Below are positions 1-64,000 of a stretch of DNA of 64,000 nucleotides, piece after piece. Position numbers and translations under genes: made by a program. The DNA comes from Fidelibacterota bacterium (lineage in GTDB: Bacteria; Fidelibacterota; UBA2242). Below the pieces are notes generated by a model. That model was not told where the DNA came from. It was given only the letters and a program-made list of their open reading frames with translations, and made no database searches. The stretch covers positions 1,513-65,512 of the forward strand of contig JBNGDF010000012.1 of NCBI GenBank assembly GCA_049975265.1. Reading direction: 5' to 3'. Position 1 is the first letter of the stretch, and the number at the start of each line of letters is the position of its first letter.

Positions 1-442
1 CGGAACCCTCCTGGTGGACGGCGGTCTGCGGGAAAATTTACCCCTCAGTGCTCTCAGGAATTTCAAATACGATACCCTGATCGGTGTCAATGTCCTGAAA
101 ACACCGCAACTGAAACTCGAGGGTATCTGTACCCCCATCAGTGTGAAGAGAGATGAGACTAAGGATACAGAGCCGGACAATTTTTTCCAGAGGATCGCCG
201 AAGCGCTCCAAATCCGGATTTCCAACCGCCTGAATCACCTGCCCCGTCTGACCTACGCCGGCTATCAGTCGATTCTGATTATGCTCACGGAGCTCTCCAA
301 CAAGGAGATTCAAATCTGTGAACCCGACCTGGTGCTGCACCTGGATCTATCCAAGATTCGTCCCTGGGAGTTCTGGCGTGCTGCCGAAGCCATCGAAATC
401 GGCTATCGGGAATCGCTGGAGCAGCTGCAAAATTTTTCCTGA
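1..442 (+). CDS. patatin-like phospholipase, C-terminal part (5' end outside window)
   Basis: The frame is open from position 2. It reads ...GTLLVDGGLRENLPL, the patatin catalytic-Asp DGG motif. The track start at 14 is an internal GTG. Confidence 0.55.
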   Translation, partial: GTLLVDGGLRENLPLSALRNFKYDTLIGVNVLKTPQLKLEGICTPISVKRDETKDTEPDNFFQRIAEALQIRISNRLNHLPRLTYAGYQSILIMLTELSNKEIQICEPDLVLHLDLSKIRPWEFWRAAEAIEIGYRESLEQLQNFS

Positions 443-541
443 AAACGGGGTATACTCCTTTACTTTTAGCACAGAAATATTGTATTTTTAATAGTAATTG
501 CGAAAACTCCCGGACCCCCCCATGGTAAATTTTGCTGAAAC

Positions 542-3500
542 ATGACTGCTCCCCAAAATCTACCCTCTTTTGACCCTGCCCGTGAAGACGGTAATGCAGT
601 CCTGGAGATCATTCCGGATGCTGCTCTCATCATCGGTATCGACGGGAATATCCTGCACTGCAACCAGCGCTTTGAATCACTTACCGGTTACCGGCGATCC
701 GATCTGACCGATTTGCCCCTGGCAGATATTCCGCTGTTTTCCTGCAAAGACCGTCCGATTGTCCTGAAGATGTTCCGGGAGGTGCTGAAAGCAGAACGGG
801 AAGAGACTCTCCGGCTGGACTGGCATCCCCGGGAAGGTTTGCCCTCTACCGGGGAAGTGCAGCTTCGACCCTTCCGGAAAAACGGCGCGGCTACCGCCGT
901 TTTCCTGTTTATAAGGGACCTGAGCATTCCGCCATCAGCCCTGGAGACATTGCAAAAGACCACGACGGATTATCGGCAGATATTTGAAAATATGCGCGAC
1001 GGTTGGGTCATCACCGATCTGAAGAGTGTTATCCGGGAGGTGAACCCTGCTTTCGCCGAAATGACCGGCTATACCCGGACCCAGCTGATGGGTAAAAAAC
1101 TGACTGACATCACCCTCTCCAAATGGCACAAATTTGTAAAGTACGCTGTCGAAGAAGAAGCTCTGATTCACGGTCGCTCCGGAATTTATTACAAAGAAAT
1201 CAGCCGCAAAGACGGATCGGTTCTACCGGTAGAATCCGTCATATTTCTGGAAAGAGATCGCCATAACAGACCCAGAGGCATGTGGAACATGATCAGGGAT
1301 ATTACCGATCGGAAAAACGCCCAGGAGGCGGTGGCGGTCAGCGATTACCTGTACCGCCTGACCCTTTCCAATATCTCGGAAACCGTGTTCGTTACCGACG
1401 ATGCCGGCGACTTCACTTTCATCTGTCCCAGTACGGAAAAGATCTTTGGCTATCCGAAAGATGAGATCGCTGCCCTGGAAAATGTCAGCAATCTGTTCGG
1501 TCGTCAAATCTTCGATCCGGTAAAGCTGCGTTCCGCCGGCGAACTGGTTAACATTGAGCAGCGGATCGGGGATAAATTCGGGCGCCAGCACGACCTGCTG
1601 GTTTCCGTCAAGGCGGTGGTAATCGGTAAAGGGACGACACTCTATACCTGCCGCGATATCACCGACCGGAAAAGGATCGACCGGCTGTGGGCGCTTCATC
1701 GCGAAATCCTTGAAGAGGTAGCCCGGGGTTTATCACCGGGGAAACTGTTTGACCGGATCACAATGAGGATCGATGAGCTGCTGCCCGCCGCGCATTCTGC
1801 CCTTTTTCTTATGATGCCGGACAATCAACATCTTCATCTTGTTTCCGGTCCGCATATTCCGGATAAATGGAAAGAGCGGATGAAAATTCTCAGAATCCAT
1901 AAGGATCATACCTCCTGCACCGCGGCGGTCCAAAGAGCCGAAGCGATATTTGTCAGTGACATTTCAAAAAGTGATCTCTGGAAAAACAGCCGTACCGCTG
2001 CCCGCAAGGCGGGTATCCGCGCCAGCTGGTCACAGCCCATTCTGGCGTCTGATCAAAAACATGTTCAGGGGGTGCTTTCTCTTTACTTTGGTGCCGTTCA
2101 CCAGCCCGATGAATACGAAGGTCAGTTGCTGAAAACGCTGACCGAACTGATTGCGCTGGTGCTTGAGCATCGTCAGAACCAGGAAAAGGTGCAGACGGAA
2201 CGGGAACGACTCTATCAGGTTTTGGACATACTGCCGGGAAGTGTCTGTCTTTTTGGAACCGATCATAAAATCGCCTTTGCCAACCAGCACTTCCGGGATC
2301 AATACGGTTCGGATTTCAGCAAGCCCTGTTTTGAAATTATGCACGCCAAAAGCCAGCCCTGTGCCGACTGCCCCACTTTCCAGGTCTTTGAAACCGGCAA
2401 ATCCCGCATCTATGAGTGGACGCTGAACAATGGTGCCACCTGTCTGGTGCACGATCTGCCCTTCACCGACATCGACGGTTCTCCGCTGGTGCTGGAGTAC
2501 AGCCTGGATATCAGCGACCGGATCAATATGGAGAAATCGCTGCGTGCCAGCGAGGAACAGTTTCGCCTGATCTGGGAAAAATCACCTCTAGGATTGCGAT
2601 TGACGGATGCAGACGGTCAAATTGTCCGGGTCAATGGAGCCTATTGCAAAATGGTCAAAAAAAGCGCCGGTCAGCTCGAAGGACAACCGCTCTCCTGTGT
2701 CTATGAAAAATCCCGGCAGAACCATATTCTCGAAAGCCATCGTCGCCGCTTCAACGGCAGGACCGTTAAACGACACTTTGAAACTGAACTCACCCTTTGG
2801 GACGGTTCCAGGATTTGGCAACGCGTCTCCAACGCCTACTTTCAGTACGGTGATCCGCCCCGGGAACTGCTGCTGGGTATTTTTCAGGACATCAGCGAAC
2901 GTAAAAAAGCCGAGAATATATTGCAGAAAAGCGAAGAACGCTACCGCGCTTTTATTAACGCCACCCGGGATATGGTCTTTATCAAGGATGATGCCTTTCG
3001 CTATGTGGTGGTCAATCGCGCCAACCAGGAGTTTTTCGGAAAACCGGAGGAGGAGATTCTTGGCAAAACCGACTTTGATCTGATGTCGCCCGGGGCTGCC
3101 CGGCGCTGCCGCGAGACCGACAAACAGGCACTGCAATCTGATAACATCGTCAATAGTATTGAAAAAGTAAACGGGAGAATGTACGAAACCCGCAAATTTA
3201 TGGTGCCCATTGGCGACCGCAAAGGGGTTGGTGGCTTTATCCGGGATATTACAGAAAGACGGATCGCCGAAGAAAATCTGCAGTTTCAGGCGATGCTGCT
3301 GGATCGGATTCAAGACGGTATTGTTGCCACCGACCTGGAGGGCAATATTACCTATGCCAATGCGACAGAATTGGAGATTCTGGGAAAATCCCTGGATCAG
3401 GTGGTCGGGACCTCGGTCAGGTCCTTCGGTGGCGATCCCCGGCGGGGCGCCACCCAGGAGGAGATTATTGCCGAAACTCTGAAAAAGGGTTACTGGCGCG

Positions 3501-4327
3501 GCGAAGTCGCTAATTATCTGCCGGATGGGAAGCCGATTGTTTGGGACAGCCGGGTGCAGCTGATCCGGGACGGGGAAAACCGTCCGCAGGGAATGGTTGG
3601 CATCAGCACCAACATCACCGAGCGCAAAGAATTTATCAGTAAGCTGGAAAAATCCGAAAAGAGTCTGCGGGCGCTCGCCGGGCACCTGCAAAATATCCGT
3701 GAAGGTGAACGGGTTGCCATCGCCCGGGAAATCCATGATGAAATTGCCCAGATTTTCACCGCCCTGAAAATTGACCTGTCTATCCTGGAGTCCGATCTCG
3801 GGATTCATGTTCCGGATGTTCTCGAAAAATATGCCACTGACTTTACCGGAATGAAGGAGATGCTTGATGCGGGTATCGGGAAAATCCGCAGCCTGATCCG
3901 TCGCCTGAGACCCGAAAAGCTGGAAAATATGGGGCTCATTGAGGCTATCCGGTCACAGCTGGAAGAGGTCCGTCAGTCCGGCGGTCAGAAGACCACCTTT
4001 CATTCCGACCTTAACCACATTCATCTGAATAACGAACAACGGCTGGCTTTTTACCGCATCTTTCAAGAAGCGCTGACCAATATCAGTCGCCATGCCGAAG
4101 CCGACCACATCGCTGTTTCAATCAACCGAAAAAAGGAACGCGTTGTTATGACAATCCGGGACAACGGCATCGGCATTGACCCGGTGCACATGAAAAAACC
4201 GGAAAGCTATGGCATCATCGGAATGCGCGAACGGGCGATTTTTCTGGGTGGAACACTTACCATTAAGGGGCAGCCCGGCGCCGGAACCGAAGTCGTTCTG
4301 GAGATTCCGGAGGACCATGAGGAATGA
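542..4327 (+). CDS. multi-PAS/GAF sensor histidine kinase (HisKA_3 + HATPase_c)
   Basis: 1261-aa ORF with several PAS-like repeats and a GAF-like segment. The C-terminal ERVAIAREIHDEIAQ H-box is HisKA_3 type. GIGIDP...GMRERA...GG.L.I....G.GT is an ATPase G-box. Confidence 0.85.
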   Translation: MTAPQNLPSFDPAREDGNAVLEIIPDAALIIGIDGNILHCNQRFESLTGYRRSDLTDLPLADIPLFSCKDRPIVLKMFREVLKAEREETLRLDWHPREGLPSTGEVQLRPFRKNGAATAVFLFIRDLSIPPSALETLQKTTTDYRQIFENMRDGWVITDLKSVIREVNPAFAEMTGYTRTQLMGKKLTDITLSKWHKFVKYAVEEEALIHGRSGIYYKEISRKDGSVLPVESVIFLERDRHNRPRGMWNMIRDITDRKNAQEAVAVSDYLYRLTLSNISETVFVTDDAGDFTFICPSTEKIFGYPKDEIAALENVSNLFGRQIFDPVKLRSAGELVNIEQRIGDKFGRQHDLLVSVKAVVIGKGTTLYTCRDITDRKRIDRLWALHREILEEVARGLSPGKLFDRITMRIDELLPAAHSALFLMMPDNQHLHLVSGPHIPDKWKERMKILRIHKDHTSCTAAVQRAEAIFVSDISKSDLWKNSRTAARKAGIRASWSQPILASDQKHVQGVLSLYFGAVHQPDEYEGQLLKTLTELIALVLEHRQNQEKVQTERERLYQVLDILPGSVCLFGTDHKIAFANQHFRDQYGSDFSKPCFEIMHAKSQPCADCPTFQVFETGKSRIYEWTLNNGATCLVHDLPFTDIDGSPLVLEYSLDISDRINMEKSLRASEEQFRLIWEKSPLGLRLTDADGQIVRVNGAYCKMVKKSAGQLEGQPLSCVYEKSRQNHILESHRRRFNGRTVKRHFETELTLWDGSRIWQRVSNAYFQYGDPPRELLLGIFQDISERKKAENILQKSEERYRAFINATRDMVFIKDDAFRYVVVNRANQEFFGKPEEEILGKTDFDLMSPGAARRCRETDKQALQSDNIVNSIEKVNGRMYETRKFMVPIGDRKGVGGFIRDITERRIAEENLQFQAMLLDRIQDGIVATDLEGNITYANATELEILGKSLDQVVGTSVRSFGGDPRRGATQEEIIAETLKKGYWRGEVANYLPDGKPIVWDSRVQLIRDGENRPQGMVGISTNITERKEFISKLEKSEKSLRALAGHLQNIREGERVAIAREIHDEIAQIFTALKIDLSILESDLGIHVPDVLEKYATDFTGMKEMLDAGIGKIRSLIRRLRPEKLENMGLIEAIRSQLEEVRQSGGQKTTFHSDLNHIHLNNEQRLAFYRIFQEALTNISRHAEADHIAVSINRKKERVVMTIRDNGIGIDPVHMKKPESYGIIGMRERAIFLGGTLTIKGQPGAGTEVVLEIPEDHEE

Positions 4328-4376
4328 AAAAATCCCTGTTATTTTTCACATATTTCTTTTATAACTTCCAACTACA

Positions 4377-5009
4377 ATGATCAAGGTCCTCATAGCAGAT
4401 GATCACAGCCTGATTCGGGAGGGATTTAAGAAAATCATCGCCCGGGAATCCGACATCACAGTGGTCGGTGAAGCCGCCAACTCCACCGGGGTTTTGGATT
4501 ATCTCGAAAAACAGAGCTGCGATATCGTCGTACTGGACATCACCATGCCCGGCAAAAACGGGCTGGATATTTTAGGCGATATCCGGTTGCGGTATCCCAA
4601 TCTCAACGTCCTCATCCTCAGTATGCACGCCGAAGAGTATTACGCCCTGCGCGCCCTGAAAAACGGCGCCAGGGGCTACCTCACCAAGGAGAGCGCCCCG
4701 GACGAACTGATCAAGGCGATCCGTAAAATTCATAGCGGCAGGATGTATATCAGCCAGGAAGTCGCCGAGCAACTGGCTTACAATATCGGCGGAAAATCCG
4801 AAAAGATGCCGCATGACGAACTCTCCGACCGCGAATTTCAGGTCCTGCAGCTTCTGGCTAAAGGCAAGACCATTTCCGAAATCGGCGAAATGCTCGCCAT
4901 CAGCGCCAGTACCGTCAGCACCTATCGACAGCGCATCCTGGAAAAACTGAATCTGAGGAATACGTCGGAGCTGATTCTGTATGCGGTGAACAACCGCCTG
5001 GTGAGCTGA
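4377..5009 (+). CDS. two-component response regulator, NarL/LuxR family
   Basis: N-terminal receiver domain (IADDHSLIREG...DIVVLDITMPGKNGLD). C-terminal LuxR HTH (LSDREFQVLQLLAKGKTISEIGEMLAISASTVSTYRQRI). Directly downstream of the HisKA_3 kinase. Confidence 0.9.
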   Translation: MIKVLIADDHSLIREGFKKIIARESDITVVGEAANSTGVLDYLEKQSCDIVVLDITMPGKNGLDILGDIRLRYPNLNVLILSMHAEEYYALRALKNGARGYLTKESAPDELIKAIRKIHSGRMYISQEVAEQLAYNIGGKSEKMPHDELSDREFQVLQLLAKGKTISEIGEMLAISASTVSTYRQRILEKLNLRNTSELILYAVNNRLVS

Positions 5010-5018
5010 AGGTACGGT

Positions 5019-6305
5019 TTACGAAGAGATACTTTTTATGATATTAAAAAATTCCGGAAACGAGATTCCCACGCAGTCGGCGTCCCGAATCACCGATTCG
5101 CCGTCCGCAATAGAGGCGGCTACCGAAAGTGCCATGGCAATCCGGTGATCGTCGTAACTGCGGCATTCCGCACCGTACAGTTTCGTCGGTCCCTCTACGA
5201 TAAAGCCGTCCTCGGTCTCTTCAATTGCTGCCCCCATCTTTTTCAACTCACTGACAATCGCCGCAATCCGGTCGCTCTCCTTGATCCGCAGTTCCAGAGC
5301 ATCGCGGACAATCGTTTGTCCCTGAGCCTGGGTCGCCAGGACAGCAATAAGCGGCAGCTCGTCGATCAGTTTCGGGATCAGGCTGCCGCCTATTTCAACG
5401 GCTTTCAGCGGTGCCGACACAACCCGGATATCCGCCAGCGGTTCATTGGCAACCAGCCGCTCATTTATGAGCTCCGGCGCCGCGCCCATCTGCCTGAGGA
5501 CGGACAGCAACCCGGTGCGCGTCGAATTGATGCCCACATCGTGCAGGGTCAAGCGGCTGTCGGGAACGAGGAGCCCCAGCGCCAGCATAAACGCGGCTGA
5601 TGAAATGTCCCCGGGAACCTGAAAATTCCGCGCCGCCGGCTGACGATTTTTTCCGAGAGTGATGACGGCGCCCTTCCGTTGAACCTCCACGCCGCAAAAT
5701 GTCAGCATTCGTTCTGTATGATCGCGGCTTCTGACCGGTTCGATGACCTGCACGGCTCCGCCGGCATAGAGACCAGCCAGCAGGACCGCCGATTTGACCT
5801 GGGAGCTGGCGACCGGCAATTCATAGCTCACGTCGGATAATTCCGTTCCCCGGATAAAAAGGGGGGCGAACCGGTTCGTCCGGCGCCCGTAAATTTCGGC
5901 ACCGTTCTGCGTCAGCGGCTTGATAATGCGGTCCATGGGGCGCCGCCGCAAGCTGGCATCACCGGTCAGGATGGTCGCAAAATTCTGACCCGCCAACAGA
6001 CCGCAGAGCAGCCGCATCGTCGTTCCGGAGTTGCCGCAATCCAGAACATCCTCGGGTTCGCGGAGCGACCACTGCCCCTTTCCGTGGATTTCAATTTCGG
6101 AACCGCGGTGGCGAATATCCGCTCCCAGGGATTGCATACAGTTCAGAGTGGAACGGCAGTCAATCGCCGATGAGTAGTTCCGAATGCGGCTGATTCCGTT
6201 GCCGATTGATGCCAGCATTGCCGCCCGGTGTGAGATTGACTTATCGCCCGGAATGGTGACGTCGCCACGCAGGCGGGTGATGTGCGACAGAGAGATATCC
6301 GCCAC
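5019..6305 (-). CDS. aroA: 3-phosphoshikimate 1-carboxyvinyltransferase (EPSP synthase)
   Basis: 428 aa with KSISHRAAMLASIGNG and LDCGNSGTTMRLL motifs. Last gene of the minus-strand aro operon. Confidence 0.9.
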   Translation of the reverse strand: MADISLSHITRLRGDVTIPGDKSISHRAAMLASIGNGISRIRNYSSAIDCRSTLNCMQSLGADIRHRGSEIEIHGKGQWSLREPEDVLDCGNSGTTMRLLCGLLAGQNFATILTGDASLRRRPMDRIIKPLTQNGAEIYGRRTNRFAPLFIRGTELSDVSYELPVASSQVKSAVLLAGLYAGGAVQVIEPVRSRDHTERMLTFCGVEVQRKGAVITLGKNRQPAARNFQVPGDISSAAFMLALGLLVPDSRLTLHDVGINSTRTGLLSVLRQMGAAPELINERLVANEPLADIRVVSAPLKAVEIGGSLIPKLIDELPLIAVLATQAQGQTIVRDALELRIKESDRIAAIVSELKKMGAAIEETEDGFIVEGPTKLYGAECRSYDDHRIAMALSVAASIADGESVIRDADCVGISFPEFFNIIKSISS

Positions 6306-7319
6306 CTAAATACTCCGCCCGACGGCTTTAGCGACCTTTTCCAGCTCCTTCATCAGCTGTGCAAAATGCTCGAAAGTAATCGATTGATAGCCGTCAGAAA
6401 GCGCCTTATCGGGAAAAGGGTGGACCTCAATCATGACGCCGTCCGCACCGGCGGCGATGGCGGCTTTGGACAGGGGGATAATCATATCCCGGCGACCGGA
6501 AGCGTGACTGGGGTCCACCAGAACCGGCAGATGAGACTGCTGTTTCAGTTCCGGAATACTGCTGATATCCAGCGTAAAACGGGTATAGTCGTTAAATGTC
6601 CGGATGCCCCGCTCACACAGCACGACGTTGTAATTTCCGCCGGACATGATGTATTCCGCTGCCAGCAGAAATTCGCTGATCGTAGCGGAAATACCGCGCT
6701 TAAGCAGAATCGGTTTTTTGCAGTGCCCTGCCCGCTTCAGCAGCGAGTAGTTCTGCATGTTGCGCGCTCCGATCTGAACCATATCCACATATTCTTCCAC
6801 CAGATCAAAGCTCTCCGTATCAACGGCTTCGGAGACTACCGGAATGTCAATGAGCTCCCGGGCATCCGCCAGGATTTCAAGCCCCCGTTTTCCCAAACCC
6901 TGGAAGGAGTAGGGTGAGGTGCGTGGTTTGTAGGCGCCGCCTCGCATCAGATCGGCGCCGAGCATTTTCAACAGGCGTCCGCCTTCATTGGTGCCTTCTA
7001 CAGTTTCAACGGCGCAGGAGCCGGCAATGATTGTCAGCTTTTTCCCGCCGATGGCGACCTTTCCGACCTTTACAACCGTATCTTTGGCTTTCATCTCACG
7101 GCTGCCCAGCTTGTAAGGCTTTTTTACATCATCAATATTCTTGACGCCGGGCATTTTGGCGATTTGCTCCCGATCCAGTCCGGCGTGATCACCGGTCACT
7201 CCCATGGTGCCGGTGGAACCCTTGGGAAGATTATGCACATCACCCCCCATTTTTTTTATCAATTCGGTAACCCGTCTGATCTCCTTTTTTGTTGCCGAAT
7301 CGTCCATTGTAATAACCAT
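6306..7319 (-). CDS. 3-deoxy-7-phosphoheptulonate (DAHP) synthase, class I-beta with N-terminal regulatory domain
   Basis: 337 aa with a KDO8PS/DAHPS-like TIM barrel ([11 protein letters not shown]..., GARNMQN, LKRG). The roughly 70-aa N-terminal extension is typical of Tyr/Phe-regulated Thermotoga-type DAHPS. Its stop abuts the aroA start. Confidence 0.8.
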
Positions 7320-7334
7320 TTTAATATTTCTCCT

Positions 7335-7772
7335 CTACAAAGCACTTATGTTGCGAATAAAATATTCTATAGCCAGAATATATCCGAGATACCCCAGCCC
7401 GCTGATTTGACCCCGGCATACCGGCGCAATCAGCGAGGTCTGCCGGAAATGTTCCCGGGCGTGAATGTTGCTCAGATGGACCTCGATCACCGGAACAGCG
7501 ACCGCTTCCACGGCATCCCGAATCGCTACGGAGCTGTGTGTAAAACCACCGGGATTTAAAACAATCCCGGTCAGCCCTCCTGATTGCTGAATGGCGTCGA
7601 TAATGTCGCCTTCATGGTTACTCTGGACTATGTCCACCGTTACATTTTTGGATTTCGCAAAGGTTGTAATTTTTGCGTTGATCTCGTCCAGGGTCTGCAC
7701 GCCGTAATGCTCCGGCTTGCGCTGCCCCAGCAGATTCAAATTTGGTCCATGAATGACACGAAATTCTGCCAT
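7335..7772 (-). CDS. aroQ: 3-dehydroquinate dehydratase, type II
   Basis: 145 aa. The N-terminus VIHGPNLNLLGQRKPEHYG is the type II DHQase signature. Confidence 0.9.
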   Translation of the reverse strand: MAEFRVIHGPNLNLLGQRKPEHYGVQTLDEINAKITTFAKSKNVTVDIVQSNHEGDIIDAIQQSGGLTGIVLNPGGFTHSSVAIRDAVEAVAVPVIEVHLSNIHAREHFRQTSLIAPVCRGQISGLGYLGYILAIEYFIRNISAL

Positions 7773-9349
7773 GTCAACTCCTTTATGCTACTCTTTCCAA
7801 TGGACGTTAAAACGGGAATTTTCAGCCTCCCGTCCGCCAATTTTTTATCCTGAAGTAAATGCTCCCGCAGTTTCCCGGTCTCAAGCCCTGGTGGCAGGGT
7901 TACCGGCAGCCGGTAACGCCGGATCGTACGGACAATCCGATCGATATCATTCTCCGGCAAGCCGGATATCCGGCGGGCGATCTGTGCCTCCAGCACCATC
8001 CCGGTGGCTACCGCCTCACCGTGCCTGATGCCCCGGTAATGACGACCGGCTTCGATCATATGACCGACGGTGTGTCCGAAATTCAGCAGCGAGCGAAGTC
8101 CGGAAATCTCCCTTTCGTCTGCCCTGACGATGTTTCGCTTAATCTCGACACACCGGTAGACAATGAACCCCAACAGCTCGTTATCGCGCGCCAGCACCGC
8201 CCCGGAATTTTTCTCCAGCAGATCAAACAGTTCACTGTCCCGAATCAGAGCGGCTTTAATCACCTCTGCCAGACCGTTGCGGTATTCCCGTCCGGATAAT
8301 GTTTTCAGCAGTTCAATATCCGCCAGCACTAATTCCGGCTGATAAAAACTGCCGATCAGATTTTTCCCGGCGGGATGATTGACACCGGTCTTGCCGCCCA
8401 CGCTGGCGTCTACCTGTGCCAGCAACGTCGTGGGAATGTGTATCAGCCGGCAACCCCGCTTCAGCGTCGCCGCCACAAATCCGGATATGTCGGTCACCAC
8501 GCCGCCGCCCAGCCCGATGATCAGGTCGCTGCGGTCGAACTGATGTTCCAGAAGGGCGTCGTAGATTTTTACCACTGTCTTCAGTGACTTGAAGCGCTCA
8601 CCGTCAGGAATTACAACGGGTAGAACGGAAATATCCATCGCCGCCAGCAGACTGGTGAACCGGTTTAGCCACAGCGCGCCCACCAGCGGATTGGTGATGA
8701 CCGCACAGCGGCGGGGAACTTTCCGCAACAGCCGGGGCAGCGTCTCCAGAATGCCGGTGCCGATCCGGACGGGGTATTCACCACCTGCCGTTGTTACCGG
8801 TACGGTGATGGTTTTGATCGCTTTGGCTTTTTCGTAGAAATCTTCAATGCGAATTTCAGGATGCGTTTCCCGCAGGATTCTTTCGGCAATCTCCGCTGGT
8901 GACAGGTCATCGGTGGCGATGGTGATTTTTGCTAAGTCGTACATCCCGCGGCGCTCCGCCAATAAATTTTCAACAGCCCCCGGTTGTCTCAGCAAAGGGC
9001 GGGTTTCATCACCCGCCAGACGCTTTTTTACCGTCCCGGCGGTCACTTTCAAATGCACGACAGTTCCCAGTCGCGCCAGACGTTTTTGGTTCAGCGGCTC
9101 TTTGACGATGCCGCCGCCGGTCGCCAGCACGATATTTTGCAGGCCGCGGAGGGAGCGGAGCATTCTGGATTCCAGACGCCGGAAGTAGCTCTCGCCGCTC
9201 TCTTCAAAAATAGCGCTGATGCTGCGCTTTTCCGCCAGTTCGATCATCCGGTCGGTGGACAGAAAGCGCAGACCGCTACGCCGGGCGATTTCACGCCCTA
9301 CGCTGTCCTTACCGCTGCCCATGAATCCGATCAGGATCAAATTTTGCAT
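7736..9349 (-). CDS. aroKB: bifunctional shikimate kinase / 3-dehydroquinate synthase (AroK-AroB fusion)
   Basis: N-terminal P-loop LILIGFMGSGKDSVGREIA (shikimate kinase). The C-terminal 370 aa carry DHQ synthase motifs (GGGVVTDISGFVAAT..., DASVGGKTG). Overlaps aroQ by 37 nt. Confidence 0.85.
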   Translation of the reverse strand: MQNLILIGFMGSGKDSVGREIARRSGLRFLSTDRMIELAEKRSISAIFEESGESYFRRLESRMLRSLRGLQNIVLATGGGIVKEPLNQKRLARLGTVVHLKVTAGTVKKRLAGDETRPLLRQPGAVENLLAERRGMYDLAKITIATDDLSPAEIAERILRETHPEIRIEDFYEKAKAIKTITVPVTTAGGEYPVRIGTGILETLPRLLRKVPRRCAVITNPLVGALWLNRFTSLLAAMDISVLPVVIPDGERFKSLKTVVKIYDALLEHQFDRSDLIIGLGGGVVTDISGFVAATLKRGCRLIHIPTTLLAQVDASVGGKTGVNHPAGKNLIGSFYQPELVLADIELLKTLSGREYRNGLAEVIKAALIRDSELFDLLEKNSGAVLARDNELLGFIVYRCVEIKRNIVRADEREISGLRSLLNFGHTVGHMIEAGRHYRGIRHGEAVATGMVLEAQIARRISGLPENDIDRIVRTIRRYRLPVTLPPGLETGKLREHLLQDKKLADGRLKIPVLTSIGKSSIKELTWQNFVSFMDQI

Positions 9350-10476
9350 ATTCGTTCCCGGTATTGTCGAAAATTGGCTTTGATATCTTCTAAACTGTCA
9401 CCGCCGAACTTTTTCACCACGTCATCGGCGAGCGTCAGCGCCAGCATGGCTTCGCCCACGACGCCGGCTGCCGGCACAACGCAGACATCCGCCCGCTCTT
9501 TTTGAGCTGCCACCGCCCTGCCGGTGTGGATATCGGCGGATTGCAATGGCGTCCGCAGTGACGGCAGCGGCTTGATTTGCATGTATACGACAACATCTTC
9601 GCCGTTGGTCATGCCGCCCTCGATACCGCCAGCGTGATTGGTCTTGCGGAAAAATCTGCTCTTTTTTTGAAAGTAAATCTCATCCTGTGCCGCCGAGCCC
9701 GGTTTGTTGGCGATATCACGGTCGCCGATAATTACCCCTTTGACTGACGGAATAGACATCAGCGCCGCGGCAATTTTGGCGTCCAGACGCTCATCCCACC
9801 GGGTGTATGTGCCCAGCCCGGGGCAGACCCCTGCGGCGCGGATTTCCGCCACACCGCCCAAGGTATCGCCCTTTTTCGCCGCTGCATCAATCCGCTCCAG
9901 CATGCGCTGCTCCTGCAGCGGGTCGGCGCAGCGCAGCGGGGATGTTTCTGTTTCTTCCGCTGTCCGCGTTCTCTGGTCAATTTCAATATCGGCGATGGCG
10001 ATTGTCTGCGACGATAAATGAATTCCAAATTCCCGGAGAAAAAGTTTCATCAGCGCGCCAGCAGCCACCCGTGCGGCGGTCTCCCGGGCGCTGGCGCGCT
10101 CCAGAACATTGCGCACGTCCCGAAAACCGAATTTCTGTACACCCGCCAGATCAGCGTGCCCGGGACGCGGCGCGGTCACCGGTTCGTCAACGGTCAGTTT
10201 TTCCACATTCATCCGCCCCTGCCAGTTGGCATAATCCCGGTTTTGGATCCAGAGGGCAATGGGTGACCCGAGCGTTTGACCGTCACGGACACCGGATAAA
10301 ATTTCCACCTCGTCGGCTTCGATCTGCATCCGTCCGCCGCGACCGTAGCCCTGCTGCCGCCTCCGGAGTTCGGCATTGATAAAGGCAATATCCACCGGCA
10401 GTCCCGCCGGAAAGCCGTCAATAATGACGCTCAGCCCTTTTCCGTGCGATTCTCCGGCGCTGATCATTTTAATCAT
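9337..10476 (-). CDS. aroC: chorismate synthase
   Basis: 379 aa with GESHGKGLSVIIDGFPAGLP and RRRQQGYGRGGRM motifs. Confidence 0.9.
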   Translation of the reverse strand: MIKMISAGESHGKGLSVIIDGFPAGLPVDIAFINAELRRRQQGYGRGGRMQIEADEVEILSGVRDGQTLGSPIALWIQNRDYANWQGRMNVEKLTVDEPVTAPRPGHADLAGVQKFGFRDVRNVLERASARETAARVAAGALMKLFLREFGIHLSSQTIAIADIEIDQRTRTAEETETSPLRCADPLQEQRMLERIDAAAKKGDTLGGVAEIRAAGVCPGLGTYTRWDERLDAKIAAALMSIPSVKGVIIGDRDIANKPGSAAQDEIYFQKKSRFFRKTNHAGGIEGGMTNGEDVVVYMQIKPLPSLRTPLQSADIHTGRAVAAQKERADVCVVPAAGVVGEAMLALTLADDVVKKFGGDSLEDIKANFRQYRERICKI

Positions 10477-11248
10477 GATTCATTCCTAACGCTTTTTGCA
10501 TGACACCCACCGGCGCTTTTTCACCGGTAAAAATCTCAAAGGCTTTGACGCCCTGATAGAGCAGCATTTCCAGTCCGTTTACGCAGCGAATTTCGCCGCA
10601 CTGCCGTAGGGAAAATTTGTAATTCAGGTCCAGATACAACGAACCCCTTTGCATGAAAGGGGTTACGTCGTCCTGAAAATCAACCGGGCTGGCATTGATC
10701 ACCATAGCAGTGTTATTGAGAGTGGTCTGAAGAGCATCGGTGGCGATGACCGTCGCCGTCTTGTAGTGCGACGCCAGCGCCTCCGCCTTGGACCTTTCAA
10801 TGTCATGGAGATACAGTCGTTCGGGCTGGTACTGATTCAGCACCCAGGCGGCGGCTTTCGCTACTCCGCCGGCGCCGATCATGAGCACTTTTTTGCCACG
10901 CAGATCGATCCTGGTGTGTTCCAGCAAAATCCGGAAACCGTAGATGTCGGTATTGTATCCGGAGAGACCATCCTCATCGAAGACGACCGTGTTGACGGCA
11001 CCCACCTCCTGCGCTTCTTTAGCTATGCGATTGAGAAAGAGCAATACCGTTTCTTTGTGTGGGTTTGTAACGTTTACTCCCCTGCAGCCGATTACCCGGA
11101 GGGCGTCCAGGACGTCCTTCAGCCGGGTCGGTTCCACAGGTATCCGGAGATAGGCGCCGTCAATTTTTTTCGCCTGAAATGCCGCATTATGCATGCGGGG
11201 CGAATAGGTCGTTTCCAGCGGATAGCCGATAATGCCGGTAATCAGCAC
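10469..11248 (-). CDS. aroE: shikimate dehydrogenase
   Basis: 259 aa. GIIGYPLETTYSPRMHNAAF..., NVTNPHK, and the NADP fold GAGGVAKAAA. Confidence 0.85.
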   Translation of the reverse strand: MLITGIIGYPLETTYSPRMHNAAFQAKKIDGAYLRIPVEPTRLKDVLDALRVIGCRGVNVTNPHKETVLLFLNRIAKEAQEVGAVNTVVFDEDGLSGYNTDIYGFRILLEHTRIDLRGKKVLMIGAGGVAKAAAWVLNQYQPERLYLHDIERSKAEALASHYKTATVIATDALQTTLNNTAMVINASPVDFQDDVTPFMQRGSLYLDLNYKFSLRQCGEIRCVNGLEMLLYQGVKAFEIFTGEKAPVGVMQKALGMNHD

Positions 11249-11251
11249 ACT

Positions 11252-12367
11252 CTACTCCTTTCCTGAAATTTCCTCTCTGTTTAACCACTCCTTTGACCTG
11301 CACATGCTCTGAACGAAACGCTCCGGTTGATCGTTCATAACACAATCTATAAGAGCTGTCATAGCCTGTTGCATCTGCTCGTAAAGCTCTTTTTTAAAGG
11401 GATTATATTTCTGAATTAAATAATAGAGCTCCGGGTTTTCATTGATTACACTGGAAGCCGTCGCCATTTGCGAGAGAAAGGTGGTGCTGGCAATGTCGCG
11501 CATCTCGCTGTAGCGGAATCCGCTCCCCGCCAGAATTTTCATATAGATAATATTGCTGATATGCGAGAGCCCCAGCACGTAGGAAATCGCCCGGTCATGG
11601 GTGTCCAGCGCCAGGTCGACACTTCGGGCGGCGGTGTCTCTGAAAAAGGCTTTCGCCCGGTTCAGCGCTTCCGAACTGCCGCAATTGCAGTAGCAGACCA
11701 CCTTGTCCGAAAGGGTGCGCACACTCGGTCCGAACATGGGGTGAATACTGGTAATCAGGAGTCCCCGCTGCCGGGCTCGTTCGATCGCCTCCCGCAGATG
11801 ACCCTTGATGCTGGCGATGTCGAATACCAGCCCCCGGAAATTCAGGTCTGCGATCCGCATGATCATTTCGGGCACCGCATCCAGCGATACGGCAATCACG
11901 GTGCAGCTGGCGCGCGCCAGCCCCTCTTCCAGCGTCGCCACCGCCTTAAATCCCGGTGCCGTCTCCACGATATCATAGACCAGTACCTCGTGTCCCTGGG
12001 TCTCAAAAAAAGAGGCGAGCCAGTGCCCCATTTCACCGGCACCGCCTACAATCAGGATGGTTTCCTTGTCACCGCTGTAGGCGCTGTAATGCTGCCGTTC
12101 CTGTTGCGTCCGGGACTCGCCGATCAGCAGCTGCATGACCGCTTTGACAAAATCCGGCGACAGATTCAAGTCCCGGGCAACCGCCCCGGCATTTTCCATG
12201 ACCGCTTTTTCCACCTGGTAGTTCAGGAGCGGTAGACCGGCGGCTTTTTTAATCTGCCCGATGGTATGAGTCAGTTCGAGACGCCTGCCCACCAGCCGGA
12301 TAATCTCCCGGTCCACCCGGCGCACTTCGTCGCGCATCTCTTCCAGTTTTTCCATAACCTCTTTCAC
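11252..12367 (-). CDS. tyrA: bifunctional chorismate mutase / prephenate dehydrogenase (T-protein)
   Basis: The N-terminal 90 aa form an AroQ-class chorismate mutase helix bundle (LEEMRDEVRRVDREIIRLVGRRLEL...). The remainder has a Rossmann fold (ILIVGGAGEMGHW) and a prephenate dehydrogenase domain. RBS AAGAGG. Confidence 0.8.
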   Translation of the reverse strand: MKEVMEKLEEMRDEVRRVDREIIRLVGRRLELTHTIGQIKKAAGLPLLNYQVEKAVMENAGAVARDLNLSPDFVKAVMQLLIGESRTQQERQHYSAYSGDKETILIVGGAGEMGHWLASFFETQGHEVLVYDIVETAPGFKAVATLEEGLARASCTVIAVSLDAVPEMIMRIADLNFRGLVFDIASIKGHLREAIERARQRGLLITSIHPMFGPSVRTLSDKVVCYCNCGSSEALNRAKAFFRDTAARSVDLALDTHDRAISYVLGLSHISNIIYMKILAGSGFRYSEMRDIASTTFLSQMATASSVINENPELYYLIQKYNPFKKELYEQMQQAMTALIDCVMNDQPERFVQSMCRSKEWLNREEISGKE

Positions 12368-12382
12368 TTGTCATTAAAACCA

Positions 12383-12415
12383 AAACGCGGGTCTTTTCAG
12401 GCCCGCGGTTTTTAT
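12383..12415 (-). terminator. attenuator terminator hairpin upstream of tyrA (CGCGGG-loop-CCCGCG + U4GGU4)
   Basis: Minus strand reads AAAAACCGCGGGCCUGAAAAGACCCGCGUUUUGGUUUU. It sits 16 nt upstream of the tyrA RBS. An upstream GGUCCGCGG inside the leader ORF can pair with the 5' arm in a 9-bp antiterminator. Confidence 0.55.
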
Positions 12416-12431
12416 TCTTTTTCTGATTTGC

Positions 12432-12530
12432 TTAATGGTTTCGAATCCGCGGACCTGGCTCAATTTGCCCATTAAAATAGTAATATGTGGTGTAATTCAG
12501 AGGCATATTGAGCAGTTCACGCTTCATCAT
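12432..12530 (-). CDS. Tyr-rich leader peptide (32 aa, MMKRELLNMPLNYTTYYYFNGQIEPGPRIRNH) of tyrA-aro operon attenuator
   Basis: Not in the ORF track. Minus-strand ORF ATGATG...TAA has 4 Tyr codons plus 1 Phe codon in 7 consecutive positions. It ends 17 nt before a terminator hairpin that lies just upstream of tyrA. A TTTACA-17-TATATT promoter is directly upstream. Confidence 0.55.
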   Translation of the reverse strand: MMKRELLNMPLNYTTYYYFNGQIEPGPRIRNH

Positions 12531-12687
12531 GCACCAAATATAGGATTGAAAATCCTTAGTGTAAAGAAAATTTTTTCAAGGAGCCGTTTTTTTACACCGG
12601 GATAATTATTACTCCCCGGATGCCCGAAACAGTAACCGGATGGAGTCCGGCTGCGATGCTACTGACCACAGCCGGACTTTCCGGATG

Positions 12688-14055
12688 CTATTTCCCATTT
12701 AGCGGCAGATGATCGAGAGCCGCCCGGATTTTCTCTTCGGGATATTCGTAATCCTCCAGTTTTCCGGACAGGTAGGCGTCGTAAGCCGCCATGTCCACAT
12801 GCCCGTGACCGCTCAAGCCGATCAGGATCGTCTTCGACTCGCCAGCCTCTTTACATTTCAGCGCCTCATCAATGGCGACCCGCACGGCATGGTCGGTTTC
12901 CGGTGCGCAGATGATCCCTTCGTTGCGGGCAAACTGCAGCCCGGCTTCGAAGGTTCCCAGCTGGTGCACCGCGGTGGCTTCCACCAGCCCCAGCTTATGC
13001 AGATGCGTCACAATCGGCGCCATGCCGTGATAGCGCAACCCACCCGCATGTACCGGCGGCGGCATGAATTCATGTCCCAGGGTGAACATTTTCAGCAGCG
13101 GTGTCATACCGGCTTCGTCACCGTAGTCATAAGCGTATAATCCCTTGGTCAGCGTCGGGCAGCTGGTGGGTTCCACATTGATAATCCGCAGGTCCGGTTT
13201 CTTACCGTCCAGTTTGTCCTTTAAAAAGGGCAGATAGAGTCCTGCGGCATTGGAGCCGCCGCCCACGCAGCCGACGATGATATCGGGGTAATCACCGATA
13301 TCTTCCATCATGGTTTTGGTTTCCTGCCCTATAATCGTCTGGTGCAGCAGCACGTGATTCAGCACGCTGCCCAGTGAGTAATGGGTGTCATCCCGGGAAA
13401 CCGCGTCCTCCACCGCCTCGCTGATTGCCAGACCGAGACTGCCGGGGCAATCCGGGTCCTCTGCCAGGATTTTCCGTCCCACCGCCGTTTCATCACTGGG
13501 GCTGGGTATGCAATTGCCGCCCCAGGTCTCCATCATGATACGACGATAGGGCTTCTGGTAAAAGCTGCATTTGACCATATAGACTTTGATTTCCAGCCCG
13601 AACAGCGCTCCGCCAAAGGATAGCGCGCTGCCCCACTGACCGGCGCCGGTCTCGGTGGTGATCCGCTTGATGCCCTCTTTTTTATTGTAATATGCCTGAG
13701 CGACGGCGGTGTTGGGCTTGTGGCTGCCGGGCGGGCTGGTGCCTTCGTACTTGTAATAGATTTTTGCCGGGGTGTCCAGAGCCTTTTCCAGACGCCGGGC
13801 GCGGTAGAGTATCGTCGGACGCCATAGCCTGAATATATCCTGCAGCTCTTCGGGAATCTCAATATAGCGCTCGGAACTCATCTCCTGCCTGATCAGCTCC
13901 ATGGGAAAGAGCGGTGCCAGATCTTCAGGTCCCAGTGGCTGTTTGGTGCCCGGATGCAGTGGCGGCGGCAGCGGCGCCGGCAGGTCTGGCAACACATTAT
14001 ACCAGTGTGTCGGCATTCGTTTTTCGTCCAAAATGTACTTCGTCTGTTCCATCAT
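12688..14055 (-). CDS. trpB: tryptophan synthase beta chain, TrpB2 type
   Basis: 455 aa PLP enzyme with the N-terminal extension typical of TrpB2 ([10 protein letters not shown]..., [16 protein letters not shown]). RBS GGAG. Confidence 0.85.
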
Positions 14056-14097
14056 TCACTCCTCTGTTTAGATTTATGGATTTCCTCTGACTGTCAT

Positions 14098-14132
14098 ATA
14101 ACAAAAATCGCGGGCTTTTTCAGGTCCGCGAT
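14098..14132 (-). terminator. attenuator terminator hairpin in trpB leader (AUCGCGG-loop-CCGCGAU + U5GUU)
   Basis: Minus strand reads AUCGCGGACCUGAAAAAGCCCGCGAUUUUUGUUAUAU, about 45 nt upstream of the trpB start. Near-identical to the tyrA-leader hairpin. Upstream CAGGU...CGAUC can form an alternative antiterminator. Confidence 0.5.
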
Positions 14133-14155
14133 CTATTTTGCTATGGTTTTTTGAC

Positions 14156-14248
14156 TTACTGTCGATGCCCGATCGGCAAACCTGAAAAGATATCTGCCTG
14201 GTGCCACCACCAGTTCCAGGTATTGTTTATTGTCAGGTTCGCTCGCAT
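14156..14248 (-). CDS. Trp-rich leader peptide (30 aa, MRANLTINNTWNWWWHQADIFSGLPIGHRQ) of trpB attenuator
   Basis: Not in the ORF track. Minus-strand ORF with four TGG codons in five consecutive positions (W-N-W-W-W). The stop is followed 25 nt later by a terminator hairpin, then trpB. CCUGG...CCAGG flanks the Trp codons. Confidence 0.55.
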   Translation of the reverse strand: MRANLTINNTWNWWWHQADIFSGLPIGHRQ

Positions 14249-14302
14249 CGGCAGTTAATATAAACCGAAAATCCAAAAACACAAAAGAAAATTTCTTTTT
14301 CA

Positions 14303-14368
14303 AACCTTCGGAAGGTTTTCACAAGCCCCGCTCGTATCAAATCTCTTCCGTCAAAACTTCCGAAGGTT
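14303..14368. promoter_or_regulatory. two copies (one perfect, one degenerate) of 15-bp palindrome AACCTTCGGAAGGTT upstream of secreted-protein gene
   Basis: Perfect 7-1-7 palindrome at 14303-14317. A degenerate copy AACTTCCGAAGGTT lies at 14355-14368, 52 bp away. The same motif family is arrayed at 16650-16790. Confidence 0.45.
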
Positions 14369-14494
14369 GTATAAAGAAAGTCTTGCATTTTTTCGGTTTT
14401 TTTACATATTTCATAAGGAGAAATCGACATAATTATTCCTTCCGGGAAAATTTGCAGGAAAAGGTTTTGTGAATTATTTAACGAGGGGGAGACA

Positions 14495-16543
14495 ATGAAA
14501 AGAACCACGTACATACTATTGGTAGCCGGACTGCTCATCGCAGTGAGCGGGATGGTGATGGGGCAGACAGAGTTGCTGGAAAATGGAGGTTTTGAATCCT
14601 GGGATGACACTTCAACACCAGCTGGCTGGGATCACATTGAAAGTATCACACAAGAAGCAACTGAAGTCAGATCTGGTTCTTATTCGGCAAAGCATGTAGG
14701 AGGAACCAAAGATTTAGGCCAATATATTGCTGTTACTGGAGGAAAATCATATACTGTTACTCTTTGGTATAAGGTAACTGCAGGCGATGGTACTGACGCA
14801 AGAATTTGGTCATATTGGAGAAGTAGCGGTTCTAATCTGGATGATAATGCTAGTGAATTAAGAGGTCCAAATAATTCATATTTTGATAACAATGGTGGTG
14901 TCTGGACACAGTATACCGTTACATTGGATGCTCCGCTTTCCGCGGATGAATTTTATTTTGAGGTTAGAACATATTCTGGTGCTACTGTTTACTGGGATGA
15001 TTTTTCGTTTCTTGAAAATTCAGTATCTTCGGATCCAGAACCAACAAATCATGTCAGCAGCTTTTCAGCAAGTCTAAATGGCTATAGTGCCATTGACCTT
15101 ACCTGGTTAGATAACGATGGGACGGATGTTGCTTTAGGATTTTTAATATTGGCAAACACAAGTGGTTCTTTTACTGATCCAGTTGATGGAACACCTCAAG
15201 CAGATGACACCGATCTTAGCGACGGTTCCGGAGTAAAAAATATTGCCCATGGTGTTCAATCATATACATTTACCGGATTAACTGCAGAAACAACTTACTA
15301 TTTCAAAATTTATCCCTATAGCAATGTGAGTGAAAATATTAATTATAAAACGGAAGGGGATGTTCCAAGTGCAAGCGCCACAACTGAAACACTTCCCAAC
15401 GCCTGGATCAATGAGATCCATTATGATAATGATGGTAGCGATGTAAATGAGGGGGTTGAGATTATCATTGAAAATCCTGGTGATTACACGCTATCGTCTT
15501 TTACTGTCACATTATACAATGGAAATGGCGGAGCGTCTTATGGTTCAGAAACATTAGATAATTTTACCGTAGGAAACTCTCAAGGAGATTTTACAATTTA
15601 TTATAATACTTCAGCATGGGGAAGTGGAATTCAAAATGGAGCTCCAGATGGTCTTGCATTATCCTATCAGGGACATTTAATTCAATTCCTGAGTTATGAA
15701 GGTACATTTACTGCTACCGATGGTCCGGCTAATGGCATTACTTCAACTGATATAGGTGTCAGCCAAAGTGGATCTGATCCTGTTGGTGAAACTCTCCAAC
15801 TCATAGGCGGCGGTACACAATACTCAGATTTCACTTGGGGCAGTTCTACATACCCTGCAACCTGGGGCGCTCCGAATAATGATGGAAGTACCGATCAATC
15901 CCTCCCCGTCGAGCTGAATGGTTTCAATGCCGTTCCTGGCAACGGCGAGGTGACGCTCTCCTGGACCACCGAATCCGAGACGGAAAACCTGGGATTTATC
16001 ATTCAAAGGAGACAGGAAACAACCTGCCTGACTGCGCAGAGCGGTCAGGGAGAATGGAAACTGGTAGCGGACTATACGACCGATGAAACCTTAGCCGGGC
16101 AGGGCAGTACTTCCGAAGCCCATGAATATACATACACCGACGCGCAGGTTGTGCCGGGCGCAACTTATCTCTATCGCCTCGGCGATGTGGATTACAGCGG
16201 TAAGGTTACGTGGCATAAAGAGGTCGAGGTTAAGGTTGAGGTTGAGGATGAGCAGGTGCCAGTGGTTTTCAGCTTAAAACCGGCGTATCCGAATCCCTTT
16301 AATCCGGAAACCACGCTGCGCTTTCAGCTGGGCGAAGCCTCCCATGTTCGGGTTCAGGTGTATGATCTGCTGGGCAACCTGGTGACGACGCTGACCGATG
16401 GGCGCTATCAGGTCGGGCGCTACAACCTGCACTGGAACGGATGCGATGACCGGGGACGCCTGTCCTCCAGCGGAGTCTATTTCATTTATATCAGCAGCAG
16501 CACCGGTTTTACGAGTACGCAAAAGGTTGTCTTTCTGCGCTGA
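14495..16543 (+). CDS. secreted multidomain protein with T9SS C-terminal sorting domain (lamin-tail-like / FN3-like modules)
   Basis: Signal peptide MKRTTYILLVAGLLIAVSGMVMGQ. C-terminal PNPFNPETTLRFQL...VYFIYISS...VVFLR is a T9SS-type CTD. RBS GAGGGGGAG. The N-terminal two thirds are markedly lower in GC than the C-terminus. Confidence 0.7.
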   Translation: MKRTTYILLVAGLLIAVSGMVMGQTELLENGGFESWDDTSTPAGWDHIESITQEATEVRSGSYSAKHVGGTKDLGQYIAVTGGKSYTVTLWYKVTAGDGTDARIWSYWRSSGSNLDDNASELRGPNNSYFDNNGGVWTQYTVTLDAPLSADEFYFEVRTYSGATVYWDDFSFLENSVSSDPEPTNHVSSFSASLNGYSAIDLTWLDNDGTDVALGFLILANTSGSFTDPVDGTPQADDTDLSDGSGVKNIAHGVQSYTFTGLTAETTYYFKIYPYSNVSENINYKTEGDVPSASATTETLPNAWINEIHYDNDGSDVNEGVEIIIENPGDYTLSSFTVTLYNGNGGASYGSETLDNFTVGNSQGDFTIYYNTSAWGSGIQNGAPDGLALSYQGHLIQFLSYEGTFTATDGPANGITSTDIGVSQSGSDPVGETLQLIGGGTQYSDFTWGSSTYPATWGAPNNDGSTDQSLPVELNGFNAVPGNGEVTLSWTTESETENLGFIIQRRQETTCLTAQSGQGEWKLVADYTTDETLAGQGSTSEAHEYTYTDAQVVPGATYLYRLGDVDYSGKVTWHKEVEVKVEVEDEQVPVVFSLKPAYPNPFNPETTLRFQLGEASHVRVQVYDLLGNLVTTLTDGRYQVGRYNLHWNGCDDRGRLSSSGVYFIYISSSTGFTSTQKVVFLR

Positions 16544-16593
16544 TTATTACGCCCGTTAGTCCCCCGGATTTTCGGGGGTGACTATCCACAACG

Positions 16594-16622
16594 CCCCCGG
16601 CTACATCCGGGGGTATTTTTTA
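16594..16622 (+). terminator. rho-independent terminator
   Basis: CCCCCGGCTACATCCGGGGG hairpin followed by TATTTTTTAT. A second GC hairpin (16561-16578) precedes it. Confidence 0.65.
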
Positions 16623-16649
16623 TGATACTAATGATCGTTTGTCCCTGAT

Positions 16650-16790
16650 AACCTTCCGAAGGTTTTTACAAGAATTTTATACCAGTCTGAGCATCTCACT
16701 AAAACCTTCGGAAGGTTATAATAAGAATCCTGTTCTAGTCTGACCATTACACTAAAACCTTCGGAAGGTTTCCGTATCCTGTGACAAAAA
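16650..16790. repeat. three tandem ~53-bp direct repeats each headed by the palindrome AACCTTC(C/G)GAAGGTT
   Basis: Palindromes at 16650, 16703 and 16756 with exact 53-bp spacing. The units share AAGAAT...AGTCTGA...CAT..CACTAA. They lie upstream of the endonuclease I cargo gene. Confidence 0.55.
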
Positions 16791-16857
16791 TCGTTTTATT
16801 CCAACAAAAATCGCCGTAAACTTCACTGTTGACATCTAAGAATATCCAAAGGGACTC

Positions 16858-18732
16858 ATGTCTATTAAAAAATTCCTCTCACTCAGCATCGGCATTCTGC
16901 TGCTTTTTACAATTGCCGCCGAGGCGCAGATACCCGACGGTTACTACGACGCCGCCGACGGCAAAACCGGCTCAGAGCTGAAGGCGGCGCTGAACACCAT
17001 CGTAAACACGGGCTTGAATCGAGTTTCCTATGGCGATTCCAGAAATATCCTGGATAAAACCGATCAAGACCCGGATAATCTTGATAATATCATTTTAGTA
17101 TACCGGGGAACTTCCGTAAGTGGCGACTGGGACGAGGGAACAACATGGAATCGCGAACATGTCTGGCCACAGTCTTTGCTCGGATTAGAAGATTTAAGGA
17201 ATACAGATAAAAATGTCGGAACCGATCTTCATAATTTAAAACCCGCCAATCCCAGCGAAAACAGCAGTCGGAGTAATAAATATTATGACAATCAAACCAC
17301 ATCTGCCAGCTATGCTCCAAGAGATGCCGTAAAAGGCGATCTTGCCAGAATTTTATTTTACATGGTTATTGCTTACGAAACATATCCTCTGGATCTGGAA
17401 CTTGTCAATCACGAACCAAATCTATATCAAATGGCGATGCTTGATGTTCTACTTGAATGGCATGAACAGGACCCTGTGGATTCTTTTGAGGAAAACAGAA
17501 ACGAAATTATCTATAGTTATCAGCACAACCGCAATCCCTTCATTGATCATCCCGAATATGTCGCCCTGATCTGGTCCGAAAATCCACCGCCGCAGCCGCC
17601 ATCCGACCTGGTTGCACTGGATGCTGCGCAAACCTCGCTGCTACTCCGCTGGACCGACAACTCCGCCGAGGAGAATGGCTTTATTATCTATCAGAACAGT
17701 GTCAGGATCGACAGCGTCGCCGCCGATTCCACCAGCTACCAGGTGATAAATCTGCTGCCCGGCACCCTCTACTGCTTCGCCGTCACCGCCTATAATAATT
17801 ACGGCGAATCCGCCGCCGCCGTTCTGGAAGTCACTACCCTGCCCGGCGATTCGAGCCAGACGACCCCCGATTCACTCTTTTTCTCCGAATATATCGAGGG
17901 CAACGGTTTCAATAAAGCCTTGGAAATTTATAACGCATCCGGTCGTTCTGTAAACCTCTCCGGCTATTCCATTCTGGCTAATTCCAACAACAGTCCCTGG
18001 TACCAGACTCATTACAGCTTTCCCGCCGGGGCGGTCCTGGAACCCGGCTCCGTCTGGGTCATCATGAACTCCGGTTTCGATTCGACGTATCACTCAGTCG
18101 CCGACGAGCTGACTTCCGCCACCGTTGTTAATTTCAACGGCAATGATGTCCGCGCTTTGGTAAAATTCAATGCCGCCGATACGACCTTCCTTGATGTGAT
18201 CGGCGTCTATGGCGATACCGCTGAAGTCGCCGCCTGGTCGGTCGCCGGAATCACCGGTGCCACCGAGAATCATACCCTGGTTCGCAAACCATCGGTCAAG
18301 TGTGGCAATCCCGACTGGTACAGCAGCGCCGGAACGGATTCCCTTGATTCCGAATGGCTTGTCTATGCCGGCGACACCTTCGATTTCCTCGGCTATCATA
18401 CTGTTGATACGGTCAGCGCTATCGATATTTGTAATGTGGCGCCTGCCGTCGAATATTTTCGGCTCTACAGCTGCTACCCCAATCCCTTTAACCCCACGAC
18501 GAAAATCCGCTATGATCTCGAAACGATCGCTACCGTGACGCTGCAGATTTTCGATCTGCGCGGAGTCCTGGTCAAGACCCTTGTCCACACCCGGCAGCAA
18601 CCGGGACACTACCGGGTAGCCTGGGACGCCCGGGATCAGCAGCAGCGCAGCGTTCCGGCGGGTGTCTATCTCTACCGGTTGCAGACCGCCGACGGCTTTG
18701 GGCAGACCGGCAAAATGATGTACCTGAAATAA
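16858..18732 (+). CDS. secreted endonuclease I (EndA/Vvn family) fused to FN3, lamin-tail-like and T9SS C-terminal domains
   Basis: Signal peptide. REHVWPQS...NRNPFIDHPEY are endonuclease I motifs. An FN3-like segment (LRWTDNSAEENGFIIYQN) follows. C-terminal YPNPFNPTTKIRYDL...YLYRL is a T9SS CTD. Confidence 0.75.
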   Translation: MSIKKFLSLSIGILLLFTIAAEAQIPDGYYDAADGKTGSELKAALNTIVNTGLNRVSYGDSRNILDKTDQDPDNLDNIILVYRGTSVSGDWDEGTTWNREHVWPQSLLGLEDLRNTDKNVGTDLHNLKPANPSENSSRSNKYYDNQTTSASYAPRDAVKGDLARILFYMVIAYETYPLDLELVNHEPNLYQMAMLDVLLEWHEQDPVDSFEENRNEIIYSYQHNRNPFIDHPEYVALIWSENPPPQPPSDLVALDAAQTSLLLRWTDNSAEENGFIIYQNSVRIDSVAADSTSYQVINLLPGTLYCFAVTAYNNYGESAAAVLEVTTLPGDSSQTTPDSLFFSEYIEGNGFNKALEIYNASGRSVNLSGYSILANSNNSPWYQTHYSFPAGAVLEPGSVWVIMNSGFDSTYHSVADELTSATVVNFNGNDVRALVKFNAADTTFLDVIGVYGDTAEVAAWSVAGITGATENHTLVRKPSVKCGNPDWYSSAGTDSLDSEWLVYAGDTFDFLGYHTVDTVSAIDICNVAPAVEYFRLYSCYPNPFNPTTKIRYDLETIATVTLQIFDLRGVLVKTLVHTRQQPGHYRVAWDARDQQQRSVPAGVYLYRLQTADGFGQTGKMMYLK

Positions 18733-18745
18733 AGGAGAGCCCCGC

Positions 18746-19621
18746 ATGAATGTACTGGAAAAGGCAAGAAGCACCGGACTCCTGTTCGACGGCGCCATGG
18801 GTTCCATGTTAATGGCAGGCGGCATGCCCACGGGGATGGCTTCGGAAATGATGAACATTGAAAAACCGGATACCGTTCTGGCGATTCATAAAGCTTATCT
18901 CGAAGCCGGCTCCGACGTCATTACCACCAACACCTTCGGCGGCTCGCCGATCAAAATGAGGAGCGCTGGGATTGAACACTTAATGGAGCAAGCCAATCAA
19001 ACGGCAGCTCGGATTGCCCGGCAGGCTGCCGGCAGTGAGCGGTTTGTCGCCGGCGACATCGGTCCCATGGGCGAGATGCTGGAACCGTTGGGACTTATTA
19101 CCGCAGGCGAGGTAGAGGATAATTTTTCCCGGCAGGCGGAAATACTGGCTAAGAACGGTGTCGATCTCTTCATTGTCGAAACGATGTTCGATATCAATGA
19201 ATCTCTGGCGGCGATTAAAGGAATCCGGGCGGTCACCGATCTACCGGTTTTTGCTACCTTGACCTTTGAGAAAGGTCCGCTGGGTTTCGCTACGATTATG
19301 GGTAACCGGGTGGATGAGAGTATGCACGCGCTTGTTGATGCCGGGGCGGTTGCCGTCGGCGCCAACTGCTCCATCGGCAGCGATCTGATGATTGAACTGG
19401 CGGCAGAAATCCGCCGATGTGTTACCGTGCCGGTTATTATTCAATCCAATGCCGGACTGCCGGAAAACCGGGATGGTCGGCTGGTCTATCCGGAAACGCC
19501 GGAGCGTTATGCGGAAAACATTGCAGAGATCAGAGCGCTGGGCGTGGAGATCATCGGCGGCTGTTGCGGCACGACGCCGGAGTACATCCGCAGAATACGC
19601 GAAATATTTACGAAAAACTAA
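18746..19621 (+). CDS. homocysteine S-methyltransferase domain protein
   Basis: LLFDGAMGSML..., ITTNTFG, and the C-terminal GGCCGTTPEYI Zn-binding motif of the Hcy-binding (MetH N-terminal-like) family. RBS AAGGAG. Confidence 0.7.
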   Translation: MNVLEKARSTGLLFDGAMGSMLMAGGMPTGMASEMMNIEKPDTVLAIHKAYLEAGSDVITTNTFGGSPIKMRSAGIEHLMEQANQTAARIARQAAGSERFVAGDIGPMGEMLEPLGLITAGEVEDNFSRQAEILAKNGVDLFIVETMFDINESLAAIKGIRAVTDLPVFATLTFEKGPLGFATIMGNRVDESMHALVDAGAVAVGANCSIGSDLMIELAAEIRRCVTVPVIIQSNAGLPENRDGRLVYPETPERYAENIAEIRALGVEIIGGCCGTTPEYIRRIREIFTKN

Positions 19622-19718
19622 AATGGCGGCACAAAGCATTTGAATCTTGTGGCGGGATTCCGTACTTTATTTCTGCTGTGAAATCCATACCCAACGATAA
19701 AATGTCCGGAAGGTTGAG

Positions 19719-21749
19719 ATGAAAAAGTTATGTCTGCTTATAGCCCTTTTTATTACCGGAATTAGCGCACAGCGTTTTCCCAGTCCCTCGGACATTTTCC
19801 GCCAGCCGGCTTTTTACGGCGATGCGCCGGAACAGATTTGCTGGTCCCCCGGCGACTCCGCTGTTGCCTTTGTCTGGAATCAAGAGGGTTACCCTGATGG
19901 CGATATCTGGCTCGCCCGGATTCCTTCCGGCAGGCTCCGACGGATCACCCGTTTTAATGACGACGGCGCCGGTCATCCGCTCACCGAGTTACAGTGGTTT
20001 CCCGACCAGCAGCGCCTGCTCTTTGTCCGTAACGGCGACATCTATACCCTGCAACCCGGCACCCAGGACGAACCACTGGCGCTGACGATTACACCGTCGC
20101 CGGAGCTCTTCCCCCGGATTTCCCCGGCAGGGCGCTATGTCTCCTTTATCCGGGATAATACCCTGCGCCTGATCGATGTTAAGACGGGACGGGAGATTCA
20201 GCTCTCCGGCGCTATTCCCGCCGATTGGAATGCACTCGGTCTGCATTGCCGCAACAACCGGTATGCACCTTACTGCTGGTTGCCCGATGAAACCGCCTTG
20301 ATCATGCCAGCCTATGAAGATCATCTCGCCAACCGGCTGTATCGGTTTGACCTGGTGAATCAGGAAACGGCGATACTGCCGCTCACCGGAAACGAAAAGG
20401 TGCTGGTCCGTGACGTTTTGTACATTCCGGGAAAAAACCGGCTGGCTGTGGATTACCTTGCGGCAACGTTGACCGCCCGGACGATTATCACAATTGATTT
20501 ACATACCGCCCAAATCGACACCATCTATCACTGTAGCAATGAATTATGGTGTGGCGATTTCGGTGCCAAACTCTACTGGCTGCCGTCACGGGAAAAATTG
20601 CTTTTCGGCGAACTTCAGAACGGCTATCAGCACATTTTCAGCACGGGTCTGGAGCATCCTACACCGATCGCCATCACCCGCGGGAAATGGCATGTCTTTG
20701 ACTATCACGCCAATCCTGCCGACGACCAGCTCTATTTCTCCGCCAATAAGGAAAATTACCACGAAAAACAGATTTATACAATTGATCAGAAAACCGGTAA
20801 GGTACTCAATCTTTCCTACCTGCGCGGCTGTCACGATTTTGTCCTGTCGGCTACCGGTGGTTATATCGTTGATATCTACTCTACCCCAGCGATCCCGCCG
20901 CAGCTCTACCTGACCCGCACATTTCCCGTCAGCAAAGCAGGACTGTTTTTAAAAGCCGACAGCCGAATCCCCAATGCCGACCACCTGAATACTGCTCTCG
21001 ATCGTAAAATCGCCGACCCGCGCACCGGACAGGATATTCATTATAAGTTATGGTATCCCTCCGACCGGTTGAGCGCCGATAAGTACCCGCTGATTCTTTT
21101 TTTGAACCGGGCAAACGGACCGGTCAACGGATTGCACGAGTGGAAAATCAGCCATCTGCTTAGTCAGTGGCTTGCCAGCCGGGATTACGTCGTTGCCGAA
21201 ATTGATGTCACCGGGCTTGACCGGATTCCCTGTCTGGAGGCGACCGTTGACACGCTGGCGCCCTGGGTACAGCCGCTTTCCCAGATTTGTGAGGTTATCG
21301 GCGAATTGAGCCGGCAGGAATTTATTGATATGAGTCGCATCGGCGTCACCGGATTTGGCTATAGCGGCTATCTCAGTATTATGGCGCTGCTGAATGTGCC
21401 GGAATATTTCAACACCGCGGTGGCGGTGTTACTGGATAATCGCTGGGAACCGGAGCCTTCACTTTACGATTGGATTCTCTTTCAGCAGATTCGCCGGCGT
21501 CAACTCACTCCCGATTTGGCGTCTCCGGAAACGGTTGCTCGGTTACGCGGCAAGTTGCTGCTGTTTTATGGCGACAACCGCCCACTCAGACCGCTGGTGG
21601 ATAGCCCCGCACTGATCCGGCAGATGGTAACCCTGGAAAAGCGCATCGATTTTATTTACTATCCCTGGGAAGATGGCGTAATTACGTCGGGCCAGACCTA
21701 TATAGATTTGTTCTATAAGCTTCTGGAGTATTTTGATCGGTTTCTTTAG
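19719..21749 (+). CDS. secreted beta-propeller / alpha-beta-hydrolase peptidase (S9 family-like)
   Basis: Signal peptide. N-terminal DPP-IV/TolB-like propeller repeats. C-terminal hydrolase fold with nucleophile-elbow-like GFGYSGYLS. Confidence 0.5.
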   Translation: MKKLCLLIALFITGISAQRFPSPSDIFRQPAFYGDAPEQICWSPGDSAVAFVWNQEGYPDGDIWLARIPSGRLRRITRFNDDGAGHPLTELQWFPDQQRLLFVRNGDIYTLQPGTQDEPLALTITPSPELFPRISPAGRYVSFIRDNTLRLIDVKTGREIQLSGAIPADWNALGLHCRNNRYAPYCWLPDETALIMPAYEDHLANRLYRFDLVNQETAILPLTGNEKVLVRDVLYIPGKNRLAVDYLAATLTARTIITIDLHTAQIDTIYHCSNELWCGDFGAKLYWLPSREKLLFGELQNGYQHIFSTGLEHPTPIAITRGKWHVFDYHANPADDQLYFSANKENYHEKQIYTIDQKTGKVLNLSYLRGCHDFVLSATGGYIVDIYSTPAIPPQLYLTRTFPVSKAGLFLKADSRIPNADHLNTALDRKIADPRTGQDIHYKLWYPSDRLSADKYPLILFLNRANGPVNGLHEWKISHLLSQWLASRDYVVAEIDVTGLDRIPCLEATVDTLAPWVQPLSQICEVIGELSRQEFIDMSRIGVTGFGYSGYLSIMALLNVPEYFNTAVAVLLDNRWEPEPSLYDWILFQQIRRRQLTPDLASPETVARLRGKLLLFYGDNRPLRPLVDSPALIRQMVTLEKRIDFIYYPWEDGVITSGQTYIDLFYKLLEYFDRFL

Positions 21750-21764
21750 ACCGTTAATCCCGGC

Positions 21765-22088
21765 TTAATTGGGCAGGCTGCTTTTGGGCGGCGGCTGAAA
21801 TCCGAAAGGCACGTCCTCGCTCTTGTCAGGCAGCTTGATGGTGCCGAATTTATCCTCGAATTTTTTGATATTGTCCTGCAGGGTATAGAGCAGTGTCTTG
21901 GCATGCGTCGGCGTCATAATCACGCGACTCTGCACAACGGCTTTGGGGGAACCGGGCATAATCCGCGCAAAATCGATCACGAACTCGGCGGCAGAGTGGG
22001 AAATGACCGTAAAATTGCTGTAATTTCCTTCCGCCCGGCTTTCGGGGAGCTCAATTTTCAGCTGTTTGCCCTCATTTTTACTATTCAT
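21765..22088 (-). CDS. hypothetical protein, DUF3467-like
   Basis: 107 aa. The pattern IELPESRAEGNYSNFTVISHSAAEFVIDFARIMPG...TPTHAKTLLYTLQDNIKKFE resembles the DUF3467 family. Confidence 0.4.
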   Translation of the reverse strand: MNSKNEGKQLKIELPESRAEGNYSNFTVISHSAAEFVIDFARIMPGSPKAVVQSRVIMTPTHAKTLLYTLQDNIKKFEDKFGTIKLPDKSEDVPFGFQPPPKSSLPN

Positions 22089-22149
22089 GGCATTTACCTT
22101 TTGGGTTCGTTGTTTTAAAATGTTTGCTCAATCATCGTCCCGGTCGTTG

Positions 22150-22551
22150 TTATTCGTCGTCATCAAAATCGTCGAGATCATCCTCTTCCAGCACCTCGGG
22201 ATCGATGATATCCCAAGCCTCTTCTTCGATGTCGCTATCATCCTGGAGACCTTCATTCAGTTCTATATCATCCTCGAATTCGTCCCAAACCTCTTTGCGT
22301 TTCTCGAATTTGGAAGGATCGATATCCGGTTCGTCATAATCTTCCCGTTCCTCTTTCAGAATCTCCTCACCGTACAGGCTCATATCAAAGAAATCAATAT
22401 CATCAACGATATCGTTATAGACCAGCAGCTCGAGGAAGTCGATATACTTGGGATCCCGCAATTTTGTTTTACAGTGTTTACAGACCAGATTTTCACGTAA
22501 ATCTGCTTCGTTTAGTGCGGCGCCACACTCGGGGCATACCAAATCTTCCAT
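22150..22551 (-). CDS. zinc-ribbon protein with extremely acidic C-terminal tail
   Basis: CPECG...CKHC forms a CxxC-x14-CxxC ribbon. The following ~100 aa are more than 40% Asp/Glu. Strong RBS AGGAGG. Confidence 0.5.
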   Translation of the reverse strand: MEDLVCPECGAALNEADLRENLVCKHCKTKLRDPKYIDFLELLVYNDIVDDIDFFDMSLYGEEILKEEREDYDEPDIDPSKFEKRKEVWDEFEDDIELNEGLQDDSDIEEEAWDIIDPEVLEEDDLDDFDDDE

Positions 22552-22657
22552 TGAAGTTCCTCCTACTTAGCGGCGGTAAATATAAAGCGATAGAGTGCCA
22601 GCGTCAAGGAAAATTTTCGATAAAAACAATCGCCTTGATAAGCGTCAATTTTACAGC

Positions 22658-23185
22658 TCAGATCAGACCTGTATCGCGTACCAGATCCAGCATGATCCGG
22701 TAAGAGGATTCGATGGGATCAGAGCTCTTTTTGGAAATTTGTATATTGTAAAAATAATCGGCGTATTCCGTCAGAAAACCGATCCGTTTGGGCGCTCCGC
22801 TTTGTAAAACAGCGGCGGCATTATAGGGGTGAAATTCCGGATTCAGGTCCAGCGCCACGGCAAACCGGAAGCGCTGGAGCTGCCGACTGATTGCTGCATC
22901 CAGCAGCGGTTCTTTCAGAATATTTTCCGGCAATGTCAACAGCAGCTGCTTTTCAGGCGGAATATCCGTGAGTATATCCAGTCCCGATTTCGCTATCAGA
23001 TTGCAGGAGCTCAGCGCGGGAGATTTCAGCACCGGCGCGAAGACCCGGTAGGCGATCTGCTGGTGTTGTTCGTCAAAGGGGAAGGTCAGCAGGATCGCGG
23101 TGCGTCCGGTCTCTGCCGCCGAATCCGGCTGATTTCGCCGGCAATCCCGCAGGATTTTTTTTAATATTCGATTGGTGATTTCCAT
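22658..23185 (-). CDS. hypothetical protein
   Basis: 175-aa ORF in an operon downstream of the POT transporter. No recognisable motif. Confidence 0.35.
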   Translation of the reverse strand: MEITNRILKKILRDCRRNQPDSAAETGRTAILLTFPFDEQHQQIAYRVFAPVLKSPALSSCNLIAKSGLDILTDIPPEKQLLLTLPENILKEPLLDAAISRQLQRFRFAVALDLNPEFHPYNAAAVLQSGAPKRIGFLTEYADYFYNIQISKKSSDPIESSYRIMLDLVRDTGLI

Positions 23186-23203
23186 GAATCGATAGTGCCT
23201 CTT

Positions 23204-24868
23204 TTATTCCACCTCCTTCGGCGTCAGGAACTTATTGTAGAGGAATAACCCGATTATGGTTACGATGCCGATCAGCGAAAAGATTAACCAGAGCGTGCGT
23301 GGCTGTTGCAGACCGTCTACAAAATGGACATAGAGTTTTGCTCCGACGATGGCGCCGATGGATGAGCCGATCACTCCGTATAGAAAGATGTAGCCCATAA
23401 AGGTCGCCAGCCGCTCCTTTGGTGCGGTCTGCCCGATGTAACTGATAAATTTCGGATGGGCGGTCATTTCACCGATGGAAAAGATCACGATCCCCGCCAT
23501 GAAGACCCAGATGCTGGTGTTGATTGCCAATATCGCCATACCCAGCGTTCCCAGCCCGATTGCCACCATCATGGTGGGCAGGGCTTTGGTGTTTTTTACC
23601 AGCATGGAGATGAAAATCTGTAAAATGATGATGGTCAGGGCATTGATCACCGTGACATGCTCAATGTCAAAGTGCCATTCATAACCGATTCCCAGAAACG
23701 CCAGCATCCGGTTTACGGCGGCATCCAGACTGGCGGCATCCACATAATCGTTTACGTACCACAGCACCGAGTCGAACATCTGGAAATAGAGTACCCAGAA
23801 ACCGGAGTAGATGCAGATCAGCAGTAGAAATTTAAAATAGTCGATGAACTTCGCCGGCTCCGCCGAATCGATTTTAAACAGTGAAAAGACGGTTATGAAG
23901 ATGACCGAAGTGACGATTCGGGAGTAGAGGGTCAGACCCGGTAGCAGCCAGAGGATCAAACCGCCGACGACAAGGAGCATAACAGCCGCCCGTGTATGCG
24001 TACACGCTTTGAAAATCCCGCAACGGGATTTTACATTCAGGATGAAAAAACAGCCCGTTATCAACAGCGTGACATACAACAGGAAAAAGGAATTTTTAGC
24101 GATCAGCAGGTAGATCGCCAGCAAGGCAATCAACCCCGTGATACCGTAGATCAACCGGGCATTTTTTAACGCCTCCCGCGCTTTTAGAAAGAGCAGCACA
24201 ATGGGGCTGTAGATGATCTCAAAAGCATTGGCAATCGTCTGCAGCAGATCGGTCTCATGCTCCTTTCTGCGCTCGTGCATCGGAGGCTCTTTGTAGAGGA
24301 AAAAGGTGGGAATCAGCATAATTCCCGTTCCAATGCCCGAAGCGATGATCACCCAGCGCCAGCTGGGATCCGCCGATTTCAGGAAAGGTACCAGAAACAT
24401 GGGAAACAGAAACGCCCCGAGATTGATGCTCCAGTAGAAAATTCCGAAACCGAGTGAGGAATTGGATTTGTCCGTCACCCGGGCGATGGTCCCGGAGATA
24501 ATCGGTTTGAAGGTTCCGGCGCCCAGCGCCATGATACAGAGCGCCAGAAAGACTGCCGCATAGCTGGTCATCTGGCTGGTGATCAGGTAACCGGCGCCCA
24601 GCAGGGTAAACGCCACCGTCAGCGCCCGGCGGTACCCGAAACGGTCTGCCAGCGCTCCGGAGATGATCGGCAGAAAGTATAAAATCGGCTGGATTGTACC
24701 CTTTATCAAGCCGACGCTCTCCTTGGCGAACCCCAGTTTCTCCGTCATATAGACCGACAGAATACTCATCATTCCGTAATAGGAACCGCGTTCAAAAAAC
24801 TCCATTACGACCGCCAGCCAGTAGGTGGGCGGAAACGACCGGAAAGTTCCTTTTTTCTGTTCACTCAT
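23204..24868 (-). CDS. proton-dependent oligopeptide transporter (POT/PTR2 family, MFS)
   Basis: 554 aa with multiple TM segments. The N-terminal FFERGSYYGM is the POT signature (ExxERFxYYG). Confidence 0.75.
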   Translation of the reverse strand: MSEQKKGTFRSFPPTYWLAVVMEFFERGSYYGMMSILSVYMTEKLGFAKESVGLIKGTIQPILYFLPIISGALADRFGYRRALTVAFTLLGAGYLITSQMTSYAAVFLALCIMALGAGTFKPIISGTIARVTDKSNSSLGFGIFYWSINLGAFLFPMFLVPFLKSADPSWRWVIIASGIGTGIMLIPTFFLYKEPPMHERRKEHETDLLQTIANAFEIIYSPIVLLFLKAREALKNARLIYGITGLIALLAIYLLIAKNSFFLLYVTLLITGCFFILNVKSRCGIFKACTHTRAAVMLLVVGGLILWLLPGLTLYSRIVTSVIFITVFSLFKIDSAEPAKFIDYFKFLLLICIYSGFWVLYFQMFDSVLWYVNDYVDAASLDAAVNRMLAFLGIGYEWHFDIEHVTVINALTIIILQIFISMLVKNTKALPTMMVAIGLGTLGMAILAINTSIWVFMAGIVIFSIGEMTAHPKFISYIGQTAPKERLATFMGYIFLYGVIGSSIGAIVGAKLYVHFVDGLQQPRTLWLIFSLIGIVTIIGLFLYNKFLTPKEVE

Positions 24869-25113
24869 AAAAAATATCCTCTTGCTTGTCTTAATGGAAA
24901 GAAAAATACGATTTTCCGTCTAAATTCCAAATAGTAATTCCGAATCGGCAGCAAATTCCTGATTCATGTCGCATGGCAAAGCCACTCTCAAATCATTTCC
25001 ATAGTGACAATGACGACGGAGTTGGCTATATTAGATTCAGTTCGGTAACCGGGATGAATTATTGAAGCATCACCATTATACCAGTCAATGATCAATAACG
25101 GAAGGGACAGACG

Positions 25114-26520
25114 ATGAACGCTTGGGAACTTACGCTGGATTTAAAAAACGTTGTGCTGGATTTTGCCTGGCTCAGCGGATTTTTGATTTTAGGGACAATT
25201 TTACGGCGCTACGGAAAATTCTTTCAGAAATTCCTGATCCCCAATAATATAATTGCCGGCTTTATTGGACTGATTCTGGGACCGGAAATTCTCCGGCTGA
25301 TTCCGCTAAACGGCGACCGGCTCGGGATGTATGTGTATCACCTGCTGGCGATCACCTTTGTGGCGATCGGACTCCGGCAGCAGAAGACACACTGGGGGCG
25401 CGGACCACTTAGTAAAGCGATCGCAAATCTGTCAGGGATTCTGATCCAGGGCGTCATTGGTCTGATGGTAACGTTTTTATTCGTTTATACGATCAAGCCC
25501 GACCTCTTTCCGGCAATCGGACTGCTTTTACCGCTGGGTTTCGGGAATGGTCCCGGTCTGGCGTATGCGCTGGGCAACAGCTGGGAGCAATACGGATTTG
25601 TCGGCGGTGGGGATGTGGGACTGACCTTTGCGGCGCTGGGCTATCTGGCAGCCTATTTCATCGGTATCATCCTGATTTACCGGGGCATCAGAAACCGGGA
25701 AACCCGTCTGGTGAAAGGACTGGAGGGCATCACCGGAGATATGCGCCGGGGCGTCGTTAAAGAGGAAAAACCGCGGGTAGCGGGTTATTTGACGCTCTCC
25801 ACGGAAGCCATCGAACCGCTGGCGTTTCAGATTGCCACCATCGGCATCGTCTACCTGTTTACCTACTGGATTGTCTGGAACCTGACGCATTTTATGGAGC
25901 GCATGGGCGCCGGCGGATTTGTGCCCACGGTCTGGTCGTTTCATTTTTTAATTGCTCTCCTGGTGGCGCTGTTTACCCGCAAGATTCTGGACTTTACCAG
26001 GAAAAGTTATCTGATCGATAAGGGTTTGATGAACCGCCTGGCGGGTGTGTCGGTGGACTATCTGGTGGTGGCGGCGATTTGTGCCATCAGCCTGAAGATT
26101 GTCTGGATGTATTGGGCACCGATCCTGGTGATGTCCGTTGCTGCGGCATTTGCCACCTATTTTTTGCTGGGCTATGTCTGCTGGCGGGCTTTTGACGATT
26201 ACCACTTCGAGCGGTTTATCGCCCTCTGGGGCGAGCTGACCGGGACGCTGAACTCCGCGCTGGTCCTGTTGCGGGTGACGGACCCGGAGTTTGAGACGCC
26301 GGTGGCAGAGGATATGGTCTATGGCAGCGGCATCGGGCTGTTTCTGGGCTTACCGGTGCTGATTCTCCTGACCGTGCCGATGAACTTTTTCAACAATGAA
26401 CTGCGGGGTTACTGGATTGTATTTGGGTTGATAATCGCCTATCTGTTAATCATCTGGGGTGTCTGGCGTCTGATCGGTTATATTAAATTCAAAAACCCCT
26501 ATCCCAAAACCGTTAAATAG
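25114..26520 (+). CDS. polytopic membrane transporter, GltS-like (sodium:solute symporter family)
   Basis: 468 aa, about 12 TM. LGFGNGPGLAYALGNSWEQYGF resembles the GltS GGHGTGAAW...YGF loop. A paralog lies at 45675-47039. Confidence 0.4.
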   Translation: MNAWELTLDLKNVVLDFAWLSGFLILGTILRRYGKFFQKFLIPNNIIAGFIGLILGPEILRLIPLNGDRLGMYVYHLLAITFVAIGLRQQKTHWGRGPLSKAIANLSGILIQGVIGLMVTFLFVYTIKPDLFPAIGLLLPLGFGNGPGLAYALGNSWEQYGFVGGGDVGLTFAALGYLAAYFIGIILIYRGIRNRETRLVKGLEGITGDMRRGVVKEEKPRVAGYLTLSTEAIEPLAFQIATIGIVYLFTYWIVWNLTHFMERMGAGGFVPTVWSFHFLIALLVALFTRKILDFTRKSYLIDKGLMNRLAGVSVDYLVVAAICAISLKIVWMYWAPILVMSVAAAFATYFLLGYVCWRAFDDYHFERFIALWGELTGTLNSALVLLRVTDPEFETPVAEDMVYGSGIGLFLGLPVLILLTVPMNFFNNELRGYWIVFGLIIAYLLIIWGVWRLIGYIKFKNPYPKTVK

Positions 26521-26527
26521 GTGATTT

Positions 26528-29410
26528 ATGCGAAAGATTATCGGCGGATTGTGTCTGTTCATGTTTCTGCGGGTCGGGCTAGCGCAGGTTCAGCCGGAGG
26601 AGCAGCTGTTCGTTCCCTGGAATGTTGACTCCATGGGAAATGTCAGCTATACTCTCGATCCGGAGGGGCGGGTCGGACCGCAAAATTTTCGGGTTAATGG
26701 TGACAATGTATATCTGCTGGATCAGCATCAGCGGGTCATTCACCACTATGTTTCGGGGCATTTGGCGGATCGGCTGCCGGTTCCCCGGTCTGCCCGGGAT
26801 TTTATCATTCAACCCGACGGTGAATATGCCTATCTGGCGGATAATGGGATTATTATTTACAGGAATGGAAAGATGGCTGCATCGATTCGGCAGAGCGGAC
26901 CGTTGCCCATTATTCAGAAAATCAAACAGTTTCAAAATGAGATTGTCGCCATTAACCATGACGGCTCGGTATCAAAAATCACCAATCAGCGTCTGTCAAA
27001 AGCCGTTTCACCGGGGATACCCACCTGTGATCTGAAAAAAGAATCCCGGTCCCGGGCAACCGTCACCCTGTTGGATGAAAACGGGGACCGGACGGAAACA
27101 ATCAATCTGGATATTCCCGGTCACAATCTGGGCTCCTTTGGTTTGGTTGGTGTTGACAAATATGATCGCCTTTTTCTGAATTTGGACCTGATTATCCGGG
27201 AGATTCCGCTGAAGGTTCAGCGGGAGGTCTGGATTGTGAAATCATCCGGAGAGCACGCCGGGACAATCACGATTCCGCCCCATTGCTACGCAAAAATGTG
27301 GAACGATTTGCGCCTGGATGAAGACGGAATTCTCTATCATATGCTGTCTTCGGATGACGGGATTCATATTATCAAATGGGATTTATCACGGGAAAATTCC
27401 ACGATATTCGAAGCGGTCTATCCTGAGAAATTTCAACGCTACCTGCACTATAATGAGGCAATTCAGGAAGAATCGCCGGCATTGGAAAAAAAAAGCCCGC
27501 TCAGTAAACTCAGCGCCGTGGTAACTCGCAGCGAGGCGCTGGCGATTGCCGAGACCTATGTGGTGCATGGCTGGACGGCAACAGCGGCGAATATTACAAA
27601 CGGATTAATCACCGATCCCGACGGGGTGGAACTCTGGACGCCGGAATGGGTTCAGTTGGGGACGAACTATAAGGTTCCCTACAAGTGGGGCGGCTTCAAT
27701 ACAATCCCGCAATTCGATCAGGGATTATCGGATGGTAAATCCGCCGGAGACCGGGCGACCAGCGGCGTCAGCAGTTATGCCGTGGGGGTGGACTGCTCCG
27801 GTTTTGTGTCCCGCTGCTGGAAATTGACGTCCCATTATTCGACCCGCAGCATGGATGTCGATGTGAGCTGGGATAATGTCGATGGTCCGATCACAACGTT
27901 ACTTGATTCCTGGGATATTATTAAACCGGGCGACGCCATCCATAAACACGGGCATGTGATCCTGGCGGTGTCCAATTTGGGGGATGGAAGTATACTTGCC
28001 GTGGAAGCGGCGGGCTCAAAGACCGATTGGCGGGTGAATTATACGAATCGCACCTATTCGGAGATTGCCGATTATTCTCCCCGCGAGTATATCAACATGA
28101 TCGGTCCCTATATTCCTATGGCTCAACCAGTATTACTTACTACTATAGATAATGATATCCATGCATCGTTTAGTTGGAATCTTGGCTCTCAGGAAAATAT
28201 CAGCGGCATCCGTGTTGAATATTCGGAAGACGGGGAAAACTGGATCTCATTGCTGGGCGATTCGCTGATTGCAGCGGATATTACGAATGTTGATTATGAG
28301 TGGTCTGACGGTCCCGGGTTTATCCGGGTAAAGTCCATCAATAATGAAGGAGATGCCGACATCGAGAGTCTGCCGTCGGACACCTACGGTTTTTATACTG
28401 CTCCCGTGGCAGATGGGAAAGTATTGATCGTAGATGGTTTTGATCGGAGAGGCAGCTGGAGTTTGCCATATCATGCTTTTGCGCAATGGATGGGTGCCGA
28501 TTTAGCCGCTTTGGGAATTTCTTTTGAGACCGTCGCCAATGAAGCGCTCACCGCCGGGGCGGTCCAACTCTCTGATTACCGGGCGGTTTACTGGATTTTG
28601 GGTGATGAAAGCACGGATGACGAAACTTTTTCCGATGTCGAACAGGATTTGGTTGAGGATTATCTGGAAAACGGCGGTCAGCTCTTTGTCAGCGGATCGG
28701 AGATCGCCTGGGATCTGGATTACGAAGGCAGTGCGGCAGACAAATCATTTTTTCTGCAATATCTCCATGCCGATTATGATAAAGACGATGCGGGAATTTA
28801 CAATGTGATTGGTACCGAGGACGGAATATTTGCCGGTCTGACTTTTGAGTTTGACGATGGCTCCGGTGGGATTTATGAAGAAGATTATCCCGATCAGATT
28901 TCTCCCAAGCTGGGCGCTGCAGCCTGTCTTGAATACTCGTCCGGAAACGCTGCAGCAATTCAATACGAAGGAGCCTTTTTAGATGGCTCGACTCCGGGAA
29001 AACTGGTCTATTTCGGTTTTCCCTGGGAAACCATTACGGATCGCCAGCAACGCAGAACAATATTGAAAATTATCTCCCAGTGGTTCGGTTTTGATTGTAT
29101 GGATACTGCTCCCGATCATCCGCCTTTACCGGCGACCGCGACGCTCAGTCACGGCTACCCCAATCCCTTTAACAGTCGGGTCACTTTCAAACTGATGATA
29201 CCGGGGAATGACCCTTTTGAGGGTTATATTTATAATTCCAGAGGACAGATTGTCCGCAAAATAAACCATTACGGGAATAAACAGAAAGAATATTTACTGA
29301 CCTGGGACGGATGCAATGCTTACGGGCAGAGCGTCGCTTCCGGCTGTTATTTGCTGCAGGTTGTCTGCGGTGATCAGGTTCTCACGGAAAAGATGGTCTT
29401 GCTAAAATAA
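26528..29410 (+). CDS. large secreted protein with papain-like (NlpC/P60/CHAP-like) domain and T9SS C-terminal sorting domain
   Basis: Signal peptide. YKWGGF...GVDCSGFVSRCW...KHGHVILAV is a Cys-His papain-like motif. C-terminal YPNPFNSRVTFKL...YLLQVV...MVLLK is a T9SS CTD. Confidence 0.6.
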   Translation: MRKIIGGLCLFMFLRVGLAQVQPEEQLFVPWNVDSMGNVSYTLDPEGRVGPQNFRVNGDNVYLLDQHQRVIHHYVSGHLADRLPVPRSARDFIIQPDGEYAYLADNGIIIYRNGKMAASIRQSGPLPIIQKIKQFQNEIVAINHDGSVSKITNQRLSKAVSPGIPTCDLKKESRSRATVTLLDENGDRTETINLDIPGHNLGSFGLVGVDKYDRLFLNLDLIIREIPLKVQREVWIVKSSGEHAGTITIPPHCYAKMWNDLRLDEDGILYHMLSSDDGIHIIKWDLSRENSTIFEAVYPEKFQRYLHYNEAIQEESPALEKKSPLSKLSAVVTRSEALAIAETYVVHGWTATAANITNGLITDPDGVELWTPEWVQLGTNYKVPYKWGGFNTIPQFDQGLSDGKSAGDRATSGVSSYAVGVDCSGFVSRCWKLTSHYSTRSMDVDVSWDNVDGPITTLLDSWDIIKPGDAIHKHGHVILAVSNLGDGSILAVEAAGSKTDWRVNYTNRTYSEIADYSPREYINMIGPYIPMAQPVLLTTIDNDIHASFSWNLGSQENISGIRVEYSEDGENWISLLGDSLIAADITNVDYEWSDGPGFIRVKSINNEGDADIESLPSDTYGFYTAPVADGKVLIVDGFDRRGSWSLPYHAFAQWMGADLAALGISFETVANEALTAGAVQLSDYRAVYWILGDESTDDETFSDVEQDLVEDYLENGGQLFVSGSEIAWDLDYEGSAADKSFFLQYLHADYDKDDAGIYNVIGTEDGIFAGLTFEFDDGSGGIYEEDYPDQISPKLGAAACLEYSSGNAAAIQYEGAFLDGSTPGKLVYFGFPWETITDRQQRRTILKIISQWFGFDCMDTAPDHPPLPATATLSHGYPNPFNSRVTFKLMIPGNDPFEGYIYNSRGQIVRKINHYGNKQKEYLLTWDGCNAYGQSVASGCYLLQVVCGDQVLTEKMVLLK

Positions 29411-29424
29411 ACAGAGGAGAGGAT

Positions 29425-30816
29425 ATGGCGAAGTTGACATTTTTGGGTGCGACGCAGACAGTCACCGGTTCCAAATTTCTGCTGGAAGCCGGTGGAAAAA
29501 AGTTGCTAATCGACTGTGGACTGTTCCAGGGTTTGAAGGAGTTGCGGTTGCGCAACTGGGAGGATTTTCCGATGGATCCCGCGAGTATTGATATGGTGAT
29601 CCTGACGCATGCCCATATTGATCATACCGGCTACCTGCCGAAACTGGTGCAGCTGGGCTTTCAGGGAAAGATTTATGCGACGCCGGCGACTGCAGATCTG
29701 TGTGGAATCATGCTGCCCGATTCGGCGCATCTCCAGGAAGAGGATGCCAAATACGCCAACAAGAAGCAGTTTAGCAAGCACAAACCGGCGTTGCCGCTGT
29801 ATACGGTGGCGGATGCGGAGCGGGCGCTGGAGCTGTTTGAGCCGCTGCCCTATGGCAAAAAAATCGAGATCGGTTCCGGCATGACGCTCTGCTACCGAGA
29901 TGCCGGACATATCCTTGGATCGGCGTTTGTGGATATCCGGATTCAGCAGGAGAAGGGTGAACGGAGGATTCTATTTTCCGGGGATCTGGGGCGTCCGGCG
30001 CAACCGATTCTGCGCGACCCGCATACCGTGTATGGAACCGATTATCTTGTAATAGAATCCACCTATGGCGACCGCCTCCACGGTGAGACCGATCGCAAGG
30101 AGGATCTGGCGCGGATCATCAATGAGAGTTATGAACGCGGCGGCGTGTTGATTATTCCCTCCTTTGCCGTCGGACGAACCCAGGAGCTGCTGTTTACGAT
30201 CCGGGAGCTGGAAGAGGAACAGCGTGTACCGATTATGCCGATCTTTGTGGACAGCCCGATGGCGATTCACGCCACCGATGTGTTCGAAAAGAATACACAG
30301 GATCACGATCTGGAATCGAAAGTAGCGGCGCTGAAAGGGGTGGAAATTTTAAAAACAACGGATTTACGAGTCGCCCAGACAGCCGAACAGTCAAAAGCAA
30401 TCAACAATATTTCCGATAAGGCGATCATTATTTCCGCCAGTGGAATGGTAACCGGCGGGCGCATTTTGCATCATCTCAGTAATCGCCTGGGGAATCCTCA
30501 AAACACTGTGCTCTTCATTGGCTATCAGGCTGAAGGGACCCGGGGTCGGACGATCATGGAGGGGGCTGAGGCGGTGAAAATTCATGGTCAGCAGGTCCCG
30601 ATCAATGCCAAAATCGAGCAGATCAGCGGCTTTTCAGCCCATGCCGATTACAATGAAATCTTAGCCTGGCTGTCGAATTTCAATGAGGCGCCGCGAAAGA
30701 TTTTCATTGTGCACGGTGAGGCTTCGCAATCGGCGGCGCTGGGAAAACGAATTGCGGAAACATTCAACTGGGAGACGGTGATTCCGGAATATTTGCAATC
30801 CTTTGAGCTGAGCTGA
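29425..30816 (+). CDS. MBL-fold beta-CASP ribonuclease
   Basis: LTHAHIDHTGYLP (HxHxDH) plus beta-CASP and C-terminal RNA-specificity segments. 463 aa. RBS GGAGAGGA. Confidence 0.75.
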   Translation: MAKLTFLGATQTVTGSKFLLEAGGKKLLIDCGLFQGLKELRLRNWEDFPMDPASIDMVILTHAHIDHTGYLPKLVQLGFQGKIYATPATADLCGIMLPDSAHLQEEDAKYANKKQFSKHKPALPLYTVADAERALELFEPLPYGKKIEIGSGMTLCYRDAGHILGSAFVDIRIQQEKGERRILFSGDLGRPAQPILRDPHTVYGTDYLVIESTYGDRLHGETDRKEDLARIINESYERGGVLIIPSFAVGRTQELLFTIRELEEEQRVPIMPIFVDSPMAIHATDVFEKNTQDHDLESKVAALKGVEILKTTDLRVAQTAEQSKAINNISDKAIIISASGMVTGGRILHHLSNRLGNPQNTVLFIGYQAEGTRGRTIMEGAEAVKIHGQQVPINAKIEQISGFSAHADYNEILAWLSNFNEAPRKIFIVHGEASQSAALGKRIAETFNWETVIPEYLQSFELS

Positions 30817-30820
30817 TTTC

Positions 30821-32146
30821 ATGGAACTGTTTGATAAACAGGGAGAACAGGCGGCGCTTTTACCACCGCTGGCGGAGCGGATGCGACCGGCGGATATCGA
30901 GGACTTTGTCGGACAGGAACATCTGACCGCGGAGGGAAAAATTTTGCGGAAAGCGCTGGTGTCGGGCGGGGTCTTTTCGATGCTGTTCTGGGGACCGCCC
31001 GGCTCCGGTAAAACGACTCTGGCGAAAATCATTGCCAATCGAGCCGAAGCCAGATTCTTTCAGCTGAGTGCCGTATCTGCCGGCGTGAAGGATGTCCGCA
31101 AGATTATCGATCAGGCGGAACTGAACCGGCGCCAGAATCGGAAAACCATCCTCTTTATCGATGAAATTCACCGTTTCAACAAGGCACAACAGGATGCGCT
31201 GCTGCATGCGGTGGAGAACGGTTCGATTGTCCTGATTGGCGCCACCACGGAGAACCCCTCGTTTGAGGTCATTGCACCGCTCCTTTCGCGCTGTCGGGTA
31301 TTGAAATTGAAATCGCTGAGTGAGAAGAATCTGGAGACAATCCTCACCCACGCCCTGGAAAGCGACATTGTTCTGCAGAAGTGGGATATCCGGATTGAAG
31401 CCGCCGCCCGGCGGTTTCTGCTGCGGACCGTCAATGGTGATGCCCGTAAATTACTGAATGCGCTGGACATCTGTCTGCATCTGGCAGCACCGGACGAAGG
31501 AAATCGGGTTCATATAGATCAGAACCTGATCCGGGAGGCTCTCCAGCAACGTAATTTGCTCTATGATAAAAAGGGTGATTACCATTATGATGTCATTTCG
31601 GCATTTATCAAAAGCGTGCGCGGCAGCGATCCCGACGCAGCGGTGTACTGGCTGACCGTTATGCTCGAGAACGGAGAGGACCCGCTGTTTATTGCCCGGC
31701 GTCTCATTATTCTCGCCAGCGAAGATATCGGCAATGCCAGTCCGCTGGCGCTGACTGTGGCGACGTCGGGATTTCAGGCGGTACATGCAATCGGGATGCC
31801 GGAGGCGGCGATCATTCTGGCACAGGTGACCAACTATCTGGCGGCTTCGCCGAAAAGCAATGCCTCCTATCTGTCCCTGGAGCAAGCCCGTCAGGTGGTC
31901 AGAGAGGGCATACTTCCGATCGTTCCGCTACATCTCAGAAACGCACCCACCGGGCTGATGAAGTCACTGGATTACGGGAAAGAGTATCGCTACCCTCACG
32001 ATTTCGCCGATGATTTTGTGGCACAATCCTATCTTCCGGAGGAATTGGGAGAGCAGCTGTTCTACCATCCGAAAGATCGTGGTGTGGAGAAGTATATCAA
32101 AGACCGCCTGAAACGGCTTTGGCCTAAGCGTTATCAAAAGGATTAA
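30821..32146 (+). CDS. rarA: replication-associated recombination protein A (AAA+ ATPase)
   Basis: Walker [16 protein letters not shown], Walker [12 protein letters not shown], and the C-terminal MgsA-type domain. Confidence 0.9.
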
Positions 32147-32292
32147 TTATAGCCATACCGGGGAGTTGCGGTATTATTGCGCAATATTTCGGTCGATTTA
32201 TTGACAATTAATGATATTTTTTAAAACGGGGCTTGATTTTAATGATAATGTTAAGTATTTTGAGTCGAATTTTTGAGCGAAGGGGCGAATCG

Positions 32293-32553
32293 ATGAAAAG
32301 AAAAATTGTACGAGTTGGTGCAAGTCTTTGTATACTATTACCCAAAGACGTGATTAAAACGATGGATTGGGACTTTGGCGATCCCATCGACCTGATCCTG
32401 GATGAAGAGAACGAGAAGGTGGTTCTGCGCAATCCCCCCGAAGAGGAGCCGAAGCAGAAAACCTATCTTGAGGAATTCAATAGTTTTCTGGAAGATTACG
32501 GCGGCGTTTTGGAACAGATTGACGCTGACGAAGAAGTAAGCAATCGAGGTTGA
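32293..32553 (+). CDS. AbrB/MazE-type (SpoVT-AbrB swapped-hairpin) antitoxin-like protein 1
   Basis: MKRKIVRVGASLCILLPKDVIKTMDWDFGDPIDLILDEENEKVVLR fits a MazE/AbrB swapped-hairpin domain. The real start is internal to track ORF 32233. RBS AAGGGG. TTGACA -35-like box upstream. Confidence 0.55.
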   Translation: MKRKIVRVGASLCILLPKDVIKTMDWDFGDPIDLILDEENEKVVLRNPPEEEPKQKTYLEEFNSFLEDYGGVLEQIDADEEVSNRG

Positions 32554-32554
32554 T

Positions 32555-32797
32555 ATGCAGCGAAAAATTATACGGGTAGGATCCAGCCGGGGCGTACTGC
32601 TGCCGAGGGAAGTAACCAAAGCCATGCACTGGGATTTCGGAACAGAGGTCGATCTGGATGTAGACAAGGATCGCAGGGAGGTTACCCTGAAAACCATCAA
32701 GGTCAGCCTGCCGGACGATTATGAAATGGAACATCTGCGGGGTATTGAAGAGCGATTAATGATGCATGCCGATCTGCTGGGAGGTATCGATGACTGA
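32555..32797 (+). CDS. AbrB/MazE-type antitoxin-like protein 2 (paralog of upstream gene)
   Basis: MQRKIIRVGSSRGVLLPREVTKAMHWDFGTEVDLDVDKDRREVTL is about 50% identical to gene 1 over the swapped-hairpin domain. There is a 1-nt gap to gene 1. RBS GAGG. Confidence 0.55.
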   Translation: MQRKIIRVGSSRGVLLPREVTKAMHWDFGTEVDLDVDKDRREVTLKTIKVSLPDDYEMEHLRGIEERLMMHADLLGGIDD

Positions 32798-33188
32798 TGA
32801 TCAGAAAAGAGAACTGAAGTTGCTCTGCTATGTCAATTGGATGATGGCAAAAAAGTTCGAAGATGAATACGGGATTCGTGATCTTGACAAGCTGAAAAAC
32901 GTGGTGGAGCTGCCGGGCGGCGGTTCGCTGACCAGTTTTTTAGGCGAGCGGCTCTCCAATCGCCGCGATCTATATTCCCAGCTGGGTTGGTTTGTCTACT
33001 ATATGATAGACGGCGAACCGTTTATCACCAGAAACCGTGCGATGGTGCTGTTGATGCTGATCTGGACCCTGAGTTACTACCGGCTTGAATTTGATCTCGA
33101 GGCGCTGGCGGACTTTGTCGTTATGCTGGACCCTATGAAACAGGGGAATTCGGATATCTCCCTGTGGTTGTCGAATAACTGCCGTTAG
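32790..33188 (+). CDS. Doc/Fic-family-like protein with degenerate active-site motif (putative toxin or pseudo-toxin)
   Basis: Aligns end to end with P1 Doc: YG...P N-terminal region and ...LADFVV...GNSDISLW C-terminal region. The core motif is GEPFITRNRAMVLL versus Doc GHIFNDANKRTALN, so the catalytic His and Arg are lost. ATG overlaps the gene 2 stop (ATGACTGA). RBS GGAGG. Confidence 0.45.
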   Translation: MTDDQKRELKLLCYVNWMMAKKFEDEYGIRDLDKLKNVVELPGGGSLTSFLGERLSNRRDLYSQLGWFVYYMIDGEPFITRNRAMVLLMLIWTLSYYRLEFDLEALADFVVMLDPMKQGNSDISLWLSNNCR

Positions 33189-33220
33189 CCGCCGCAGTGA
33201 ACAACCGTTCTTGATGCAAA

Positions 33221-33253
33221 AAACACCTTCTGGGGCGAAGGTGTTTTTTTTTA
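33221..33253 (+). terminator. rho-independent terminator
   Basis: ACACCTTCTGGGGCGAAGGTGT hairpin followed by T9. Confidence 0.8.
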
Positions 33254-33277
33254 TATTTGTGAATTGAGGAGATTACA

Positions 33278-34990
33278 ATGAGCTTACAGAAAATGATCAT
33301 GGCGGCGCGGGGACAGGTGCCGGCTGATCTGCTGATTACGAATGTGCGGGTGATGAACCTGTTGTCCGGAGAGATTATTGAAACCGCTGTTGCGGTTTTT
33401 GCTGGCAAAGTTATCGGCTTTGGTGATTATGAGGCTGGGGCGACAATCGATGGCGAGGGAGCTTATCTGGCACCGGGACTCATTGACGGTCATGTTCATC
33501 TGGAAAGTTCAATGTTGGGTCCGGCGGAGTTTGCCAGAGCGGTGGTGCCGATGGGCACAACGGCGATTGTTGCCGATCCCCATGAAATCGTCAACGTCAT
33601 GGGTCTGGAGGGATTGAAATATCTGCTGGACGCCGGTATGGATTTGCCGCTGGAAATTTTCTTCATGCTGCCCTCCTGTGTTCCGGCGACTCATCTGGAG
33701 ACCTCCGGTGCGGTGGTTACCGCCGATGATATACGTACGTGGATTGACAATCCGCGTATTCTGGGTGTCGGCGAAATGATGAATTTCCCCGGAGTACTGT
33801 TCGGTGACCCGGCGGTGCTGGATAAATTGGCGGTAGCGGGTGCGAAAAGGATTGATGGTCATGCACCGCTGGTACGTGGCAGGGAATTGTCCGCCTACAT
33901 TGCGGCAGGCATCCGTTCCGACCACGAGAGCAGCGAGATTGAAGAGGCGCGGGAGAAGCTGCAAAAGGGGATGTTTCTCATGATCCGGGATGGTTCAGCA
34001 GCACGGAATCTGAAGGATTTACTACCGCTGGTTACGCCTCTGAATGCCCGCCACTGCGGCTTTGTCACCGACGACCGCCATCCCGATTTTCTGCTGGACT
34101 TCGGTCACATTAATTCCATGGTGCGGGATGCCATTGCGTTCGGGATCGATCCACTGATCGCCTTGCAGATGGCGTCTCTGAATACGGCACAGTATTTCGG
34201 ACTACGAACCAAAGGTGCCGTGGCACCCGGTTATGATGCGGACCTGATTTTATTCGATAATTTTGATAATTTTACGATTAAAAAGGTATTTAAAACCGGT
34301 CGCCTGGTGGCTGAGAATGGCGAGATTGTGCCGTTTAAAGCTCCCCGGACAGCAGCGCTGCCCCGGACGGTTCAAATTAAGGAAATGTCTCTGTCTGATC
34401 TTGTTATCAGACCTGAGCCGGCGTCGCAGGTCAACGCCATTGTCGTTGTCCCAAACCAGCTGATTACCAAAAAGGTGGTTCTGGAGTGTCGGGTTGCAGA
34501 CGGATGTGCTGTCAGCGATCCGGGGCGGGACCTGCTGAAAATGGCGGTGGTGGAGCGCCATCACGCCAGTGGCAATATCGGACTGGGATTTGTGCGGGGG
34601 CTTGGTTTGCAGGGCGGCGCGCTTGCCTCGACGGTGGCGCACGACTCGCATAATATTATCGTCATCGGCACCGACGACAGAGATATGCTGTTTGCCGTTA
34701 AGGAAATTCAAAGGATGGGTGGTGGGCAACTGGTCGTGAAGGACCAAAAAGTCCTGGCGGCGTTACCGCTGCCGATCGCTGGTCTGATGAGTGACAGACC
34801 GCTACTGGAGGTTCGTGCCGCAATGGATAAGGTCAATGAGAAGGCGCGCGAGCTGGGTTGCTCATTGGAAAATCCCTTTATGACGCTGTCGTTTCTGGCG
34901 CTGCCGGTGATCCCGGAACTGAAACTGACCGATAAAGGATTGGTAGATGTAACGAAGTTTGATTTTATCCCGCTGTTTGCAAAAAAATAG
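33278..34990 (+). CDS. ade: adenine deaminase
   Basis: 570 aa amidohydrolase. DGHVHLESSMLGP (HxH) plus the C-terminal adenine deaminase domain. RBS GAGGAG. Confidence 0.8.
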   Translation: MSLQKMIMAARGQVPADLLITNVRVMNLLSGEIIETAVAVFAGKVIGFGDYEAGATIDGEGAYLAPGLIDGHVHLESSMLGPAEFARAVVPMGTTAIVADPHEIVNVMGLEGLKYLLDAGMDLPLEIFFMLPSCVPATHLETSGAVVTADDIRTWIDNPRILGVGEMMNFPGVLFGDPAVLDKLAVAGAKRIDGHAPLVRGRELSAYIAAGIRSDHESSEIEEAREKLQKGMFLMIRDGSAARNLKDLLPLVTPLNARHCGFVTDDRHPDFLLDFGHINSMVRDAIAFGIDPLIALQMASLNTAQYFGLRTKGAVAPGYDADLILFDNFDNFTIKKVFKTGRLVAENGEIVPFKAPRTAALPRTVQIKEMSLSDLVIRPEPASQVNAIVVVPNQLITKKVVLECRVADGCAVSDPGRDLLKMAVVERHHASGNIGLGFVRGLGLQGGALASTVAHDSHNIIVIGTDDRDMLFAVKEIQRMGGGQLVVKDQKVLAALPLPIAGLMSDRPLLEVRAAMDKVNEKARELGCSLENPFMTLSFLALPVIPELKLTDKGLVDVTKFDFIPLFAKK

Positions 34991-35000
34991 AAGTCGAATG

Positions 35001-35489
35001 CTATTCGGTTTTCTCGAAGCGGTTCAGATCAACATTCTTGCGGGTGGAAAAGGGCTTAAATATCTGCCCGTTCATCGTCAGGTAAACTCCGTGAGGCAGG
35101 GTCTGGACGGCGGCTACTGCGCAGCCGATATTAAAGGCGGCATCACTGTTTTTAAACCGGGCGGGCTGCATGGAGCCGGTCAGAACGATCGTTTTACCCT
35201 GAATGGCGGATAATGTTTTGGCAGTCTCGATCATGGTGTCGGTGCCGTGGGTGACGATTATGAATTCATGGGGATCGGCGGCAATTTTATCGAGAACCAG
35301 TTGACGGTCAGTGTCGTCCATATCCAGACTGTCTTTCTGCATGACAGATTCGGTTTCAAAGTCGAAGGTCACGTTGGCTTCCTGCAGCACCTCAACGATT
35401 TTGGGATCGCCGACCTGGTAGGCGCTTTTCCGGTCGAAATAGATTTTGTCAATGGTTCCGCCGACGGTGAAAATTTTTATAAACGGCAT
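35001..35489 (-). CDS. asparaginase/glutaminase family N-terminal-domain protein
   Basis: FTVGGTID...IVTHGTDTM (the asparaginase TGGTIAG / hGTDT motifs) in only 162 aa. Confidence 0.5.
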   Translation of the reverse strand: MPFIKIFTVGGTIDKIYFDRKSAYQVGDPKIVEVLQEANVTFDFETESVMQKDSLDMDDTDRQLVLDKIAADPHEFIIVTHGTDTMIETAKTLSAIQGKTIVLTGSMQPARFKNSDAAFNIGCAVAAVQTLPHGVYLTMNGQIFKPFSTRKNVDLNRFEKTE

Positions 35490-35603
35490 AATGATTCCTT
35501 TTCAACATAAATCGCCTTTTAATTTAGGATTAAATCGGCAAATTGGAAATATTTCATAATCGAACCGGTTTGGTTAATTTACTTCTGGTAAACTTGAGGG
35601 TGA

Positions 35604-36644
35604 ATGGAGATGAAAACAGGATTCCGACTTTTTGTGGTGCTGCTGCTGAGTCTGGTTGTCTTACACGCCGGCGGCGAACAGCGTTTTGCCGAATTGGGTG
35701 ATTTTAAACTGGAGAGCGGGCAGATAATCAAAGACTGCCGGATCGGTTATCGCATTCTTGGAGAAATGAATGCTGAAAAATCGAACGTTATTCTATATCC
35801 GACCTGGTTTGGTGGCAGCAGCGAGCATGTTGCGAAATTGGTGGGTCCGGGAAAATTGGTGGATAATAGCGAATTATGTGTCATTGTTGTGGATGCCTTG
35901 GGCAACGGGGTTTCGTCGTCACCGTCGAACAGCCGGCGGCAGCGGAACGCCAAATTTCCGGAATTCACGATTCACGACATGGTAGAGAGTCAGTATCGAT
36001 TGCTTACGGAGCATCTGGGGGTCCGGCATCTATATGGCATTATCGGCGGTTCGATGGGCAGTTTTCAGACCTTTGACTGGCTGGTGAGTTACCCAAAATT
36101 TATGGACAAAGCGCTACCTTATGTTTGTTCGCCGGCGCTGAGCTCATTTGATTTACTGAGGCAGCGGCTGGAGCTGGAAATTATCGAGACAGTCCGGGAT
36201 GCCCGGCGACCCGAGCGGGAAATTCAACGGTTGACCAACATTTATACGGAACTGTTTGCCCGGACGCCGGAATATATTGTCAGGCACCATCCCAGAGAGG
36301 AATTTGAAACCTTTTTCGCCGGTTTTGATCGGGAACCATCAGAGCAATTTACATCCTGGAATAAAGCTGCGCAGCTGCGGGCGATGCAACATCACGATAT
36401 TTATCGTCGTTTTCATAATTCGGCTGAAGAGACCGCTGCCGCGATCCATGCGGAAGTTCTGATGATCGTTTCGGCAACGGATCATCTGGTGAATCCGCTG
36501 CCGGCGATGGAATTTGCCCGGCTGCTGGATTGTGAAATCGTTGTGCTGGAAAATGATTGCGGGCATCTGGCGATCGGTTGCGAGATGGAACGCTGTGCCG
36601 CAATTGTCAATACCTTTTTCAAGAAATCGTTGACGAGTGAATGA
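35604..36644 (+). CDS. secreted alpha/beta hydrolase, homoserine O-acetyltransferase (MetX)-like fold
   Basis: N-terminal hydrophobic signal. GIIGGSMGSFQTFDW is a nucleophile elbow resembling MetX GGSMGG. Confidence 0.5.
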   Translation: MEMKTGFRLFVVLLLSLVVLHAGGEQRFAELGDFKLESGQIIKDCRIGYRILGEMNAEKSNVILYPTWFGGSSEHVAKLVGPGKLVDNSELCVIVVDALGNGVSSSPSNSRRQRNAKFPEFTIHDMVESQYRLLTEHLGVRHLYGIIGGSMGSFQTFDWLVSYPKFMDKALPYVCSPALSSFDLLRQRLELEIIETVRDARRPEREIQRLTNIYTELFARTPEYIVRHHPREEFETFFAGFDREPSEQFTSWNKAAQLRAMQHHDIYRRFHNSAEETAAAIHAEVLMIVSATDHLVNPLPAMEFARLLDCEIVVLENDCGHLAIGCEMERCAAIVNTFFKKSLTSE

Positions 36645-37080
36645 TTTGATGATAAAAGAGAGACTGTCTGGAATCCAGAGACGCCGTATTTTGATCGCCC
36701 TGCTGATTTTGACGCCACTCGGGTTTTACACCAAATTTTATACCGGACCGCTGCAGGATTGGGTGAGGAATTCGCTGGGAGGGGTGTTTTACGAAATATT
36801 CTGGTGCCTTGTGCTGGCTCTGCTTTTCAGGCGCTTGCGTCCGGTCACCATCGCCGGGGTGGTTCTTCTGGTGACCAGTGCGCTGGAATTTCTGCAGCTC
36901 TGGCACCCGTCGTTTCTGGGGTATTTACGAAGCACCTTTCTGGGTGTGACGATTTTGGGAAATTCCTTTACCTGGAGCGACTTCCCCTATTATTTTGTCG
37001 GTTCGGCGTTGGGATATGTTTTGCTGATGCGACTGATACCCGGGAGTGACAAAACAGACCAGGCGGATTGTCCGCGGTAG
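36637..37080 (+). CDS. small membrane protein, DUF2809-like
   Basis: 147 aa, 4 TM. The GGVFYEIFWCLVL pattern is typical of DUF2809. Confidence 0.45.
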   Translation: MNDLMIKERLSGIQRRRILIALLILTPLGFYTKFYTGPLQDWVRNSLGGVFYEIFWCLVLALLFRRLRPVTIAGVVLLVTSALEFLQLWHPSFLGYLRSTFLGVTILGNSFTWSDFPYYFVGSALGYVLLMRLIPGSDKTDQADCPR

Positions 37081-37086
37081 TATTTG

Positions 37087-38472
37087 TTACGAATAATCTG
37101 CCTGTTGAACTCTTGCAATGTAGTGGTCGGGATTGAATTTTCGGTGCAGTCCGCCGCTGCTCATATAGCGTACTTTTCCAAAGACCGGTCGTTCAAACCA
37201 GGGGCGGTCATGGAGTCCGCCGATGGACCACAAAATACCAGCATAGCCGTTGGGATCGCGCCCGTCAAGTTCGTATTTGTCGTTCAGGTAGACAGCGGTC
37301 TGAATCGCCTCTTCCGGAGACAGACTCCATTCGAGGATTTTTTTCGCCCAATACATGCGCATATAGCCGTGCATTTTGCCGGTTGTACACATTTCTAACT
37401 GGCAGGCGTTCCAGACCGGATCGTGTGTCGTGGCAGATTCGAATTGGTTCGGGGTGTAGAGAAACTCCCGCGGGTCTGCTTTGTGCTCGGTAAGGGTTTT
37501 TTTAGACCAGTCGGGCAGACCGTTCCAATTGTCATATTCGGGATTGTAAAAACAGAAGTTGTCGGAGAGCTCCCGGCGGACAATCAGCTCTTCCAAAAAC
37601 GCTTCAGCGGACTCTTTATCCGTAGCGGTTTTTTCGATTTCAAGGGCGATACGCTGGGCGCTGATCTGTCCGAAGTGCAGGTAGGGAGACAGATTTGACA
37701 GACCGGCGAGAGCCGGATCGTTACGCTGGTTGTTGTAGTTTTGCAGTTTGTTCTGGATGAATGTGTTAAGCATTTCGCGGGCGCCTGTTTCGCCCGGTTG
37801 CAGCCAATCAACCGGCGGGACACTCCGATCGACCGGTAATGGTTTTAATATCTTTAACCAATCAATTTCCGCTTGCGGTGTAGCGTTGGCGGGCGACAGC
37901 GGTTCCAAAACCGGATATTCCTGCAGGTATTGATAGAGCTGCCGGTGAATTTTTGGACGAATTGTCCGCGCGGCAAACTCCTGTTTTGGGGAGGCGCTCC
38001 AGCAGGGGATGATATTGTGCGCATCTACTTCGAAAAGCGGAACATCGGTTTTTGTGGCGAGTTCCTGTTTCCAATGCCGGTAAATCCGCAGAGGCGAGAA
38101 GTCACAGATCACGGCACCGACCTGCTGATTTTTAATAAATTTCGGGATCGTTTCGTCGGGTTGACCGGTGAACAACAGGAAAGGAATATGCAGCTGTTCC
38201 AGATTGACAGCCACTTCCTGTAAACCTCTTACCATGAAGTCGTATTGGCGCAGGGTAGCTCCTAAAAATTCCGGCATTAGATTGAAGATGACGAAAAGTG
38301 GCGCCTGGAACTTTTTCGCCATTTCGTACGCAAAAAGCAGCGCCCAGTTATCATTTACGCGCTGGTCGCGGCTCATCCAGTAGAGGATGGAACCGCCGGA
38401 ATAGCGGTGCTGGTCCAGCTGGCGGATTCGGGTTTTGTCGACGAGCGATGCTGAAATGATTGATTGCACCAT
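37087..38472 (-). CDS. phr: deoxyribodipyrimidine photolyase, class II
   Basis: 461 aa. N-terminal ILYWMSRDQRVNDNWAL. C-terminal CTTGKMHGYMRMYWAKKILEW is characteristic of class II CPD photolyases. Confidence 0.8.
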   Translation of the reverse strand: MVQSIISASLVDKTRIRQLDQHRYSGGSILYWMSRDQRVNDNWALLFAYEMAKKFQAPLFVIFNLMPEFLGATLRQYDFMVRGLQEVAVNLEQLHIPFLLFTGQPDETIPKFIKNQQVGAVICDFSPLRIYRHWKQELATKTDVPLFEVDAHNIIPCWSASPKQEFAARTIRPKIHRQLYQYLQEYPVLEPLSPANATPQAEIDWLKILKPLPVDRSVPPVDWLQPGETGAREMLNTFIQNKLQNYNNQRNDPALAGLSNLSPYLHFGQISAQRIALEIEKTATDKESAEAFLEELIVRRELSDNFCFYNPEYDNWNGLPDWSKKTLTEHKADPREFLYTPNQFESATTHDPVWNACQLEMCTTGKMHGYMRMYWAKKILEWSLSPEEAIQTAVYLNDKYELDGRDPNGYAGILWSIGGLHDRPWFERPVFGKVRYMSSGGLHRKFNPDHYIARVQQADYS

Positions 38473-38490
38473 TTAAGATAAGGATATATA

Positions 38491-38894
38491 TGGAATTAAA
38501 AAAGCAGGTACGGCAGGAGAATTGTCAATTAAAAAAAGGAGTGCTGATAAAGTCCGGGATTTTTAGAAATAAAATTTGTAAAATAGACTGAGGTTTTTAT
38601 TATATTTGGTGATGATGTTGCCACTGACGAACGAAAAAAAGTTGGATTATAGACCCATTTGCGGGAGTCGGCTCCACACTTATTGCGGCGATAAAAAACA
38701 AGCGAAACTGTATAGGAATTGAAAAAGAATCCCAGTATTGTGAAATCTGTAAAAATAGAATTGACGAATTAAGAGAGGGTACTTTAAAAATCAGACCGAT
38801 AAACAAACCGGTCCATAAACCTTCCGAGAATGATAAAGTTGCCCGAATTCCAAAGGAGTGGTTGGCAATAGAAAAAAATGGTTATCTTAAATGA
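38491..38894 (+). pseudogene. decayed DNA methyltransferase remnant (N-terminal start fragment plus C-terminal motif-I fragment)
   Basis: 38628-38894 encodes DPFAGVGSTLIAA...CIGIEKESQYCEICKNRI, which is motif I and the C-terminal end of beta-class N4/N6 methyltransferases. It is preceded by an in-frame stop. The 38491 ORF MELKKQV..ENCQLKK resembles a methyltransferase N-terminus. The catalytic core is absent. Confidence 0.5.
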
Positions 38895-39064
38895 AAAATA
38901 TGCAGAAAGAGATGTCTTCCGGACCACCCTGGTTCGAGAAAGAGGTTCATAATGTGCTCCGGCACGGGCGGACAAACCCGCCCGTTCCGCTGCTGATTCT
39001 CGGTATTGAACCTTAAAAATCTATCCGGTGATCAGCTTTTTTCAATGCTCTGTGATAAATATTC

Positions 39065-39514
39065 GTGCACAATCAAATTATAATTGGAGGCTTGATGGTC
39101 AATACCCCGAGTGCGTTTATTACCTGGGACGATAGCTGGTGCACCGGCATCACCACTATAGATGAGGAACACCGCCGGCTGGTGAAATTAATTCAGAAAC
39201 TGTTCGGCGCGCTAATTTCAGTTCAGGCGGCAGAGCACATCAGAGAAATTCTCCATGAACTGATTGATTATACCCGTTACCATTTCAATAACGAGGAACA
39301 GGTAATGTCGGAATATGCTTATCCGGAACTGGCAGATCATAAGGTTCAGCATCAGGATTTGATTCGGCAGGTTCTGGATGTCAGTGACCGGATTCTGACT
39401 GAGGGTGAATCGGAACAGCTAAGTGATGATGTGTTCGAATTTCTAAAAGGCTGGCTGGTAAATCATATCATCAATGAAGACTTAAAGTTTAAGTCGTATC
39501 TTGAGAAAAAGTAG
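39065..39514 (+). CDS. hemerythrin-like metal-binding protein (bacteriohemerythrin)
   Basis: WDDSWCTGITTIDEEHRRL...YTRYHFNNEE...HKVQHQDL...WLVNHIINEDLKF. The His/Glu/Asp spacing matches hemerythrin. Confidence 0.8.
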   Translation: MHNQIIIGGLMVNTPSAFITWDDSWCTGITTIDEEHRRLVKLIQKLFGALISVQAAEHIREILHELIDYTRYHFNNEEQVMSEYAYPELADHKVQHQDLIRQVLDVSDRILTEGESEQLSDDVFEFLKGWLVNHIINEDLKFKSYLEKK

Positions 39515-39560
39515 CTGACGGTCAGCCCTCCTCTCGAAACCATCCGGTGGATTGTCGGCA

Positions 39561-39743
39561 CTACATGCAGAAATGTTGCAGGGCTTCAAACACGAAAAAG
39601 ACCGGCCAGATGAGAGCTTTGAAAAAACCGAGCACACCCACCCAGAAACCGGTGGCATGAGAGATATAATAGACCATTGCGCCGATCAAGCCAAGCCCGT
39701 ATAAGGCGTTGGACGGAGCGCTGCACTGCAATTCGTTTTTCAT
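39561..39743 (-). CDS. small hydrophobic membrane protein (60 aa)
   Basis: Near-consensus RBS AAGGGAGG 7 nt upstream. Two predicted TM helices. Downstream of the HAD gene on the same strand. Confidence 0.45.
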   Translation of the reverse strand: MKNELQCSAPSNALYGLGLIGAMVYYISHATGFWVGVLGFFKALIWPVFFVFEALQHFCM

Positions 39744-39793
39744 GATAAACCTCCCTTTTCAATGATGGTTGATAACTTGACAAAAAGTTGCAT

Positions 39794-40432
39794 TCATATG
39801 ATAATATTGCGTTTAATAAGTGCCTTATGGAAGGATGTCCAATCGGTGAACTGAATTGCATTAAGACCCAGATTTCTGGCGGCGGTGACATGGGTCTCCC
39901 GATCATCTATGAACAGTGTATTTTCGGGGGTGGCTGCCAGCATTTGCAGAATTTTTTCGAAGGCTTCCCGTTGCGGCTTGATGAGCCGGTGCTCGGAAGA
40001 GATCAGCATTGCGTCGAACAGCTCGTTCAGCTGGTTGGTCTCGAGAATCGGGCGCAGCCACTGGGCGATAAAATTTGTCAGCAGTCCGATTTTATAATCC
40101 TTTTGGCGGACGGATCGAATCAGTTCGACGACTTGTTTATTGAGGATGATATACGCCAGAATACCGTTTCGTATTTCCTTCTCCGGGAATCCAATTATCT
40201 GACCGATTCTTTTTATAAATTCGCCTTCCGAGATAGCGGCACTGTCGGCGAGCATTGAGAGCTCCAGCAGAGCGCTGCGGTGTTTTTCCAGACCGGGAAC
40301 ATTTTCTTCAAACCAGAGCCAGTAGCCGTCGGAAGCAATCACCCCGGCGAAATCAAATATGAGGGTGTTGATCATAGTTGAAAGAATTAAACCTCCGTTT
40401 TTGTCGGATAACTGGTGAATAAATATAATCAC
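39794..40432 (-). CDS. HAD-superfamily hydrolase, subfamily IA
   Basis: Motif I FDFAGVI (DxD-like) at the N-terminus and a C-terminal LFIDDRETHV motif. 212 aa. Confidence 0.7.
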   Translation of the reverse strand: MIIFIHQLSDKNGGLILSTMINTLIFDFAGVIASDGYWLWFEENVPGLEKHRSALLELSMLADSAAISEGEFIKRIGQIIGFPEKEIRNGILAYIILNKQVVELIRSVRQKDYKIGLLTNFIAQWLRPILETNQLNELFDAMLISSEHRLIKPQREAFEKILQMLAATPENTLFIDDRETHVTAARNLGLNAIQFTDWTSFHKALIKRNIII

Positions 40433-40615
40433 CGGTGGTGAAATTTGCGAATTGAAACGGAGAATATTGTAGAAATAATGTGACCGGAATTACTTTTCAA
40501 ATGGTTCGGTTTCTTTACCTTACACTTAACAAGCATTCGTTTTAGGTGGTCAGGGGGACAGGCAACAGAGGTTGTTTCGGGGGTCGAAACAGCCGAGAGA
40601 GGCGGGTTTAGGCAG

Positions 40616-42388
40616 ATGAGAAAAATGGCAGTGGCGCTTTTAATGGTATTGAATTTTGGTAGTGTTCTTTGGGCGGCGGGAACGGAACCAACAGGCAGTC
40701 CACGGCAGGTATCCACGCGGGAACATCTGCTCTGGATTTGTACGAACAGCTCTTCCTGGGGCGATGACTTTATTCAAACAGCGGACATTGTATTTACACA
40801 GGAAGATTTCGAAAACGGCGGCGCTTTTTATAATGTCGGTGCCGGCTTTTCACCAATCGGCAACAACGGCACCAAATTCACAGGATCGTATGACGGGCAG
40901 GAATTCAGCATCGAGGGATTATTAATAAATCGGACATCTGATTATATCGGGCTGTTCGGCTGGATCAGTGATGCAACTATTCAGAATCTGAGTGTTACCA
41001 GCGTCGATATATCCGGTGGAACCTTTGTCGGCGGGCTGGTTGGTGTCAATACGGTTTCTGCCACAATATCCAATTGTTCCACATCCGGCAGGGTAACCGG
41101 CACCGGTGATTATGTTGGCGGATTGATTGGATATAGCAATGCCATTATTGAAAATTCAAGCAGCGTTTGTCAGGTTATTGGTAATAGTTATATCGGAGGG
41201 CTGGTGGGTAGTAATGACGTGACTGTGAGTCGCTGTTATAGTTGTGGTGAGGTTACTGGAAATCAGCACGCCGGTGGCTTGGTGGGATATAACACATCAA
41301 CCATTGATAACTCTTTTTGTGTTGGAAGTGTAATCCGAGCCAGTGGAAGCACCTCAGAAAGTTTAGGTGATTTCGTTGGGTATAATTATAATGGAGTGGT
41401 GGCATTCTGTTATTCAACGGGTAGTGTCAGTTATAATAGTGCCGAAAATCCAACGGATAAAGGTTTTATCGGCGAGCAGGCTGGATCAGGTAATAGCTAT
41501 GCCAATAATTTCTTCGATAGTACCGCTTCCAACCAGAGCAGCGATGCCGTCGGATCGGCAACTCCCAAAACGACTGTTGAGATGAAAAATGTCAGAACCT
41601 TTACCGATGTGGAATGGAGTTTGGGTTTGTCATTCGCCTGGGACTTTGAAACCAATCCCTATGACGATGAAGCCAATAACAATTATTGGGACCTGGACCT
41701 CGATGGAATCATCAATAACGGCTATCCCTATCTCTCCTGGGAAGATGGCGCGGATGTGTCTCTGCCGGTGGTGTTGGTGAATTTCACTGCGGATCAGAGT
41801 CGTGATGGAGTGGTATTGCGGTGGACGACGGAAAGCGAGATTGAAAACTTGGGTTTCATTATATGTAGAAAGTGCAAAGTGTCTCCAACAGGAGTCCCTG
41901 AGGGGAAAAGTTCAAAATGGGAAGAAATTGCGAGTTATTTGACGGATGCAGCGTTGCAGGGGCAGGGTTCGACGGCGGAAAAACACGATTATCAGTATAT
42001 TGACTTTGCGGTTCAACCGGGAATGACCTATGAATACCGATTAAGCGACGTGGATTTCGGCGGGAAGGTCACCTGGTGCGCCGGGGCAGAGATCAGGATT
42101 AAGGTCGGAGATGCCCCGGTGGCGACAGAATTCGGTTTACAAAAAACCTTTCCCAATCCCTTTAACGCGAACGTGACGCTCTGCTACAACCTTTCCGATA
42201 ACGGTAAGACCAACCTGGCGGTTTACAACCTGCGTGGTCAATTGGTGGCAACCCTTGTCAATGTGGATAAAACGAAAGGTACATATCAGGTGAACTGGCA
42301 GCCGCGGCAGCTGAGTACCGGCATATATATTGTCCGTCTGGAATCGGGTGCCCGAACAACGTACCGGAAGATTGAATATGTAAAATGA
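40616..42388 (+). CDS. secreted GLUG-motif repeat protein with T9SS C-terminal sorting domain
   Basis: Signal peptide. Repeated GGLVG/GGLIGY GLUG-like repeats. A pre-CTD domain (LRWTTESEIENLGFI...YRLSDVDFGGKVTW) is paralogous to the protein at 14495. C-terminal PNPFNANVTLCYNL...YIVRL is a T9SS CTD. Confidence 0.65.
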   Translation: MRKMAVALLMVLNFGSVLWAAGTEPTGSPRQVSTREHLLWICTNSSSWGDDFIQTADIVFTQEDFENGGAFYNVGAGFSPIGNNGTKFTGSYDGQEFSIEGLLINRTSDYIGLFGWISDATIQNLSVTSVDISGGTFVGGLVGVNTVSATISNCSTSGRVTGTGDYVGGLIGYSNAIIENSSSVCQVIGNSYIGGLVGSNDVTVSRCYSCGEVTGNQHAGGLVGYNTSTIDNSFCVGSVIRASGSTSESLGDFVGYNYNGVVAFCYSTGSVSYNSAENPTDKGFIGEQAGSGNSYANNFFDSTASNQSSDAVGSATPKTTVEMKNVRTFTDVEWSLGLSFAWDFETNPYDDEANNNYWDLDLDGIINNGYPYLSWEDGADVSLPVVLVNFTADQSRDGVVLRWTTESEIENLGFIICRKCKVSPTGVPEGKSSKWEEIASYLTDAALQGQGSTAEKHDYQYIDFAVQPGMTYEYRLSDVDFGGKVTWCAGAEIRIKVGDAPVATEFGLQKTFPNPFNANVTLCYNLSDNGKTNLAVYNLRGQLVATLVNVDKTKGTYQVNWQPRQLSTGIYIVRLESGARTTYRKIEYVK

Positions 42389-42584
42389 AATAGCCAGAAG
42401 GTAATCATTCTTCCTGTGTTCTGAGACAGATGGTGCTTTTGCGGTCTGTTCAGCACCGAAAAACCATTCAAAGTTGAATAAATACAAGTCTTGTGTAATA
42501 TTAATCCTTGACATTGTATTATTACAGCCTTATATTGACCATGGTGGTATAATATTTGACAGATTGAGCAGAAAGGAGTTGGTT

Positions 42585-43331
42585 ATGTTAAGAAGTATAA
42601 ATGAGATTGTTGGATATTCTCTGGATGCAGAGGATGGTAACATCGGTAAATGTTGGGATTTTCTGTTTGATGATAAATTCTGGACGGTACGCTATATGGT
42701 TGCCGATACAGGTAAGTGGTTGCCGGGTCGTAAAGTCATTATTTCACCGATTTCTCTTGGTGAGCCGGATTGGTCAGCGCAGGCGTTCCCGGTGCGATTG
42801 ACGAAAAAGCAGATTGAGAATACTCCAGGTTTGGATGAAGCCGAACCGGTATCGCGGCAACATGAGATTCGCTTCTTTAAGTATTATGGCTGGCCTTATT
42901 ACTGGGGTGGAGCGCATGTCTGGGGTGCCGTGGCATTTCCGGGATTGCTGTATGATCGTAAACCGGTGGATAGTGATTCAGTGGACAAAGAATCCGGAGA
43001 CGAGCATTTACGCTCGGCAAGAGAGGTGACGGGATATTATATTCAAGCCCGGGATGGAGAGGTTGGTCACGTCGAAGATTTCATATTGGATGATGACGCC
43101 TGGATCATCCGCTATCTGGTTGTTGATACCCGCAACTGGCTGCCCGGTAAAAAGGTACTGCTTGCACCGGATTGGATCGAATCGATTGACTGGTCCTGTC
43201 AAAAAGTGGTGGTGGACCTGACCCAGGAAGAGATAAAAGCCAGTCCCGAATATGATCCCAAAGTACCGGTCAATCGGGAATATGAGGAACGACTGTACGA
43301 TTTTTATGGTCGCCCGATGTACTGGGTGTAA
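42585..43331 (+). CDS. tandem PRC-barrel domain protein
   Basis: Two repeats of ...G.VED...DD..W.IRYLV.DTG.WLPG.KVL..P. Perfect RBS AAAGGAG. The real start is internal to track ORF 42474. Confidence 0.7.
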   Translation: MLRSINEIVGYSLDAEDGNIGKCWDFLFDDKFWTVRYMVADTGKWLPGRKVIISPISLGEPDWSAQAFPVRLTKKQIENTPGLDEAEPVSRQHEIRFFKYYGWPYYWGGAHVWGAVAFPGLLYDRKPVDSDSVDKESGDEHLRSAREVTGYYIQARDGEVGHVEDFILDDDAWIIRYLVVDTRNWLPGKKVLLAPDWIESIDWSCQKVVVDLTQEEIKASPEYDPKVPVNREYEERLYDFYGRPMYWV

Positions 43332-43506
43332 TTGTCATCTTCGGGTTGGTGGTGATACCTGAACAGAAAATCACACGTAGCGAGTGGTATCTGCTATAAG
43401 CGGGGCTGAACCTGCTTTGCTGTGCTCCGCAGGTCAGGCGGGATACAATGAGGCATGACTTTCCGATAAAAGTAAAAACCCACCTCCAAGGTGGGTTTTA
43501 TGACTG

Positions 43507-43580
43507 CGGGGCCGACGGGATTCGAACCCGCAACTTCCGGCGTGACAGGCCGGTGCTCTAACCAGTTGAACTACGGCTCC
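43507..43580 (-). tRNA. tRNA-Asp (anticodon GUC)
   Basis: Minus strand reads GGAGCCGTAGTTCAACTGGTTAGAGCACCGGCCTGTCACGCCGGAAGTTGCGGGTTCGAATCCCGTCGGCCCCG. Cloverleaf with a GTC anticodon loop and a TTCGAAT T-loop. A terminator hairpin AAACCCACCTTGGAGGTGGGTTT plus U-tract is downstream (43462-43500). Confidence 0.85.
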
Positions 43581-43675
43581 ATTTTGAAAAATCATTGAGA
43601 ATTTCCGGAGTGATCCTGCTTCGCTGCGCTTCGCAGGACGAGTCCAGCCTCGCAATGCGACGCTGAACGCGCAGA

Positions 43676-43726
43676 CCGGTGCTCTAACCCGATCTATCGG
43701 GAAACTACGGCTCCATTTTCAAAGTC
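43676..43726 (-). pseudogene. degenerate partial duplicate of tRNA-Asp (5' flank + acceptor/D-arm, hairpin inserted in D-loop, anticodon/T arms deleted)
   Basis: TTGAAAATGGAGCCGTAGTT and TTAGAGCACCGG are identical to the intact copy. The rest is replaced or deleted. The downstream hairpin is also duplicated with compensatory changes. Confidence 0.55.
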
Positions 43727-43870
43727 CCGATTGCTCGGGCGGACGCAAATTTAAAGATTTTATCAGCCCAGCGCAAGCAGAAACAACAATGCCGGAAAAA
43801 TTATTCCTACTCTGAAATATTCTTCATATTTTAATGCCAATGACGAAACAATACAATATCGGGAGATAAA

Positions 43871-44974
43871 ATGGGATTCAAATGCGGAATAGTCGGTCTG
43901 CCGAATGTGGGGAAATCCACCTTGTTCAACGCTTTGACACACGCCGGCGTGGCAATGGAAAATTATCCCTTCTGCACGATCGAGCCTCACGTGGGAATCG
44001 TCGAAGTGCCCGATCAACGCCTGGAGCTCCTGCGGAAAATCTATCAACCCGAAAAACTCATTCCCACCACCCTGCAGTTCGTAGACATCGCCGGGCTGGT
44101 GAAAGGTGCTTCGCAGGGCGAGGGGTTGGGCAACCAGTTTCTCAGTTATATTCAGGCGGTTGATGCGCTGGTGCATGTGGTGCGTTGTTTTGAGGATATC
44201 AATGTAGCCCATATTGACGACCGCCTCGATCCCGCTCGGGATTTCGAAATTGTGGAGACTGAAATATTGCTGAAGGATTTGGAAACTATTGAGAATCGGA
44301 TTCACAAAATCCAGGTCAAAGCCCGCAGCGGCGATCAGAAATTGAAAAAGCAGATGGTGATTCTGGAGGAGCTGAGGGAACTATTATCCCGGGGTAAGTC
44401 CGCCAAGAATTATCATGCTCATCCTGAAGAGGAGGGGTTTATCAGGGAACTGGGACTGCTGTCCCGCAAACCGGTGCTGATTGTGGGGAATATCTCTGAA
44501 AGTGAAGCGACTTCCGGAAAAAAGACTCCCGTTACTACGGAGTTTGAACAATTCGCGCTTTCTACCGGCAACTTTTTTCTGACTCTCTCGGCGAATCTGG
44601 AGCTGGAGCTGACGGAGCTGGAGCCGGATGAACGGAAATTGCTGATGAAGGAGTGGCAGATCGCCGAATCCGGACTGGAACGCCTGATCAAAGCCGGTTA
44701 TTCGCTGCTGCAGCTGATCAGCTTCTTTACCATGGAATCCAATATTTGTCAAGCCTGGACGGTACCCACGGGTTCGCCGGCGGTCAAAGCCGCCGCACAG
44801 ATTCACAGCGGTTTTGAAGAACGGTTTATCAAAGCTGAAGTGCGCCACTGGCAGGACATTGAAAAAACCAAATCCGAGAAATTGCTGCATGAACAGGGTC
44901 TGATCCATATCGAAGGCAAGTCCTATATCGTCCGGGACGGCGACGTCATCACTTTCAAATTGGCGCCAGGCTAA
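43871..44974 (+). CDS. ychF: ribosome-binding ATPase YchF (Obg-family GTPase)
   Basis: GIVGLPNVGKSTLFNALT G1 motif, a DIAGLV switch, and the C-terminal TGS domain. Confidence 0.9.
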   Translation: MGFKCGIVGLPNVGKSTLFNALTHAGVAMENYPFCTIEPHVGIVEVPDQRLELLRKIYQPEKLIPTTLQFVDIAGLVKGASQGEGLGNQFLSYIQAVDALVHVVRCFEDINVAHIDDRLDPARDFEIVETEILLKDLETIENRIHKIQVKARSGDQKLKKQMVILEELRELLSRGKSAKNYHAHPEEEGFIRELGLLSRKPVLIVGNISESEATSGKKTPVTTEFEQFALSTGNFFLTLSANLELELTELEPDERKLLMKEWQIAESGLERLIKAGYSLLQLISFFTMESNICQAWTVPTGSPAVKAAAQIHSGFEERFIKAEVRHWQDIEKTKSEKLLHEQGLIHIEGKSYIVRDGDVITFKLAPG

Positions 44975-44982
44975 GGATTTAA

Positions 44983-45678
44983 ATGTCCTCTTTTTTAGCG
45001 GAGCTGCAGAAACTGAATCAGAAAGCAAATTTTTTCAGCAGGGAGCGCCGGCTGCTGCTGGCTGTTTCCGGCGGCATTGACAGCCTCTGCATGGCGCAGG
45101 TGCTGGCAGAATACCGCCGCGTGATTAATCCCGGTCTGAGCCTGGAAGCGGCGAATGTGCAGATCCCCCAAACGGCGCTGAAAGATTCTGATATGCAAAT
45201 CTTGCGCGATTTTTTTAAAGAAATGAATATTCCGCTAACGATAATCAATGGAAATGTTGACGATTCACAACCATTCATCTGCTATATCTGCGCCAGGGAA
45301 CGCCGCAAACGGATTTTCCAGCATGCCGCAGAGCGGAAAATCGGATTAGTCGCCCTGGGACACAATCTGGATGATTATCTGGAAACCGCCTTGCTGAATC
45401 TGGTCCACGCCGGACACATGGAGTCATTACAGCCGGTGCAATCCTATTTTAATAATAAAATTACAGTGCTGCGTCCGCTGCTTTCGATTCGTAAAAAGCA
45501 TGTTACGGCTTATGCGAAAGAGCATCAATTCCCAAAATTGACTTCCCAGTGTGCTTATGAATCCGACAACCGGCGTGCGGCAATTCGTACGCTTATGGCT
45601 CAGCTGCAACGCTTAAACCGGGCGTTTATTCCCAATCTGCGCAAGGCGGTGAACCGGTGGAATAAATTAGAGGTTTAA
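44983..45678 (+). CDS. PP-loop ATPase, TtcA/TilS-like tRNA-modification enzyme
   Basis: SGGIDS PP-loop. CYICARERRKRIF resembles the TtcA CxxC...RxRR motif. Confidence 0.5.
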   Translation: MSSFLAELQKLNQKANFFSRERRLLLAVSGGIDSLCMAQVLAEYRRVINPGLSLEAANVQIPQTALKDSDMQILRDFFKEMNIPLTIINGNVDDSQPFICYICARERRKRIFQHAAERKIGLVALGHNLDDYLETALLNLVHAGHMESLQPVQSYFNNKITVLRPLLSIRKKHVTAYAKEHQFPKLTSQCAYESDNRRAAIRTLMAQLQRLNRAFIPNLRKAVNRWNKLEV

Positions 45679-47039
45679 AATTTCGGCGCTTCCACCAGTT
45701 TTAAAAGCTTCATCAGCAGTAATGAGATAATCAGTGCTCCGGCAAATACACCAACGGTTAGAAGAAGACTCCAATTCCACCAGATCGGCGCGTTGATCAG
45801 GACACTATAGCCCAGAATCACCGGAACCATGAAGAGATTCATGATGCCGACCTCCACGGCGACCGGCGATTTGAATTCCGGATCAACGATTCGGAGCAGC
45901 AGCAGTCCGCTGGAGACGGTGCCGGTGACCGTTCCGTAAATGGTTACCGACCGTTCAATGTTGTACGAGAACAGCCGCCGCCCCAGGAAAATCACCATGA
46001 TAGTGGTTGTCAGACCGCCGGTCAGTGCAATCAGCGTCACCGGCAGGATGAATTTCCAGACCACTACCACCTGGATCGCCATAATGGTGGACACAATCAG
46101 GTAATCCACCGAGAACCCGGTAATGCGCCGTTGCAGACCGGAATCCAGCAGATGGTCTATTTTAAGTTTTTTCATTATGAGTTTGACCAGAAAGGCAATC
46201 GCCATCCCGATAAAGAAGAAAAATCCCCAGAGCATTTTTGCCATGTCCGGAGGGAGCAATTTTCCCAGTAGCAGTGTGAAACCGTACGACAGCAGATAGA
46301 CCAGTCCGATGACGGCGGCATGAAATGCCAGGGTTTCAATATTGCCGGAGTGCATGGTGAGATTCCCGGCGGGCTCTTTATCATGATCTTTTGGCACAAT
46401 GCCTTTCAGAAAGTGGCGTGGCAGTGATCCGGGCACCTGTGCCGTAAGCCCCTTGCGGATGCCCCAGTTCGCAATGGGTACTCCGACGAAAAAGGAAAAC
46501 AGAAATCCTAGGGCGGCAAAGGTCAGCCCGATCGTGGCGGCATGTTCGAATCCCACGGTCTCCCAGACTTTGCCGAAGGACAGCGCCTGCCCGGGTCCCT
46601 CCTCAAAGCCCAACGATAGGAGAAAACCGAAAGTCGGGAACAGTTTAAAACCCAGCAGCCCGATTACGATGACGATAAGTCCCCCGATCACCGCTTGCAT
46701 CGAAAAGGAGATGCTCTGAATCACCGCCATCCAGGCGGAGCCTTTCAGATAATCTCTGGCGCGGATGGTGTCCGGCTGATCTTCGTTGCTGCCGGACAGA
46801 CCGACAGAAATAAAGGAAATATTGAAAAAATGATAGGCAAATGTTTCGAGTGCTGAGGCTTCGATCCTAAGAACGCCGCAGCTGATAAAGACCAGCCCGA
46901 GAATGCCACCCAGAAGGCAGCTGGGAATTAGGAAATATTGAAAGAAGTGCAGCTTGTTGCGGAGATAGGCTCCGATCAGCAGCATCACGGATAATGCCCC
47001 GAAGATCAGCATCGTTTCAAATGGAAATGGAATGTTCAT
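45675..47039 (-). CDS. polytopic membrane transporter, GltS-like (paralog of 25114-26520)
   Basis: 454 aa. Shares LGFEEGPGQALSFGKVWE and LLLLRIVDPEFKSPVAVE blocks with the paralog. Confidence 0.4.
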   Translation of the reverse strand: MNIPFPFETMLIFGALSVMLLIGAYLRNKLHFFQYFLIPSCLLGGILGLVFISCGVLRIEASALETFAYHFFNISFISVGLSGSNEDQPDTIRARDYLKGSAWMAVIQSISFSMQAVIGGLIVIVIGLLGFKLFPTFGFLLSLGFEEGPGQALSFGKVWETVGFEHAATIGLTFAALGFLFSFFVGVPIANWGIRKGLTAQVPGSLPRHFLKGIVPKDHDKEPAGNLTMHSGNIETLAFHAAVIGLVYLLSYGFTLLLGKLLPPDMAKMLWGFFFFIGMAIAFLVKLIMKKLKIDHLLDSGLQRRITGFSVDYLIVSTIMAIQVVVVWKFILPVTLIALTGGLTTTIMVIFLGRRLFSYNIERSVTIYGTVTGTVSSGLLLLRIVDPEFKSPVAVEVGIMNLFMVPVILGYSVLINAPIWWNWSLLLTVGVFAGALIISLLLMKLLKLVEAPKF

Positions 47040-47235
47040 AAATCAGCATCCCCCACGTTTTATTCTCATTGTTCCTCATAATGATGAATAAAGTTAGCAA
47101 ACAGGATCAATATTGCAATATTGATGTTGTTTAATAAGGGGATCACTTTTTGTTTTTTCTATTAAATACGGGAGGTAAACAGGGTTTAATTCACGGTAAA
47201 ATACATTTTAAAGTCGGGATAAATTAAAAAAGATG

Positions 47236-47277
47236 TTGCATTTTAAAGTGGCGAATGATATAATTGTATAGACAATT
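47236..47277 (+). promoter_or_regulatory. sigma70-like promoter TTGCAT-17-TATAAT overlapped by 16-bp inverted repeat AATTGTATAGACAATT (GntR-type operator)
   Basis: Exact 17-nt spacer. The palindrome arms AATTGT/ACAATT start inside the -10 box. A twin module lies at 50725-50766. Confidence 0.6.
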
Positions 47278-47457
47278 AATTTTAATACTCTTTTTTACAA
47301 TGCTATTTAGAAAAATGAATACTGCATTTTTGGATGGAAAGTTTTAATTTCGGTTTGTCCAAATTCCGTCCGGTCGGGTACGGAGAACAGGGCTGGTAAA
47401 AATTCCAATGTAAATCCGAAGCGCCGCTGCGATAGGGCTGATAATCAGGGAGTAAGC

Positions 47458-48255
47458 ATGAAAATCATTGTACCGATTAAACAGGTTCCGGAAACCAGCA
47501 ATGTCAGGATGGATCCGGAGACCGGAACCATGATCCGGGAGGGGGTCGAGCCGATCGTCAACCCGCTGGATCTCTATGCCATTGAGGCAGCCATTCGGCT
47601 GAAAGAGCACGCCGGGGGTGAAATCATCGCTCTCACCATGGGACCGCCCAGTGCCCGCAAAGCGCTGATGGAAGCAATTGCCATGGGTTGTGATGATGGC
47701 ATTCTGCTCAGTAACAAGAAATTTGCCGGAGCGGATACCTGGTCAACATCATATGTTTTGTCGCAGGCGATTAAAAAAATCGAAAAGTTTGACCTGATCC
47801 TCTGTGGCGAGCGCGCCACCGATGGTGATACCGGACAGGTGGGACCCGGAATCGCCGCCTGGCTGGATATACCCTTTGCAACGTATGTCAGTAGGATTCA
47901 GGAGGTCCGTAACGGCAACCTGTACTGTGAACGGATGATTGAAACGGGGTATGAAGAGTTGGAGGTACAGCTGCCCTGCCTGCTGACTGTGGTCAAGGAG
48001 GTGAATTTTCCGCGCCTGCCGACATTAAAAGGAAAATTGCGTTCGAAAGCGGCGGAGCTGGAAACCTGGGGTCCGGCAGATATTGACGCCCAACCGGATT
48101 TTCTGGGTTTAAAGGGATCGCCGACCCGGGTAGTAAAAATTACCAAGCCGCAGGTGGCACGCCGGGGCAAAATTGTTGCGCCGAAAGATGAAAAGGAGTT
48201 AATGTCAGCGGTGGACGGACTGATTGAATTTTTAAAACAGAAAGAGATTGTCTGA
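47458..48255 (+). CDS. etfB: electron transfer flavoprotein beta subunit
   Basis: MKIIVPIKQVPE..., the characteristic EtfB N-terminus. 265 aa. Confidence 0.85.
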   Translation: MKIIVPIKQVPETSNVRMDPETGTMIREGVEPIVNPLDLYAIEAAIRLKEHAGGEIIALTMGPPSARKALMEAIAMGCDDGILLSNKKFAGADTWSTSYVLSQAIKKIEKFDLILCGERATDGDTGQVGPGIAAWLDIPFATYVSRIQEVRNGNLYCERMIETGYEELEVQLPCLLTVVKEVNFPRLPTLKGKLRSKAAELETWGPADIDAQPDFLGLKGSPTRVVKITKPQVARRGKIVAPKDEKELMSAVDGLIEFLKQKEIV

Positions 48256-49292
48256 TGGATAGCAACGCAGCATATCAACATGTCTGGATTCTGGGTGAGC
48301 AGGAAAGCGGAATTATCCGGCAGGTCTCCTTTGAGCTGCTGAAGCGGGGGCGCGCTTTGGCGGATAAACGCAGGTCACAGCTGGTGGCGGTTATCCTCGG
48401 TGATCGCTTTGAAGACCGTGAGTTGGCGCGCCTGTTTCACTACGGTGCCGACCGGATTATCGTTGTGCAGCGACCGGAGCTACGCTACTTTTTGCCGGAA
48501 CCCTATACCAGGGTTCTGAAGACATTGATTAATAAATACCGCCCGGAAATTCTGATAGCCAGCGCCACGACAACCGGAAGAACAGTAGCGCCGGCGGTGG
48601 CGGTTGTCTGTCATACCGGGCTGACCGCCGACTGTACCGAGTTGGATATCGATCCGGAAACGGGTAATCTGATTCAGACCCGTCCGGCGATCGGGGGCAA
48701 TATTCTGGCGACCATCAAAACGCCGGCACACCGTCCTCAAATGGCAACGGTCCGGCCTCACTCCAACAAACCACTGGAACCGGATGAGAGTCGCCGCGGC
48801 GAAATCATCCGGGAAACGGTGGAAGCAACGAGTCTGCAAAGCCGGGTCAAGCGGCTTGGATTTCGGGAAAACAGCGAAGCCGTGGGCAATATTCAAGACG
48901 CCGAAATCATCATCGCCGGCGGGAAGGGTTTCAAGAAAGATGAAAATTTCCGCATGGTGCGGGAACTGGCGGAGCTGTTTCCCGATGGTGCGGTCGGCGC
49001 AAGCCGGGATGCAGTAGACCGTGGTTGGGTCAGCTACACGCACCAGATCGGGCTGAGCGGGAAGACCGTCAGTCCGCGCTTCTATCTGGCAGTCGGGATA
49101 TCGGGTTCAGTCCAGCATCTGGCGGGGATTAAGACGGCTGAAAATATTGCCGCCATCAATAACGATCCGGAAGCCCAGATTTTTCAGGTGGCGGACTACG
49201 GAATTGTCGCGGATTTATTTGAAGTATTACCACTGATCAAAGAGAAGCTGGCAGCCCTGAATCTGAAACAGGAAGCGGAGGTGAGTGAATGA
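48255..49292 (+). CDS. etfA: electron transfer flavoprotein alpha subunit
   Basis: FAD-binding C-terminal domain (IIAGGKGF...AVGASRDAVDRGW...QIGLSGKTVSP). The start overlaps the etfB stop. Confidence 0.85.
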   Translation: MDSNAAYQHVWILGEQESGIIRQVSFELLKRGRALADKRRSQLVAVILGDRFEDRELARLFHYGADRIIVVQRPELRYFLPEPYTRVLKTLINKYRPEILIASATTTGRTVAPAVAVVCHTGLTADCTELDIDPETGNLIQTRPAIGGNILATIKTPAHRPQMATVRPHSNKPLEPDESRRGEIIRETVEATSLQSRVKRLGFRENSEAVGNIQDAEIIIAGGKGFKKDENFRMVRELAELFPDGAVGASRDAVDRGWVSYTHQIGLSGKTVSPRFYLAVGISGSVQHLAGIKTAENIAAINNDPEAQIFQVADYGIVADLFEVLPLIKEKLAALNLKQEAEVSE

Positions 49293-50713
49293 ATCCGTCC
49301 AGTTATAAGCGTGTTGATTCCGGAATAGTGGAAATGTTAAAAAAAATTGTCGGTCCCCGTTTTGTGCTTTGGGATGAGCCGGATAAAATGGAGCCTTATT
49401 CACATGATGAGGTGGTGGACAAGCGCTACATGCAGATGCCCGAAGTGGTGGTGAAACCGCGGACTGCCCAGGAGGTGGCTCAGGTGATGCAGTTAGCCAG
49501 CCGGGAAAATATACCGGTGACGCCCCGTGGTGCCGGGAGCGGGCTTTCCGGCGGTGCTGTCCCGGTGTACGGTGGAATTTTACTATCTGTGGAGCGCATG
49601 AACAGCATTTTGGAAATTGATAAAGCCAATATGGTGGCGGTTCTTGAGCCGGGTGTGATTACCAATGACCTGAATTTACTGCTGGCGGAAGAGGGGCTCT
49701 TTTTTGCGGGCTACCCCATGAGCGTGGAGAGCTGTTTTATCGGCGGGAATGTGGCGGAAAATGCCGGGGGCGGGCGAGCGGTGAAATACGGTGTCACCGG
49801 ACGCTATATTATCGGACTGGAGGTGGTTACGCCGGAAGGTGAGATCATCCAGCTGGGCGGCAAACGGGTCAAGGATGTGGTGGGTTACGACCTGATTCAT
49901 CTGATGGTAGGCTCCGAAGGGACGCTGGGGATTTTTACCAAAATTTTTATTAAACTGTTGCCGCTGCCGTCAAAGCGGGTAGACCTGCTGGTCCTGTTTA
50001 AAGATATCGCCAGTGCGGTGGCGCTGGTGCCGAAGATCATCGCTTTCGGCAAAATCATTCCCACCGCTGTGGAATTTATGGATAAAACCGCCGTTGAACT
50101 CGCCTGCCGCTATTTAAATGAACAGCTCTATTCGCAGGACGTGGGAGCCATGCTGCTGATCGAGCTGGACGGCAACGACGAGCCCGGGCTGGAGCGGGAA
50201 TATGAAGTGATCGGTAAAATGTGCGAAGAAAACGGCGCCATTGAGGTCTATGTAGCCGATAACGCCACGACTCAGGAGCGGGTCTGGGCGGTGCGGCGCA
50301 ATGTACCGGAGGGAATCCAGACCTTTTATCCCGTTAAAAGTTCCGAGGATTTGGTGGTGCCCATTGCCAACCTGCCGGAAATATTGCCGCAGATCACTGC
50401 CATCGCAAAAAAGCACGATGTCATCATCCCCTGCTTTGGTCATGCGGGCGACGGGAACATACATACCACGATTGTTAAGAAACCGGAAATGTCAATGGAC
50501 AGGTGGCATGAAGTTCAGGAGACGGTCCGGGTGGCGCTGTATCAGATGGTGCTTGCCAAAGGGGGCACGATCAGCGGTGAGCACGGTATTGGTCACAAGC
50601 GGAAAAAATATCTTTCCATGGCACTCGATCCGGTAACAATCCGGCTGATGAAGCGAATCAAGCAGGCTTTTGATCCGGATCATATTCTGAATCCGGGGAA
50701 AATGTTTGAATAG
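49289..50713 (+). CDS. FAD-linked oxidase, GlcD/D-lactate dehydrogenase family (LctD-like)
   Basis: FAD_binding_4 fold (PRGAGSGLSGGAVP) plus a C-terminal FAD-oxidase domain. Overlaps the etfA stop by 4 nt. The order etfB-etfA-oxidase matches the LctBCD lactate dehydrogenase/ETF complex. Confidence 0.7.
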   Translation: MNPSSYKRVDSGIVEMLKKIVGPRFVLWDEPDKMEPYSHDEVVDKRYMQMPEVVVKPRTAQEVAQVMQLASRENIPVTPRGAGSGLSGGAVPVYGGILLSVERMNSILEIDKANMVAVLEPGVITNDLNLLLAEEGLFFAGYPMSVESCFIGGNVAENAGGGRAVKYGVTGRYIIGLEVVTPEGEIIQLGGKRVKDVVGYDLIHLMVGSEGTLGIFTKIFIKLLPLPSKRVDLLVLFKDIASAVALVPKIIAFGKIIPTAVEFMDKTAVELACRYLNEQLYSQDVGAMLLIELDGNDEPGLEREYEVIGKMCEENGAIEVYVADNATTQERVWAVRRNVPEGIQTFYPVKSSEDLVVPIANLPEILPQITAIAKKHDVIIPCFGHAGDGNIHTTIVKKPEMSMDRWHEVQETVRVALYQMVLAKGGTISGEHGIGHKRKKYLSMALDPVTIRLMKRIKQAFDPDHILNPGKMFE

Positions 50714-50724
50714 CGAAAAAAAAC

Positions 50725-50766
50725 TTGCAGTTTTGAAACTGTTTAAGTATAATTGTATATACAATT
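50725..50766 (+). promoter_or_regulatory. sigma70-like promoter TTGCAG-17-TATAAT overlapped by perfect 16-bp palindrome AATTGTATATACAATT
   Basis: Same architecture as the 47236 module. Immediately upstream of the regulator gene, consistent with autoregulation. Confidence 0.6.
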
Positions 50767-50788
50767 GAATCAGGAGTAAGATCCAGCC

Positions 50789-51886
50789 ATGATCATCGAT
50801 CGAAACAGCCCGGTACCGCAGTATTTTCAGTTGCAAACCTGGCTACGGGAGCAGATTGAGCAGAGGGTTTTTAAACCGGGCGATAAGATACCGACGGAAG
50901 AGGAGCTGGTCCATATCACCGGTCTGGCGCGGGCAACGATTCGTCAGGCGATCAGCAATCTGGTGAATATGGGCTATCTGACCCGCAAACGCCGTCTGGG
51001 AACTTTTGTCACCCGGCGCTCAAACAGGACCCAGCCTAAAAACATCATCGGTGTTTTGGTGCCCGACATCCGGAGCGGCTATACACCGGAATTAGCCCGG
51101 GGTGTGGAAGATGCCGCCGCCAACAATAAACTGAGTACAATTTTGTGTAACACCGATGACCTGTTTATCAAGGCGGCTTTTCATGCGGAGCGTCTGCTTG
51201 AGAGCAATATCGGCGGGGTGATCTTTGTCCCCACCGCCGCTTCCGACGAAAAGAATCTGCAGATTATTGACAAATTTCGCAAGCGGAATATCCCCGTGGT
51301 GCTGGCGGACCGCATCATTCCGAACACCGATGTGGACTATGTGACAACCGATAATTTTCACGGCGGTTACCAGCTGACCAACTATTTAATCAAAAAAGGG
51401 CACCGCAGGATCGGCATCACGCTCAGCACGCTTTTCAGCACCGAGCGGCTGCGTTATGAAGGGTACCGCAAAGCCCTGGAAGAGGCGGGAATTTCACCCG
51501 AATCCGGCTGGATCAGACTGCATGACGGACCCTTTACAGAAAAGCATTATCAGCAGGTCGCCAAAGATCTGTTGAGCCATGACCGTAAAATCAGTGCCAT
51601 GTTCGCTGGGCATGACCGGATTGCCTATGTTGTTTATTCGGTTGCCCAGAAATTAGGCATAAAAATTCCGGTGGATCTGTCGATCGTAGGCTATGATGAT
51701 TTACATTCCACCTGCTCCCATCTGATTTCCCTGACGACCATGCATCAACCGATTTATGAGATGGGGCAGGAGAGTCTCGGAATTCTGGTTTCCAGGATGA
51801 ATGGTGACAACGGGGGGCTCAAGCGACTGGAGTTAAAATCCAATTTGGTGGAACGCAACTCGGTCGTACGCTTTAAGAATTCCTGA
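50789..51886 (+). CDS. transcriptional regulator, GntR-family HTH fused to LacI/PBP1-type sugar-binding domain (AraR-like)
   Basis: N-terminal PGDKIPTEEELVHITGLARATIRQAISNL winged helix. The C-terminal 290 aa have a periplasmic-binding fold (GVLVPDIRSGYTPE..., VGYDD). Confidence 0.75.
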   Translation: MIIDRNSPVPQYFQLQTWLREQIEQRVFKPGDKIPTEEELVHITGLARATIRQAISNLVNMGYLTRKRRLGTFVTRRSNRTQPKNIIGVLVPDIRSGYTPELARGVEDAAANNKLSTILCNTDDLFIKAAFHAERLLESNIGGVIFVPTAASDEKNLQIIDKFRKRNIPVVLADRIIPNTDVDYVTTDNFHGGYQLTNYLIKKGHRRIGITLSTLFSTERLRYEGYRKALEEAGISPESGWIRLHDGPFTEKHYQQVAKDLLSHDRKISAMFAGHDRIAYVVYSVAQKLGIKIPVDLSIVGYDDLHSTCSHLISLTTMHQPIYEMGQESLGILVSRMNGDNGGLKRLELKSNLVERNSVVRFKNS

Positions 51887-51916
51887 ATCCTAAAAAAAGT
51901 GAAAAGACATTAGTAA

Positions 51917-52930
51917 ATGAAAAAAATGATCAACATCGGATTGATTGGCACCGGACGGTTGGGGAGTATGTATGCCGAATTTCTGGTTCAGCATGTCCCG
52001 CAGGCAAATCTAATTGCGGTGGCGGATTTGATTCCGGAGCGTGCACAAAAGATAGCGGAACAGTACGATATTCCGAAATGGTACGACAGTCATCAAGGGG
52101 TCAATCGCGATCCGCAGGTAGATGCGGTGGTGATTACGGCGACCACCGGCAACCACAAGGAGATTGTCATTGATGCCGCCCGGGAAGGCAAACCGGTTTT
52201 CTGTGAAAAGCCGATGACGCTGAATCTTGACGATGCCCGGGAGATGAAGCGGGCGGTTATAACGGCGGGTGTTTTTTATCAGCAGGGTTATATGCGCCGG
52301 TTTGATAAGGGATTTTCGGCGGTAAAGCGGAAAATCGAAGAGGGTGTCATCGGAACGCCGGTGGTGTTTCGCGGATCATCCCGGGACCCCTTTCTGCCGG
52401 AGTTAGATTATCTTTTACCTGAGAACAGCGGGGGTCAGATTCTGGATATGGCGATTCATGATTTCGATATTGCCCGCTGGTATATGGGTGATATTCGGTC
52501 GGTCTATACGATTGGCGGCGTGCTGGCATTTCCCGAAGTCAAGTCTACCGGTGATACCGATAATGTGGTCATGGCATTTACTTTTCAGTCGGGCGCACTG
52601 GGCGAAGTTGATATCAGTCGCAACGGCGTCTATGGCTATGATATCCGGGCGGAAGTACTGGGAACCAAAGGGACCCTAAAGGCGGGTTATCTGCGAGATA
52701 CGCCTATTCTGGTAATGAACAAAGAGGGCGTAACCCACGACGTCGTACCCTATTTCCCGGAACGCTTTTGTGAAGCCTATGTCGCCCAATTGAATAACTA
52801 TCTGAATAATCTTCGTAATGCAACCGACCCGCTGATCACCATTGACGACGGCATCAGTGGTTTGCAGGTCGCTGTCGCTGCGACAGACTCCCTGAAAAAG
52901 GAAACCGCCGTTAACGTTGCCGATTATTAG
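51917..52930 (+). CDS. Gfo/Idh/MocA-family oxidoreductase (inositol 2-dehydrogenase-like)
   Basis: N-terminal Rossmann IGLIGTGRLG and an EKP motif (FCEKPM). Confidence 0.7.
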   Translation: MKKMINIGLIGTGRLGSMYAEFLVQHVPQANLIAVADLIPERAQKIAEQYDIPKWYDSHQGVNRDPQVDAVVITATTGNHKEIVIDAAREGKPVFCEKPMTLNLDDAREMKRAVITAGVFYQQGYMRRFDKGFSAVKRKIEEGVIGTPVVFRGSSRDPFLPELDYLLPENSGGQILDMAIHDFDIARWYMGDIRSVYTIGGVLAFPEVKSTGDTDNVVMAFTFQSGALGEVDISRNGVYGYDIRAEVLGTKGTLKAGYLRDTPILVMNKEGVTHDVVPYFPERFCEAYVAQLNNYLNNLRNATDPLITIDDGISGLQVAVAATDSLKKETAVNVADY

Positions 52931-52997
52931 AATTTTTTTTGAATATTATTGTCTATTCAATTATATGAATGTATCAATTAAAAAGAAAGGAAGATAG

Positions 52998-54185
52998 ATG
53001 AGAACCGTGACTCTTTTTGCCGACTGGGACCCTAAACCGGAGTTCAAGCTGGGTAGTAAGGATATCGAGGGTAAATTAACCTATCTTGGGAGCAAAGTCT
53101 GGCGGCATCCCCACGTGGAGATTGTGGAGAAAGAGATTCCGAAACCGGGTCCTTCGCAAGTGCTGATTGAAGTCCGGGCTTGCGGGATTTGTGGGAGCGA
53201 CGTGCATATGCTGCAGACGTCGTCGGACGGCTACATTTTTTATCCGGGACTGACTGCTTTTCCGGCGACGCTGGGGCATGAGTTTTCCGGAAAGGTGATT
53301 CAGGCGGGACCCCAAGCGATCAACAAGCGAACCGGTCTGCCCTACGAGGTGGGCGAGGCGGTCTGTTCTGAGGAGATGATGTGGTGTTCCTACTGTCGTC
53401 CCTGCGCCGACGGATTTCCCAATCATTGTGAGCATTTGCAGGAGATCGGTTTTTCCTGCGATGGTGCCTATGCCAAATACATCGCCGTGGATGCCCGCTA
53501 TCTCTGGAGCATTGAAGATTTACGACCAATTTACGGTGAGGAAAAAATGTATGAGCTGGGCAGCCTGGTGGAGCCGACGTCGGTGGCGTATAATGCGGTC
53601 ATCGAACGGGGCGGCGGCATTCGACCAGGCGATAATGTGGTGATCATGGGCAGCGGTCCGGTGGGCATCGCTGCCTGTGCTGTTCTAAGTCGAGCCGGTG
53701 CGGCGAGAGTGATCATTTCAGAACCCTCCCAATCCCGGCGGGATATGGCGATTGCCATGGGTGCCACACACGGCATTGATCCGACCAGAGTGAATGCCGC
53801 CGATGCTATCCTAAATATTACCAATGGTGAGGGCGCCAAGCTGATTCTCGAAGCCACCGGTCTGCCCAGCGTGGTCTGGCCGGATGTGGAGAAGATTATC
53901 TGGGAAGGCAAAACTCTGAACACGACGGTGGTCATCGTAGCCCGGGCGGACGATAAAATTCCTATGAACGGTGAAGTGTTCCAGGTCCGCCGGGCAAGTG
54001 TGGTTGGCGCCCAGGGGCATTCGGGACACGGAACCTTTCCACGGGTGATCAGCTCCATGGCAAGTGGCATGGACGTATCGGGATTGATCACCAAGCGCAT
54101 CAAGCTGGAAGAGGTACCGGAAAATCTGGTGCTGTTGCAAACCAATCGGGAAGAGGTGAAAATTACCGTTTTCCCTGAAGAGTAA
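52998..54185 (+). CDS. zinc-dependent alcohol/polyol dehydrogenase (MDR family)
   Basis: CGICGSDVHM, GHEFSG, and Rossmann GSGPVG. Confidence 0.75.
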   Translation: MRTVTLFADWDPKPEFKLGSKDIEGKLTYLGSKVWRHPHVEIVEKEIPKPGPSQVLIEVRACGICGSDVHMLQTSSDGYIFYPGLTAFPATLGHEFSGKVIQAGPQAINKRTGLPYEVGEAVCSEEMMWCSYCRPCADGFPNHCEHLQEIGFSCDGAYAKYIAVDARYLWSIEDLRPIYGEEKMYELGSLVEPTSVAYNAVIERGGGIRPGDNVVIMGSGPVGIAACAVLSRAGAARVIISEPSQSRRDMAIAMGATHGIDPTRVNAADAILNITNGEGAKLILEATGLPSVVWPDVEKIIWEGKTLNTTVVIVARADDKIPMNGEVFQVRRASVVGAQGHSGHGTFPRVISSMASGMDVSGLITKRIKLEEVPENLVLLQTNREEVKITVFPEE

Positions 54186-54218
54186 GATTCAACAAATAAA
54201 AAAAAGAGAGGTAACGAT

Positions 54219-55313
54219 ATGGAAGGCTGGCTGAAAACAGATCGAACCGACCTGAGTTTTGAGGACACGTCGGTCGGACGGCTGAAGAAGAAAATCTGGG
54301 AAGCTTCGGAAGATGAAATTTCCGAAATTCTGGAAAACTACGGAATTCCAACACCCTCGGAACTGGCGAAACCGGGTACCTATGTGCAGACAACCATTCG
54401 ACAGAAAGTGGTGGAAAACCGCAAGAAAAATGATATTGTCTTTGTGCCTATTGGCTGTACCGAGCTGCATGGTCGGCACACGGTCACTGCTTTGGACTCA
54501 TTTATGGTGACCCAGATTCTGGAGGGTGTCCGCCGGGATTCGGTGAAAAAGGGCACGCCGGTGAATCTGGTCTGGAATCCGCTGAATTATGGCGGTCATC
54601 CCCATCACCATATCGGCATGCCGGGCACGATTCACATTGAGGATGAAGTGCTGAAACGGGTGCTGATTGACGTCATGGTTGGTCTCTGGAATGACGGATT
54701 CCGTAAAATCATTCTGGTAAACAATCATGGTCACTCCTGGCTTCTGGAGGCGGCGATTCAGGAATTGCAGAAAACCTGGAATCTGCCGGGCATTTTCCGC
54801 ACGATTGACTGGCATCGCGCCGTACGGGAGTTTTTCCGCACCAGAGATAGGGGCGGCGATTGGGAGGATAATTTTTTCCATGCCGATGAAGCCGAAACCT
54901 CGGTAATGCTGCTGTTGGCGCCGGAATATGTCGAAATGGCGCTGGCGGAAGAGACCAGGGTAGAGGGCTATCTGCCCGATGGTCACATGGATAAAGCGGT
55001 AGATCCCTTTGCTAGACCCTGCCGCTGGTCGGAGGGACAGGGGCACGGCCCGATGGAGATCAATTCGATTCCCGAAGGGGTGGTAGGTCGTCCCACGATC
55101 GCCGAAGCCAGAAAAGCCCGGCGCACCATCGCTGCAATTTTGTCCTATCTGACCCTGTTATGGGAAGAGATTCTGGAAGCCTATCCCGCCGGCACATTTC
55201 CGCCGATTGAAAAGACCACCATGCGAACGGAAAAGGAGATGGAACCGTACCTGAAGGAGCCTTTTACTGAGGGTTGGCGTCCAATCTATGCCATTCGCAA
55301 GATGGGATTGTAA
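54219..55313 (+). CDS. creatininase-family amidohydrolase
   Basis: PIGCTELHGRH, LVNNHGHSW and HADEAETSVML match the three metal-binding blocks of PF02633. Confidence 0.65.
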   Translation: MEGWLKTDRTDLSFEDTSVGRLKKKIWEASEDEISEILENYGIPTPSELAKPGTYVQTTIRQKVVENRKKNDIVFVPIGCTELHGRHTVTALDSFMVTQILEGVRRDSVKKGTPVNLVWNPLNYGGHPHHHIGMPGTIHIEDEVLKRVLIDVMVGLWNDGFRKIILVNNHGHSWLLEAAIQELQKTWNLPGIFRTIDWHRAVREFFRTRDRGGDWEDNFFHADEAETSVMLLLAPEYVEMALAEETRVEGYLPDGHMDKAVDPFARPCRWSEGQGHGPMEINSIPEGVVGRPTIAEARKARRTIAAILSYLTLLWEEILEAYPAGTFPPIEKTTMRTEKEMEPYLKEPFTEGWRPIYAIRKMGL

Positions 55314-55393
55314 AAAATGAGAATGAATATCTGAAATAATCTGCCTGTGCCACAGATTGTGGTACGGGGCGGATTTAAATCGAAAGAAATCTC

Positions 55394-56386
55394 ATGAAGA
55401 GACAAAACATTCAATATTTATTGCTCAGTGCATTGATTCTGGCGCTTGCCATCGGTTGTCAACCCGAAATACCCGGAACAGGCGAAGATGTTATTCCCCA
55501 ACACGCCCAGTCTCTGGCGGAGCTGGAGGAGCCTTTTACATTTTTGATTGCCGGGGATCTGGGTCGCAACGGATATTATTATCAGAAGCCCGTGGCGGAA
55601 ATGATGGGGGCGGTTGTCGCCATCGTGGATGCGGAGTTTGTCGCAGCTGTGGGCGATGTCCACCATTTTCTGGGTGTCCGGTCGATTCATGATCCGCTCT
55701 GGGAGACCAACTTCGAGTGGATTTACAAACATCCCGAATTGATGACACACTGGTACCCGGTATTGGGCAATCACGAATATGAGGGCAATACCCAGGCTGT
55801 TATCGACTATTCCGGAATTAGCCGCCGCTAGGAAATGTCTGCCCGTTATTATGAAAAGACGTGGCAGGTAGCCGGTAATACCGAAGTTCTGCTGCTTTTT
55901 ATCGATACGGTGCCGCTAATTGACAAATATCGTAATAATCCGGAGGAGTACCGCGATGCCTGTACACAGTCCATGGAGCGGCAGCTGACCTGGATCGATT
56001 CCACTCTTGGCGCCTCCGGAGCCAAATGGAAAATCGTGCTGGGGCATCACCCCATTTATGCCGGTACATATAAAGATGATATTGAACGAACCGATTTGCA
56101 GAAACGCCTTCAGCCACTGCTTGACAAACATCATGTGGATTTTGTGGTTAGTGGGCATATTCACAATTTTCAGCATATCCGGGTGAAAGGCTCCGACATT
56201 GATTATTTGATCAACACTTCAGGTTCGCAGGCTCGTGAAGCTGATGAAAGACACCGGACGGAAGGACAACTGTTTACAAGTTCGGATTCCGGCTTCTCCC
56301 TTTGTACGGTGAAAGAGGATGAGTTGATTATTACCTTTGTTAATAAAAAAGGGGAAATCATCTATCAGTATGCCCGAAGCAAATAA
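55394..56386 (+). pseudogene. purple-acid-phosphatase (ACP5-type) metallophosphoesterase interrupted by in-frame TAG at 55829-55831
   Basis: ORFs 55394-55831 and 55835-56386 are in the same frame and together match ACP5 end to end (GDLG..., GDVHH, GNHEY / GHHPIY, GHIHNF). The TAG falls where ACP5 has a conserved Trp (ISKRW vs ISRR*), consistent with TGG to TAG. Confidence 0.6.
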
Positions 56387-56430
56387 TCCACGGAATGGTT
56401 TTTCCGGTTCCGGTAATTAGGAATGGAACA

Positions 56431-57243
56431 ATGAAGCTCAGTATAGTAATCTCGACCCAGCCGGCGACATTCAATGCCCTGGCTTATAAAGGCAAAGTTG
56501 CAGAGAACATTGAAAAGGTGCGAAAACTGGGTTACGATGGCGTCGAACTGGCGGTTCGTGATCCGCGGCTGCTGGATTTGGCGGTGGTGAAGGCATTGAC
56601 CATTGATACCGGATTTCCGGTGTCCGCCCTTGGAACCGGACAGGCTTTCGGCGAAGAAGGGCTGTCATTTTCCAGTCCCGATCGGACAATTCGCAGGAAA
56701 GCCATTGAAAGGATTAAATCGCACATTGATGTCGCCGCGCAGTTAAACGCAATTGTGATTATTGGATTGATTCGCGGCATTGTGAAGCCGGGAGATGATC
56801 CGGAGCAAGCCGAGGCATGGATTATTGAGGCGCTCGATACGTGTGCCGCTGTTAATCCGGATGTCAAATTGGTCATTGAGCCCTGTAATCGTTATGAAGC
56901 CAATACGGTCAACACGGTTGGCGAGGGCATGGCTCTGGTGGACAAACTGGGACGAGCAAATGTCGGTCTGCTGCTGGATACCTTTCATATGAATATCGAA
57001 GAGCCGGATATGCTGGAAAGTATTGAGAATGCCGGTCAGCGGTTATTTCACTTCCACATCGCCGATTCCAACCGCTGGTATCCGGGCGCCGGTCATATTG
57101 ATTTTCAGGCGGTTTGCTGGAAGCTGTCCCAAATCGGTTATGCGGGCTTTCTGTCCGCTGAGATTCTGCCCTTACCCGATGCCGATACCGCCGCCGAAAT
57201 GACCATTCATACAATGCGAAATTTGGAAAACATAAAAAAATAA
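56431..57243 (+). CDS. sugar phosphate isomerase/epimerase (xylose-isomerase-like TIM barrel)
   Basis: AP endonuclease 2 / IolE-IolI fold: LGYDGVELAV..., HIADSNRWYPGAGHIDF. Confidence 0.7.
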   Translation: MKLSIVISTQPATFNALAYKGKVAENIEKVRKLGYDGVELAVRDPRLLDLAVVKALTIDTGFPVSALGTGQAFGEEGLSFSSPDRTIRRKAIERIKSHIDVAAQLNAIVIIGLIRGIVKPGDDPEQAEAWIIEALDTCAAVNPDVKLVIEPCNRYEANTVNTVGEGMALVDKLGRANVGLLLDTFHMNIEEPDMLESIENAGQRLFHFHIADSNRWYPGAGHIDFQAVCWKLSQIGYAGFLSAEILPLPDADTAAEMTIHTMRNLENIKK

Positions 57244-57272
57244 AGCCCAATGGTATTGGGATTGGAGGACCT

Positions 57273-58316
57273 ATGGAAATGATGAATGCGCTTGTTTTTA
57301 AGAAAGTCGGACAGATTGACTTTGAATGGATTCCAATTCCGAAAGTGACCGAGCCGAACCAGGTTCTGGTCAAAGTCGCCGCCTGTGGGATATGCGGCTC
57401 CGATGTTAAAATTCTCGAGGGTAAACATGCTTACCGGGAAAATACGGTACTGGGACATGAGTTTTGCGGAACGGTGGTTGAGGTCGGCAATAGAGTCACG
57501 GCTGTCAAAAAGGGCGACTGGATTGCCCTGGATAACAACTCCCGCTGCGGACTGTGTGAATTTTGCCGGATGGGTATGAGCAGTCAGTGTGTGGAATTAA
57601 AGAATCGCACCCTGGGAGTTTTCAGGAACGGCGGTTTTGCGGAGTACACCCTGGCAACCGAGGACGTCTGTTTCAAAATTCCCGATACCATTGATGAAAT
57701 TCTCGGGACTCAGGTGGAAACCCTTGGCACCGTGCTGAACGGAATGAATACCGTCCAGATGCAGTGTTACGATTCGGTGCTGGTGCTGGGATGTGGTCCG
57801 ATTGGTTACCTTTTTACCGCCATTGCCAAGAATGTTGCCGCCGAAGTTGCCGTAACGGAAATTGATCCCTTCCGGTTCAAAGTTGTGGAAAAGTTCGGAG
57901 TACCTGTTTTTAATCCCGATGAGTGTGATCTGGAAGCTGAGGTCATCAAACTCACCAATGGCAAGAAGTTTGATATTGTCATAGATGCGGTGGGGACCCA
58001 ATTGGAGAATGCCCTGAAATATGTCACACCCGGCGGAAAAATTCTGGCATTCGGGATGGACAGCAGCTGTAAAGCGACGATTGATCCCTATATCGTTACC
58101 CGGAATGCGATTAAGATTCTGGGAACCTACATCGGGCAGAATACCATTTTGCCGGCGATTAAGCTCTATCGAACCCATAAGCTGGAAATGGACAATTTTT
58201 TCACTGAAACACTGCCTCTGAGGGATGGTCCGGGTGCGTTTAGAAAGCTCGGTCTGGATTTAAAAACGCTGCAACACCTACCCAAACGGGCGATGAAGAT
58301 TGTACTGAAGCCGTGA
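57273..58316 (+). CDS. zinc-dependent alcohol/polyol dehydrogenase (MDR family)
   Basis: CGICGSDVKIL, GHEFCGTV, and the structural-Zn cysteines CGLCEFC. Confidence 0.75.
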   Translation: MEMMNALVFKKVGQIDFEWIPIPKVTEPNQVLVKVAACGICGSDVKILEGKHAYRENTVLGHEFCGTVVEVGNRVTAVKKGDWIALDNNSRCGLCEFCRMGMSSQCVELKNRTLGVFRNGGFAEYTLATEDVCFKIPDTIDEILGTQVETLGTVLNGMNTVQMQCYDSVLVLGCGPIGYLFTAIAKNVAAEVAVTEIDPFRFKVVEKFGVPVFNPDECDLEAEVIKLTNGKKFDIVIDAVGTQLENALKYVTPGGKILAFGMDSSCKATIDPYIVTRNAIKILGTYIGQNTILPAIKLYRTHKLEMDNFFTETLPLRDGPGAFRKLGLDLKTLQHLPKRAMKIVLKP

Positions 58317-58344
58317 AAATCAAGCTCGTTACAGAGGACTATGA

Positions 58345-59697
58345 ATGAATAAAATATTACGATTTTTCGCGACCGGTAAAGATAAACCGCTGATTCAGGA
58401 TCAGGCAAAAGTCGACCGACTGTACAGGCGATACCGCTTGTCGGTTATGCTGGCGATCTCGGTGGGGTATGGTCTGGCGTATACCTTGCGATTGGCATTG
58501 AATATGGTCAAGAAGCCGATTCTGGATGCGGGAATTTTTACCCCCACCGACTTGGGGAATATCGGTTCGGCGCTTCTCTATACTTATGCCATCGGTAAAT
58601 TTACCAACGGATTTTTAGCCGACCATGCCAATGTCAAACGCTTTTTTGCGTTCGGGGTATTGATGTCAGCCCTTGTCAATATTGCGATGGGTTCTTCAGC
58701 GATTCTCTGGCTTTGGATCATATTGTGGGGGTTGAACGGCTGGTTTCAGTCTTTCGGTGCGCCCACGGGTGCGGTCACGCTTTCCAACTGGTTCAGTAAA
58801 TCGGAACGGGGACGTTTCTATGGAATCTGGAGTACCGGTCACAATATCGGTGAGGGCTTGACCTTTGTCGTGACGTCGGCGGTCGTCTCCTATTGGGGCT
58901 GGCGGGCTGGATTCATTGTTCCGGGAGTGTTTTGCATATTGCTGTCCGGACTGATTTATCTGGCGCTGCAGGACAAACCCCGCACTCTGGGATTACCCCT
59001 GGTAGCTGACTGGAAAAAGGATTACAGTGCTCCGCCGGATCTTGAGAAAAATAAAACCGAGCTGACCTCCAAAGCGCAGTTGCAGGTTCTGAAAACTCCG
59101 GCGATCTGGGTTTTGGGTTTCGCCAGCGCCTTTGTTTACATGACCCGCTACGCCATTAACAGCTGGGGCGTGCTCTATCTCCAGGAAGCCAAAGGCTATT
59201 CGCTGATGGAGACGGGCGCGATTCTCGGTTTAAATACGGTTGCCGGTATTTTCGGCTGTATTGTGTATGGTTTCATTTCCGACAAACTGTTCAAAGCGCG
59301 GCGTCCGCCGGTGACTCTGATTTACGGGATCATCGAGCTGACAGCGCTGTTTATCATCTTTTTCAGTGCTCCAAATCAGCCTATTCTGGTGACGGCGGCA
59401 TTTGTCTGCTACGGTTTTACCATGAGTGGTCTGCTGGCTTCACTGGGAGGCTTGTTCGCCATTGATATTGCGCCGAAAAAAGCCGCCGGCGCTGCGATGG
59501 GTTTTATCGGTATTTTCAGCTATATCGGTGCCGGTATCCAGGATCAGATCAGTGGTCTGCTGATTGAGAAGGGGTGCCGGATTGTGGATGGAGCCCTGAC
59601 CTACGATTTTTCGAAGGTGATTATGTACTGGATCGGTTCATCCTTCTTATCAATGATTCTGGCTGCGATACTTTGGAAAGCTAAAACCAGCGATTAG
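58345..59697 (+). CDS. MFS transporter, organophosphate:phosphate antiporter (GlpT/UhpT-like) family
   Basis: 12 TM. N-terminal YRRYRLSVMLAISVGYGLAYTLRLAL...GFLADH pattern as in GlpT/UhpT. Confidence 0.6.
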   Translation: MNKILRFFATGKDKPLIQDQAKVDRLYRRYRLSVMLAISVGYGLAYTLRLALNMVKKPILDAGIFTPTDLGNIGSALLYTYAIGKFTNGFLADHANVKRFFAFGVLMSALVNIAMGSSAILWLWIILWGLNGWFQSFGAPTGAVTLSNWFSKSERGRFYGIWSTGHNIGEGLTFVVTSAVVSYWGWRAGFIVPGVFCILLSGLIYLALQDKPRTLGLPLVADWKKDYSAPPDLEKNKTELTSKAQLQVLKTPAIWVLGFASAFVYMTRYAINSWGVLYLQEAKGYSLMETGAILGLNTVAGIFGCIVYGFISDKLFKARRPPVTLIYGIIELTALFIIFFSAPNQPILVTAAFVCYGFTMSGLLASLGGLFAIDIAPKKAAGAAMGFIGIFSYIGAGIQDQISGLLIEKGCRIVDGALTYDFSKVIMYWIGSSFLSMILAAILWKAKTSD

Positions 59698-59715
59698 AAA
59701 TCGGAGAAAAATTTT

Positions 59716-60597
59716 ATGAAACATTATGACACAGTAATTTTTGGGAATTATACCAGCGATACCATCATTACCAAACAGGGCAGCCGCCATGTAGACGGTG
59801 GTGGTTTTAATTACGGCGCCCATGCGGCGGTGGGGCTGGGATATAAAGTAGCCGCCGTGACACGGTTGGCGAAAGCCGACAGCCATGTGATCAGCATGCT
59901 GGAAAACGCCGGAATTGATGTTTTCCCCACCTTTACGTCGTCATCCACCCAGATGGTTCTGGACTACCCGACGGATAATCCCGACGAGCGGATTCTGACC
60001 TGTCCGCAAACCGCTGGCAGTTATACGATTGACCAGTTTCGGGATTTTCGCGCCAAAGCCTGGCTGATCAACACCTCCGTCAGGGAGGAGGCGCCGGTGG
60101 AGCTGGTAGAGTATCTGCATGCTCAGCCGGGACTGCTGGTGGCGGACGCTCAGGGCTTCGTCAGAGTGCGTGGTGAGGGCGGTCGTCTGATTCATGCTGA
60201 ATGGCCACAAAAGCGGCATGTGCTGAGCATGCTGAACATTCTGAAAGCCGATATCAAGGAGGCGGAGTCACTGACCGGTGAGAGCGATCTGAAAAAAGCG
60301 GCGAAGATTCTCAACGAGTGGGGACCTGCCGAAATTGTTCTGACCCATCGCAGCGGTATCCTGGTGTACGCCGATGGGAAATATTATGAAGCCGGATTTT
60401 TCCCGGAAAAGCTGATCGGTCGCAGTGGGCGCGGTGATACCTGTATTGCCTTGTATGCCGCTAAGCGACTATCGGCGCCGCCGGAAGAAGCAATTATCTG
60501 GTCGGCGGCGGTGACGAGCCTGAAAATGGAAGCGGACTCGCCCTTTTTAAGACCGCTCGGCGACGTTGAGAAACTCATCGAAAGGAGATACCGATGA
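59716..60597 (+). CDS. PfkB-family carbohydrate kinase
   Basis: Ribokinase fold with the C-terminal GRGDTCIA anion-hole motif (DTxGAGD-like). Confidence 0.7.
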   Translation: MKHYDTVIFGNYTSDTIITKQGSRHVDGGGFNYGAHAAVGLGYKVAAVTRLAKADSHVISMLENAGIDVFPTFTSSSTQMVLDYPTDNPDERILTCPQTAGSYTIDQFRDFRAKAWLINTSVREEAPVELVEYLHAQPGLLVADAQGFVRVRGEGGRLIHAEWPQKRHVLSMLNILKADIKEAESLTGESDLKKAAKILNEWGPAEIVLTHRSGILVYADGKYYEAGFFPEKLIGRSGRGDTCIALYAAKRLSAPPEEAIIWSAAVTSLKMEADSPFLRPLGDVEKLIERRYR

Positions 60598-61487
60598 ACA
60601 GGGGCAATACAATTTTAAGAAAGAGTTCCAGAACTGTCTTTATGGCGATTGTACTGGCGTTGATGCTGGTAATCCCGCTGTTCAATTGTTCGGTTGAAGA
60701 GCCGGTCTCCTTTATTGTCGCCCAGGATCAGCGGTATAAAGCCACAGAGGAGTATCACCACCCAGAATACTTTATGGGAGCATTGCTGGCGATTAAAGAG
60801 GTCGGACCGGGCGACTTCATGCTCAGTCCGGGCGATCTGGACCCGATGTATGCCACCCGGGAGCTGGTAGCGGAAATTCTCGGTGCGGATTATCCCTGGT
60901 ATCCGGCGGTGGTCAACCACGACATGGAGGATCCGGAAACTATGGCCTATTTTCGGGATTATAACCGCAACGGGAATTCCCTGCCCCATATCGTCCGCAG
61001 TGGTCCGCCGGGCTGTGAGGAGACCACCTACTCTTTCGAAATCGGTGACTGTCATGTGGCGGTCATCAACGTCTATTATGATGGGAAATCTGATGTGGGT
61101 ACCGATGGCGATGTGGTTCCGGAGCTGCTGGAATGGCTTGAGGAGGATCTCAAAAACACAGATAAGCCCTTTATTTTTGTCGCCGGGCATGAGCCGTTGG
61201 TGGCGCAGCCGGATATGGATAATGGTCGCGTTCGGCACCAGGGCGATTCGCTGGATAAATATTTTCGCAATGCCTACAAGCTGCGGGAGCTGCTGAAAAA
61301 ATATAACGTTCAGGGAATTTTCAACGGGCATTCCCACGGCTCTTCGGTTGCCAAGGTCAATGGTCTCTGGCAGCTGGATGCCGGGCACGCCTACGGGTTG
61401 GAAAGAAAAACCCCGGAGCGAATGTACTGCTCCAGGGCACCAATTTCGGTGCCACCACCGACCGAACCGGTTATTTTTGTATTCTGA
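60594..61487 (+). CDS. secreted/lipoprotein metallophosphoesterase (calcineurin-like); C-terminal ~30 aa probably out of frame
   Basis: Signal with lipobox-like LFNCS. GDLD, NHD, GHEP and GHSHG metal motifs. The tail LERKTPERMYCSRAPISVPPPTEPVIFVF looks like frame noise. Frame -1 continues as a receptor N-terminal domain (see next feature). Confidence 0.6.
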   Translation: MNRGNTILRKSSRTVFMAIVLALMLVIPLFNCSVEEPVSFIVAQDQRYKATEEYHHPEYFMGALLAIKEVGPGDFMLSPGDLDPMYATRELVAEILGADYPWYPAVVNHDMEDPETMAYFRDYNRNGNSLPHIVRSGPPGCEETTYSFEIGDCHVAVINVYYDGKSDVGTDGDVVPELLEWLEEDLKNTDKPFIFVAGHEPLVAQPDMDNGRVRHQGDSLDKYFRNAYKLRELLKKYNVQGIFNGHSHGSSVAKVNGLWQLDAGHAYGLERKTPERMYCSRAPISVPPPTEPVIFVF

Positions 61488-64000
61488 ATGTACCGGTGGG
61501 TACCTATACGGTGATGGTCTCGTATGTAGGATATGATGAGTATTCGGAGGCGGTGACGATTGGGGGATCGGATGAGCGGGTGACGCTCAATGTGGAACTC
61601 AGTCCCCGGAGTATTGAGATGGGTGAAGTACTTGTCACCGGTCTGCGCCAGGGACAGGCGAAAGCGCTGAGTCAGCAGAAATCGGCGGAAAGTATTAAGA
61701 ATGTCGTAGATGAAGAGCAGATGCAGCTCTTTCCCGATATGAATTCTGCCGAGGTTCTGCAGCGCATTCCCGGGGTCTCGATCACCAGAGATCAGGGCGA
61801 AGGGCGCTACGTGCTGGTAAGAGGTACCTCACCGCGTCTGAATTCCACATCCGTCAACGGTGTCAAGATTCCATCACCGGAAGGTGGTGACCGCAGTGTC
61901 ATGCTGGATGTCATTTCCGCCGATAATCTGTCCGGAATTGAAGTGACGAAAGCCATTACACCGGACATGGACGGCGATGCCATTGGTGGCGCCGTCAATC
62001 TGAAAACCAAGAGTGCACTCGACTATCCCGGTAAAGTTCTCAGTGGAACGCTGGGCGGCGGCTACAACAATCTGGTTGGTAAGGGCAATTTTCAGGGGGG
62101 TCTGAATTACGGGGATCGCTTTGGTGCTGACAACCATATCGGATTGATGCTTAGTGGCAGCTTCCAGCGCGCCAATCGGGGCTCCCACAACAACGAGATG
62201 GATTGGGGCGATGTGGATGATCCCAGCGGCGGAGAGTATGAATGGGCGCTGAAGACTCTGGAACTGCGGGATTACGTGATCAGACGGGACCGCATGACCC
62301 TGTCCGGAAATCTGGATTACATGATTAGCGAGGGCAATAAGTTTTACCTGTCCGGCATGTTTACGAACTACAGTGACGTGGAGACCCGTCGCGCTATGGT
62401 CATTGATCCCGATAATGCTGAATTCTACAATACGCCGACCAATAGTCCCGAAACGGCATTTGCCTCGGAAATCAAGGACCGGACCCAGACCCAGATGCTG
62501 TATAATTTCATTGCCGGCGGCGAGAACCAGTTTGCCAAGTTGAAAATGGACTACTATGTCTCCTACGGATATGCTCAGGAGGAAGAGCCGGATAAAATCG
62601 AGTATGCCTTCGAACTGGATGAAGAGCCGGAGGTTAACCTGGATATATCCGATCGGGACCTGCCATTATGGAATATTGCCGGTCTGGCTGAGGGCTATGA
62701 ATACGATCGGGCAAATTATGAGTTTGATGAACTCGAGGCGGACACAACCAAGACCACCAACCGTGACATCGGCGCCGCACTGAATTTTGAAATACCCTAT
62801 AGTCTGGCTGGCTATCAGGCGAAATTGAAGTTCGGTGGGAAAACAACGCTGAAGAAGAAAGATCGCGCTGAAAATATCTGGGAATACGGCTGGGAAGGCG
62901 ATGCTGATGTTACGATGGACCAGTTTAATGAACCGGAAAGAGATAAATTATTTGGCGGTGATTATGTCAGAGTTCTGTCTCCTGACCCGGGAAAGGTCAG
63001 AGACTGGTTTATAGAAAACCGGGACAGTGGTCTGTTGGAAGGTGAGCTGTTATTGGATGATACTTACGGTGCCACCTATGAAGCGACGGAAGATGTCTAT
63101 GCCTACTATGCCATGACTACGGCAAATCTGGGTCGGCTGATGCTGCTGGGTGGTTTCCGGCACGAGATTACGAGGATCGATTATCTGGGACATGAAGTGA
63201 TTTTTAATGAAGACGGTGACTTTGAACAGGTTCTTGACAGAGAAAATGAGAAGACATTGTCCCATATTCTCCCGATGGTCCATCTGCGATATCAAGCGAC
63301 TGAACGAACCAATCTGAGATTGGCGTTGACCACCGGCATTGCGCGACCGGATTACGAGACGCTGGTTCCCTACAAGCTAATCTACCGGGAAGATGAGGAG
63401 ATGGAGATCGGAAATCCGGACCTGGAGCCCACCACATCGGTGAATTTTGATCTGCTGGGCGAGCACTATTTCCAGAACATCGGTATCCTGTCCGGTGGTA
63501 TCTTTATGAAGTCGCTGGATAAGATCATCTACCCCTTTCAGTATGAAACGGAATCGGATGATCCGAATTACCCGAAATACGATGTCGAAACATGTTTTCA
63601 GGGAAAAACCGCCAACCTGTTCGGACTTGAGGTACACTGGCAGCAACACCTGACCTTTTTACCGGGATTTCTGAAACATATCGGCATCTATAGTAATTAT
63701 ACCTACACGACATCATCAGCAACTGTTGGAGAACGTGAGGATCTGCCCCTGGCAGGTCAGTCGGCAAGTATGGCAAATTTTGCCCTGAGTTATGACAAGG
63801 GTGGCTTCAGCGGTCGAATAAGTATGAATTATCACGGTGCATATCTGTCTGAATTAGGCGAAGAGGATGGCGAAGATATTTACTACGACGATCATGTTCA
63901 GTGGGATTTCTCTGCCAGCCAGAAACTGGTCGGCGGTCTGCAGTTCTATGTGCAGGCAGTCAATCTCAACGATGCCTATCTGCGGTACTATATGGGTGAG
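61307..64000 (+). CDS. TonB-dependent outer-membrane receptor with N-terminal carboxypeptidase-regulatory-like domain; no start codon in frame; 3' end outside window
   Basis: Frame open from 61307 to the window end. GANVLLQGTNFGATTDRTGYFCILNVPVGTYTVMVSYVGY is a CarbopepD_reg domain. A plug follows (VLVTGLRQGQ...VLQRIPGVSIT...VLVRGTSPRLNS...) and then barrel repeats. There is no ATG/GTG/TTG before the domain. Confidence 0.7.

Follow-up and report, generated by a model that had tools for sequence, protein, structure and literature searches.

A putative Tyr/Phe-codon leader-peptide attenuator upstream of tyrA and the shikimate-pathway operon in Marinimicrobia, and its Trp-codon sibling

Described attenuators and the tyrA locus

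In E. coli, tyrA is under the control of the TyrR repressor, and T-box riboswitches are found at tyrS and aromatic operons in Firmicutes. The leader that precedes the tyrA gene studied here resembles most closely the pheL-pheA leader of E. coli and the trpL/hisL class, with which it shares a short open reading frame (ORF) rich in codons for the products of the pathway, and alternative helices (1:2, 2:3 and 3:4) ending in an intrinsic terminator. As in pheL-pheA, the first gene encodes a chorismate-mutase fusion enzyme. Unlike in that system, however, the regulated gene is the prephenate dehydrogenase (tyrA) fusion, and the signal is Tyr plus Phe instead of the long Phe run of pheL. In further contrast to pheL, trpL and hisL, the ORF has no Shine-Dalgarno sequence, is predicted to start at the 5' end of the transcript and contains region 2 of the switch; unlike in the E. 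coli trp system, a leader RNA left untranslated is predicted to read through. With T-box riboswitches, the mechanism proposed below has in common the sensing of tRNA charging, the switch between antiterminator and terminator, and family growth by duplication with a change of the specifier codon, but the tyrA leader contains no T-box fold or sequence and its sensing would go through the translating ribosome.

Leaders with mixed aromatic codons have a precedent in aroR, upstream of aroF in C. glutamicum, which is described as carrying Phe-Tyr-Phe codons and acting by ribosome stalling on a shikimate-pathway operon (PMC11802643). According to the same source, aroR responds to Phe and not to Tyr (Neshat et al. 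2014, as cited in PMC11802643). The two leaders are likened here by description and are presumably unrelated in sequence; aroR precedes DAHP synthase instead of tyrA and belongs to another phylum. A second likeness is to the mycobacterial polycysteine ORFs, described as leaderless upstream ORFs that attenuate the expression of operonic genes in Actinobacteria (bioRxiv 10.1101/834739). There too, by that description, an ORF at the 5' end of the transcript tunes the downstream operon through its cognate codons; the comparison is again one of description, and the leaderless status of the tyrA leader is read from the spacing between its -10 box and AUG.

The window, which is the whole 64,000-nt stretch of DNA analyzed, contains the following genes around the leader.

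14055..12688, minus strand: gene for a TrpB-like PLP enzyme, followed by a 320-nt spacer before the tyrA operon
11252..12365, minus strand: tyrA with its ribosome-binding site (RBS; GAAAGAGG, 12365-12358; ATG at 12355), first gene of the regulated operon
5019..11248, minus strand: the remaining operon, comprising aroE, aroC, an aroK-aroB fusion, aroQ, DAHP synthase and aroA

The genes tyrA-aroE-aroC-aroKB-aroQ-DAHPS-aroA provide the complete shikimate pathway and the Tyr branch, and their order is the same in the relatives. Because the operon holds the whole pathway together with tyrA, Phe as well as Tyr would be a logical signal. TyrA is the fused chorismate mutase/prephenate dehydrogenase named in the initial annotation of this DNA, with Pfam CM_2, PDH_N and PDH_C all above their cut-offs; its best NCBIfam match was the bifunctional chorismate mutase/prephenate dehydrogenase model, at a score below the equivalog cut-off. 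The DNA of the window belongs to a Candidatus Neomarinimicrobiota genome, from an organism represented by metagenome bins only. The nearest genome record by TyrA is a bin of this group (93% identity); exact-protein look-ups with the TyrA of the window and with the Trp leader peptide described below returned no record. No further promoter-like site was found in the interval between the leader terminator and tyrA, so that the operon must be transcribed through the terminator.

Directly 3' of the stop codon of the TrpB-like gene lies a 9-bp hairpin (GUCCGGCUG...CAGCCGGAC, 12640-12685, minus strand) that does not have a clean U-tract, and similar hairpins follow the TrpB-like gene in loci L004, L010 and L012. 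It is probably this gene's own terminator, in which case the tyrA leader would be a separate transcription unit.

None of the Rfam leader families (Phe_leader, Trp_leader and others) matched positions 11800-13200 at E <= 10, and none scored above its gathering score in a scan of the whole window; T-box and other known RNA families were ruled out on the same search of 11800-13200. The sole Rfam match above the gathering score in the whole window was a tRNA gene (43507-43580, minus strand). Judged by its sequence features, conservation, pairing potential and geometry, the tyrA leader is very likely (with a probability of roughly 0.85) a ribosome-mediated leader-peptide transcription attenuator that controls tyrA and the shikimate operon by sensing charged tRNA-Tyr and tRNA-Phe.

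The leader ORF and its promoter across relatives

Reading the minus strand from the TrpB-like gene towards tyrA, the first parts of the leader are a promoter and a short ORF.

12537..12565, minus strand: putative promoter, with the -35 box TTTACA at 12565-12560, a 17-nt spacer and the -10 box TATATT at 12542-12537 (10 of 12 matches)
12432..12530, minus strand: leader ORF, 32 codons in length or 31 if counted from the conserved ATG-AAG at 12527, product MMKRELLNMPLNYTTYYYFNGQIEPGPRIRNH
12474..12494, minus strand: regulatory codon block UAC ACC ACA UAU UAC UAU UUU (Y T T Y Y Y F)

Both had been noticed in the initial annotation, and both are as claimed there: the promoter hexamers are in place, and positions 12530..12432 translate exactly into a 32-codon ORF with Tyr at four of six codons followed by Phe. 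The Tyr codons are at 12494-12492 and 12485-12477 and the Phe codon is at 12476-12474. Among the 427 ATG ORFs of 15-60 codons in the 64-kb window, this is the only one with at least four Tyr in six codons. Since shuffled windows still gave a mean of 0.24 such ORFs, the Tyr run alone is only mildly significant, and it is conservation that carries the case.

Relatives were collected by TyrA alignment against one genome per species, by a metagenome scan with a strict DNA pattern, which gave nine further true copies, all nine before tyrA, and by exact-protein look-ups. Together these yielded 19 distinct leader versions, each immediately upstream of tyrA, with TyrA identities of 63-93%. Among the TyrA relatives of 55% identity or less, nhmmer detected no copy of the element in any locus, and in almost every case tyrA lies directly against its upstream neighbour or overlaps it, so that there is no space for a leader; this indicates that the element is clade-specific. 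These distant relatives were WOR-3, Planctomycetota and bins labelled Gemmatimonadota; in loci L015-L031, L033, L035 and L040 the distance between tyrA and the upstream gene was -13 to +6 nt, with no leader region.

Conservation sets in abruptly at the A-rich stretch (~12578-12571 in the window) and the -35 box and ends at the U-tract, the sequence further upstream not being alignable between loci. In all 19 tyr-type elements, and also in the 12 trp-type elements presented below, both promoter hexamers are conserved and the spacer between them varies, which is the pattern expected of a promoter and is consistent with the TTTACA-17-TATATT match being one; it is the sole promoter-like match on the minus strand within 11800-13200. 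The distance from the -10 box to the AUG is 5-9 nt in 19/19 tyr-type and 8 nt in 12/12 trp-type elements, and in the window A12530 is the seventh nucleotide past the -10 box. Because this is too near for a ribosome-binding site, the leader ORF is probably leaderless, or close to it, and most likely read from a 5'-terminal AUG; whereas tyrA has the RBS GAAAGAGG, the leader ORF has no room for a Shine-Dalgarno sequence.

In every one of the 19 leaders the frame is open over 27-31 codons starting at the conserved ATG-AAG. Internal stops were absent from this frame but numbered 45 and 38 in the other two, and the three indel events within the ORF (3, 6 and 3 nt) were all in-frame, while those downstream of the stop codon measured 1-4 nt. 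As in other leader-peptide attenuators, then, a short ORF kept open by selection separates the putative promoter from the first structural gene. The rates of substitution by codon position (0.28/0.33/0.34) showed no third-position excess, so the coding case rests on frame maintenance and not on dN/dS, and selection would act on the openness of the frame, on a few codons and on the RNA, but not on the entire peptide. The ORF has been annotated as a gene once, on a Logan contig, and there too it is upstream of tyrA.

The codons themselves required one correction to the initial annotation, which had described a Tyr-codon attenuator. Tyr is part of the signal, but not Tyr alone: the last two codons of the block, UAU-UUU (12479-12474), are invariant in the tyr-type family as part of a core UAU-UUU-nnn-GGG (Tyr-Phe-x-Gly, 19/19), which forms the cluster of end-product-cognate codons typical of such leaders. 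Counts per leader were 2-6 for Tyr, 1-4 for Phe and 3-8 for both together among 27-31 codons (n = 19), and the Trp codon was absent from all 19. Four Tyr in a run are confined to the window and L001, its closest relative, and the signal is thinnest in some relatives with Y..YF, i.e. two Tyr and one Phe. The comparative search for Tyr-rich ORFs before tyrA, suggested together with that first reading, is what the 19 distinct leaders answer, and the pattern then named as contrary to it, a hairpin kept while the Tyr codons are not, did not appear, every relative keeping Tyr-Phe at a fixed distance from the RNA switch.

Alternative helices and the proposed switch

Four segments and an accessory hairpin make up the RNA part of the leader.

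12458..12513, minus strand: P1, a long-range hairpin (GCUCAAUAUGCCU, 12513-12501, with GGGCAAAUUGAGC, 12470-12458) enclosing the Tyr/Phe codons
12467..12471, minus strand: region 1, UGGGC, candidate anti-antiterminator, able to pair with GGUCCG (12454-12450) of region 2
12443..12457, minus strand: region 2, 5' arm of the antiterminator, CAGGUCCGCGG plus AUUC, inside the ORF at the Gly-Pro-Arg-Ile codons
12398..12408, minus strand: region 3, CCGCGGGCCUG, shared as 3' arm of the antiterminator and 5' arm of the terminator
12376..12394, minus strand: region 4, AGACCCGCG (3' arm of the terminator) and the U-tract UUUUGGUUUU at 12385-12376

The GC hairpin with a U-tract before tyrA and the 9-bp pairing between the ORF and the terminator arm, both pointed out in the initial annotation, were confirmed. 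The predicted intrinsic terminator, situated past the ORF and ahead of tyrA, spans 12407..12376 (-15.5 kcal/mol for the isolated hairpin, z = -2.8) and has a 6-bp G+C stem, CGCGGG (12407-12402) with CCCGCG (12391-12386), topped by a C.A mismatch, two more pairs and a GAAA loop, and followed by the tail UUUUGGUUUU. The distances first given, 17 nt from the stop codon to the hairpin and 16 nt from the hairpin to the RBS, hold only if the A/U pairs on either side are included in the stem; with the G+C stem as the boundary, ~23 nt lie between the stop codon and the stem and ~20 nt between the stem and the GAAAGAGG RBS. A consensus terminator scanner calls this hairpin on the plus strand only, since the C.A mismatch becomes a G.T pair there. 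In the antiterminator, GGUCCGCGG (12455..12447) pairs with CCGCGGGCC (12408..12400), and ViennaRNA lengthened this helix to 11 bp (CAGGUCCGCGG/CCGCGGGCCUG, 12457-12447 with 12408-12398) within the minimum-energy fold (z = -3.5). As it takes up region 3, the antiterminator is mutually exclusive with the terminator.

Region 1 had been overlooked, although the antiterminator and the terminator had not. It emerged from the RNAalifold consensus of the 19 sequences, which contained the terminator together with a 5-bp helix between YGGGY (region 1, 12471-12467) and GGYCCG (region 2). Helix conservation was expressed as the percentage of paired cells in the 19-sequence alignment and compared with slid controls: the 1:2 helix was paired in 100% of cells (controls 3-60%), the 2:3 antiterminator, 11-14 bp long, in 90.8% (controls 34-44%), and the 3:4 terminator in 96.9% (controls 31-60%). 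The columns of the helices are mostly invariant, with no double-sided change in the antiterminator within the tyr family, and covariation in this family is consequently weak. Such invariance is to be expected, given that each segment must fit two partners and that region 2 is also coding. P1 was set aside as support for the switch because its conservation is confined to the core (59.5% of cells paired, a few compensatory changes); it may be optional, acting as a pause hairpin.

The spacing of these parts agrees with what a ribosome on the ORF could do. In each of the 19 leaders, region 1 follows the Phe codon at a distance of 3 nt, and region 2 is followed by the stop codon at 5-8 nt. A ribosome held at the regulatory codons would thus mask region 1, and one at the stop codon would mask region 2 in part; a simulated footprint on the stop codon covered just 7-10 nt of this 15-nt region. 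The 1:2 helix, with its 5 bp, is weaker than the antiterminator, and untranslated leader RNA would be predicted to read through. The initial annotation had proposed folding the RNA for mutually exclusive structures, and the outcome depended on its length. In RNAs cut before region 4, the antiterminator formed in 18 of the 19, whether free or with a footprint on the Tyr/Phe codons, and was partly or wholly lost with the footprint on the stop codon. At equilibrium, full-length RNAs of most relatives preferred the terminator even with a "stalled" footprint. Equilibrium folding of the full-length RNA with ribosome footprints was accordingly rejected as a model of the switch, which must be kinetic.

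The steps of the proposed mechanism are predicted from sequence: where transcription starts, that the ORF is translated, that the hairpin terminates and that starvation is sensed. It would work as follows. Transcription would start at or next to the AUG, giving a leaderless mRNA, and a ribosome would translate the 31-32 codon ORF behind the advancing RNA polymerase. When Tyr and Phe are plentiful, the ribosome would reach the UAA stop codon and cover the 3' half of region 2, while region 1, freed behind it, could hold the 5' half; region 3 would then pair with region 4, and the hairpin and U-tract would halt transcription ~20 nt before tyrA. When Tyr or Phe is scarce, the ribosome would stall with UAU or UUU in its A site and its footprint over region 1. 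Region 2 would be free to pair with region 3 as soon as this is made (11-14 bp), the terminator could not form, and the polymerase would enter tyrA-aroE-aroC-aroKB-aroQ-DAHPS-aroA.

The Trp-codon sibling and the competing explanations

A joint nhmmer profile found exactly two copies of the element in the window, the second one being 1.7 kb upstream of the tyrA leader.

14100..14285, minus strand: sibling attenuator before the TrpB-like gene, with the same promoter layout
14262-14257, minus strand: -10 box TATATT of the sibling promoter (-35 box TTTGTG), then 8 nt to the ORF
14248..14156, minus strand: sibling ORF of 30 codons, MRANLTINNTWNWWWHQADIFSGLPIGHRQ (WNWWW)
14132..14107, minus strand: sibling terminator, followed by UUUUU and near-identical to that of the tyrA leader

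The sibling and the tyrA leader can be aligned, -35 box through U-tract, and match in region 2, but the columns that hold (L/Y)YF in the latter hold WWW (UGG UGG UGG) in the former. Trp-type elements with the WWW block before a TrpB-like gene were found in the window and as 11 other distinct elements from relatives; no third type was detected by the joint profile in ~100 fetched loci. Compensatory changes were seen both between the families, where one antiterminator pair is U-A in tyr and C-G in trp, and within the trp family, where one terminator pair is G-C in most and A-U in others. Both terminators also retain one mismatch in the upper stem (12392/12401 and 14125/14113, minus strand), C.A in 19/19 tyr-type and A.C in most trp-type elements. 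This mismatch, on account of which both are called on the opposite strand only, may tune the strength of the terminator against the antiterminator.

That the leaders of tyrA and of the TrpB-like gene are paralogues is well supported by their alignment. In all loci with both leaders (L001, L003/L089, L006, L008, L009 and L090) the trp-type is ~1.6-3.6 kb upstream of the tyr-type, a tandem order thus shared throughout the clade; in most of them the distance would accommodate a single TrpB-like gene, and the ~3.6 kb of L008 may include an extra gene. A codon block that tracks the downstream product in two homologues is predicted by ribosome-mediated attenuation and not by a ligand- or protein-binding RNA, and we regard this match, read from the two sequences, as the strongest evidence for such attenuation. 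With it, the stall-dependent logic of the initial annotation has gained independent support from the Trp paralogue, all of its elements being present and conserved in 19 distinct relatives. Whether the two leaders represent a clade-specific family of leaderless attenuators that was duplicated and re-targeted by exchange of codon blocks (YF <-> WWW) is more doubtful, and we offer it tentatively; in that case, other biosynthetic operons of the Marinimicrobia could be preceded by further siblings whose blocks encode His, Leu, Thr or another amino acid.

The same comparison bears on explanations in which the ORF would be incidental. A translation-independent RNA switch, be it a riboswitch, a T-box-like tRNA sensor or a protein-binding attenuator, would account for the lack of third-position excess and for helices and unpaired boxes (AGAAUA, AAAAGA) conserved beyond the needs of a simple terminator. 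It would not account for a frame open in 19/19 with in-frame indels only, nor would a ligand pocket have changed precisely the codon block to WWW before a Trp gene; with an element of only ~150 nt, devoid of specifier-loop or T-box sequence and of any Rfam match, T-box included, even at E <= 10, we consider such a switch highly improbable. It is also very unlikely that the nascent peptide (Y-F-x-G ... S-G-P/L-x-I) is the sensor and, like TnaC, arrests the ribosome on meeting a free amino acid or some other ligand, instead of reading tRNA charging through the Tyr/Phe codons. Invariant residues do occur (M, K, Y, F, G, P, I) and the C-terminal motif SG(P/L)xI is common to the tyr and trp siblings, but the invariant residues overlap nucleotides needed by regions 1 and 2 (GGG, GGUCCG, AUUC) and their codons show no synonymous variation; the RNA accounts for these positions, and a constraint on the peptide is not required. 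The match of the codon block to the downstream product in both siblings is, moreover, what sensing of tRNA charging predicts. The SG(P/L)xI peptide might nevertheless have a function of its own.

Since the element has its own promoter, ORF and terminator and was once annotated as a gene, it might also be an independent small-protein gene, with tyrA expressed by constitutive leak-through and no switch at all. We find this hard to credit in view of the conserved antiterminator that overlaps the terminator, the fixed spacings among codon block, region 1, region 2 and stop codon, the constant position immediately upstream of tyrA, the lack of another promoter for an operon of seven enzymes, and the existence of a sibling with cognate codons.

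Ribosome-mediated attenuation, the preferred reading, is a textbook mechanism; new in detail are the phylum, tyrA as the target and a pair of siblings that has been re-specified. The element would extend Yanofsky-type attenuation to the Marinimicrobia (SAR406), an abundant uncultured marine phylum for which leader peptides or attenuators were nowhere mentioned in the literature searched, and would provide a Tyr/Phe-codon leader that controls tyrA together with the complete shikimate pathway. Siblings that can be aligned and yet carry different codon blocks offer a clean natural experiment in which a leader-peptide attenuator was duplicated and re-specified. Both elements could join RNA-family databases and serve to annotate the regulation of aromatic amino acids in metagenome bins.

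Two other features of the window were recorded. A short ORF on the plus strand (MKKSLLFFTYFFYNFQLQ, 4324-4380) has at least five Tyr/Phe in seven codons; it sits between the gene of a large sensor kinase (542..4327) and that of a response regulator (4377..) and is probably due to chance. Two large secreted-looking proteins encoded at 14495-18732 (plus strand) have NPFNP...-type C-terminal tails, which we take to resemble type IX secretion sorting domains, and a neighbour gene in locus L095 gave a weak Por_Secre_tail match. Such type IX-like sorting tails fit a member of the FCB group.

Follow-up and report, generated by a model that had tools for sequence, protein, structure and literature searches.

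A putative tryptophan leader-peptide attenuator upstream of trpB2, and a related Tyr/Phe element upstream of tyrA, in an uncultured Fidelibacterota bacterium

The trpB2 gene of an uncultured Fidelibacterota bacterium appears to be subject to ribosome-mediated transcription attenuation that responds to charged tRNA-Trp, a reading to which we assign, from sequence features and their conservation, a probability of about 0.8. A leader ORF with a run of Trp codons, an intrinsic terminator, an antiterminator and an anti-antiterminator precede a cognate gene, and the arrangement is conserved in relatives, which supports the trp-style ribosome-mediated attenuation that had been proposed for this site in an earlier note on the same DNA (Table 1). 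A second attenuator, with Tyr and Phe codons in its leader, is located in the 320-nt gap between trpB2 and tyrA. Hereafter, the window denotes the whole stretch of DNA that was analyzed (64,000 nucleotides).

The downstream gene had been identified as TrpB2, and this assignment is borne out by two family models, NF009057 (735.6 bits; cutoff, 366) and TIGR01415 (651 bits). A 454-aa database entry that is annotated as TrpB-like and originates from a Fidelibacterota MAG matches the protein with 100% identity over 100% of the query, and the true start of trpB2 is likely the second ATG, at 14052. The closest genome records are those of Candidatus Neomarinimicrobiota or Marinimicrobia. The host is an uncultured marine-sediment bacterium. 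The lineage, which had been described as one with T9SS cargo, is Fidelibacterota (Marinimicrobia). The divergently transcribed neighbor encodes a T9SS-tailed protein. The gene had also been called stand-alone, which holds in that no other trp gene adjoins it; however, trpB2 heads a same-strand cluster of aromatic genes (tyrA and aro genes) and has the second attenuator next to it. The best match of tyrA is bifunctional CM/PDH, with an NCBIfam score below the curated cutoff.

The minus-strand leader ORF encodes 30 amino acids, and four UGG codons fall within five consecutive codon positions (14218-14216 and 14212-14204), as had been noticed from the letters alone. The TGGNNNTGGTGGTGG pattern occurs once in the 64 kb, whereas 0.02 occurrences are expected from dinucleotide shuffles. 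In a window-wide scan for small ORFs with amino-acid runs followed by terminators, only the Trp and Tyr leaders were recovered, the other matches being located within coding regions. The leader ORF ends with UAA at 14158-14156.

The putative leader promoter (14257-14284) consists of a -10 box and a -35-like hexamer (Table 1). TATATT is located 7-8 nt 5′ of the leader ATG in 12 aligned leaders (alignment A1), and TTG-containing hexamers occupy the same place as the -35-like hexamer in relatives. No Shine-Dalgarno sequence is present before the leader AUG, whereas trpB2 itself has AGGAG. Because the -10 box lies about 8 nt before the ATG and a Shine-Dalgarno sequence is absent, a leaderless start is suggested, and the Trp-leader mRNA is probably leaderless or nearly so, with transcription starting at or beside the leader AUG. 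Translation of the leader would then depend on a start of this kind.

Table 1. Positions of the two attenuators, their component parts and the surrounding genes in the window.
Feature	Positions	Strand	Details
Trp attenuator			
-35-like hexamer TTGTGT, candidate leader promoter	14279..14284	-	16 nt 5′ of the -10 box
-10 box TATATT	14257..14262	-	8 nt 5′ of the leader ATG
trpL-like leader peptide ORF, 30 codons	14156..14248	-	MRANLTINNTWNWWWHQADIFSGLPIGHRQ, then stop; translation of the sequence
Region 1, anti-antiterminator 5′ strand, codons 3-6	14233..14242	-	GCGAACCUGA; extends to 14245; pairs with 14185..14176
Regulatory Trp codons UGG-AAC-UGG-UGG-UGG	14204..14218	-	UGG at codons 11, 13, 14 and 15
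Small hairpin CUGGUG/CACCAG over the Trp codons	14198..14213	-	
Region 2, alternative partner of region 1 or region 3	14171..14188	-	UUUUCAGGUUUGCCGAUC
Region 3, antiterminator 3′ strand; also terminator 5′ arm and loop	14117..14133	-	GAUCGCGGACCUGAAAA
Intrinsic terminator	14100..14132	-	Stem 14132-14124 / 14115-14107, loop, then UUUUUGUU
Tyr/Phe attenuator			
Whole element, in the trpB2-tyrA gap	12376..12565	-	
Sigma-70-like promoter	12565..12537	-	TTTACA-17-TATATT
Leader ORF, 32 codons	12530..12432	-	MMKRELLNMPLNYTTYYYFNGQIEPGPRIRNH
Tyr/Phe codons	12494..12474	-	Leader starting MMKRELLNMPLNYTTYYYFNG
Antiterminator strands	12457..12447 and 12408..12398	-	
Terminator and U-run	12407..12386 and 12385..12376	-	Hairpin CGCGGGCCUGAAAAGACCCGCG, then UUUUGGUUUU
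Genes			
trpB2, TrpB-like PLP enzyme, 455 aa	12688..14055	-	Pfam PALP
tyrA (CM-PDH), aroE, aroC, aroK-aroB fusion, aroQ, DAHP synthase, aroA	5019..12367	-	Pfam domains
Divergent neighbor, T9SS-tailed protein	14495..16543	+	

Three mutually exclusive helices are encoded in the leader. Region 1 (R1) pairs with region 2 (R2) as GCGAACCUGA with UCAGGUUUGC (core energy, -12.1 kcal/mol), enclosing a loop of 47 nt in which the Trp codons fall. R2 pairs alternatively with region 3 (R3) to form the antiterminator, in which UUUUCAGGUUUGC-C-GAUC (14188..14171) is bound to GAUCGCGGACCUGAAAA (14133..14117) by 17 bp with one bulge (-20.8 kcal/mol); the antiterminator complementarity that had been described thereby stands, but as this longer helix rather than as two 5-bp helices. 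The terminator, AUCGCGG(A)C / G(C)CCGCGAU at 14132..14107 (-9.9 kcal/mol) followed by UUUUUGUU up to 14100, had been correctly located before trpB. It is modest, with one internal mismatch and an interrupted U-run, and its end is 44 nt before the trpB2 ATG (14055). R2 is situated inside the leader ORF, which reads on through it, and R2 begins about 16 nt after the last Trp codon. The small hairpin over the Trp codons is possibly a pause hairpin. The CCUGG...CCAGG hairpin flanking the Trp run, which had been regarded as 1:2-like, can form in the window but is not conserved (53% of cells paired, the same as in the +1 slid control), and it was rejected as conserved region 1, which is GCGAACCUGA.

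In the proposed mechanism, transcription would start at or next to the leader AUG, and a ribosome would translate the 30-codon leader. When Trp is scarce, the ribosome would stall on the four UGG codons, between R1 and R2, and thereby block R1:R2 pairing; R1 may in addition be covered by a second ribosome queued at the start. R2 would then be free to pair with R3 in the 17-bp antiterminator, consuming the 5′ arm of the terminator, and RNA polymerase would read into trpB2. When Trp is plentiful, the ribosome would pass R2 to reach the conserved UAA and sit between R2 and R3, in which case the weaker terminator hairpin and the U-run would form and transcription would stop 44 nt before trpB2. If the leader is not translated, R1 would pair with R2 first, and the terminator would form again. 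The weakest link of the model is its steric step: a stalled ribosome would, we infer, serve as a wedge inside the R1-R2 loop, and a ribosome that has reached the stop codon would do so inside the R2-R3 loop.

The predicted folds are consistent with such a decision when, as an assumption, only the RNA 3′ of the ribosome is folded, with the A site on the last UGG. The antiterminator is the minimum free energy (MFE) structure for a stalled ribosome in 7 of the 8 leaders evaluated (L087 included; L161 was truncated before folding), and the terminator is the MFE structure for a ribosome at the stop codon in all 8. When only the ribosome footprint is masked, R1:R2 and the terminator still form, in a nearest-neighbor model without sterics. 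R1 is located 5′ of the Trp codons and outside the footprint of the stalled ribosome, and therefore the steric or queueing step is an assumption. In equilibrium folding of the full leader from the AUG, the antiterminator is preferred and the global states are nearly isoenergetic, which indicates that termination in Trp-replete cells would have to be kinetic.

For comparison, trpB2 loci were gathered regardless of leader, 80 each from genomes and metagenomes plus 12 by exact-protein look-up; all sequences compared are from MAGs and metagenomes. Each of the 13 distinct relatives whose TrpB2 is 82-97% identical to that of the window has an ATG in frame with a run of 2-4 UGG codons, together with the three mutually exclusive helices. 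None of these 13 keeps the hairpin while lacking the Trp codons, an arrangement to which the earlier note had pointed as counter-evidence. The leaders of the relatives include MKANLLKMSNNNWWWCRE, which is complete to its stop, and those beginning with MRANLTINNTWNWWWHRVD, MKANLKIKTNRNWWWRR, MLANLSINLNNWWWWRN, MKVNLNINTNQNWWWRQ, MIANSAINNKNWWWQK and MNANLTINKTRNWWWRR. The minimum, two UGG codons, is found in one relative, L164, with a leader beginning with MKVNLSRMLNKNWWCRR; an upstream in-frame ATG lengthens the ORF of this locus, which was read manually as MKVNLSRMLNKNWWCRRG.

In the 12-sequence alignment A1, the triple-UGG core has 8 of its 9 positions invariant (alignment positions 45-52) and the remaining one almost so, a single 3-nt indel (L166) is all that interrupts the stretch from the ATG to the Trp run, and the stop UAA is nearly invariant. 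The leader is 70-83% identical to those of relatives and the promoter block (-45..-8) is 68-84% identical, compared with a random baseline of 58%. As the 200 nt upstream of the promoter have an identity of 55-59%, which equals the shuffled baseline, the leader constitutes a conserved island. The ORF of most relatives continues across R2 and has its stop codon halfway between R2 and R3, whereas in L003 the stop is located just before R2, which is the classical arrangement. L087 has a very divergent Trp leader of unrelated sequence that follows the same switching logic.

The helices themselves are conserved to different extents. In the 12 sequences, 95% of cells in the 17 pairs of R2:R3 are paired, compared with 28-50% in slid controls, and unguided RNAalifold returns this helix as the consensus; the corresponding values are 86.8% for R1:R2, with 3 pairs changed on both sides, and 80.2% for the terminator (R3:R4). 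The terminator-state structure overall is 86% paired, compared with 31-41% in slid controls, and 6 of its pairs are changed on both sides, a number attained in 0 of 500 shuffles; covariation is limited, owing to the close relatedness of the sequences. The terminator column pair 132/149 is G-C or A-U (5 sequences each), and the same R3 column pairs in the antiterminator with an R2 U, as U-G or U-A.

The Tyr/Phe attenuator before tyrA has the same set of parts (Table 1). With a ribosome at the Tyr/Phe run, folding of only the RNA 3′ of it yields the antiterminator (CAGGUCCGCGG with CCGCGGGCCUG; -22.5 kcal/mol), and when the ribosome is placed at the stop codon of this leader, the terminator forms. 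This leader is conserved before tyrA in relatives, where TATATT is located 5-9 nt 5′ of its ATG, which suggests a leaderless mRNA here as well. A covariance model built from 12 Trp leaders scores the Trp leader of the window at 174.8 bits and, as the next best match, the Tyr/Phe leader at 37.1 bits (E 2.9e-5), and it matches the Tyr/Phe leader of every relative with 28-44 bits. The alignment of this model to the Tyr/Phe leader spans R1, R2 and the terminator, and the codon cassette is not covered. Within the window, the terminator core CGGNCCTGAAAARNCCCG is restricted to the two attenuators, which also have the terminator loop CUGAAAA(G/A) in common.

Judged by these sequence similarities, the two attenuators are most plausibly paralogous, with the regulatory codons setting their different specificities. 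In both elements, the identity of the codons matches the downstream pathway, which is hard to explain unless the codons are sensed. A wider proposal is that Fidelibacterota possess a modular attenuator scaffold of which a duplicate acquired a new target through exchange of its codon cassette (UGG for trpB2 and Tyr/Phe for tyrA-aro), with the ribosome as the wedge; this proposal is tentative, and we place it slightly short of an even chance. The scaffold would probably consist of a promoter-adjacent and probably leaderless ORF, with R1 at codons 3-6 and R2 inside the ORF.

The same RNA switch might be driven by a Trp-activated RNA-binding protein, by uncharged tRNA or by a small ligand, the ORF being incidental, and we consider this improbable. 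The RNA helices are conserved in their own right, the leader AUG has no Shine-Dalgarno sequence and trpB2 is controlled by T-boxes in other phyla, all of which would suit a switch of this kind. However, Rfam searches over 12300-14400 (E up to 10) and at gathering score yielded no Trp_leader (RF00513), Bacteroid-trp (RF01692) or T-box (RF00230), only chance-level matches, and the repeated GAG/UAG triplets of the TRAP type are absent. No relative has lost the ATG, the frame or the UGG run, and the one indel before the Trp run is of 3 nt. In the CUGGUG/CACCAG hairpin (94.4% of cells paired), the variation is mostly from U-A to U-G and is on the 3′ strand; the UGG strand is thus fixed while its pairing partner varies, which indicates a constraint on the UGG codons beyond pairing. 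Furthermore, Tyr/Phe codons in the paralogue before tyrA are predicted by codon sensing, but not by a ligand-binding or protein-binding site.

An explanation that we rate slightly lower still is that the Trp-rich product of the small ORF is itself functional and acts in trans, instead of or besides a role of the ORF in cis. Relatives resemble one another in the N-terminal M-x-A-N-L and in the C-terminal FSGL(P/L)IG, and there is a precedent in peTrpL of Sinorhizobium, a leader peptide reported to act in trans (PMC7298713). The conserved peptide segments nevertheless coincide exactly with RNA regions 1 and 2. Moreover, the peptide length ranges from 18 (L003) to 37 (L002) codons, and L084 and L166 have different C-termini, whereas all of these loci keep the RNA pairing. 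Variable peptide ends combined with maintained pairing indicate that the RNA and the UGG codons are under constraint and that the peptide is not.

Translation of the leader could also act by a route other than intrinsic termination, such as polarity through Rho or an effect on the initiation of trpB2 translation, for which the odds are as long as for the trans-acting peptide. The weakness of the terminator hairpin (-9.9 kcal/mol) would be compatible with this, as would the distance of 220-305 nt between the attenuator and trpB2 in L003, L162 and L171. Against it, the hairpin and the U-run are kept in every relative, and no conserved helix sequesters the AGGAG of trpB2. Between the terminator and trpB2, the spacing ranges from 44 to about 300 nt, and such variation fits transcriptional better than translational control.

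A chance ORF beside an ordinary or bidirectional terminator of neighboring genes is effectively refuted, although the hairpin is also scored as terminator-like on the plus strand. The ORF, UGG run and alternative helices are conserved amid random-level flanks, the Trp run has a strand bias, and neither strand has a gene ending at the hairpin, which, since the flanking genes are transcribed divergently, sits in a 5′ region.

Attenuation by the leader peptide, which we prefer for the window, may be one form of a more general dependence of trpB2 on tRNA-Trp. T-box leaders above the Rfam gathering score are located upstream of trpB2 in Dehalococcoidia, in Atribacterota and at locus L086, and the one T-box that was read, before trpB2 of L055, has UGG at the specifier position. 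Among 141 trpB2 loci from many phyla, upstream sense-strand small ORFs with WW or WxW were found at 31 loci, compared with 4 on the antisense strand. Small ORFs with WWW numbered 15 in sense and 0 in antisense, whereas for Met, a control amino acid that also has a single codon, the numbers were 4 and 1. Together with the T-boxes, these sequence counts suggest that tRNA-Trp-dependent control of trpB2, by leader peptides or Trp T-boxes, may extend across many phyla, the leader-peptide form being that of Marinimicrobia.

The physiological role of TrpB2 is still debated. The placement of trpB2 after a Trp-codon leader here, and after T-boxes or other Trp-rich uORFs in other phyla, is regulatory evidence that TrpB2 makes tryptophan under scarcity, and if such control holds across phyla, it would speak for TrpB2 as an enzyme that is induced by starvation and does form tryptophan in nature. 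The tandem Trp and Tyr/Phe attenuators would be a natural example of specificity re-programmed by a few codons on a fixed RNA scaffold, and would form a new RNA family missed by current annotation pipelines. A literature search, which was not exhaustive, found nothing specific on attenuators in Marinimicrobia, on leader-peptide control of the TrpB2 family or on Tyr-codon leaders before tyrA.

In the trpL/trp attenuator of E. coli, a leader with tandem UGG codons and four RNA regions form an anti-antiterminator, an antiterminator and a terminator with a U-run, and the decision is kinetic. The leader in the window resembles it in its tandem-UGG ORF, three alternative helices, U-run and spacing of about 16 nt. 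It differs in that region 1 is upstream of the Trp codons rather than containing them, in that the ORF passes through region 2 to stop between regions 2 and 3, in having four Trp codons instead of two and in its probably leaderless start. The controlled gene is trpB2 instead of trpEDCBA, and the phylum is Fidelibacterota; classical leader-peptide attenuation would thereby be extended to an uncultured FCB-group phylum and to trpB2.

The taxonomically nearest known element is Bacteroid-trp, which reportedly is located upstream of tryptophan genes and has been interpreted as a Trp leader-peptide attenuator. Both Bacteroid-trp and the leader in the window are cis-regulatory elements of the FCB superphylum, with different phyla and downstream genes. 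In the tabulation of Weinberg et al. (2010; PMC2864571), Bacteroid-trp (RF01692) is entered only as cis-regulatory, in Bacteroidetes. The Trp T-box resembles the leader in the window in that the charging of tRNA-Trp is sensed and the output is a terminator/antiterminator choice, but it binds uncharged tRNA directly and needs no translation, on which the leader would rely. T-box and leader-peptide sensing are known to interchange (PMC2965389), and their alternation before trpB2 would be an example.

How attenuation works, and how it depends on Trp-charged tRNA, is summarized in PMC11802643. Outside Proteobacteria, actinobacterial trp attenuators have leaders with 2-3 UGG codons and a terminator/antiterminator (PMC1262725). 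The closest analogue of the Tyr/Phe attenuator is aroR of C. glutamicum, a Phe-Tyr-Phe leader located before aroF for control of the shikimate pathway (Neshat 2014, as summarized in PMC11802643), and the sequences of the two are unrelated. Unlike aroR, the Tyr run YTTYYYF precedes tyrA itself. The gene named "trpB2A" in C. diphtheriae in the actinobacterial study is presumably a gene-copy label (trpB1/trpB2) and not a member of the TrpB2 family. The mechanism proposed here is therefore a known one, with some variant features, namely the position of R1, the probable leaderless start and the paralogous pair with swapped codon cassettes; in contrast to aroR and the actinobacterial leaders, the two attenuators are tandem paralogues of one scaffold, carrying a Trp and a Tyr/Phe cassette, respectively.

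A second leader-peptide attenuator, encoding a run of Tyr and Phe codons (MMKRELLNMPLNYTTYYYFNGQIEPGPRIRNH), lies on the minus strand of the window and has a promoter, an antiterminator and a terminator all its own. Downstream of it are tyrA, which encodes CM-PDH, and shikimate genes. The Tyr/Phe leader is kept in relatives (loci with TrpB2 at 82-97% identity to that of the window), for example as MMKRNLKYMPFNYTLYF... and MKTNLKHTLIYNLYF.... The aro cluster also contains a single 537-aa ORF in which aroK (shikimate kinase) and aroB (3-dehydroquinate synthase) are fused.

On sequence grounds, this attenuator and the Trp-codon attenuator before trpB2 appear to be paralogues. A covariance model built from 12 Trp leaders matches every Tyr leader at 28-44 bits, across region 1, region 2 (which pairs with either region 1 or region 3) and the terminator (loci L001, L002, L003, L083, L085, L161, L162, L164, L169, and L171). 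The terminator core CGGNCCTGAAAARNCCCG occurs at two sites in the whole window, those of the Trp and Tyr/Phe attenuators only. Both have a -10 box, TATATT, which is separated from the leader ATG by only 5-9 nt, both in the window and in every relative; in the same set, neither the Trp nor the Tyr/Phe leader ATGs are preceded by a Shine-Dalgarno sequence. Judged from this arrangement, translation of either leader peptide probably uses an mRNA that is leaderless or almost so.

Feature coordinates (window positions for the first eight rows; the last three rows are trpB2 loci from other genomes or metagenomes)
Feature	Position	Strand
Trp attenuator, segment compared	14092-14256	-
Tyr/Phe attenuator, segment compared	12370-12486	-
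Tyr/Phe leader-peptide attenuator	12376-12565	-
TATATT boxes, Trp; Tyr/Phe	14257-14262; 12537-12542	-
Perfect 12-nt inverted repeat	14303-14368 (arms 14368-14357, 14314-14303)	-
aroK-aroB fusion	7736-9349	-
Secreted T9SS protein	14495-16543	+
Secreted T9SS protein, nuclease-like	16858-18732	+
T-box leaders, L005; L055	2365-2653; 2623-2860	
T-box leaders, L056, L062, L071, L149, L086		
M(S/F)TM(S/A)WxWP..G.. uORF, L053, L055, L056, L062, L071, L149, L152	24-107 nt 5' of trpB2	

Directly upstream of the Trp-leader promoter, the divergent intergenic region holds the inverted repeat AACCTTCGGAAG ... CTTCCGAAGGTT, which may serve as an operator or form an insulator hairpin and which, among relatives with the upstream region read, is confined to the 97%-identical loci L001, L081, and L082. 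Two divergently transcribed genes encode secreted proteins with T9SS C-terminal sorting domains; one product, combining Endonuclease I, lamin-tail and fn3 domains, is likely an extracellular nuclease. Between the attenuator terminator and trpB2, 220-305 nt are inserted in L003/L085, L162/L163/L168, and L171/L172; the trpB2-tyrA gap is variable too, ranging from 466 to about 1300 nt, with N-runs or duplicated segments in some assemblies (L162, L164).

Elsewhere, T-box leaders scoring above the Rfam gathering score precede trpB2 in Dehalococcoidia, in Atribacterota and at locus L086, and that of L055 has UGG (Trp) at the specifier position. A conserved uORF of 14-19 codons, with its own Shine-Dalgarno sequence, is located between the T-box terminator and trpB2 in five of its seven loci (L055, L056, L062, L071, and L149); the T-box scan gave no gathering-level match in L053 and L152. 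Further, unrelated small ORFs with Trp runs lie 5' of trpB2 in L023 (Spirochaetota), L051, L147, L150, L151, L011, and L087, the last followed by its own antiterminator/terminator pair; their runs include ...KKNWWWWAETP, ...KWYWWWEREAAH, ...WWCWWWK..., and ...KNWWWH.... The presence of unrelated Trp-run ORFs before trpB2 in other lineages suggests that Trp leaders for this gene have been invented repeatedly.

Follow-up and report, generated by a model that had tools for sequence, protein, structure and literature searches.

Palindromic repeats upstream of two T9SS cargo genes of a Fidelibacterota bacterium are probably REP-like elements of a family that flanks RAYT genes

Short palindromes lie upstream of two adjacent genes in a 64,000-nucleotide stretch of DNA from a Fidelibacterota bacterium (the window, to which all coordinates refer unless a locus is named), and the question they raise is whether they are binding sites for a regulator of these genes or copies of a mobile repeat. 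The original prediction leaned towards an array of sites for a dimeric regulator, possibly cargo-specific or T9SS-linked, with a small mobile repeat that delivers promoters as a second reading. The palindrome, AACCTTCSGAAGGTT, is 15 bp long and of a 7-1-7 form that is self-palindromic except for its central base. Perfect copies start at 16650, 16703 and 16756, in agreement with the three copies at exact 53-bp spacing predicted before the endonuclease I gene, and at 14303. The pair before the first cargo gene was likewise described correctly as one perfect and one degenerate copy, with the small correction that the copy with one mismatch, AAACTTCCGAAGGTT, starts at 14354 and thus 51 bp after the start of its partner, rather than at 14355 and 52 bp. 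At up to two mismatches there are five copies in the 64-kb window compared to 0.09 expected, none of 100 shuffles reaches five, and all five are confined to two neighbouring intergenic regions (Table 1); relaxing the search to three mismatches adds only three scattered matches, near the 1.59 expected by chance. The palindromes are the largest repeat family of the whole window. Tandem Repeats Finder reports the array at 16650-16771 with a period of 53 bp, 2.3 copies and 81% matches, and its two 38-bp spacers share 71% identity, both containing the AAGAAT, AGTCTGA and CACTAA blocks noted originally.

Table 1. Features of the two repeat sites and the adjoining genes in the window; copies of the palindrome are named REP after the reading preferred in the text.
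Feature	Coordinates	Strand	Remarks
Second REPIN-like unit	14292-14379		27-nt inverted arms, 85% complementary; 34-nt loop
REP copy 5' of first cargo gene, AACCTTCGGAAGGTT (central G)	14303-14317		Kept in L014, L202 and L204
REP copy with one mismatch, AAACTTCCGAAGGTT (central C)	14354-14368		Perfect in L202
T9SS cargo gene 1	14495-16543	+	Pfam: fn3-like, FlgD_ig, Por_Secre_tail
Intrinsic-terminator-like hairpin and T-run of upstream cargo gene	16593-16614	+	Kept in L014, L202-L204 and L206
REPIN-like unit of two inverted REPs	16648-16719		19-bp perfect stem, 34-nt loop, ssDNA fold
REP copy 1, AACCTTCCGAAGGTT (central C)	16650-16664		Orthologous copy in L014, L202, L203 and L204
Spacer 1, 38 bp, loop of REP1-REP2 hairpin	16665-16702		84-87% identity to L201, L202 and L204 spacers
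REP copy 2, AACCTTCGGAAGGTT (central G)	16703-16717		Exact reverse complement of copy 1
Spacer 2, 38 bp, apparent diverged duplicate of spacer 1	16718-16755		71% identity to spacer 1
REP copy 3, AACCTTCGGAAGGTT (central G)	16756-16770		Aligns to right half of L014 single copy
Promoter-proximal block (CTGTGACAAAAATCGTTTTAT...), between array and endonuclease gene	16777-16813	+	Also in repeat-free ortholog
T9SS cargo gene 2	16858-18732	+	Pfam: Endonuclease_1, fn3, LTD, T9SS C-terminal domain

A feature that was overlooked originally is the central base, which is C in one and G in the other of neighbouring copies, such that neighbouring copies are exact reverse complements. The arms of the first inverted pair (16648-16666 and 16701-16719) are 19 nt long and 100% complementary, and the region 16640-16780 has a predicted single-stranded DNA fold with a minimum free energy of -24.8 kcal/mol (z = -6.7 versus shuffles). 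At the site before the first cargo gene the arms are at 14292-14318 and 14353-14379, and the predicted fold of this unit has z = -4.45 versus shuffles. The orientation of the copies in the 16650 array can be read from the central base alone and is C, G, G, with no strict alternation. None of the hairpins in the window has a T-run on its 3' side, and they are thus not classic terminators. Neither the window copies nor the doublets found in public genomes (see below) have a GTAG or GTGG foot beside them; this rules out the canonical REP class only, because the repeats of RAYT subclasses 2.6 and 3 also lack the foot (PMC6006769).

Two other accounts of the arrangement were rejected. A CRISPR array does not fit a 15-bp repeat in three copies with spacers that are 71% alike and no cas-like neighbours. 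Tandem duplication of the two cargo genes together with their upstream regions is not supported because the sequences 3' of the REP pairs are unrelated, and it is also contradicted by the central-base isomers, which are G then C at one site and C then G at the other. Identity between the spacers of the two sites is 55-66%, compared to 52 +/- 6% for shuffled sequences, which is too weak to claim homology. No paper emerged when the literature was searched for the exact 15-mer.

The Pfam domains of both downstream genes agree with their predicted role as T9SS cargo, and the product of the second is 100% identical to an NCBI protein of a Fidelibacterota MAG. The array begins 36 bp after the terminator-like hairpin of the upstream cargo gene and lies 88-208 nt upstream of the endonuclease start codon. 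A simple scan for sigma-70 promoters and terminators gave promoter-like sites at chance level. The genes neighbouring the locus encode a PALP enzyme and a homocysteine S-methyltransferase, and none encodes a regulator. We note that a promoter-proximal motif, ACAAAAATCG, occurs in the PALP/cargo-gene intergenic region (14094-14110) and twice before the endonuclease gene (16777-16793 and 16797-16813), and is kept in relatives, including the repeat-free ortholog.

Several other features of the window deserve mention in their own right. Comparison of cargo gene 1 with its orthologs (L014:3601-5763, L202:1303-3729 and L204:2067-3728) reveals a mosaic: the signal peptide and the last ~220 aa are kept among the relatives (67-85%), and the central passenger part is non-homologous or shares ~30% identity between them, with a G+C content in the central part of 37-41% versus 53-56%. 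This pattern suggests repeated exchange of the passenger domain. The mosaic borders follow the signal peptide and precede the last ~220 aa; REPs as the borders of the swapped part were rejected since these borders are inside the gene. A palindromic 19-mer, TATAATTGTATAGACAATT (core AATTGT-N4-ACAATT), is present at 47259-47277, 50748-50766 and 52944-52962, in three consecutive intergenic regions within a cluster of genes on one strand, and is a better operator or promoter candidate than the AACCTTCSGAAGGTT palindromes. Finally, the 21-mer AACTACGGCTCCATTTTGAAA occurs twice, 134 bp apart (43569-43589 and 43703-43723), with the first copy overlapping the 5' end of a tRNA gene (43507-43580, minus strand), and the duplicate may be an integration-site remnant or a duplicated promoter.

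Orthologous loci were obtained by a genome scan (L014, with ~85-90% DNA identity) and by protein lookup (L201-L204). The number of REP copies 5' of the endonuclease gene is one in L014, two each in L202, L203 and L204 (52-53 bp apart), three in the window, and at least one in L201, whose contig begins inside the spacer; the window and L014 differ at this site by a 106-bp indel. As judged from sequence identity, spacer 1 is the ortholog of the single spacer of the relatives and spacer 2 a diverged duplicate of spacer 1, with spacer 2 sharing 63-68% identity with the relatives' spacers compared to 52 +/- 6% for shuffled sequences; the spacer of L203 is unrelated to the others. The extra unit containing spacer 2 was not found in any relative examined. 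The window, L014, L202 and L204 all have the REP pair 5' of the first cargo gene, with the 15-mers kept and the spacer drifting; the AAACTTCCGAAGGTT site is perfect in L202, has the same mismatch in L204 and is more degenerate in L014. Overall, the relatives that retain the repeat have proteins 67-88% identical to those of the window, keep the 51-53 bp spacing, and have diverging spacers. The pattern in this Fidelibacterota/Marinimicrobia subclade is thus one REP pair 5' of the first cargo gene and a second between the terminator and the promoter-proximal block.

In contrast, L206 and L207, which have the same gene order with 55% protein identity, have no copy even at three mismatches, although both terminator hairpins and the block GTGACAAAAATCGTTTTAT preceding the gene are retained. 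We conclude that the repeat was inserted, in the window's clade alone, between a terminator and a promoter-proximal block that was already present, and that the number of copies at the endonuclease site was altered after insertion, to give one, two or three REPs in close relatives. Comparison of orthologous intergenic regions, which had been proposed together with the original prediction, thus gives a divided answer, with one to three copies in close relatives and none in the more distant L206 and L207.

To place the palindrome in a broader context, GTDB was scanned for the exact 15-mer using one genome per species, and at least 120 loci were found. Among the loci listed, at least 55 have another copy no more than 80 nt away, and in about 42 of these the spacing is 17-19 nt. 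The common doublet is AACCTTCCGAAGGTT-nnn-AACCTTCGGAAGGTT, a hairpin with a 15-bp stem and a 3-nt loop, and 24 of the 25 exact doublets listed have complementary central bases (C/G). This complementarity constrains the pairing of one copy with another, and would be unnecessary for the binding of a protein. A further 65 of the loci listed are single matches, many of them inside long ORFs, where they are probably due to chance. The hosts are MAGs labelled Kapaibacterium, Ignavibacteria, Melioribacteraceae, Saprospiraceae, Chitinophagaceae, Neomarinimicrobiota, Fidelibacterota, Anaerolineae and Poribacteria, among others, and the identical 15-mer is thereby seen in Ignavibacteriota/Kapabacteria, Bacteroidota, Marinimicrobia/Fidelibacterota, Chloroflexota and Poribacteria, with the caution that some MAG labels may be unreliable. 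Among the matches listed there are at least seven loci in CAZOAL01 and at least four in OW818654.1, compared to five copies at two loci in the window. Where doublets were classified across the public loci listed, 29 of 44 are intergenic.

The pairing distance differs among lineages, being 41-42 bp in the Anaerolineae MAG CHL7 (L002, L011 and L096), which corresponds to a 26-nt loop, and 66 bp in Chitinophagaceae (L082 and L108); the loop of the inverted pair thus varies by lineage and the core is identical. In 6 of the 29 intergenic cases (L003, L010, L012, L021, L039 and L077) the doublet lies 8-10 bp after a stop codon. We also note that the REP, single or as the 18-bp doublet, is found in frame within T9SS C-terminal sorting domains in several MAGs, where it reads (K/E/Q)PSEGxxPSEG (L029:3264-3296, L031:2367-2399, L047:6748-6780, L059:1490-1522, L067:2982-3014, and L094 at 1307-1339, 3002-3034 and 7121-7135). 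The insert is always between the 'YPNPAxDYIEI' and 'VRIYNxLGE' strands, ~50-60 aa from the C-terminus, and by eye, with no quantification, the DNA palindrome seems better kept at these sites than the surrounding codons. Inheritance with duplicated domains, targeted insertion or gene conversion could account for these inserts. The repeat is also in frame within a histidine-kinase ATPase domain (L026:381-413).

RAYTs are REP-associated Y1/HUH transposases of the IS200 superfamily, and several of the public loci contain such a gene next to the palindrome. In L030, a Kapaibacterium MAG, three doublets are located within 900 bp around an ORF (286-900), one upstream, one at the 3' end and one in frame inside it. 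The ORF matches Pfam Y1_Tnp with 25.3 bits, above the cut-off of 23, and contains the motifs THFHF and YIHQNPIRSGLV; among the RAYTs described here the HuH motif is seen as THFHF and the Tyr motif as YIHQNP. It also matches the NCBIfam model REP_Tyr_transpos (REP-associated tyrosine transposase) with E = 2.8e-15, which is below the equivalog cut-off, the RAYT matches to this model having 54-62 bits compared to a cut-off of 80. Among solved structures, E. coli TnpArep (4er8) is the closest match in sequence; the match is weak (E = 0.24), and is supportive rather than decisive. L086, a Melioribacteraceae MAG, encodes a homologue with 64% identity, whose gene is preceded by a REP at a distance of 118 bp and followed, directly past the stop codon, by a degenerate doublet. 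A metagenome scan using the L030 and L086 proteins as queries gave 80 homologous loci, and the JGI name for members of this protein family is 'REP element-mobilizing transposase RayT'. In L122 and L123, which are among the loci with the closest homologues, the 15-mer flanks the RAYT gene on either side; in L123 the flanking elements are two identical 43-bp doublets, and two further doublets are nearby. There are thus four independent loci (L030, L086, L122 and L123) in which AACCTTCSGAAGGTT REPs are present on both sides of a RAYT gene, and the repeat is the family that flanks RAYT genes in Ignavibacteriota/Kapabacteria. More distant homologues have different palindromic doublets of their own, such as CAGACATCGGATGTTT-nnn-AAACATCCGATGTCT in L126, L128 and L129. 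The alternative offered originally, a small mobile repeat that delivers promoters, is supported in its first part. Its second part finds no support, since the conserved promoter-proximal block is separate from the repeat and is present without it.

The REP is also found within the RAYT genes themselves, read in frame as PSEG in 14 of the 120 best homologues and usually located between the HuH and Tyr motifs. In some RAYTs the in-frame PSEG is near the C-terminus, and carriers include P0130, P0136, P0141, P0146, P0149, P0151 and P0152. The L086 RAYT has another hairpin-forming insert, AGATGTGCCAC...GTGGCACATCT, in frame (L086:2130-2175, minus strand) at the position of the PSEG of L030. Searches of the 64-kb window by tblastn and with a profile HMM of the 120 homologues found no RAYT, and none of these best 120 homologues is labelled Marinimicrobia or Fidelibacterota. 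A role for a cognate RAYT in the source lineage is thus only putative.

We consider it likely that the palindromes in the window are REP copies arranged as REPIN-like inverted pairs with a loop of ~36-38 nt, and that the second site is a small BIME-like cluster of tandem REPs in which recombination between copies alters their number. REP traits include the stem-loop palindrome, the inverted doublets and, in other lineages, the flanking of RAYT genes (L030, L086, L122 and L123); the BIME-like trait is the presence of three REPs with related 38-bp linkers, and of one to three copies at the orthologous site. Points that run against this reading are the lack of a RAYT in the window and among Marinimicrobia- or Fidelibacterota-labelled proteins of the best 120 homologues, the RAYT matches below the NCBIfam equivalog cut-off, the weak match to E. 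coli TnpArep and the missing GT[AG]G foot. In addition, copies in the window's clade are 51-53 bp apart rather than forming the common 18-bp doublet, and their 15-mers are perfectly kept as the spacers drift. By analogy with known RAYT/REPIN systems, a RAYT would recognise the folded single-stranded hairpin and would cut and rejoin it, such that the element could spread into extragenic DNA; recombination or slippage between identical 15-mers would then alter the copy number at the second site. The likeliest local effect would be that of a generic stable extragenic hairpin, putatively serving as a backup terminator, an insulator or a protector of mRNA 3' ends, and it would not be sequence-specific control of T9SS cargo.

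The strong predicted folding and the position of the array before the endonuclease start codon could also be read as an RNA element, in which the transcribed array would act on the endonuclease gene as a structured 5' leader or as a small RNA, although we regard this as extremely improbable. Rfam 15 at gathering thresholds matches nothing in the window other than a tRNA elsewhere, and permissive E-values applied to 14050-16900 yield chance-level matches only (E = 0.4-0.75). Moreover, the array is absent from L206 and L207, is reduced to a single 15-mer in L014, and its palindrome recurs elsewhere, both flanking RAYT genes on either side and in otherwise unrelated settings.

The window encodes four sorting-domain proteins and the repeat is present at two adjacent genes only, with no copy upstream of the cargo genes at 26525-29407 and 40484-42385. 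Five other Marinimicrobia/Fidelibacterota loci were examined, all with the 18-bp doublet except L101, which has a single copy 78 bp after cdaA; the doublets are 8 bp past the stop codon of a cargo gene (L010), downstream of a nitroreductase gene (L092), near an IS110 transposase (L107), and near nitroreductase and TonB-receptor genes (L097). Association with sorting-domain genes, a check proposed with the original prediction, is thus seen for two of the four in the window and for one of the five loci elsewhere, there after the stop codon, and the distribution of the repeat is REP-like with no regulon. A T9SS-linked or cargo-specific regulator is not supported, given the two repeat-free cargo genes and the unrelated neighbours in other Marinimicrobia. 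An operator array in the strict sense, in which a dimeric transcription factor would bind duplex sites and co-regulate the two cargo genes, with the roughly five-turn spacing allowing cooperative binding, is in our view very unlikely. Although the perfect dyad symmetry, the location upstream of two adjacent cargo genes, and the retention of both 15-mers and 51-53 bp spacing at 67-88% protein identity while spacers diverge would suit such an array, the same 15-mer flanks RAYT genes on both sides and forms 18-bp hairpin doublets in several phyla, and copies are found after stop codons, beside unrelated genes and even inside ORFs. The variation between one and three copies at a single site, the absence of the repeat from syntenic orthologs that keep the promoter-proximal block, the pairing of central bases and the lack of a regulator gene beside the locus likewise argue against it, and the original reading as a dimeric-regulator array is not sustained.

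Retention of the 15-mers while the spacers drift would also fit selection for a host function, which makes an exapted or relic REP the main rival, and a pure operator unlikely. According to this alternative, the elements have a REP/REPIN origin, are immobile in a phylum without a cognate RAYT, and are kept as host cis-elements; candidate roles are an insulator or backup terminator between cargo genes, an mRNA 3'-end stabiliser, or a site for a nucleoid protein or gyrase as in E. coli BIMEs. We view it as possible, if somewhat unlikely. It would account for the lack of a RAYT in the window and of Marinimicrobia-labelled proteins among the best 120 homologues, for 15-mers that are perfect in four to five diverged relatives compared to spacers diverged by 13-45%, and for the start of the array 36 bp after a terminator-like hairpin; in addition, REPs are reported to have roles in termination, mRNA stability, supercoiling and IHF recruitment (PMC3733652, PMC3479197). 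However, the presence of one to three copies at the site and of none in the syntenic ortholog speaks against a strict requirement, the hairpins in the window lack a T-run on their 3' side, and persistence at orthologous sites is also reported for active REPIN populations.

A more far-reaching proposal, which we offer tentatively and think unlikely, is that one REPIN population with an identical 15-bp core has spread horizontally across at least five phyla and been adopted by its hosts, both as a PSEG loop kept in frame at one fixed position of T9SS sorting domains in some lineages and, in the window's clade, as a selected cis-element of cargo loci with no local RAYT. If true, a single REPIN population across phyla would imply horizontal RAYT/REPIN spread, against the usual view of vertical inheritance.

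Recognition of the palindromes as probable REPs removes a false lead, in that they provide no evidence for a regulator of T9SS cargo. REP/REPIN systems are poorly described in the FCB group and neighbouring phyla, and one such family is documented here together with its RAYT clade; the core of the repeat has no GTAG foot, and the loop length depends on lineage (3, 26 or 36-38 nt). In Fidelibacterota MAGs the repeat can readily be used to type strains and to find recombination hot spots. Assembly breaks and errors in gene calling are likely to arise from it as well, examples being ORFs that continue across doublets and the PSEG insertions of T9SS sorting domains.

Several known systems invite comparison. 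Bacterial interspersed mosaic elements (BIMEs) are tandem clusters of REPs with short related linkers and strain-variable copy number, those of E. coli reportedly having been described by Gilson, Bachellier and Hofnung. The tandem REP cluster of the window, with its related linkers and variable copy number, is similar, but consists of three REPs with one linker type and has no strict alternation (C, G, G). Rickettsia palindromic elements (RPEs), reportedly described by Ogata et al. in 2000, are 100-150 bp long, and we know of no RAYT associated with them. The likeness lies in a palindromic repeat that is tolerated in frame, here as PSEG in T9SS sorting domains, a histidine kinase and RAYTs, although the copies in the window are all extragenic.

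Work by Nunvar in 2010 and by Ton-Hoang in 2012 is said to concern REP/REPIN-RAYT systems. Such systems are reported from E. coli and Pseudomonas fluorescens (Bertels and Rainey 2011, PMC3116915, PMC3337134). In these, a hairpin repeat is located on either side of one transposase-like gene (PMC6006769, PMC3337134, PMC3116915), and each RAYT clade is paired with its own REP family (PMC6006769, PMC3337134). The family reported here is alike in its short extragenic palindromes, inverted hairpin doublets, and repeats around a single RAYT gene, in having a separate REP for each RAYT clade, and in persisting at orthologous sites with differences in presence and copy number. It differs in that the AACCTTCSGAAGGTT REP is self-palindromic apart from the central base and has no GT[AG]G foot, in that the usual doublet loop is 3 nt compared to 36-38 nt in the window's clade and 26 nt in the Anaerolineae MAG, and in that an identical 15-bp core is present in several phyla with no RAYT in the 64-kb window. 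TnpA_REP subclass 2.6, from Bacteroidetes, has the Tyr motif YIH[QN]NP, a length of ~180 aa and atypical flanks without GT[AG]G, and in subclass 2.4 REPs are inserted in frame between the HuH and Tyr motifs (Quentin et al. 2018, PMC6006769). The RAYT clade described here is similar to subclass 2.6 in Tyr motif and length and to subclass 2.4 in its in-frame REPs, and fits neither exactly, with THFH rather than NH[LIV]H as HuH motif and FQ at the 'WQ' position; on motifs alone, subclasses 2.6, 2.4 and 2.1 are all candidates. Finally, the array resembles the operator arrays of transcription factors in its dyad symmetry and its helical-phase spacing upstream of genes, but its distribution, association with RAYT genes, copy-copy pairing and copy-number variation set it apart and point to a mobile hairpin repeat.

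Follow-up and report, generated by a model that had tools for sequence, protein, structure and literature searches.

The window, a stretch of 64,000 nucleotides from a contig of a Fidelibacterota bacterium, contains three consecutive open reading frames on one strand, here named orfA, orfB, and orfC, together with a set of putative expression signals (Table 1). The first-pass annotation had described these three frames, and its reading of their junctions was confirmed: orfA and orfB are separated by a gap of 1 nt, while orfB and orfC share the sequence ATGACTGA (32790-32797), an overlap of 8 nt by which orfB is translationally coupled to orfC. The proposed flanking genes were confirmed as well, with matches to RarA/MgsA (PF12002, 2.9e-66) and adenine deaminase (PF13382, 5.6e-73). 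This layout resembles that of a toxin-antitoxin (TA) operon, in that small acidic DNA-binding proteins are encoded first, an ATGA-type overlap links them to a Doc-fold gene, and the unit has its own promoter and terminator.

Table 1. Features of the three-gene locus, with positions counted from the first nucleotide of the window.
Feature	Position	Strand	Description
orfA	32293-32553	+	86 aa; AbrB/MazE N-domain (residues 1-47), then acidic, variable amphipathic tail
orfB	32555-32797	+	80 aa; AbrB/MazE N-domain paralogous to that of orfA, then conserved acidic C-terminal helix
orfC	32790-33188	+	132 aa; Doc-fold protein with non-canonical active-site loop
orfC motif codons E76-P-F-I-T-R-N82-R-A	33015-33041	+	in place of Doc HxFx(D/N)(A/G)NKR; register from hhalign
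Promoter-like block	32232-32262	+	CTTGATTTT (32232-32240), 19 nt, TATTTTG (32256-32262); upstream conservation
orfA ribosome-binding site	32280-32285	+	AAGGGG; kept 7-12 nt 5' of the ATG in nearly all loci
Intrinsic terminator	33218-33257	+	13-bp stem, 6-nt loop, T-run

Both orfA and orfB passed the Pfam MazE_antitoxin model (PF04014), with scores of 25.4 bits (1.4e-5) and 24.9 bits (2e-5), respectively, narrowly over its gathering threshold of 24.7 bits. Their N-terminal domains were 49% identical over the first 47 residues (E 1e-16), in line with the proposal of two AbrB-fold paralogs. An acidic tail had been ascribed to one of the two; this was confirmed for orfA (net charge of the tail -9), and the tail of orfB, with a net charge of -7, is likewise acidic. 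Among homologs of orfA, the N-domain was nearly invariant and the tail variable.

The best NCBIfam match of each protein was the doc_partner model TIGR02609. The match of orfA (32.9 bits, 6.4e-8) extended over residues 3-75 and profile positions 1-71 of 74, and that of orfB (25.2 bits) covered profile positions 1-46 only. Neither protein reached the curated full-length cut-off of 55.9 bits, which is strict, since the antitoxin partner of the canonical Doc protein P0040 scores only 36.5 bits. P0040 is the closest canonical Doc to orfC, and its antitoxin aligned with residues 1-69 of orfA, tail included, and with only the first 24 residues of orfB. These alignments suggest that orfA has retained the tail of canonical Doc partners and that orfB is a duplicate whose tail is new. 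In an AlphaFold model of the orfB monomer (pLDDT 70), a beta-alpha-beta-beta unit was followed by a helix at residues 58-75, the topology expected of AbrB/MazE proteins; a fold search with this monomer was uninformative, its best results being weak matches to AbrB-like proteins such as C56 and Sso7c4 (E > 0.3).

The AlphaFold model of orfC (pLDDT 95.6) consists of six main helices and one short helix. In a Foldseek search, the top five matches were chains of P1 Doc (TM 0.63-0.72, probability 0.99-1.0), followed by many Fic proteins. Entries 3dd7, which represents the inactive DocH66Y variant, and 3k33 gave TM values of 0.67-0.72 at a probability of 1.0. The Doc/Fic fold assigned to the third protein was thus borne out, with P1 Doc as the top PDB match. 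Sequence comparison detected this relationship remotely. Neither Pfam nor NCBIfam gave a match for orfC, with PF02661 and TIGR01550 silent even at E ≤ 1, whereas a whole-library profile search recovered the canonical Doc P0040 in an end-to-end match with an E-value of 5e-5. Alignment of the orfC profile with canonical Doc by hhalign gave 96.6% and an E-value of 5.8e-10. P0040 is a TIGR01550 Doc whose gene overlaps by 4 nt with that of its partner, an AbrB antitoxin similar to doc_partner. Other matches from the whole-library search (P0038, P0039, P0041, and P0042) involved short stretches of long repetitive proteins and were rejected as spurious. Single-sequence and profile searches of orfC against PDB chains gave matches at chance level (PsaD, E 0.55; a PH-domain protein, E 0.12), which were likewise discarded. 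All orfC homologs fell into a single 50%-identity cluster without intermediates towards canonical Doc, a pattern consistent with neofunctionalisation.

The active site of Doc carries the motif HxFx(D/N)(A/G)NKR (PMC4177925). The first-pass annotation had read EPFITRNRA at this site and had described the catalytic His and the second Arg as lost. This reading was upheld by hhalign, which placed E76 on the His and T80 on the Asp and left no orfC residue opposite the last Arg. Among 63 sequences the family motif was E-P-F-x-S-K/R-N-R/K-[S/T], in which E, P, and N were present in 63/63 and F in 62/63. No sequence had D or N at position 5 or R at position 9; the His, Asp/Asn, Ala/Gly, and last Arg of the Doc motif were missing throughout. 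The F and N of the Doc motif were retained, and its Lys at position 8 corresponded to a basic residue (R/K) in 60 of the 63. The orfC alignment contained 26 invariant columns, and invariant polar residues (R30, R58, D60, Y62, Q64, E76, N82, D114, N120, and D122) surround the loop.

A diverged motif on a conserved fold and loop conformation is shared with non-canonical Fido domains such as those of Bartonella BepC and other Beps, Campylobacter fetus Fic2, and AvrB. BepC acts by binding rather than by catalysis (PMC8401265), and AvrB is a Fido domain with a different chemistry. These proteins are either secreted effectors or Fic proteins of greater size, whereas orfC is a minimal Doc-type domain encoded in a TA-like operon; moreover, Fic2 still has its His, where the orfC family has a fixed Glu.

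A TTGACA-containing promoter had been proposed for the operon. The hexamer is present (32201-32206) but lacked an acceptable -10 partner in a promoter scan and was conserved in no relative. Located 30 nt downstream of it is a CTTGA-N19-TAnnTT block, the only conserved block upstream of the genes. Its CTTG and TA..TT elements were invariant across approximately 32 distinct upstream sequences, and the block was also found in the distant clade L039/L042. We infer the promoter class of this block, which we take to be a putative -33/-7 promoter of the FCB type; within the window, TTGA-N18-20-TAnnTT was not clearly enriched (6 found vs. 3 expected). From the -7 element to the ribosome-binding site the sequence differed between lineages, although the DNA-binding domains are nearly invariant. 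No operator palindrome shared across lineages could be defined, local dyads and repeats being lineage-specific.

The predicted terminator was confirmed: its two arms (33218-33230 and 33237-33249) pair perfectly, and a T-run comes next. It was kept, with compensatory changes in the stem, in the nearer relatives (L010-L013, L017, L019, L037, and L038) and was not evident in more distant loci. The description of the module as an insulated cassette consequently applies to the nearer relatives and not to the distant loci. A lone RNA-element match in this region, OrzO-P on the terminator, fell short of the threshold of 60 bits with a score of 24 bits and was dismissed as a chance match.

Homologs of the three genes occurred as A-B-C triplets in 41/41 complete loci, which answers the earlier question whether they are always found together. 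In these loci orfB was always 80 aa long and the orfB/orfC overlap always 8 nt, and all loci with a named source belonged to the phylum Fidelibacterota, also known as Marinimicrobia. A genome scan with two peptide patterns, which counts the carriers found and not the share of Fidelibacterota carrying the module, yielded 30 loci, corresponding to one copy in each of 29 species-level Fidelibacterota genomes, as two of the loci are pieces of one genome. The dN/dS ratios of orfA, orfB, and orfC were 0.15, 0.11, and 0.10, as compared with 0.05-0.15 for flanking genes. Distances between orfC sequences correlated with those of adenine deaminase (r 0.84) and RarA (r 0.79), and mean divergence was equal. 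Adenine deaminase was encoded 3' of the triplet in 32/42 loci. The triplet was also present without this gene (L005/6/27, L032/33, and L039-43), and an obligatory functional link between the two was therefore rejected.

Neighbouring genes were conserved, and the module occupied the same chromosomal site across species-level genomes. Conservation in relatives had originally been named as a refuting observation. Such conservation was found in the form of synteny, and the shared site favours repurposing over a mobile TA system of the classical kind. The window contained no GC island, a dip to 0.41 covering only the AT-rich intergenic promoter region. At the locus there were no meaningful flanking direct repeats, and viral contigs, phages, and plasmids gave no matches to the module. 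In view of these results, a mobile island was rejected. PADLOC gave no match and PHROG only weak, generic AbrB/antitoxin families, on which grounds a defence system was also discarded. Chromosomal TA content is usually highly variable and acquired horizontally (PMC7167474), and typical TA systems are patchy, horizontally transferred, and tied to mobile elements (PMC7167474, PMC2701414). The genomic behaviour of the module differed from this pattern, with one syntenic copy per genome and a divergence that tracks that of its neighbours. Stable inheritance is known for some chromosomal TA systems.

The first-pass annotation had held that Doc normally pairs with Phd/YefM and not with AbrB-fold antitoxins. 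This view did not stand: AbrB is the most frequent Fic/Doc partner, with 55 pairs or over three times the number expected (PMC2701414), TIGR02609 models such a doc_partner, and mazE-doc composites have been known since 2006 (PMC1626090). AbrB/MazE-Doc systems (tasA-tasB of Bacillus thuringiensis pGI1; TIGR02609 + TIGR01550) likewise have an AbrB-fold gene directly upstream of, and overlapping, a Doc-fold gene. One canonical Doc partner aligns with the tail of orfA, and the fold and remote homology of orfC match those of Doc. In contrast to these systems, the module has two antitoxin paralogs instead of one, its orfC motif is devoid of the His, the Asp/Asn, and the last Arg, and both curated cut-offs were missed; its inheritance is vertical and its position syntenic throughout a clade, whereas AbrB/MazE-Doc systems are patchy or plasmid-borne. 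With P1 Phd-Doc the module shares the six-helix Doc core and the order of a small acidic partner followed by a Doc-fold gene. Regulation by a toxin-antitoxin-DNA complex, as in P1 Phd-Doc, may plausibly have been inherited by the module. In contrast to the phage- and plasmid-borne P1 system, the module is chromosomal and lineage-wide, its partner proteins have an AbrB instead of a Phd/YefM fold, the HIFNDANKR kinase motif has not been kept, and a 6-residue insertion with invariant residues precedes helix 3 of orfC.

Taken together, the locus looks like a toxin module that its host has adopted and whose Doc domain is rewired or not a kinase; it does not look like a decayed or mobile element. 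As a tentative best explanation, we propose that the operon is fixed in the chromosome and passed on vertically, that its ancestor was a type II TA pair of AbrB(doc_partner) and Doc, and that it may now act as a regulatory switch of the host. Two changes would have led to it: duplication of the antitoxin gene, after which orfA kept the ancestral tail pattern and orfB gained a new, conserved helical tail, and rewriting of the Doc loop from HxFx(D/N)(A/G)NKR to E-P-F-x-S-K-N-R-[S/T], which was then frozen. In the proposed mechanism, an A-B-C transcript would be produced from one promoter. The AbrB N-domains of orfA and orfB would form dimers, which may be A-B heterodimers, with DNA binding at the operon promoter or close to it; the operon would thereby be autoregulated. 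The acidic C-terminal helices of orfB, of orfA, or of both would dock on orfC in the way Phd docks on Doc. In this complex, orfC would no longer phosphorylate EF-Tu by the Doc mechanism and would presumably have lost its toxicity; it may serve as a non-DNA-binding partner, such as a co-repressor, a ligand-sensing subunit, or an enzyme catalysing some other chemistry. As a whole, the module would then function as a regulatory switch for the host and not as an addiction element. The failure to define a shared operator palindrome and the stable inheritance of some chromosomal TA systems weigh against this reading. A related scenario, possible though doubtful, is that a Doc TA system was captured early in a lineage of Fidelibacterota and became a core regulator, in which an AbrB heterodimer, composed of the acidic orfA N-domain and the basic orfB N-domain, would be controlled by a Glu-for-His Doc-fold sensor or a subunit with new chemistry.

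TA loci are usually seen as selfish, mobile, and patchy, and lineage-fixed, repurposed cases are few and mostly anecdotal. The present locus offers a clean comparative example, in which AbrB-Doc ancestry can be traced, the antitoxin is duplicated, and catalytic residues have been swapped for an invariant new motif. Throughout a clade of Fidelibacterota, a marine phylum that is abundant and barely cultured, the unit as a whole shows the same evolutionary behaviour as the adjacent chromosomal genes. If orfC lacks kinase activity, it would show how the machinery of conditional cooperativity can be put to new use in regulation; an active orfC would define a Glu-based Fido active site. Early capture, if true, would be a clear example from nature in which a toxin fold has become a dedicated component, regulatory or enzymatic, that is passed on vertically. 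The difficulty of culturing the phylum keeps the practical impact modest.

A rather unlikely alternative to the regulatory switch is a working, tripartite type II TA system, in which orfC would inhibit growth with Glu76 as general base or by target binding, orfB would be the coupled antitoxin, and orfA either an additional antitoxin or a dedicated regulator of transcription. The TA-operon layout, with its overlap, own promoter, and terminator, is consistent with this alternative, as is the fact that orfC has kept P, F, and N of the motif along with a basic residue at its position 8. It is conceivable that orfC is catalytically active and possibly toxic, since Glu is able to serve as general base and the invariant Asn lies between two basic residues; the non-canonical Fic of C. 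fetus, Fic2, is still toxic, with its His kept (PMC5651007). Toxicity in the cited cases requires this His, as seen with Fic2 H184A and Fic3 H147A (PMC5651007) and with the inactive DocH66Y of entry 3dd7, whereas none of the 63 orfC sequences has the His, the Asp/Asn, or the last Arg. Strictly vertical inheritance in one syntenic copy per genome, evolutionary rates equal to those of flanking genes, and the lack of any trace of mobile elements also depart from the usual pattern of TA systems (PMC7167474), and the absence of a PADLOC match further argues against this alternative. Three-component TA systems do provide a precedent (paaR-paaA-parE, PMC7167474; HipBST, PMC10627512). In these, as in omega-epsilon-zeta, three genes form one operon, and, as may apply to the module, regulator and neutraliser can be divided between small proteins. 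Their antitoxin is devoid of a DNA-binding domain and their regulator is unrelated to it, whereas orfA and orfB each combine a DNA-binding domain with a tail, so that neither represents a separate regulator or an antitoxin without such a domain. Moreover, three-component TA systems reside on mobile elements (PMC7167474), unlike the module.

It is improbable that orfC is a new housekeeping enzyme with a nucleotide-like substrate, perhaps in purine salvage, and that orfA and orfB are its transcriptional regulators. The Fido fold supports AMPylation, phosphorylation, phosphocholination, and UMPylation (PMC4177925), AvrB, in which the motif is also missing, has a UDP-bound structure (8twj), and the many invariant polar residues around the orfC loop would suit such an enzyme, as would the adjacent adenine deaminase gene in most loci. 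Survival of the triplet without this gene, the terminator that separates the two in nearer relatives, and the fact that no substrate can be inferred speak against an enzyme of this kind, and one would not readily expect a plain enzyme to be coupled so invariably to a protein resembling an antitoxin.

Decay, the remaining option of the first-pass annotation, in which a mutated, inactive toxin and its partner genes drift towards loss, agrees with the missing catalytic residues and the failure of orfC against curated Fic/Doc models, but was excluded because of purifying selection (dN/dS of approximately 0.1 in all three genes) and the invariance of the replacement motif, in addition to which reading frames were intact and constant in length in 41 loci and the promoter block was conserved.

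Comparison of orfC with Pfam, NCBIfam and PADLOC models gave zero matches, and comparison with PDB sequences gave nothing better than chance. An AlphaFold model based on alignment A1 (35 orfC homologs) was very confident (pLDDT 95.6, pTM 0.89) and showed six main helices and one short helix. In a Foldseek search of this model against the PDB, five P1 Doc chains ranked on top (TM 0.63-0.72, probability 0.99-1.0, 14-16% identity), followed by many Fic proteins. A profile search for the orfC family in 1.84 billion representative proteins yielded seven matches: the family representative (P0036), one fragment, four repetitive long proteins that were judged spurious, and P0040. The latter protein (130 aa), matched end to end (E 5e-5), is a canonical Doc (PF02661, 1.3e-18; TIGR01550, 4.6e-22; motif HPFLDGNKR), to which hhalign aligned the orfC family with a probability of 96.6% (E 5.8e-10). 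The orfC relatives form an isolated island in sequence space, consisting of one 50%-identity cluster with this canonical Doc as the next match.

In the hhalign register, E76, P77, F78, T80, R81, N82 and R83 of orfC correspond to His, Pro, Phe, Asp, Gly, Asn and Lys of P0040, respectively, and no residue corresponds to its last Arg. The Foldseek ranking and this register confirmed both the Doc fold proposed for orfC in the first-pass annotation and its reading that the catalytic His and the last Arg of the motif are gone. The Doc consensus motif is HxFx(D/N)(A/G)NKR (PMC4177925). When its nine positions were tallied in 63 unique orfC-family sequences, E, P and N were found without exception at positions 1, 2 and 7, and F at position 3 in 62. 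Position 5 was S in 51 sequences and never D or N, position 6 was K or R in 59, position 8 was R or K in 60, and position 9 was S, T or A and never R. No account of a Doc-type domain carrying an invariant Glu in place of the His was found in the open-access literature.

As described in the first-pass annotation, orfA and orfB are paralogous AbrB/MazE-like genes. Both proteins narrowly passed the gathering score (24.7) of MazE_antitoxin (Pfam), with 25.4 and 24.9 bits, respectively, and their N-terminal 47 residues share 49% identity (E 1e-16). The top NCBIfam match of both was TIGR02609 ('doc_partner'), below its cut-off; nearly the whole profile was covered in orfA and the N-terminal domain only in orfB. 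An AlphaFold model of orfB (pLDDT 70) showed a beta-alpha-beta-beta half-barrel and a C-terminal helix (residues 58-75); searching for similar folds with the monomer model yielded nothing informative. Both C-terminal tails are acidic (net charge -9 in orfA, -7 in orfB), and that of orfB is conserved as P-x-D-Y..HL..IE....D-L-G-G-I-D-D. The N-terminal domains, almost invariant across the clade, differ in charge (-1.5 in orfA vs +2.6 in orfB): the acidic domain of orfA carries an invariant DLILDEE hairpin, and the basic domain of orfB an additional invariant R/K at position 12. This charge contrast may point to an asymmetric heterodimer or to one partner being dominant-negative. The pairing of AbrB-type and Doc proteins, regarded as unusual in the first-pass annotation, is well documented: AbrB is the commonest Fic/Doc partner, with 55 pairs, over threefold the number expected (PMC2701414), and mazE-doc composites had already been reported in 2006 (PMC1626090). 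Tandem AbrB antitoxin paralogs before a Doc gene were not found described in the open-access literature.

Features of the module and its surroundings (window coordinates)
Feature	Position	Strand	Details
TTGACA hexamer	32201-32206
Direct repeat, first copy	32208-32221		TTAATGATAtttTT
Conserved box	32232-32240		CTTGAtttt
Direct repeat, second copy	32239-32252		TTAATGATAatgTT
Conserved box	32256-32262		TAnnTT(T/G)
Ribosome-binding site	32280-32285		AAGGGG; 3' of conserved block
orfA	32293-32553	as orfB, orfC	86 aa
orfA N-terminal domain	32293-32433
orfB	32555-32797	as orfA, orfC	80 aa
orfB N-terminal domain	32555-32701
orfB/orfC overlap	32790-32797		ATGACTGA
orfC	32790-33188	as orfA, orfB	132 aa
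Terminator hairpin	33218-33249		13 bp, perfect; then T-run; starts 30 nt past orfC stop codon
OrzO-P antitoxin RNA match	33219-33304	minus	rejected
Adenine deaminase	33278-34990		downstream of triplet
Asparaginase-like gene	35001-35489	minus	162 aa; next after adenine deaminase

The earlier observation of the module was real and well described, apart from its promoter. The three ORFs, with a 1-nt gap between orfA and orfB, the orfB/orfC overlap and the terminator, lie between genes for RarA/MgsA (PF12002, 2.9e-66) and adenine deaminase (PF13382, 5.6e-73). Neither a GC island nor meaningful flanking repeats were found at the module; the sole GC dip (to 0.41) is the intergenic promoter region. 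A match to OrzO-P antitoxin RNA (Rfam) over the hairpin was judged to be due to chance (24.4 bits vs gathering score 60, E 0.54).

For the TTGACA hexamer proposed as promoter, a scan gave no acceptable -10 partner, and the hexamer is not conserved in relatives. Alignment of the 160 nt 5' of orfA from approximately 32 distinct loci revealed a single conserved, promoter-like block, CTTGAtttt and TAnnTT(T/G) separated by approximately 19 nt, which is also found in the most distant clade and recalls the -33/-7 promoters of Bacteroidota. In a scan of the window this pattern was too weak for enrichment elsewhere to show. The direct repeat (31-nt spacing), with one copy 5' of the CTTGA box and one between both boxes, is a candidate operator in the window genome; distant relatives do not retain it in this form. 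The terminator is kept in nearer relatives, with compensatory stem changes; it was not evident in distant relatives, in which transcription may run on into the next gene.

Named homologs of all three proteins occur only in Marinimicrobia (Neomarinimicrobiota, Fidelibacterota; FCB group). When one genome was scanned per species, 30 single-copy loci were found in 29 genomes (one genome gave two pieces), all MAGs of Fidelibacterota or MAGs without name. Searches of viral contigs (IMG/VR), phages (GenBank) and plasmids (PLSDB) gave no relatives. In all 41 loci with enough sequence (the window, 35 loci and five more distant ones), the order was A-B-C, and orfB was invariably 80 aa long and overlapped orfC by precisely 8 nt; orfA length (75-86 aa) and the A/B gap (1-28 nt) varied. 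At two loci (L007, 5378-5740; L008, 322-684) the gene caller's orfA has 120 aa, probably by a false upstream start; the homology-supported start gives 82 aa.

Identity of the triplet proteins to those of the window followed that of neighbour genes, both in locus L009 (beta-CASP 94%, RarA 86%, orfA 83%, orfB 89%, orfC 89%; contig ends before adenine deaminase) and in L001 (71, 69, 59, 69 and 58%, respectively; adenine deaminase 61%). The correlation of pairwise orfC distances was r 0.84 with adenine deaminase distances and r 0.79 with RarA distances, and mean divergence was equal. Of the 42 loci that extend beyond the triplet, 32 have adenine deaminase on its 3' side. Where this gene is absent, the next syntenic gene adjoins the triplet (the asparaginase-like gene in L005, L006 and L027; YitT and Usp in L039-L043) and therefore the triplet was retained through gain or loss of adenine deaminase. 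The presence or absence of this gene, noted for L004 and these eight loci, with clean absences, suggests repeated gain or loss at this site. In locus L036 (2185-3189, MAG contig), RarA matched in two parts (residues 1-150 and 288-439) only approximately 100 nt apart, which may reflect a deletion within the gene, masking of the sequence or faulty assembly. Ordinary chromosomal TA loci differ from one isolate to another and are gained by horizontal transfer (PMC7167474; PMC2701414); the module, by contrast, is inherited vertically and in synteny. A TA-derived module syntenic across a Fidelibacterota clade was not found described in the open-access literature.

Upstream of P0040, and overlapping it by 4 nt, lies a gene for a 78-aa, doc_partner-like AbrB-type protein. 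With this partner, orfA aligned over residues 1-69, tail included (E 2e-6), and orfB over its first 24 residues only. The simplest history would start from an ancestral AbrB(doc_partner)-Doc pair, followed by duplication of the antitoxin gene, gain of a new, conserved tail by the toxin-adjacent copy (orfB) and rewriting of the Doc loop. The absence of intermediates between the orfC cluster and canonical Doc is what rapid change with later constraint would leave.

Repurposing of the module as a regulatory switch for the host, one of the options in the first-pass annotation, gained support from purifying selection, the fixed motif and vertical syntenic inheritance, and is tentatively favoured. 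orfA and orfB would form dimers via the AbrB domain and bind DNA in the promoter region, and their acidic helices would dock on orfC. orfC would no longer be an EF-Tu kinase and may act in the A-B-C complex as co-repressor or sensor subunit. Non-canonical Fido motifs have precedents; the motif is wholly absent from AvrB. Bartonella BepC, with a non-canonical Fido motif, works by binding and has no known enzymatic activity (PMC8401265).

That the module is still a toxic tripartite TA system appears rather unlikely. Three-component TA systems are known, but their regulator and antitoxin are unrelated proteins (PMC7167474, PMC10627512), whereas orfA and orfB are paralogs. Fic2 of C. fetus is toxic and, unlike the orfC family with its Glu, retains the His, mutation of which abolishes toxicity (PMC5651007). 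Alignment A1 contains 26 invariant columns, many of them polar (R30, R58, D60, Y62, Q64, E76, N82, D114, N120, D122). That orfC is an enzyme with new chemistry was considered quite improbable. A decaying remnant, also suggested earlier, can be dismissed, as the replacement motif and these columns are fixed and dN/dS values (Nei-Gojobori, unsaturated pairs) of orfA (0.15), orfB (0.11) and orfC (0.10) lie in the range of the flanking beta-CASP gene (0.05), rarA (0.11) and adenine deaminase (0.15), which indicates replacement of the orfC motif rather than decay.
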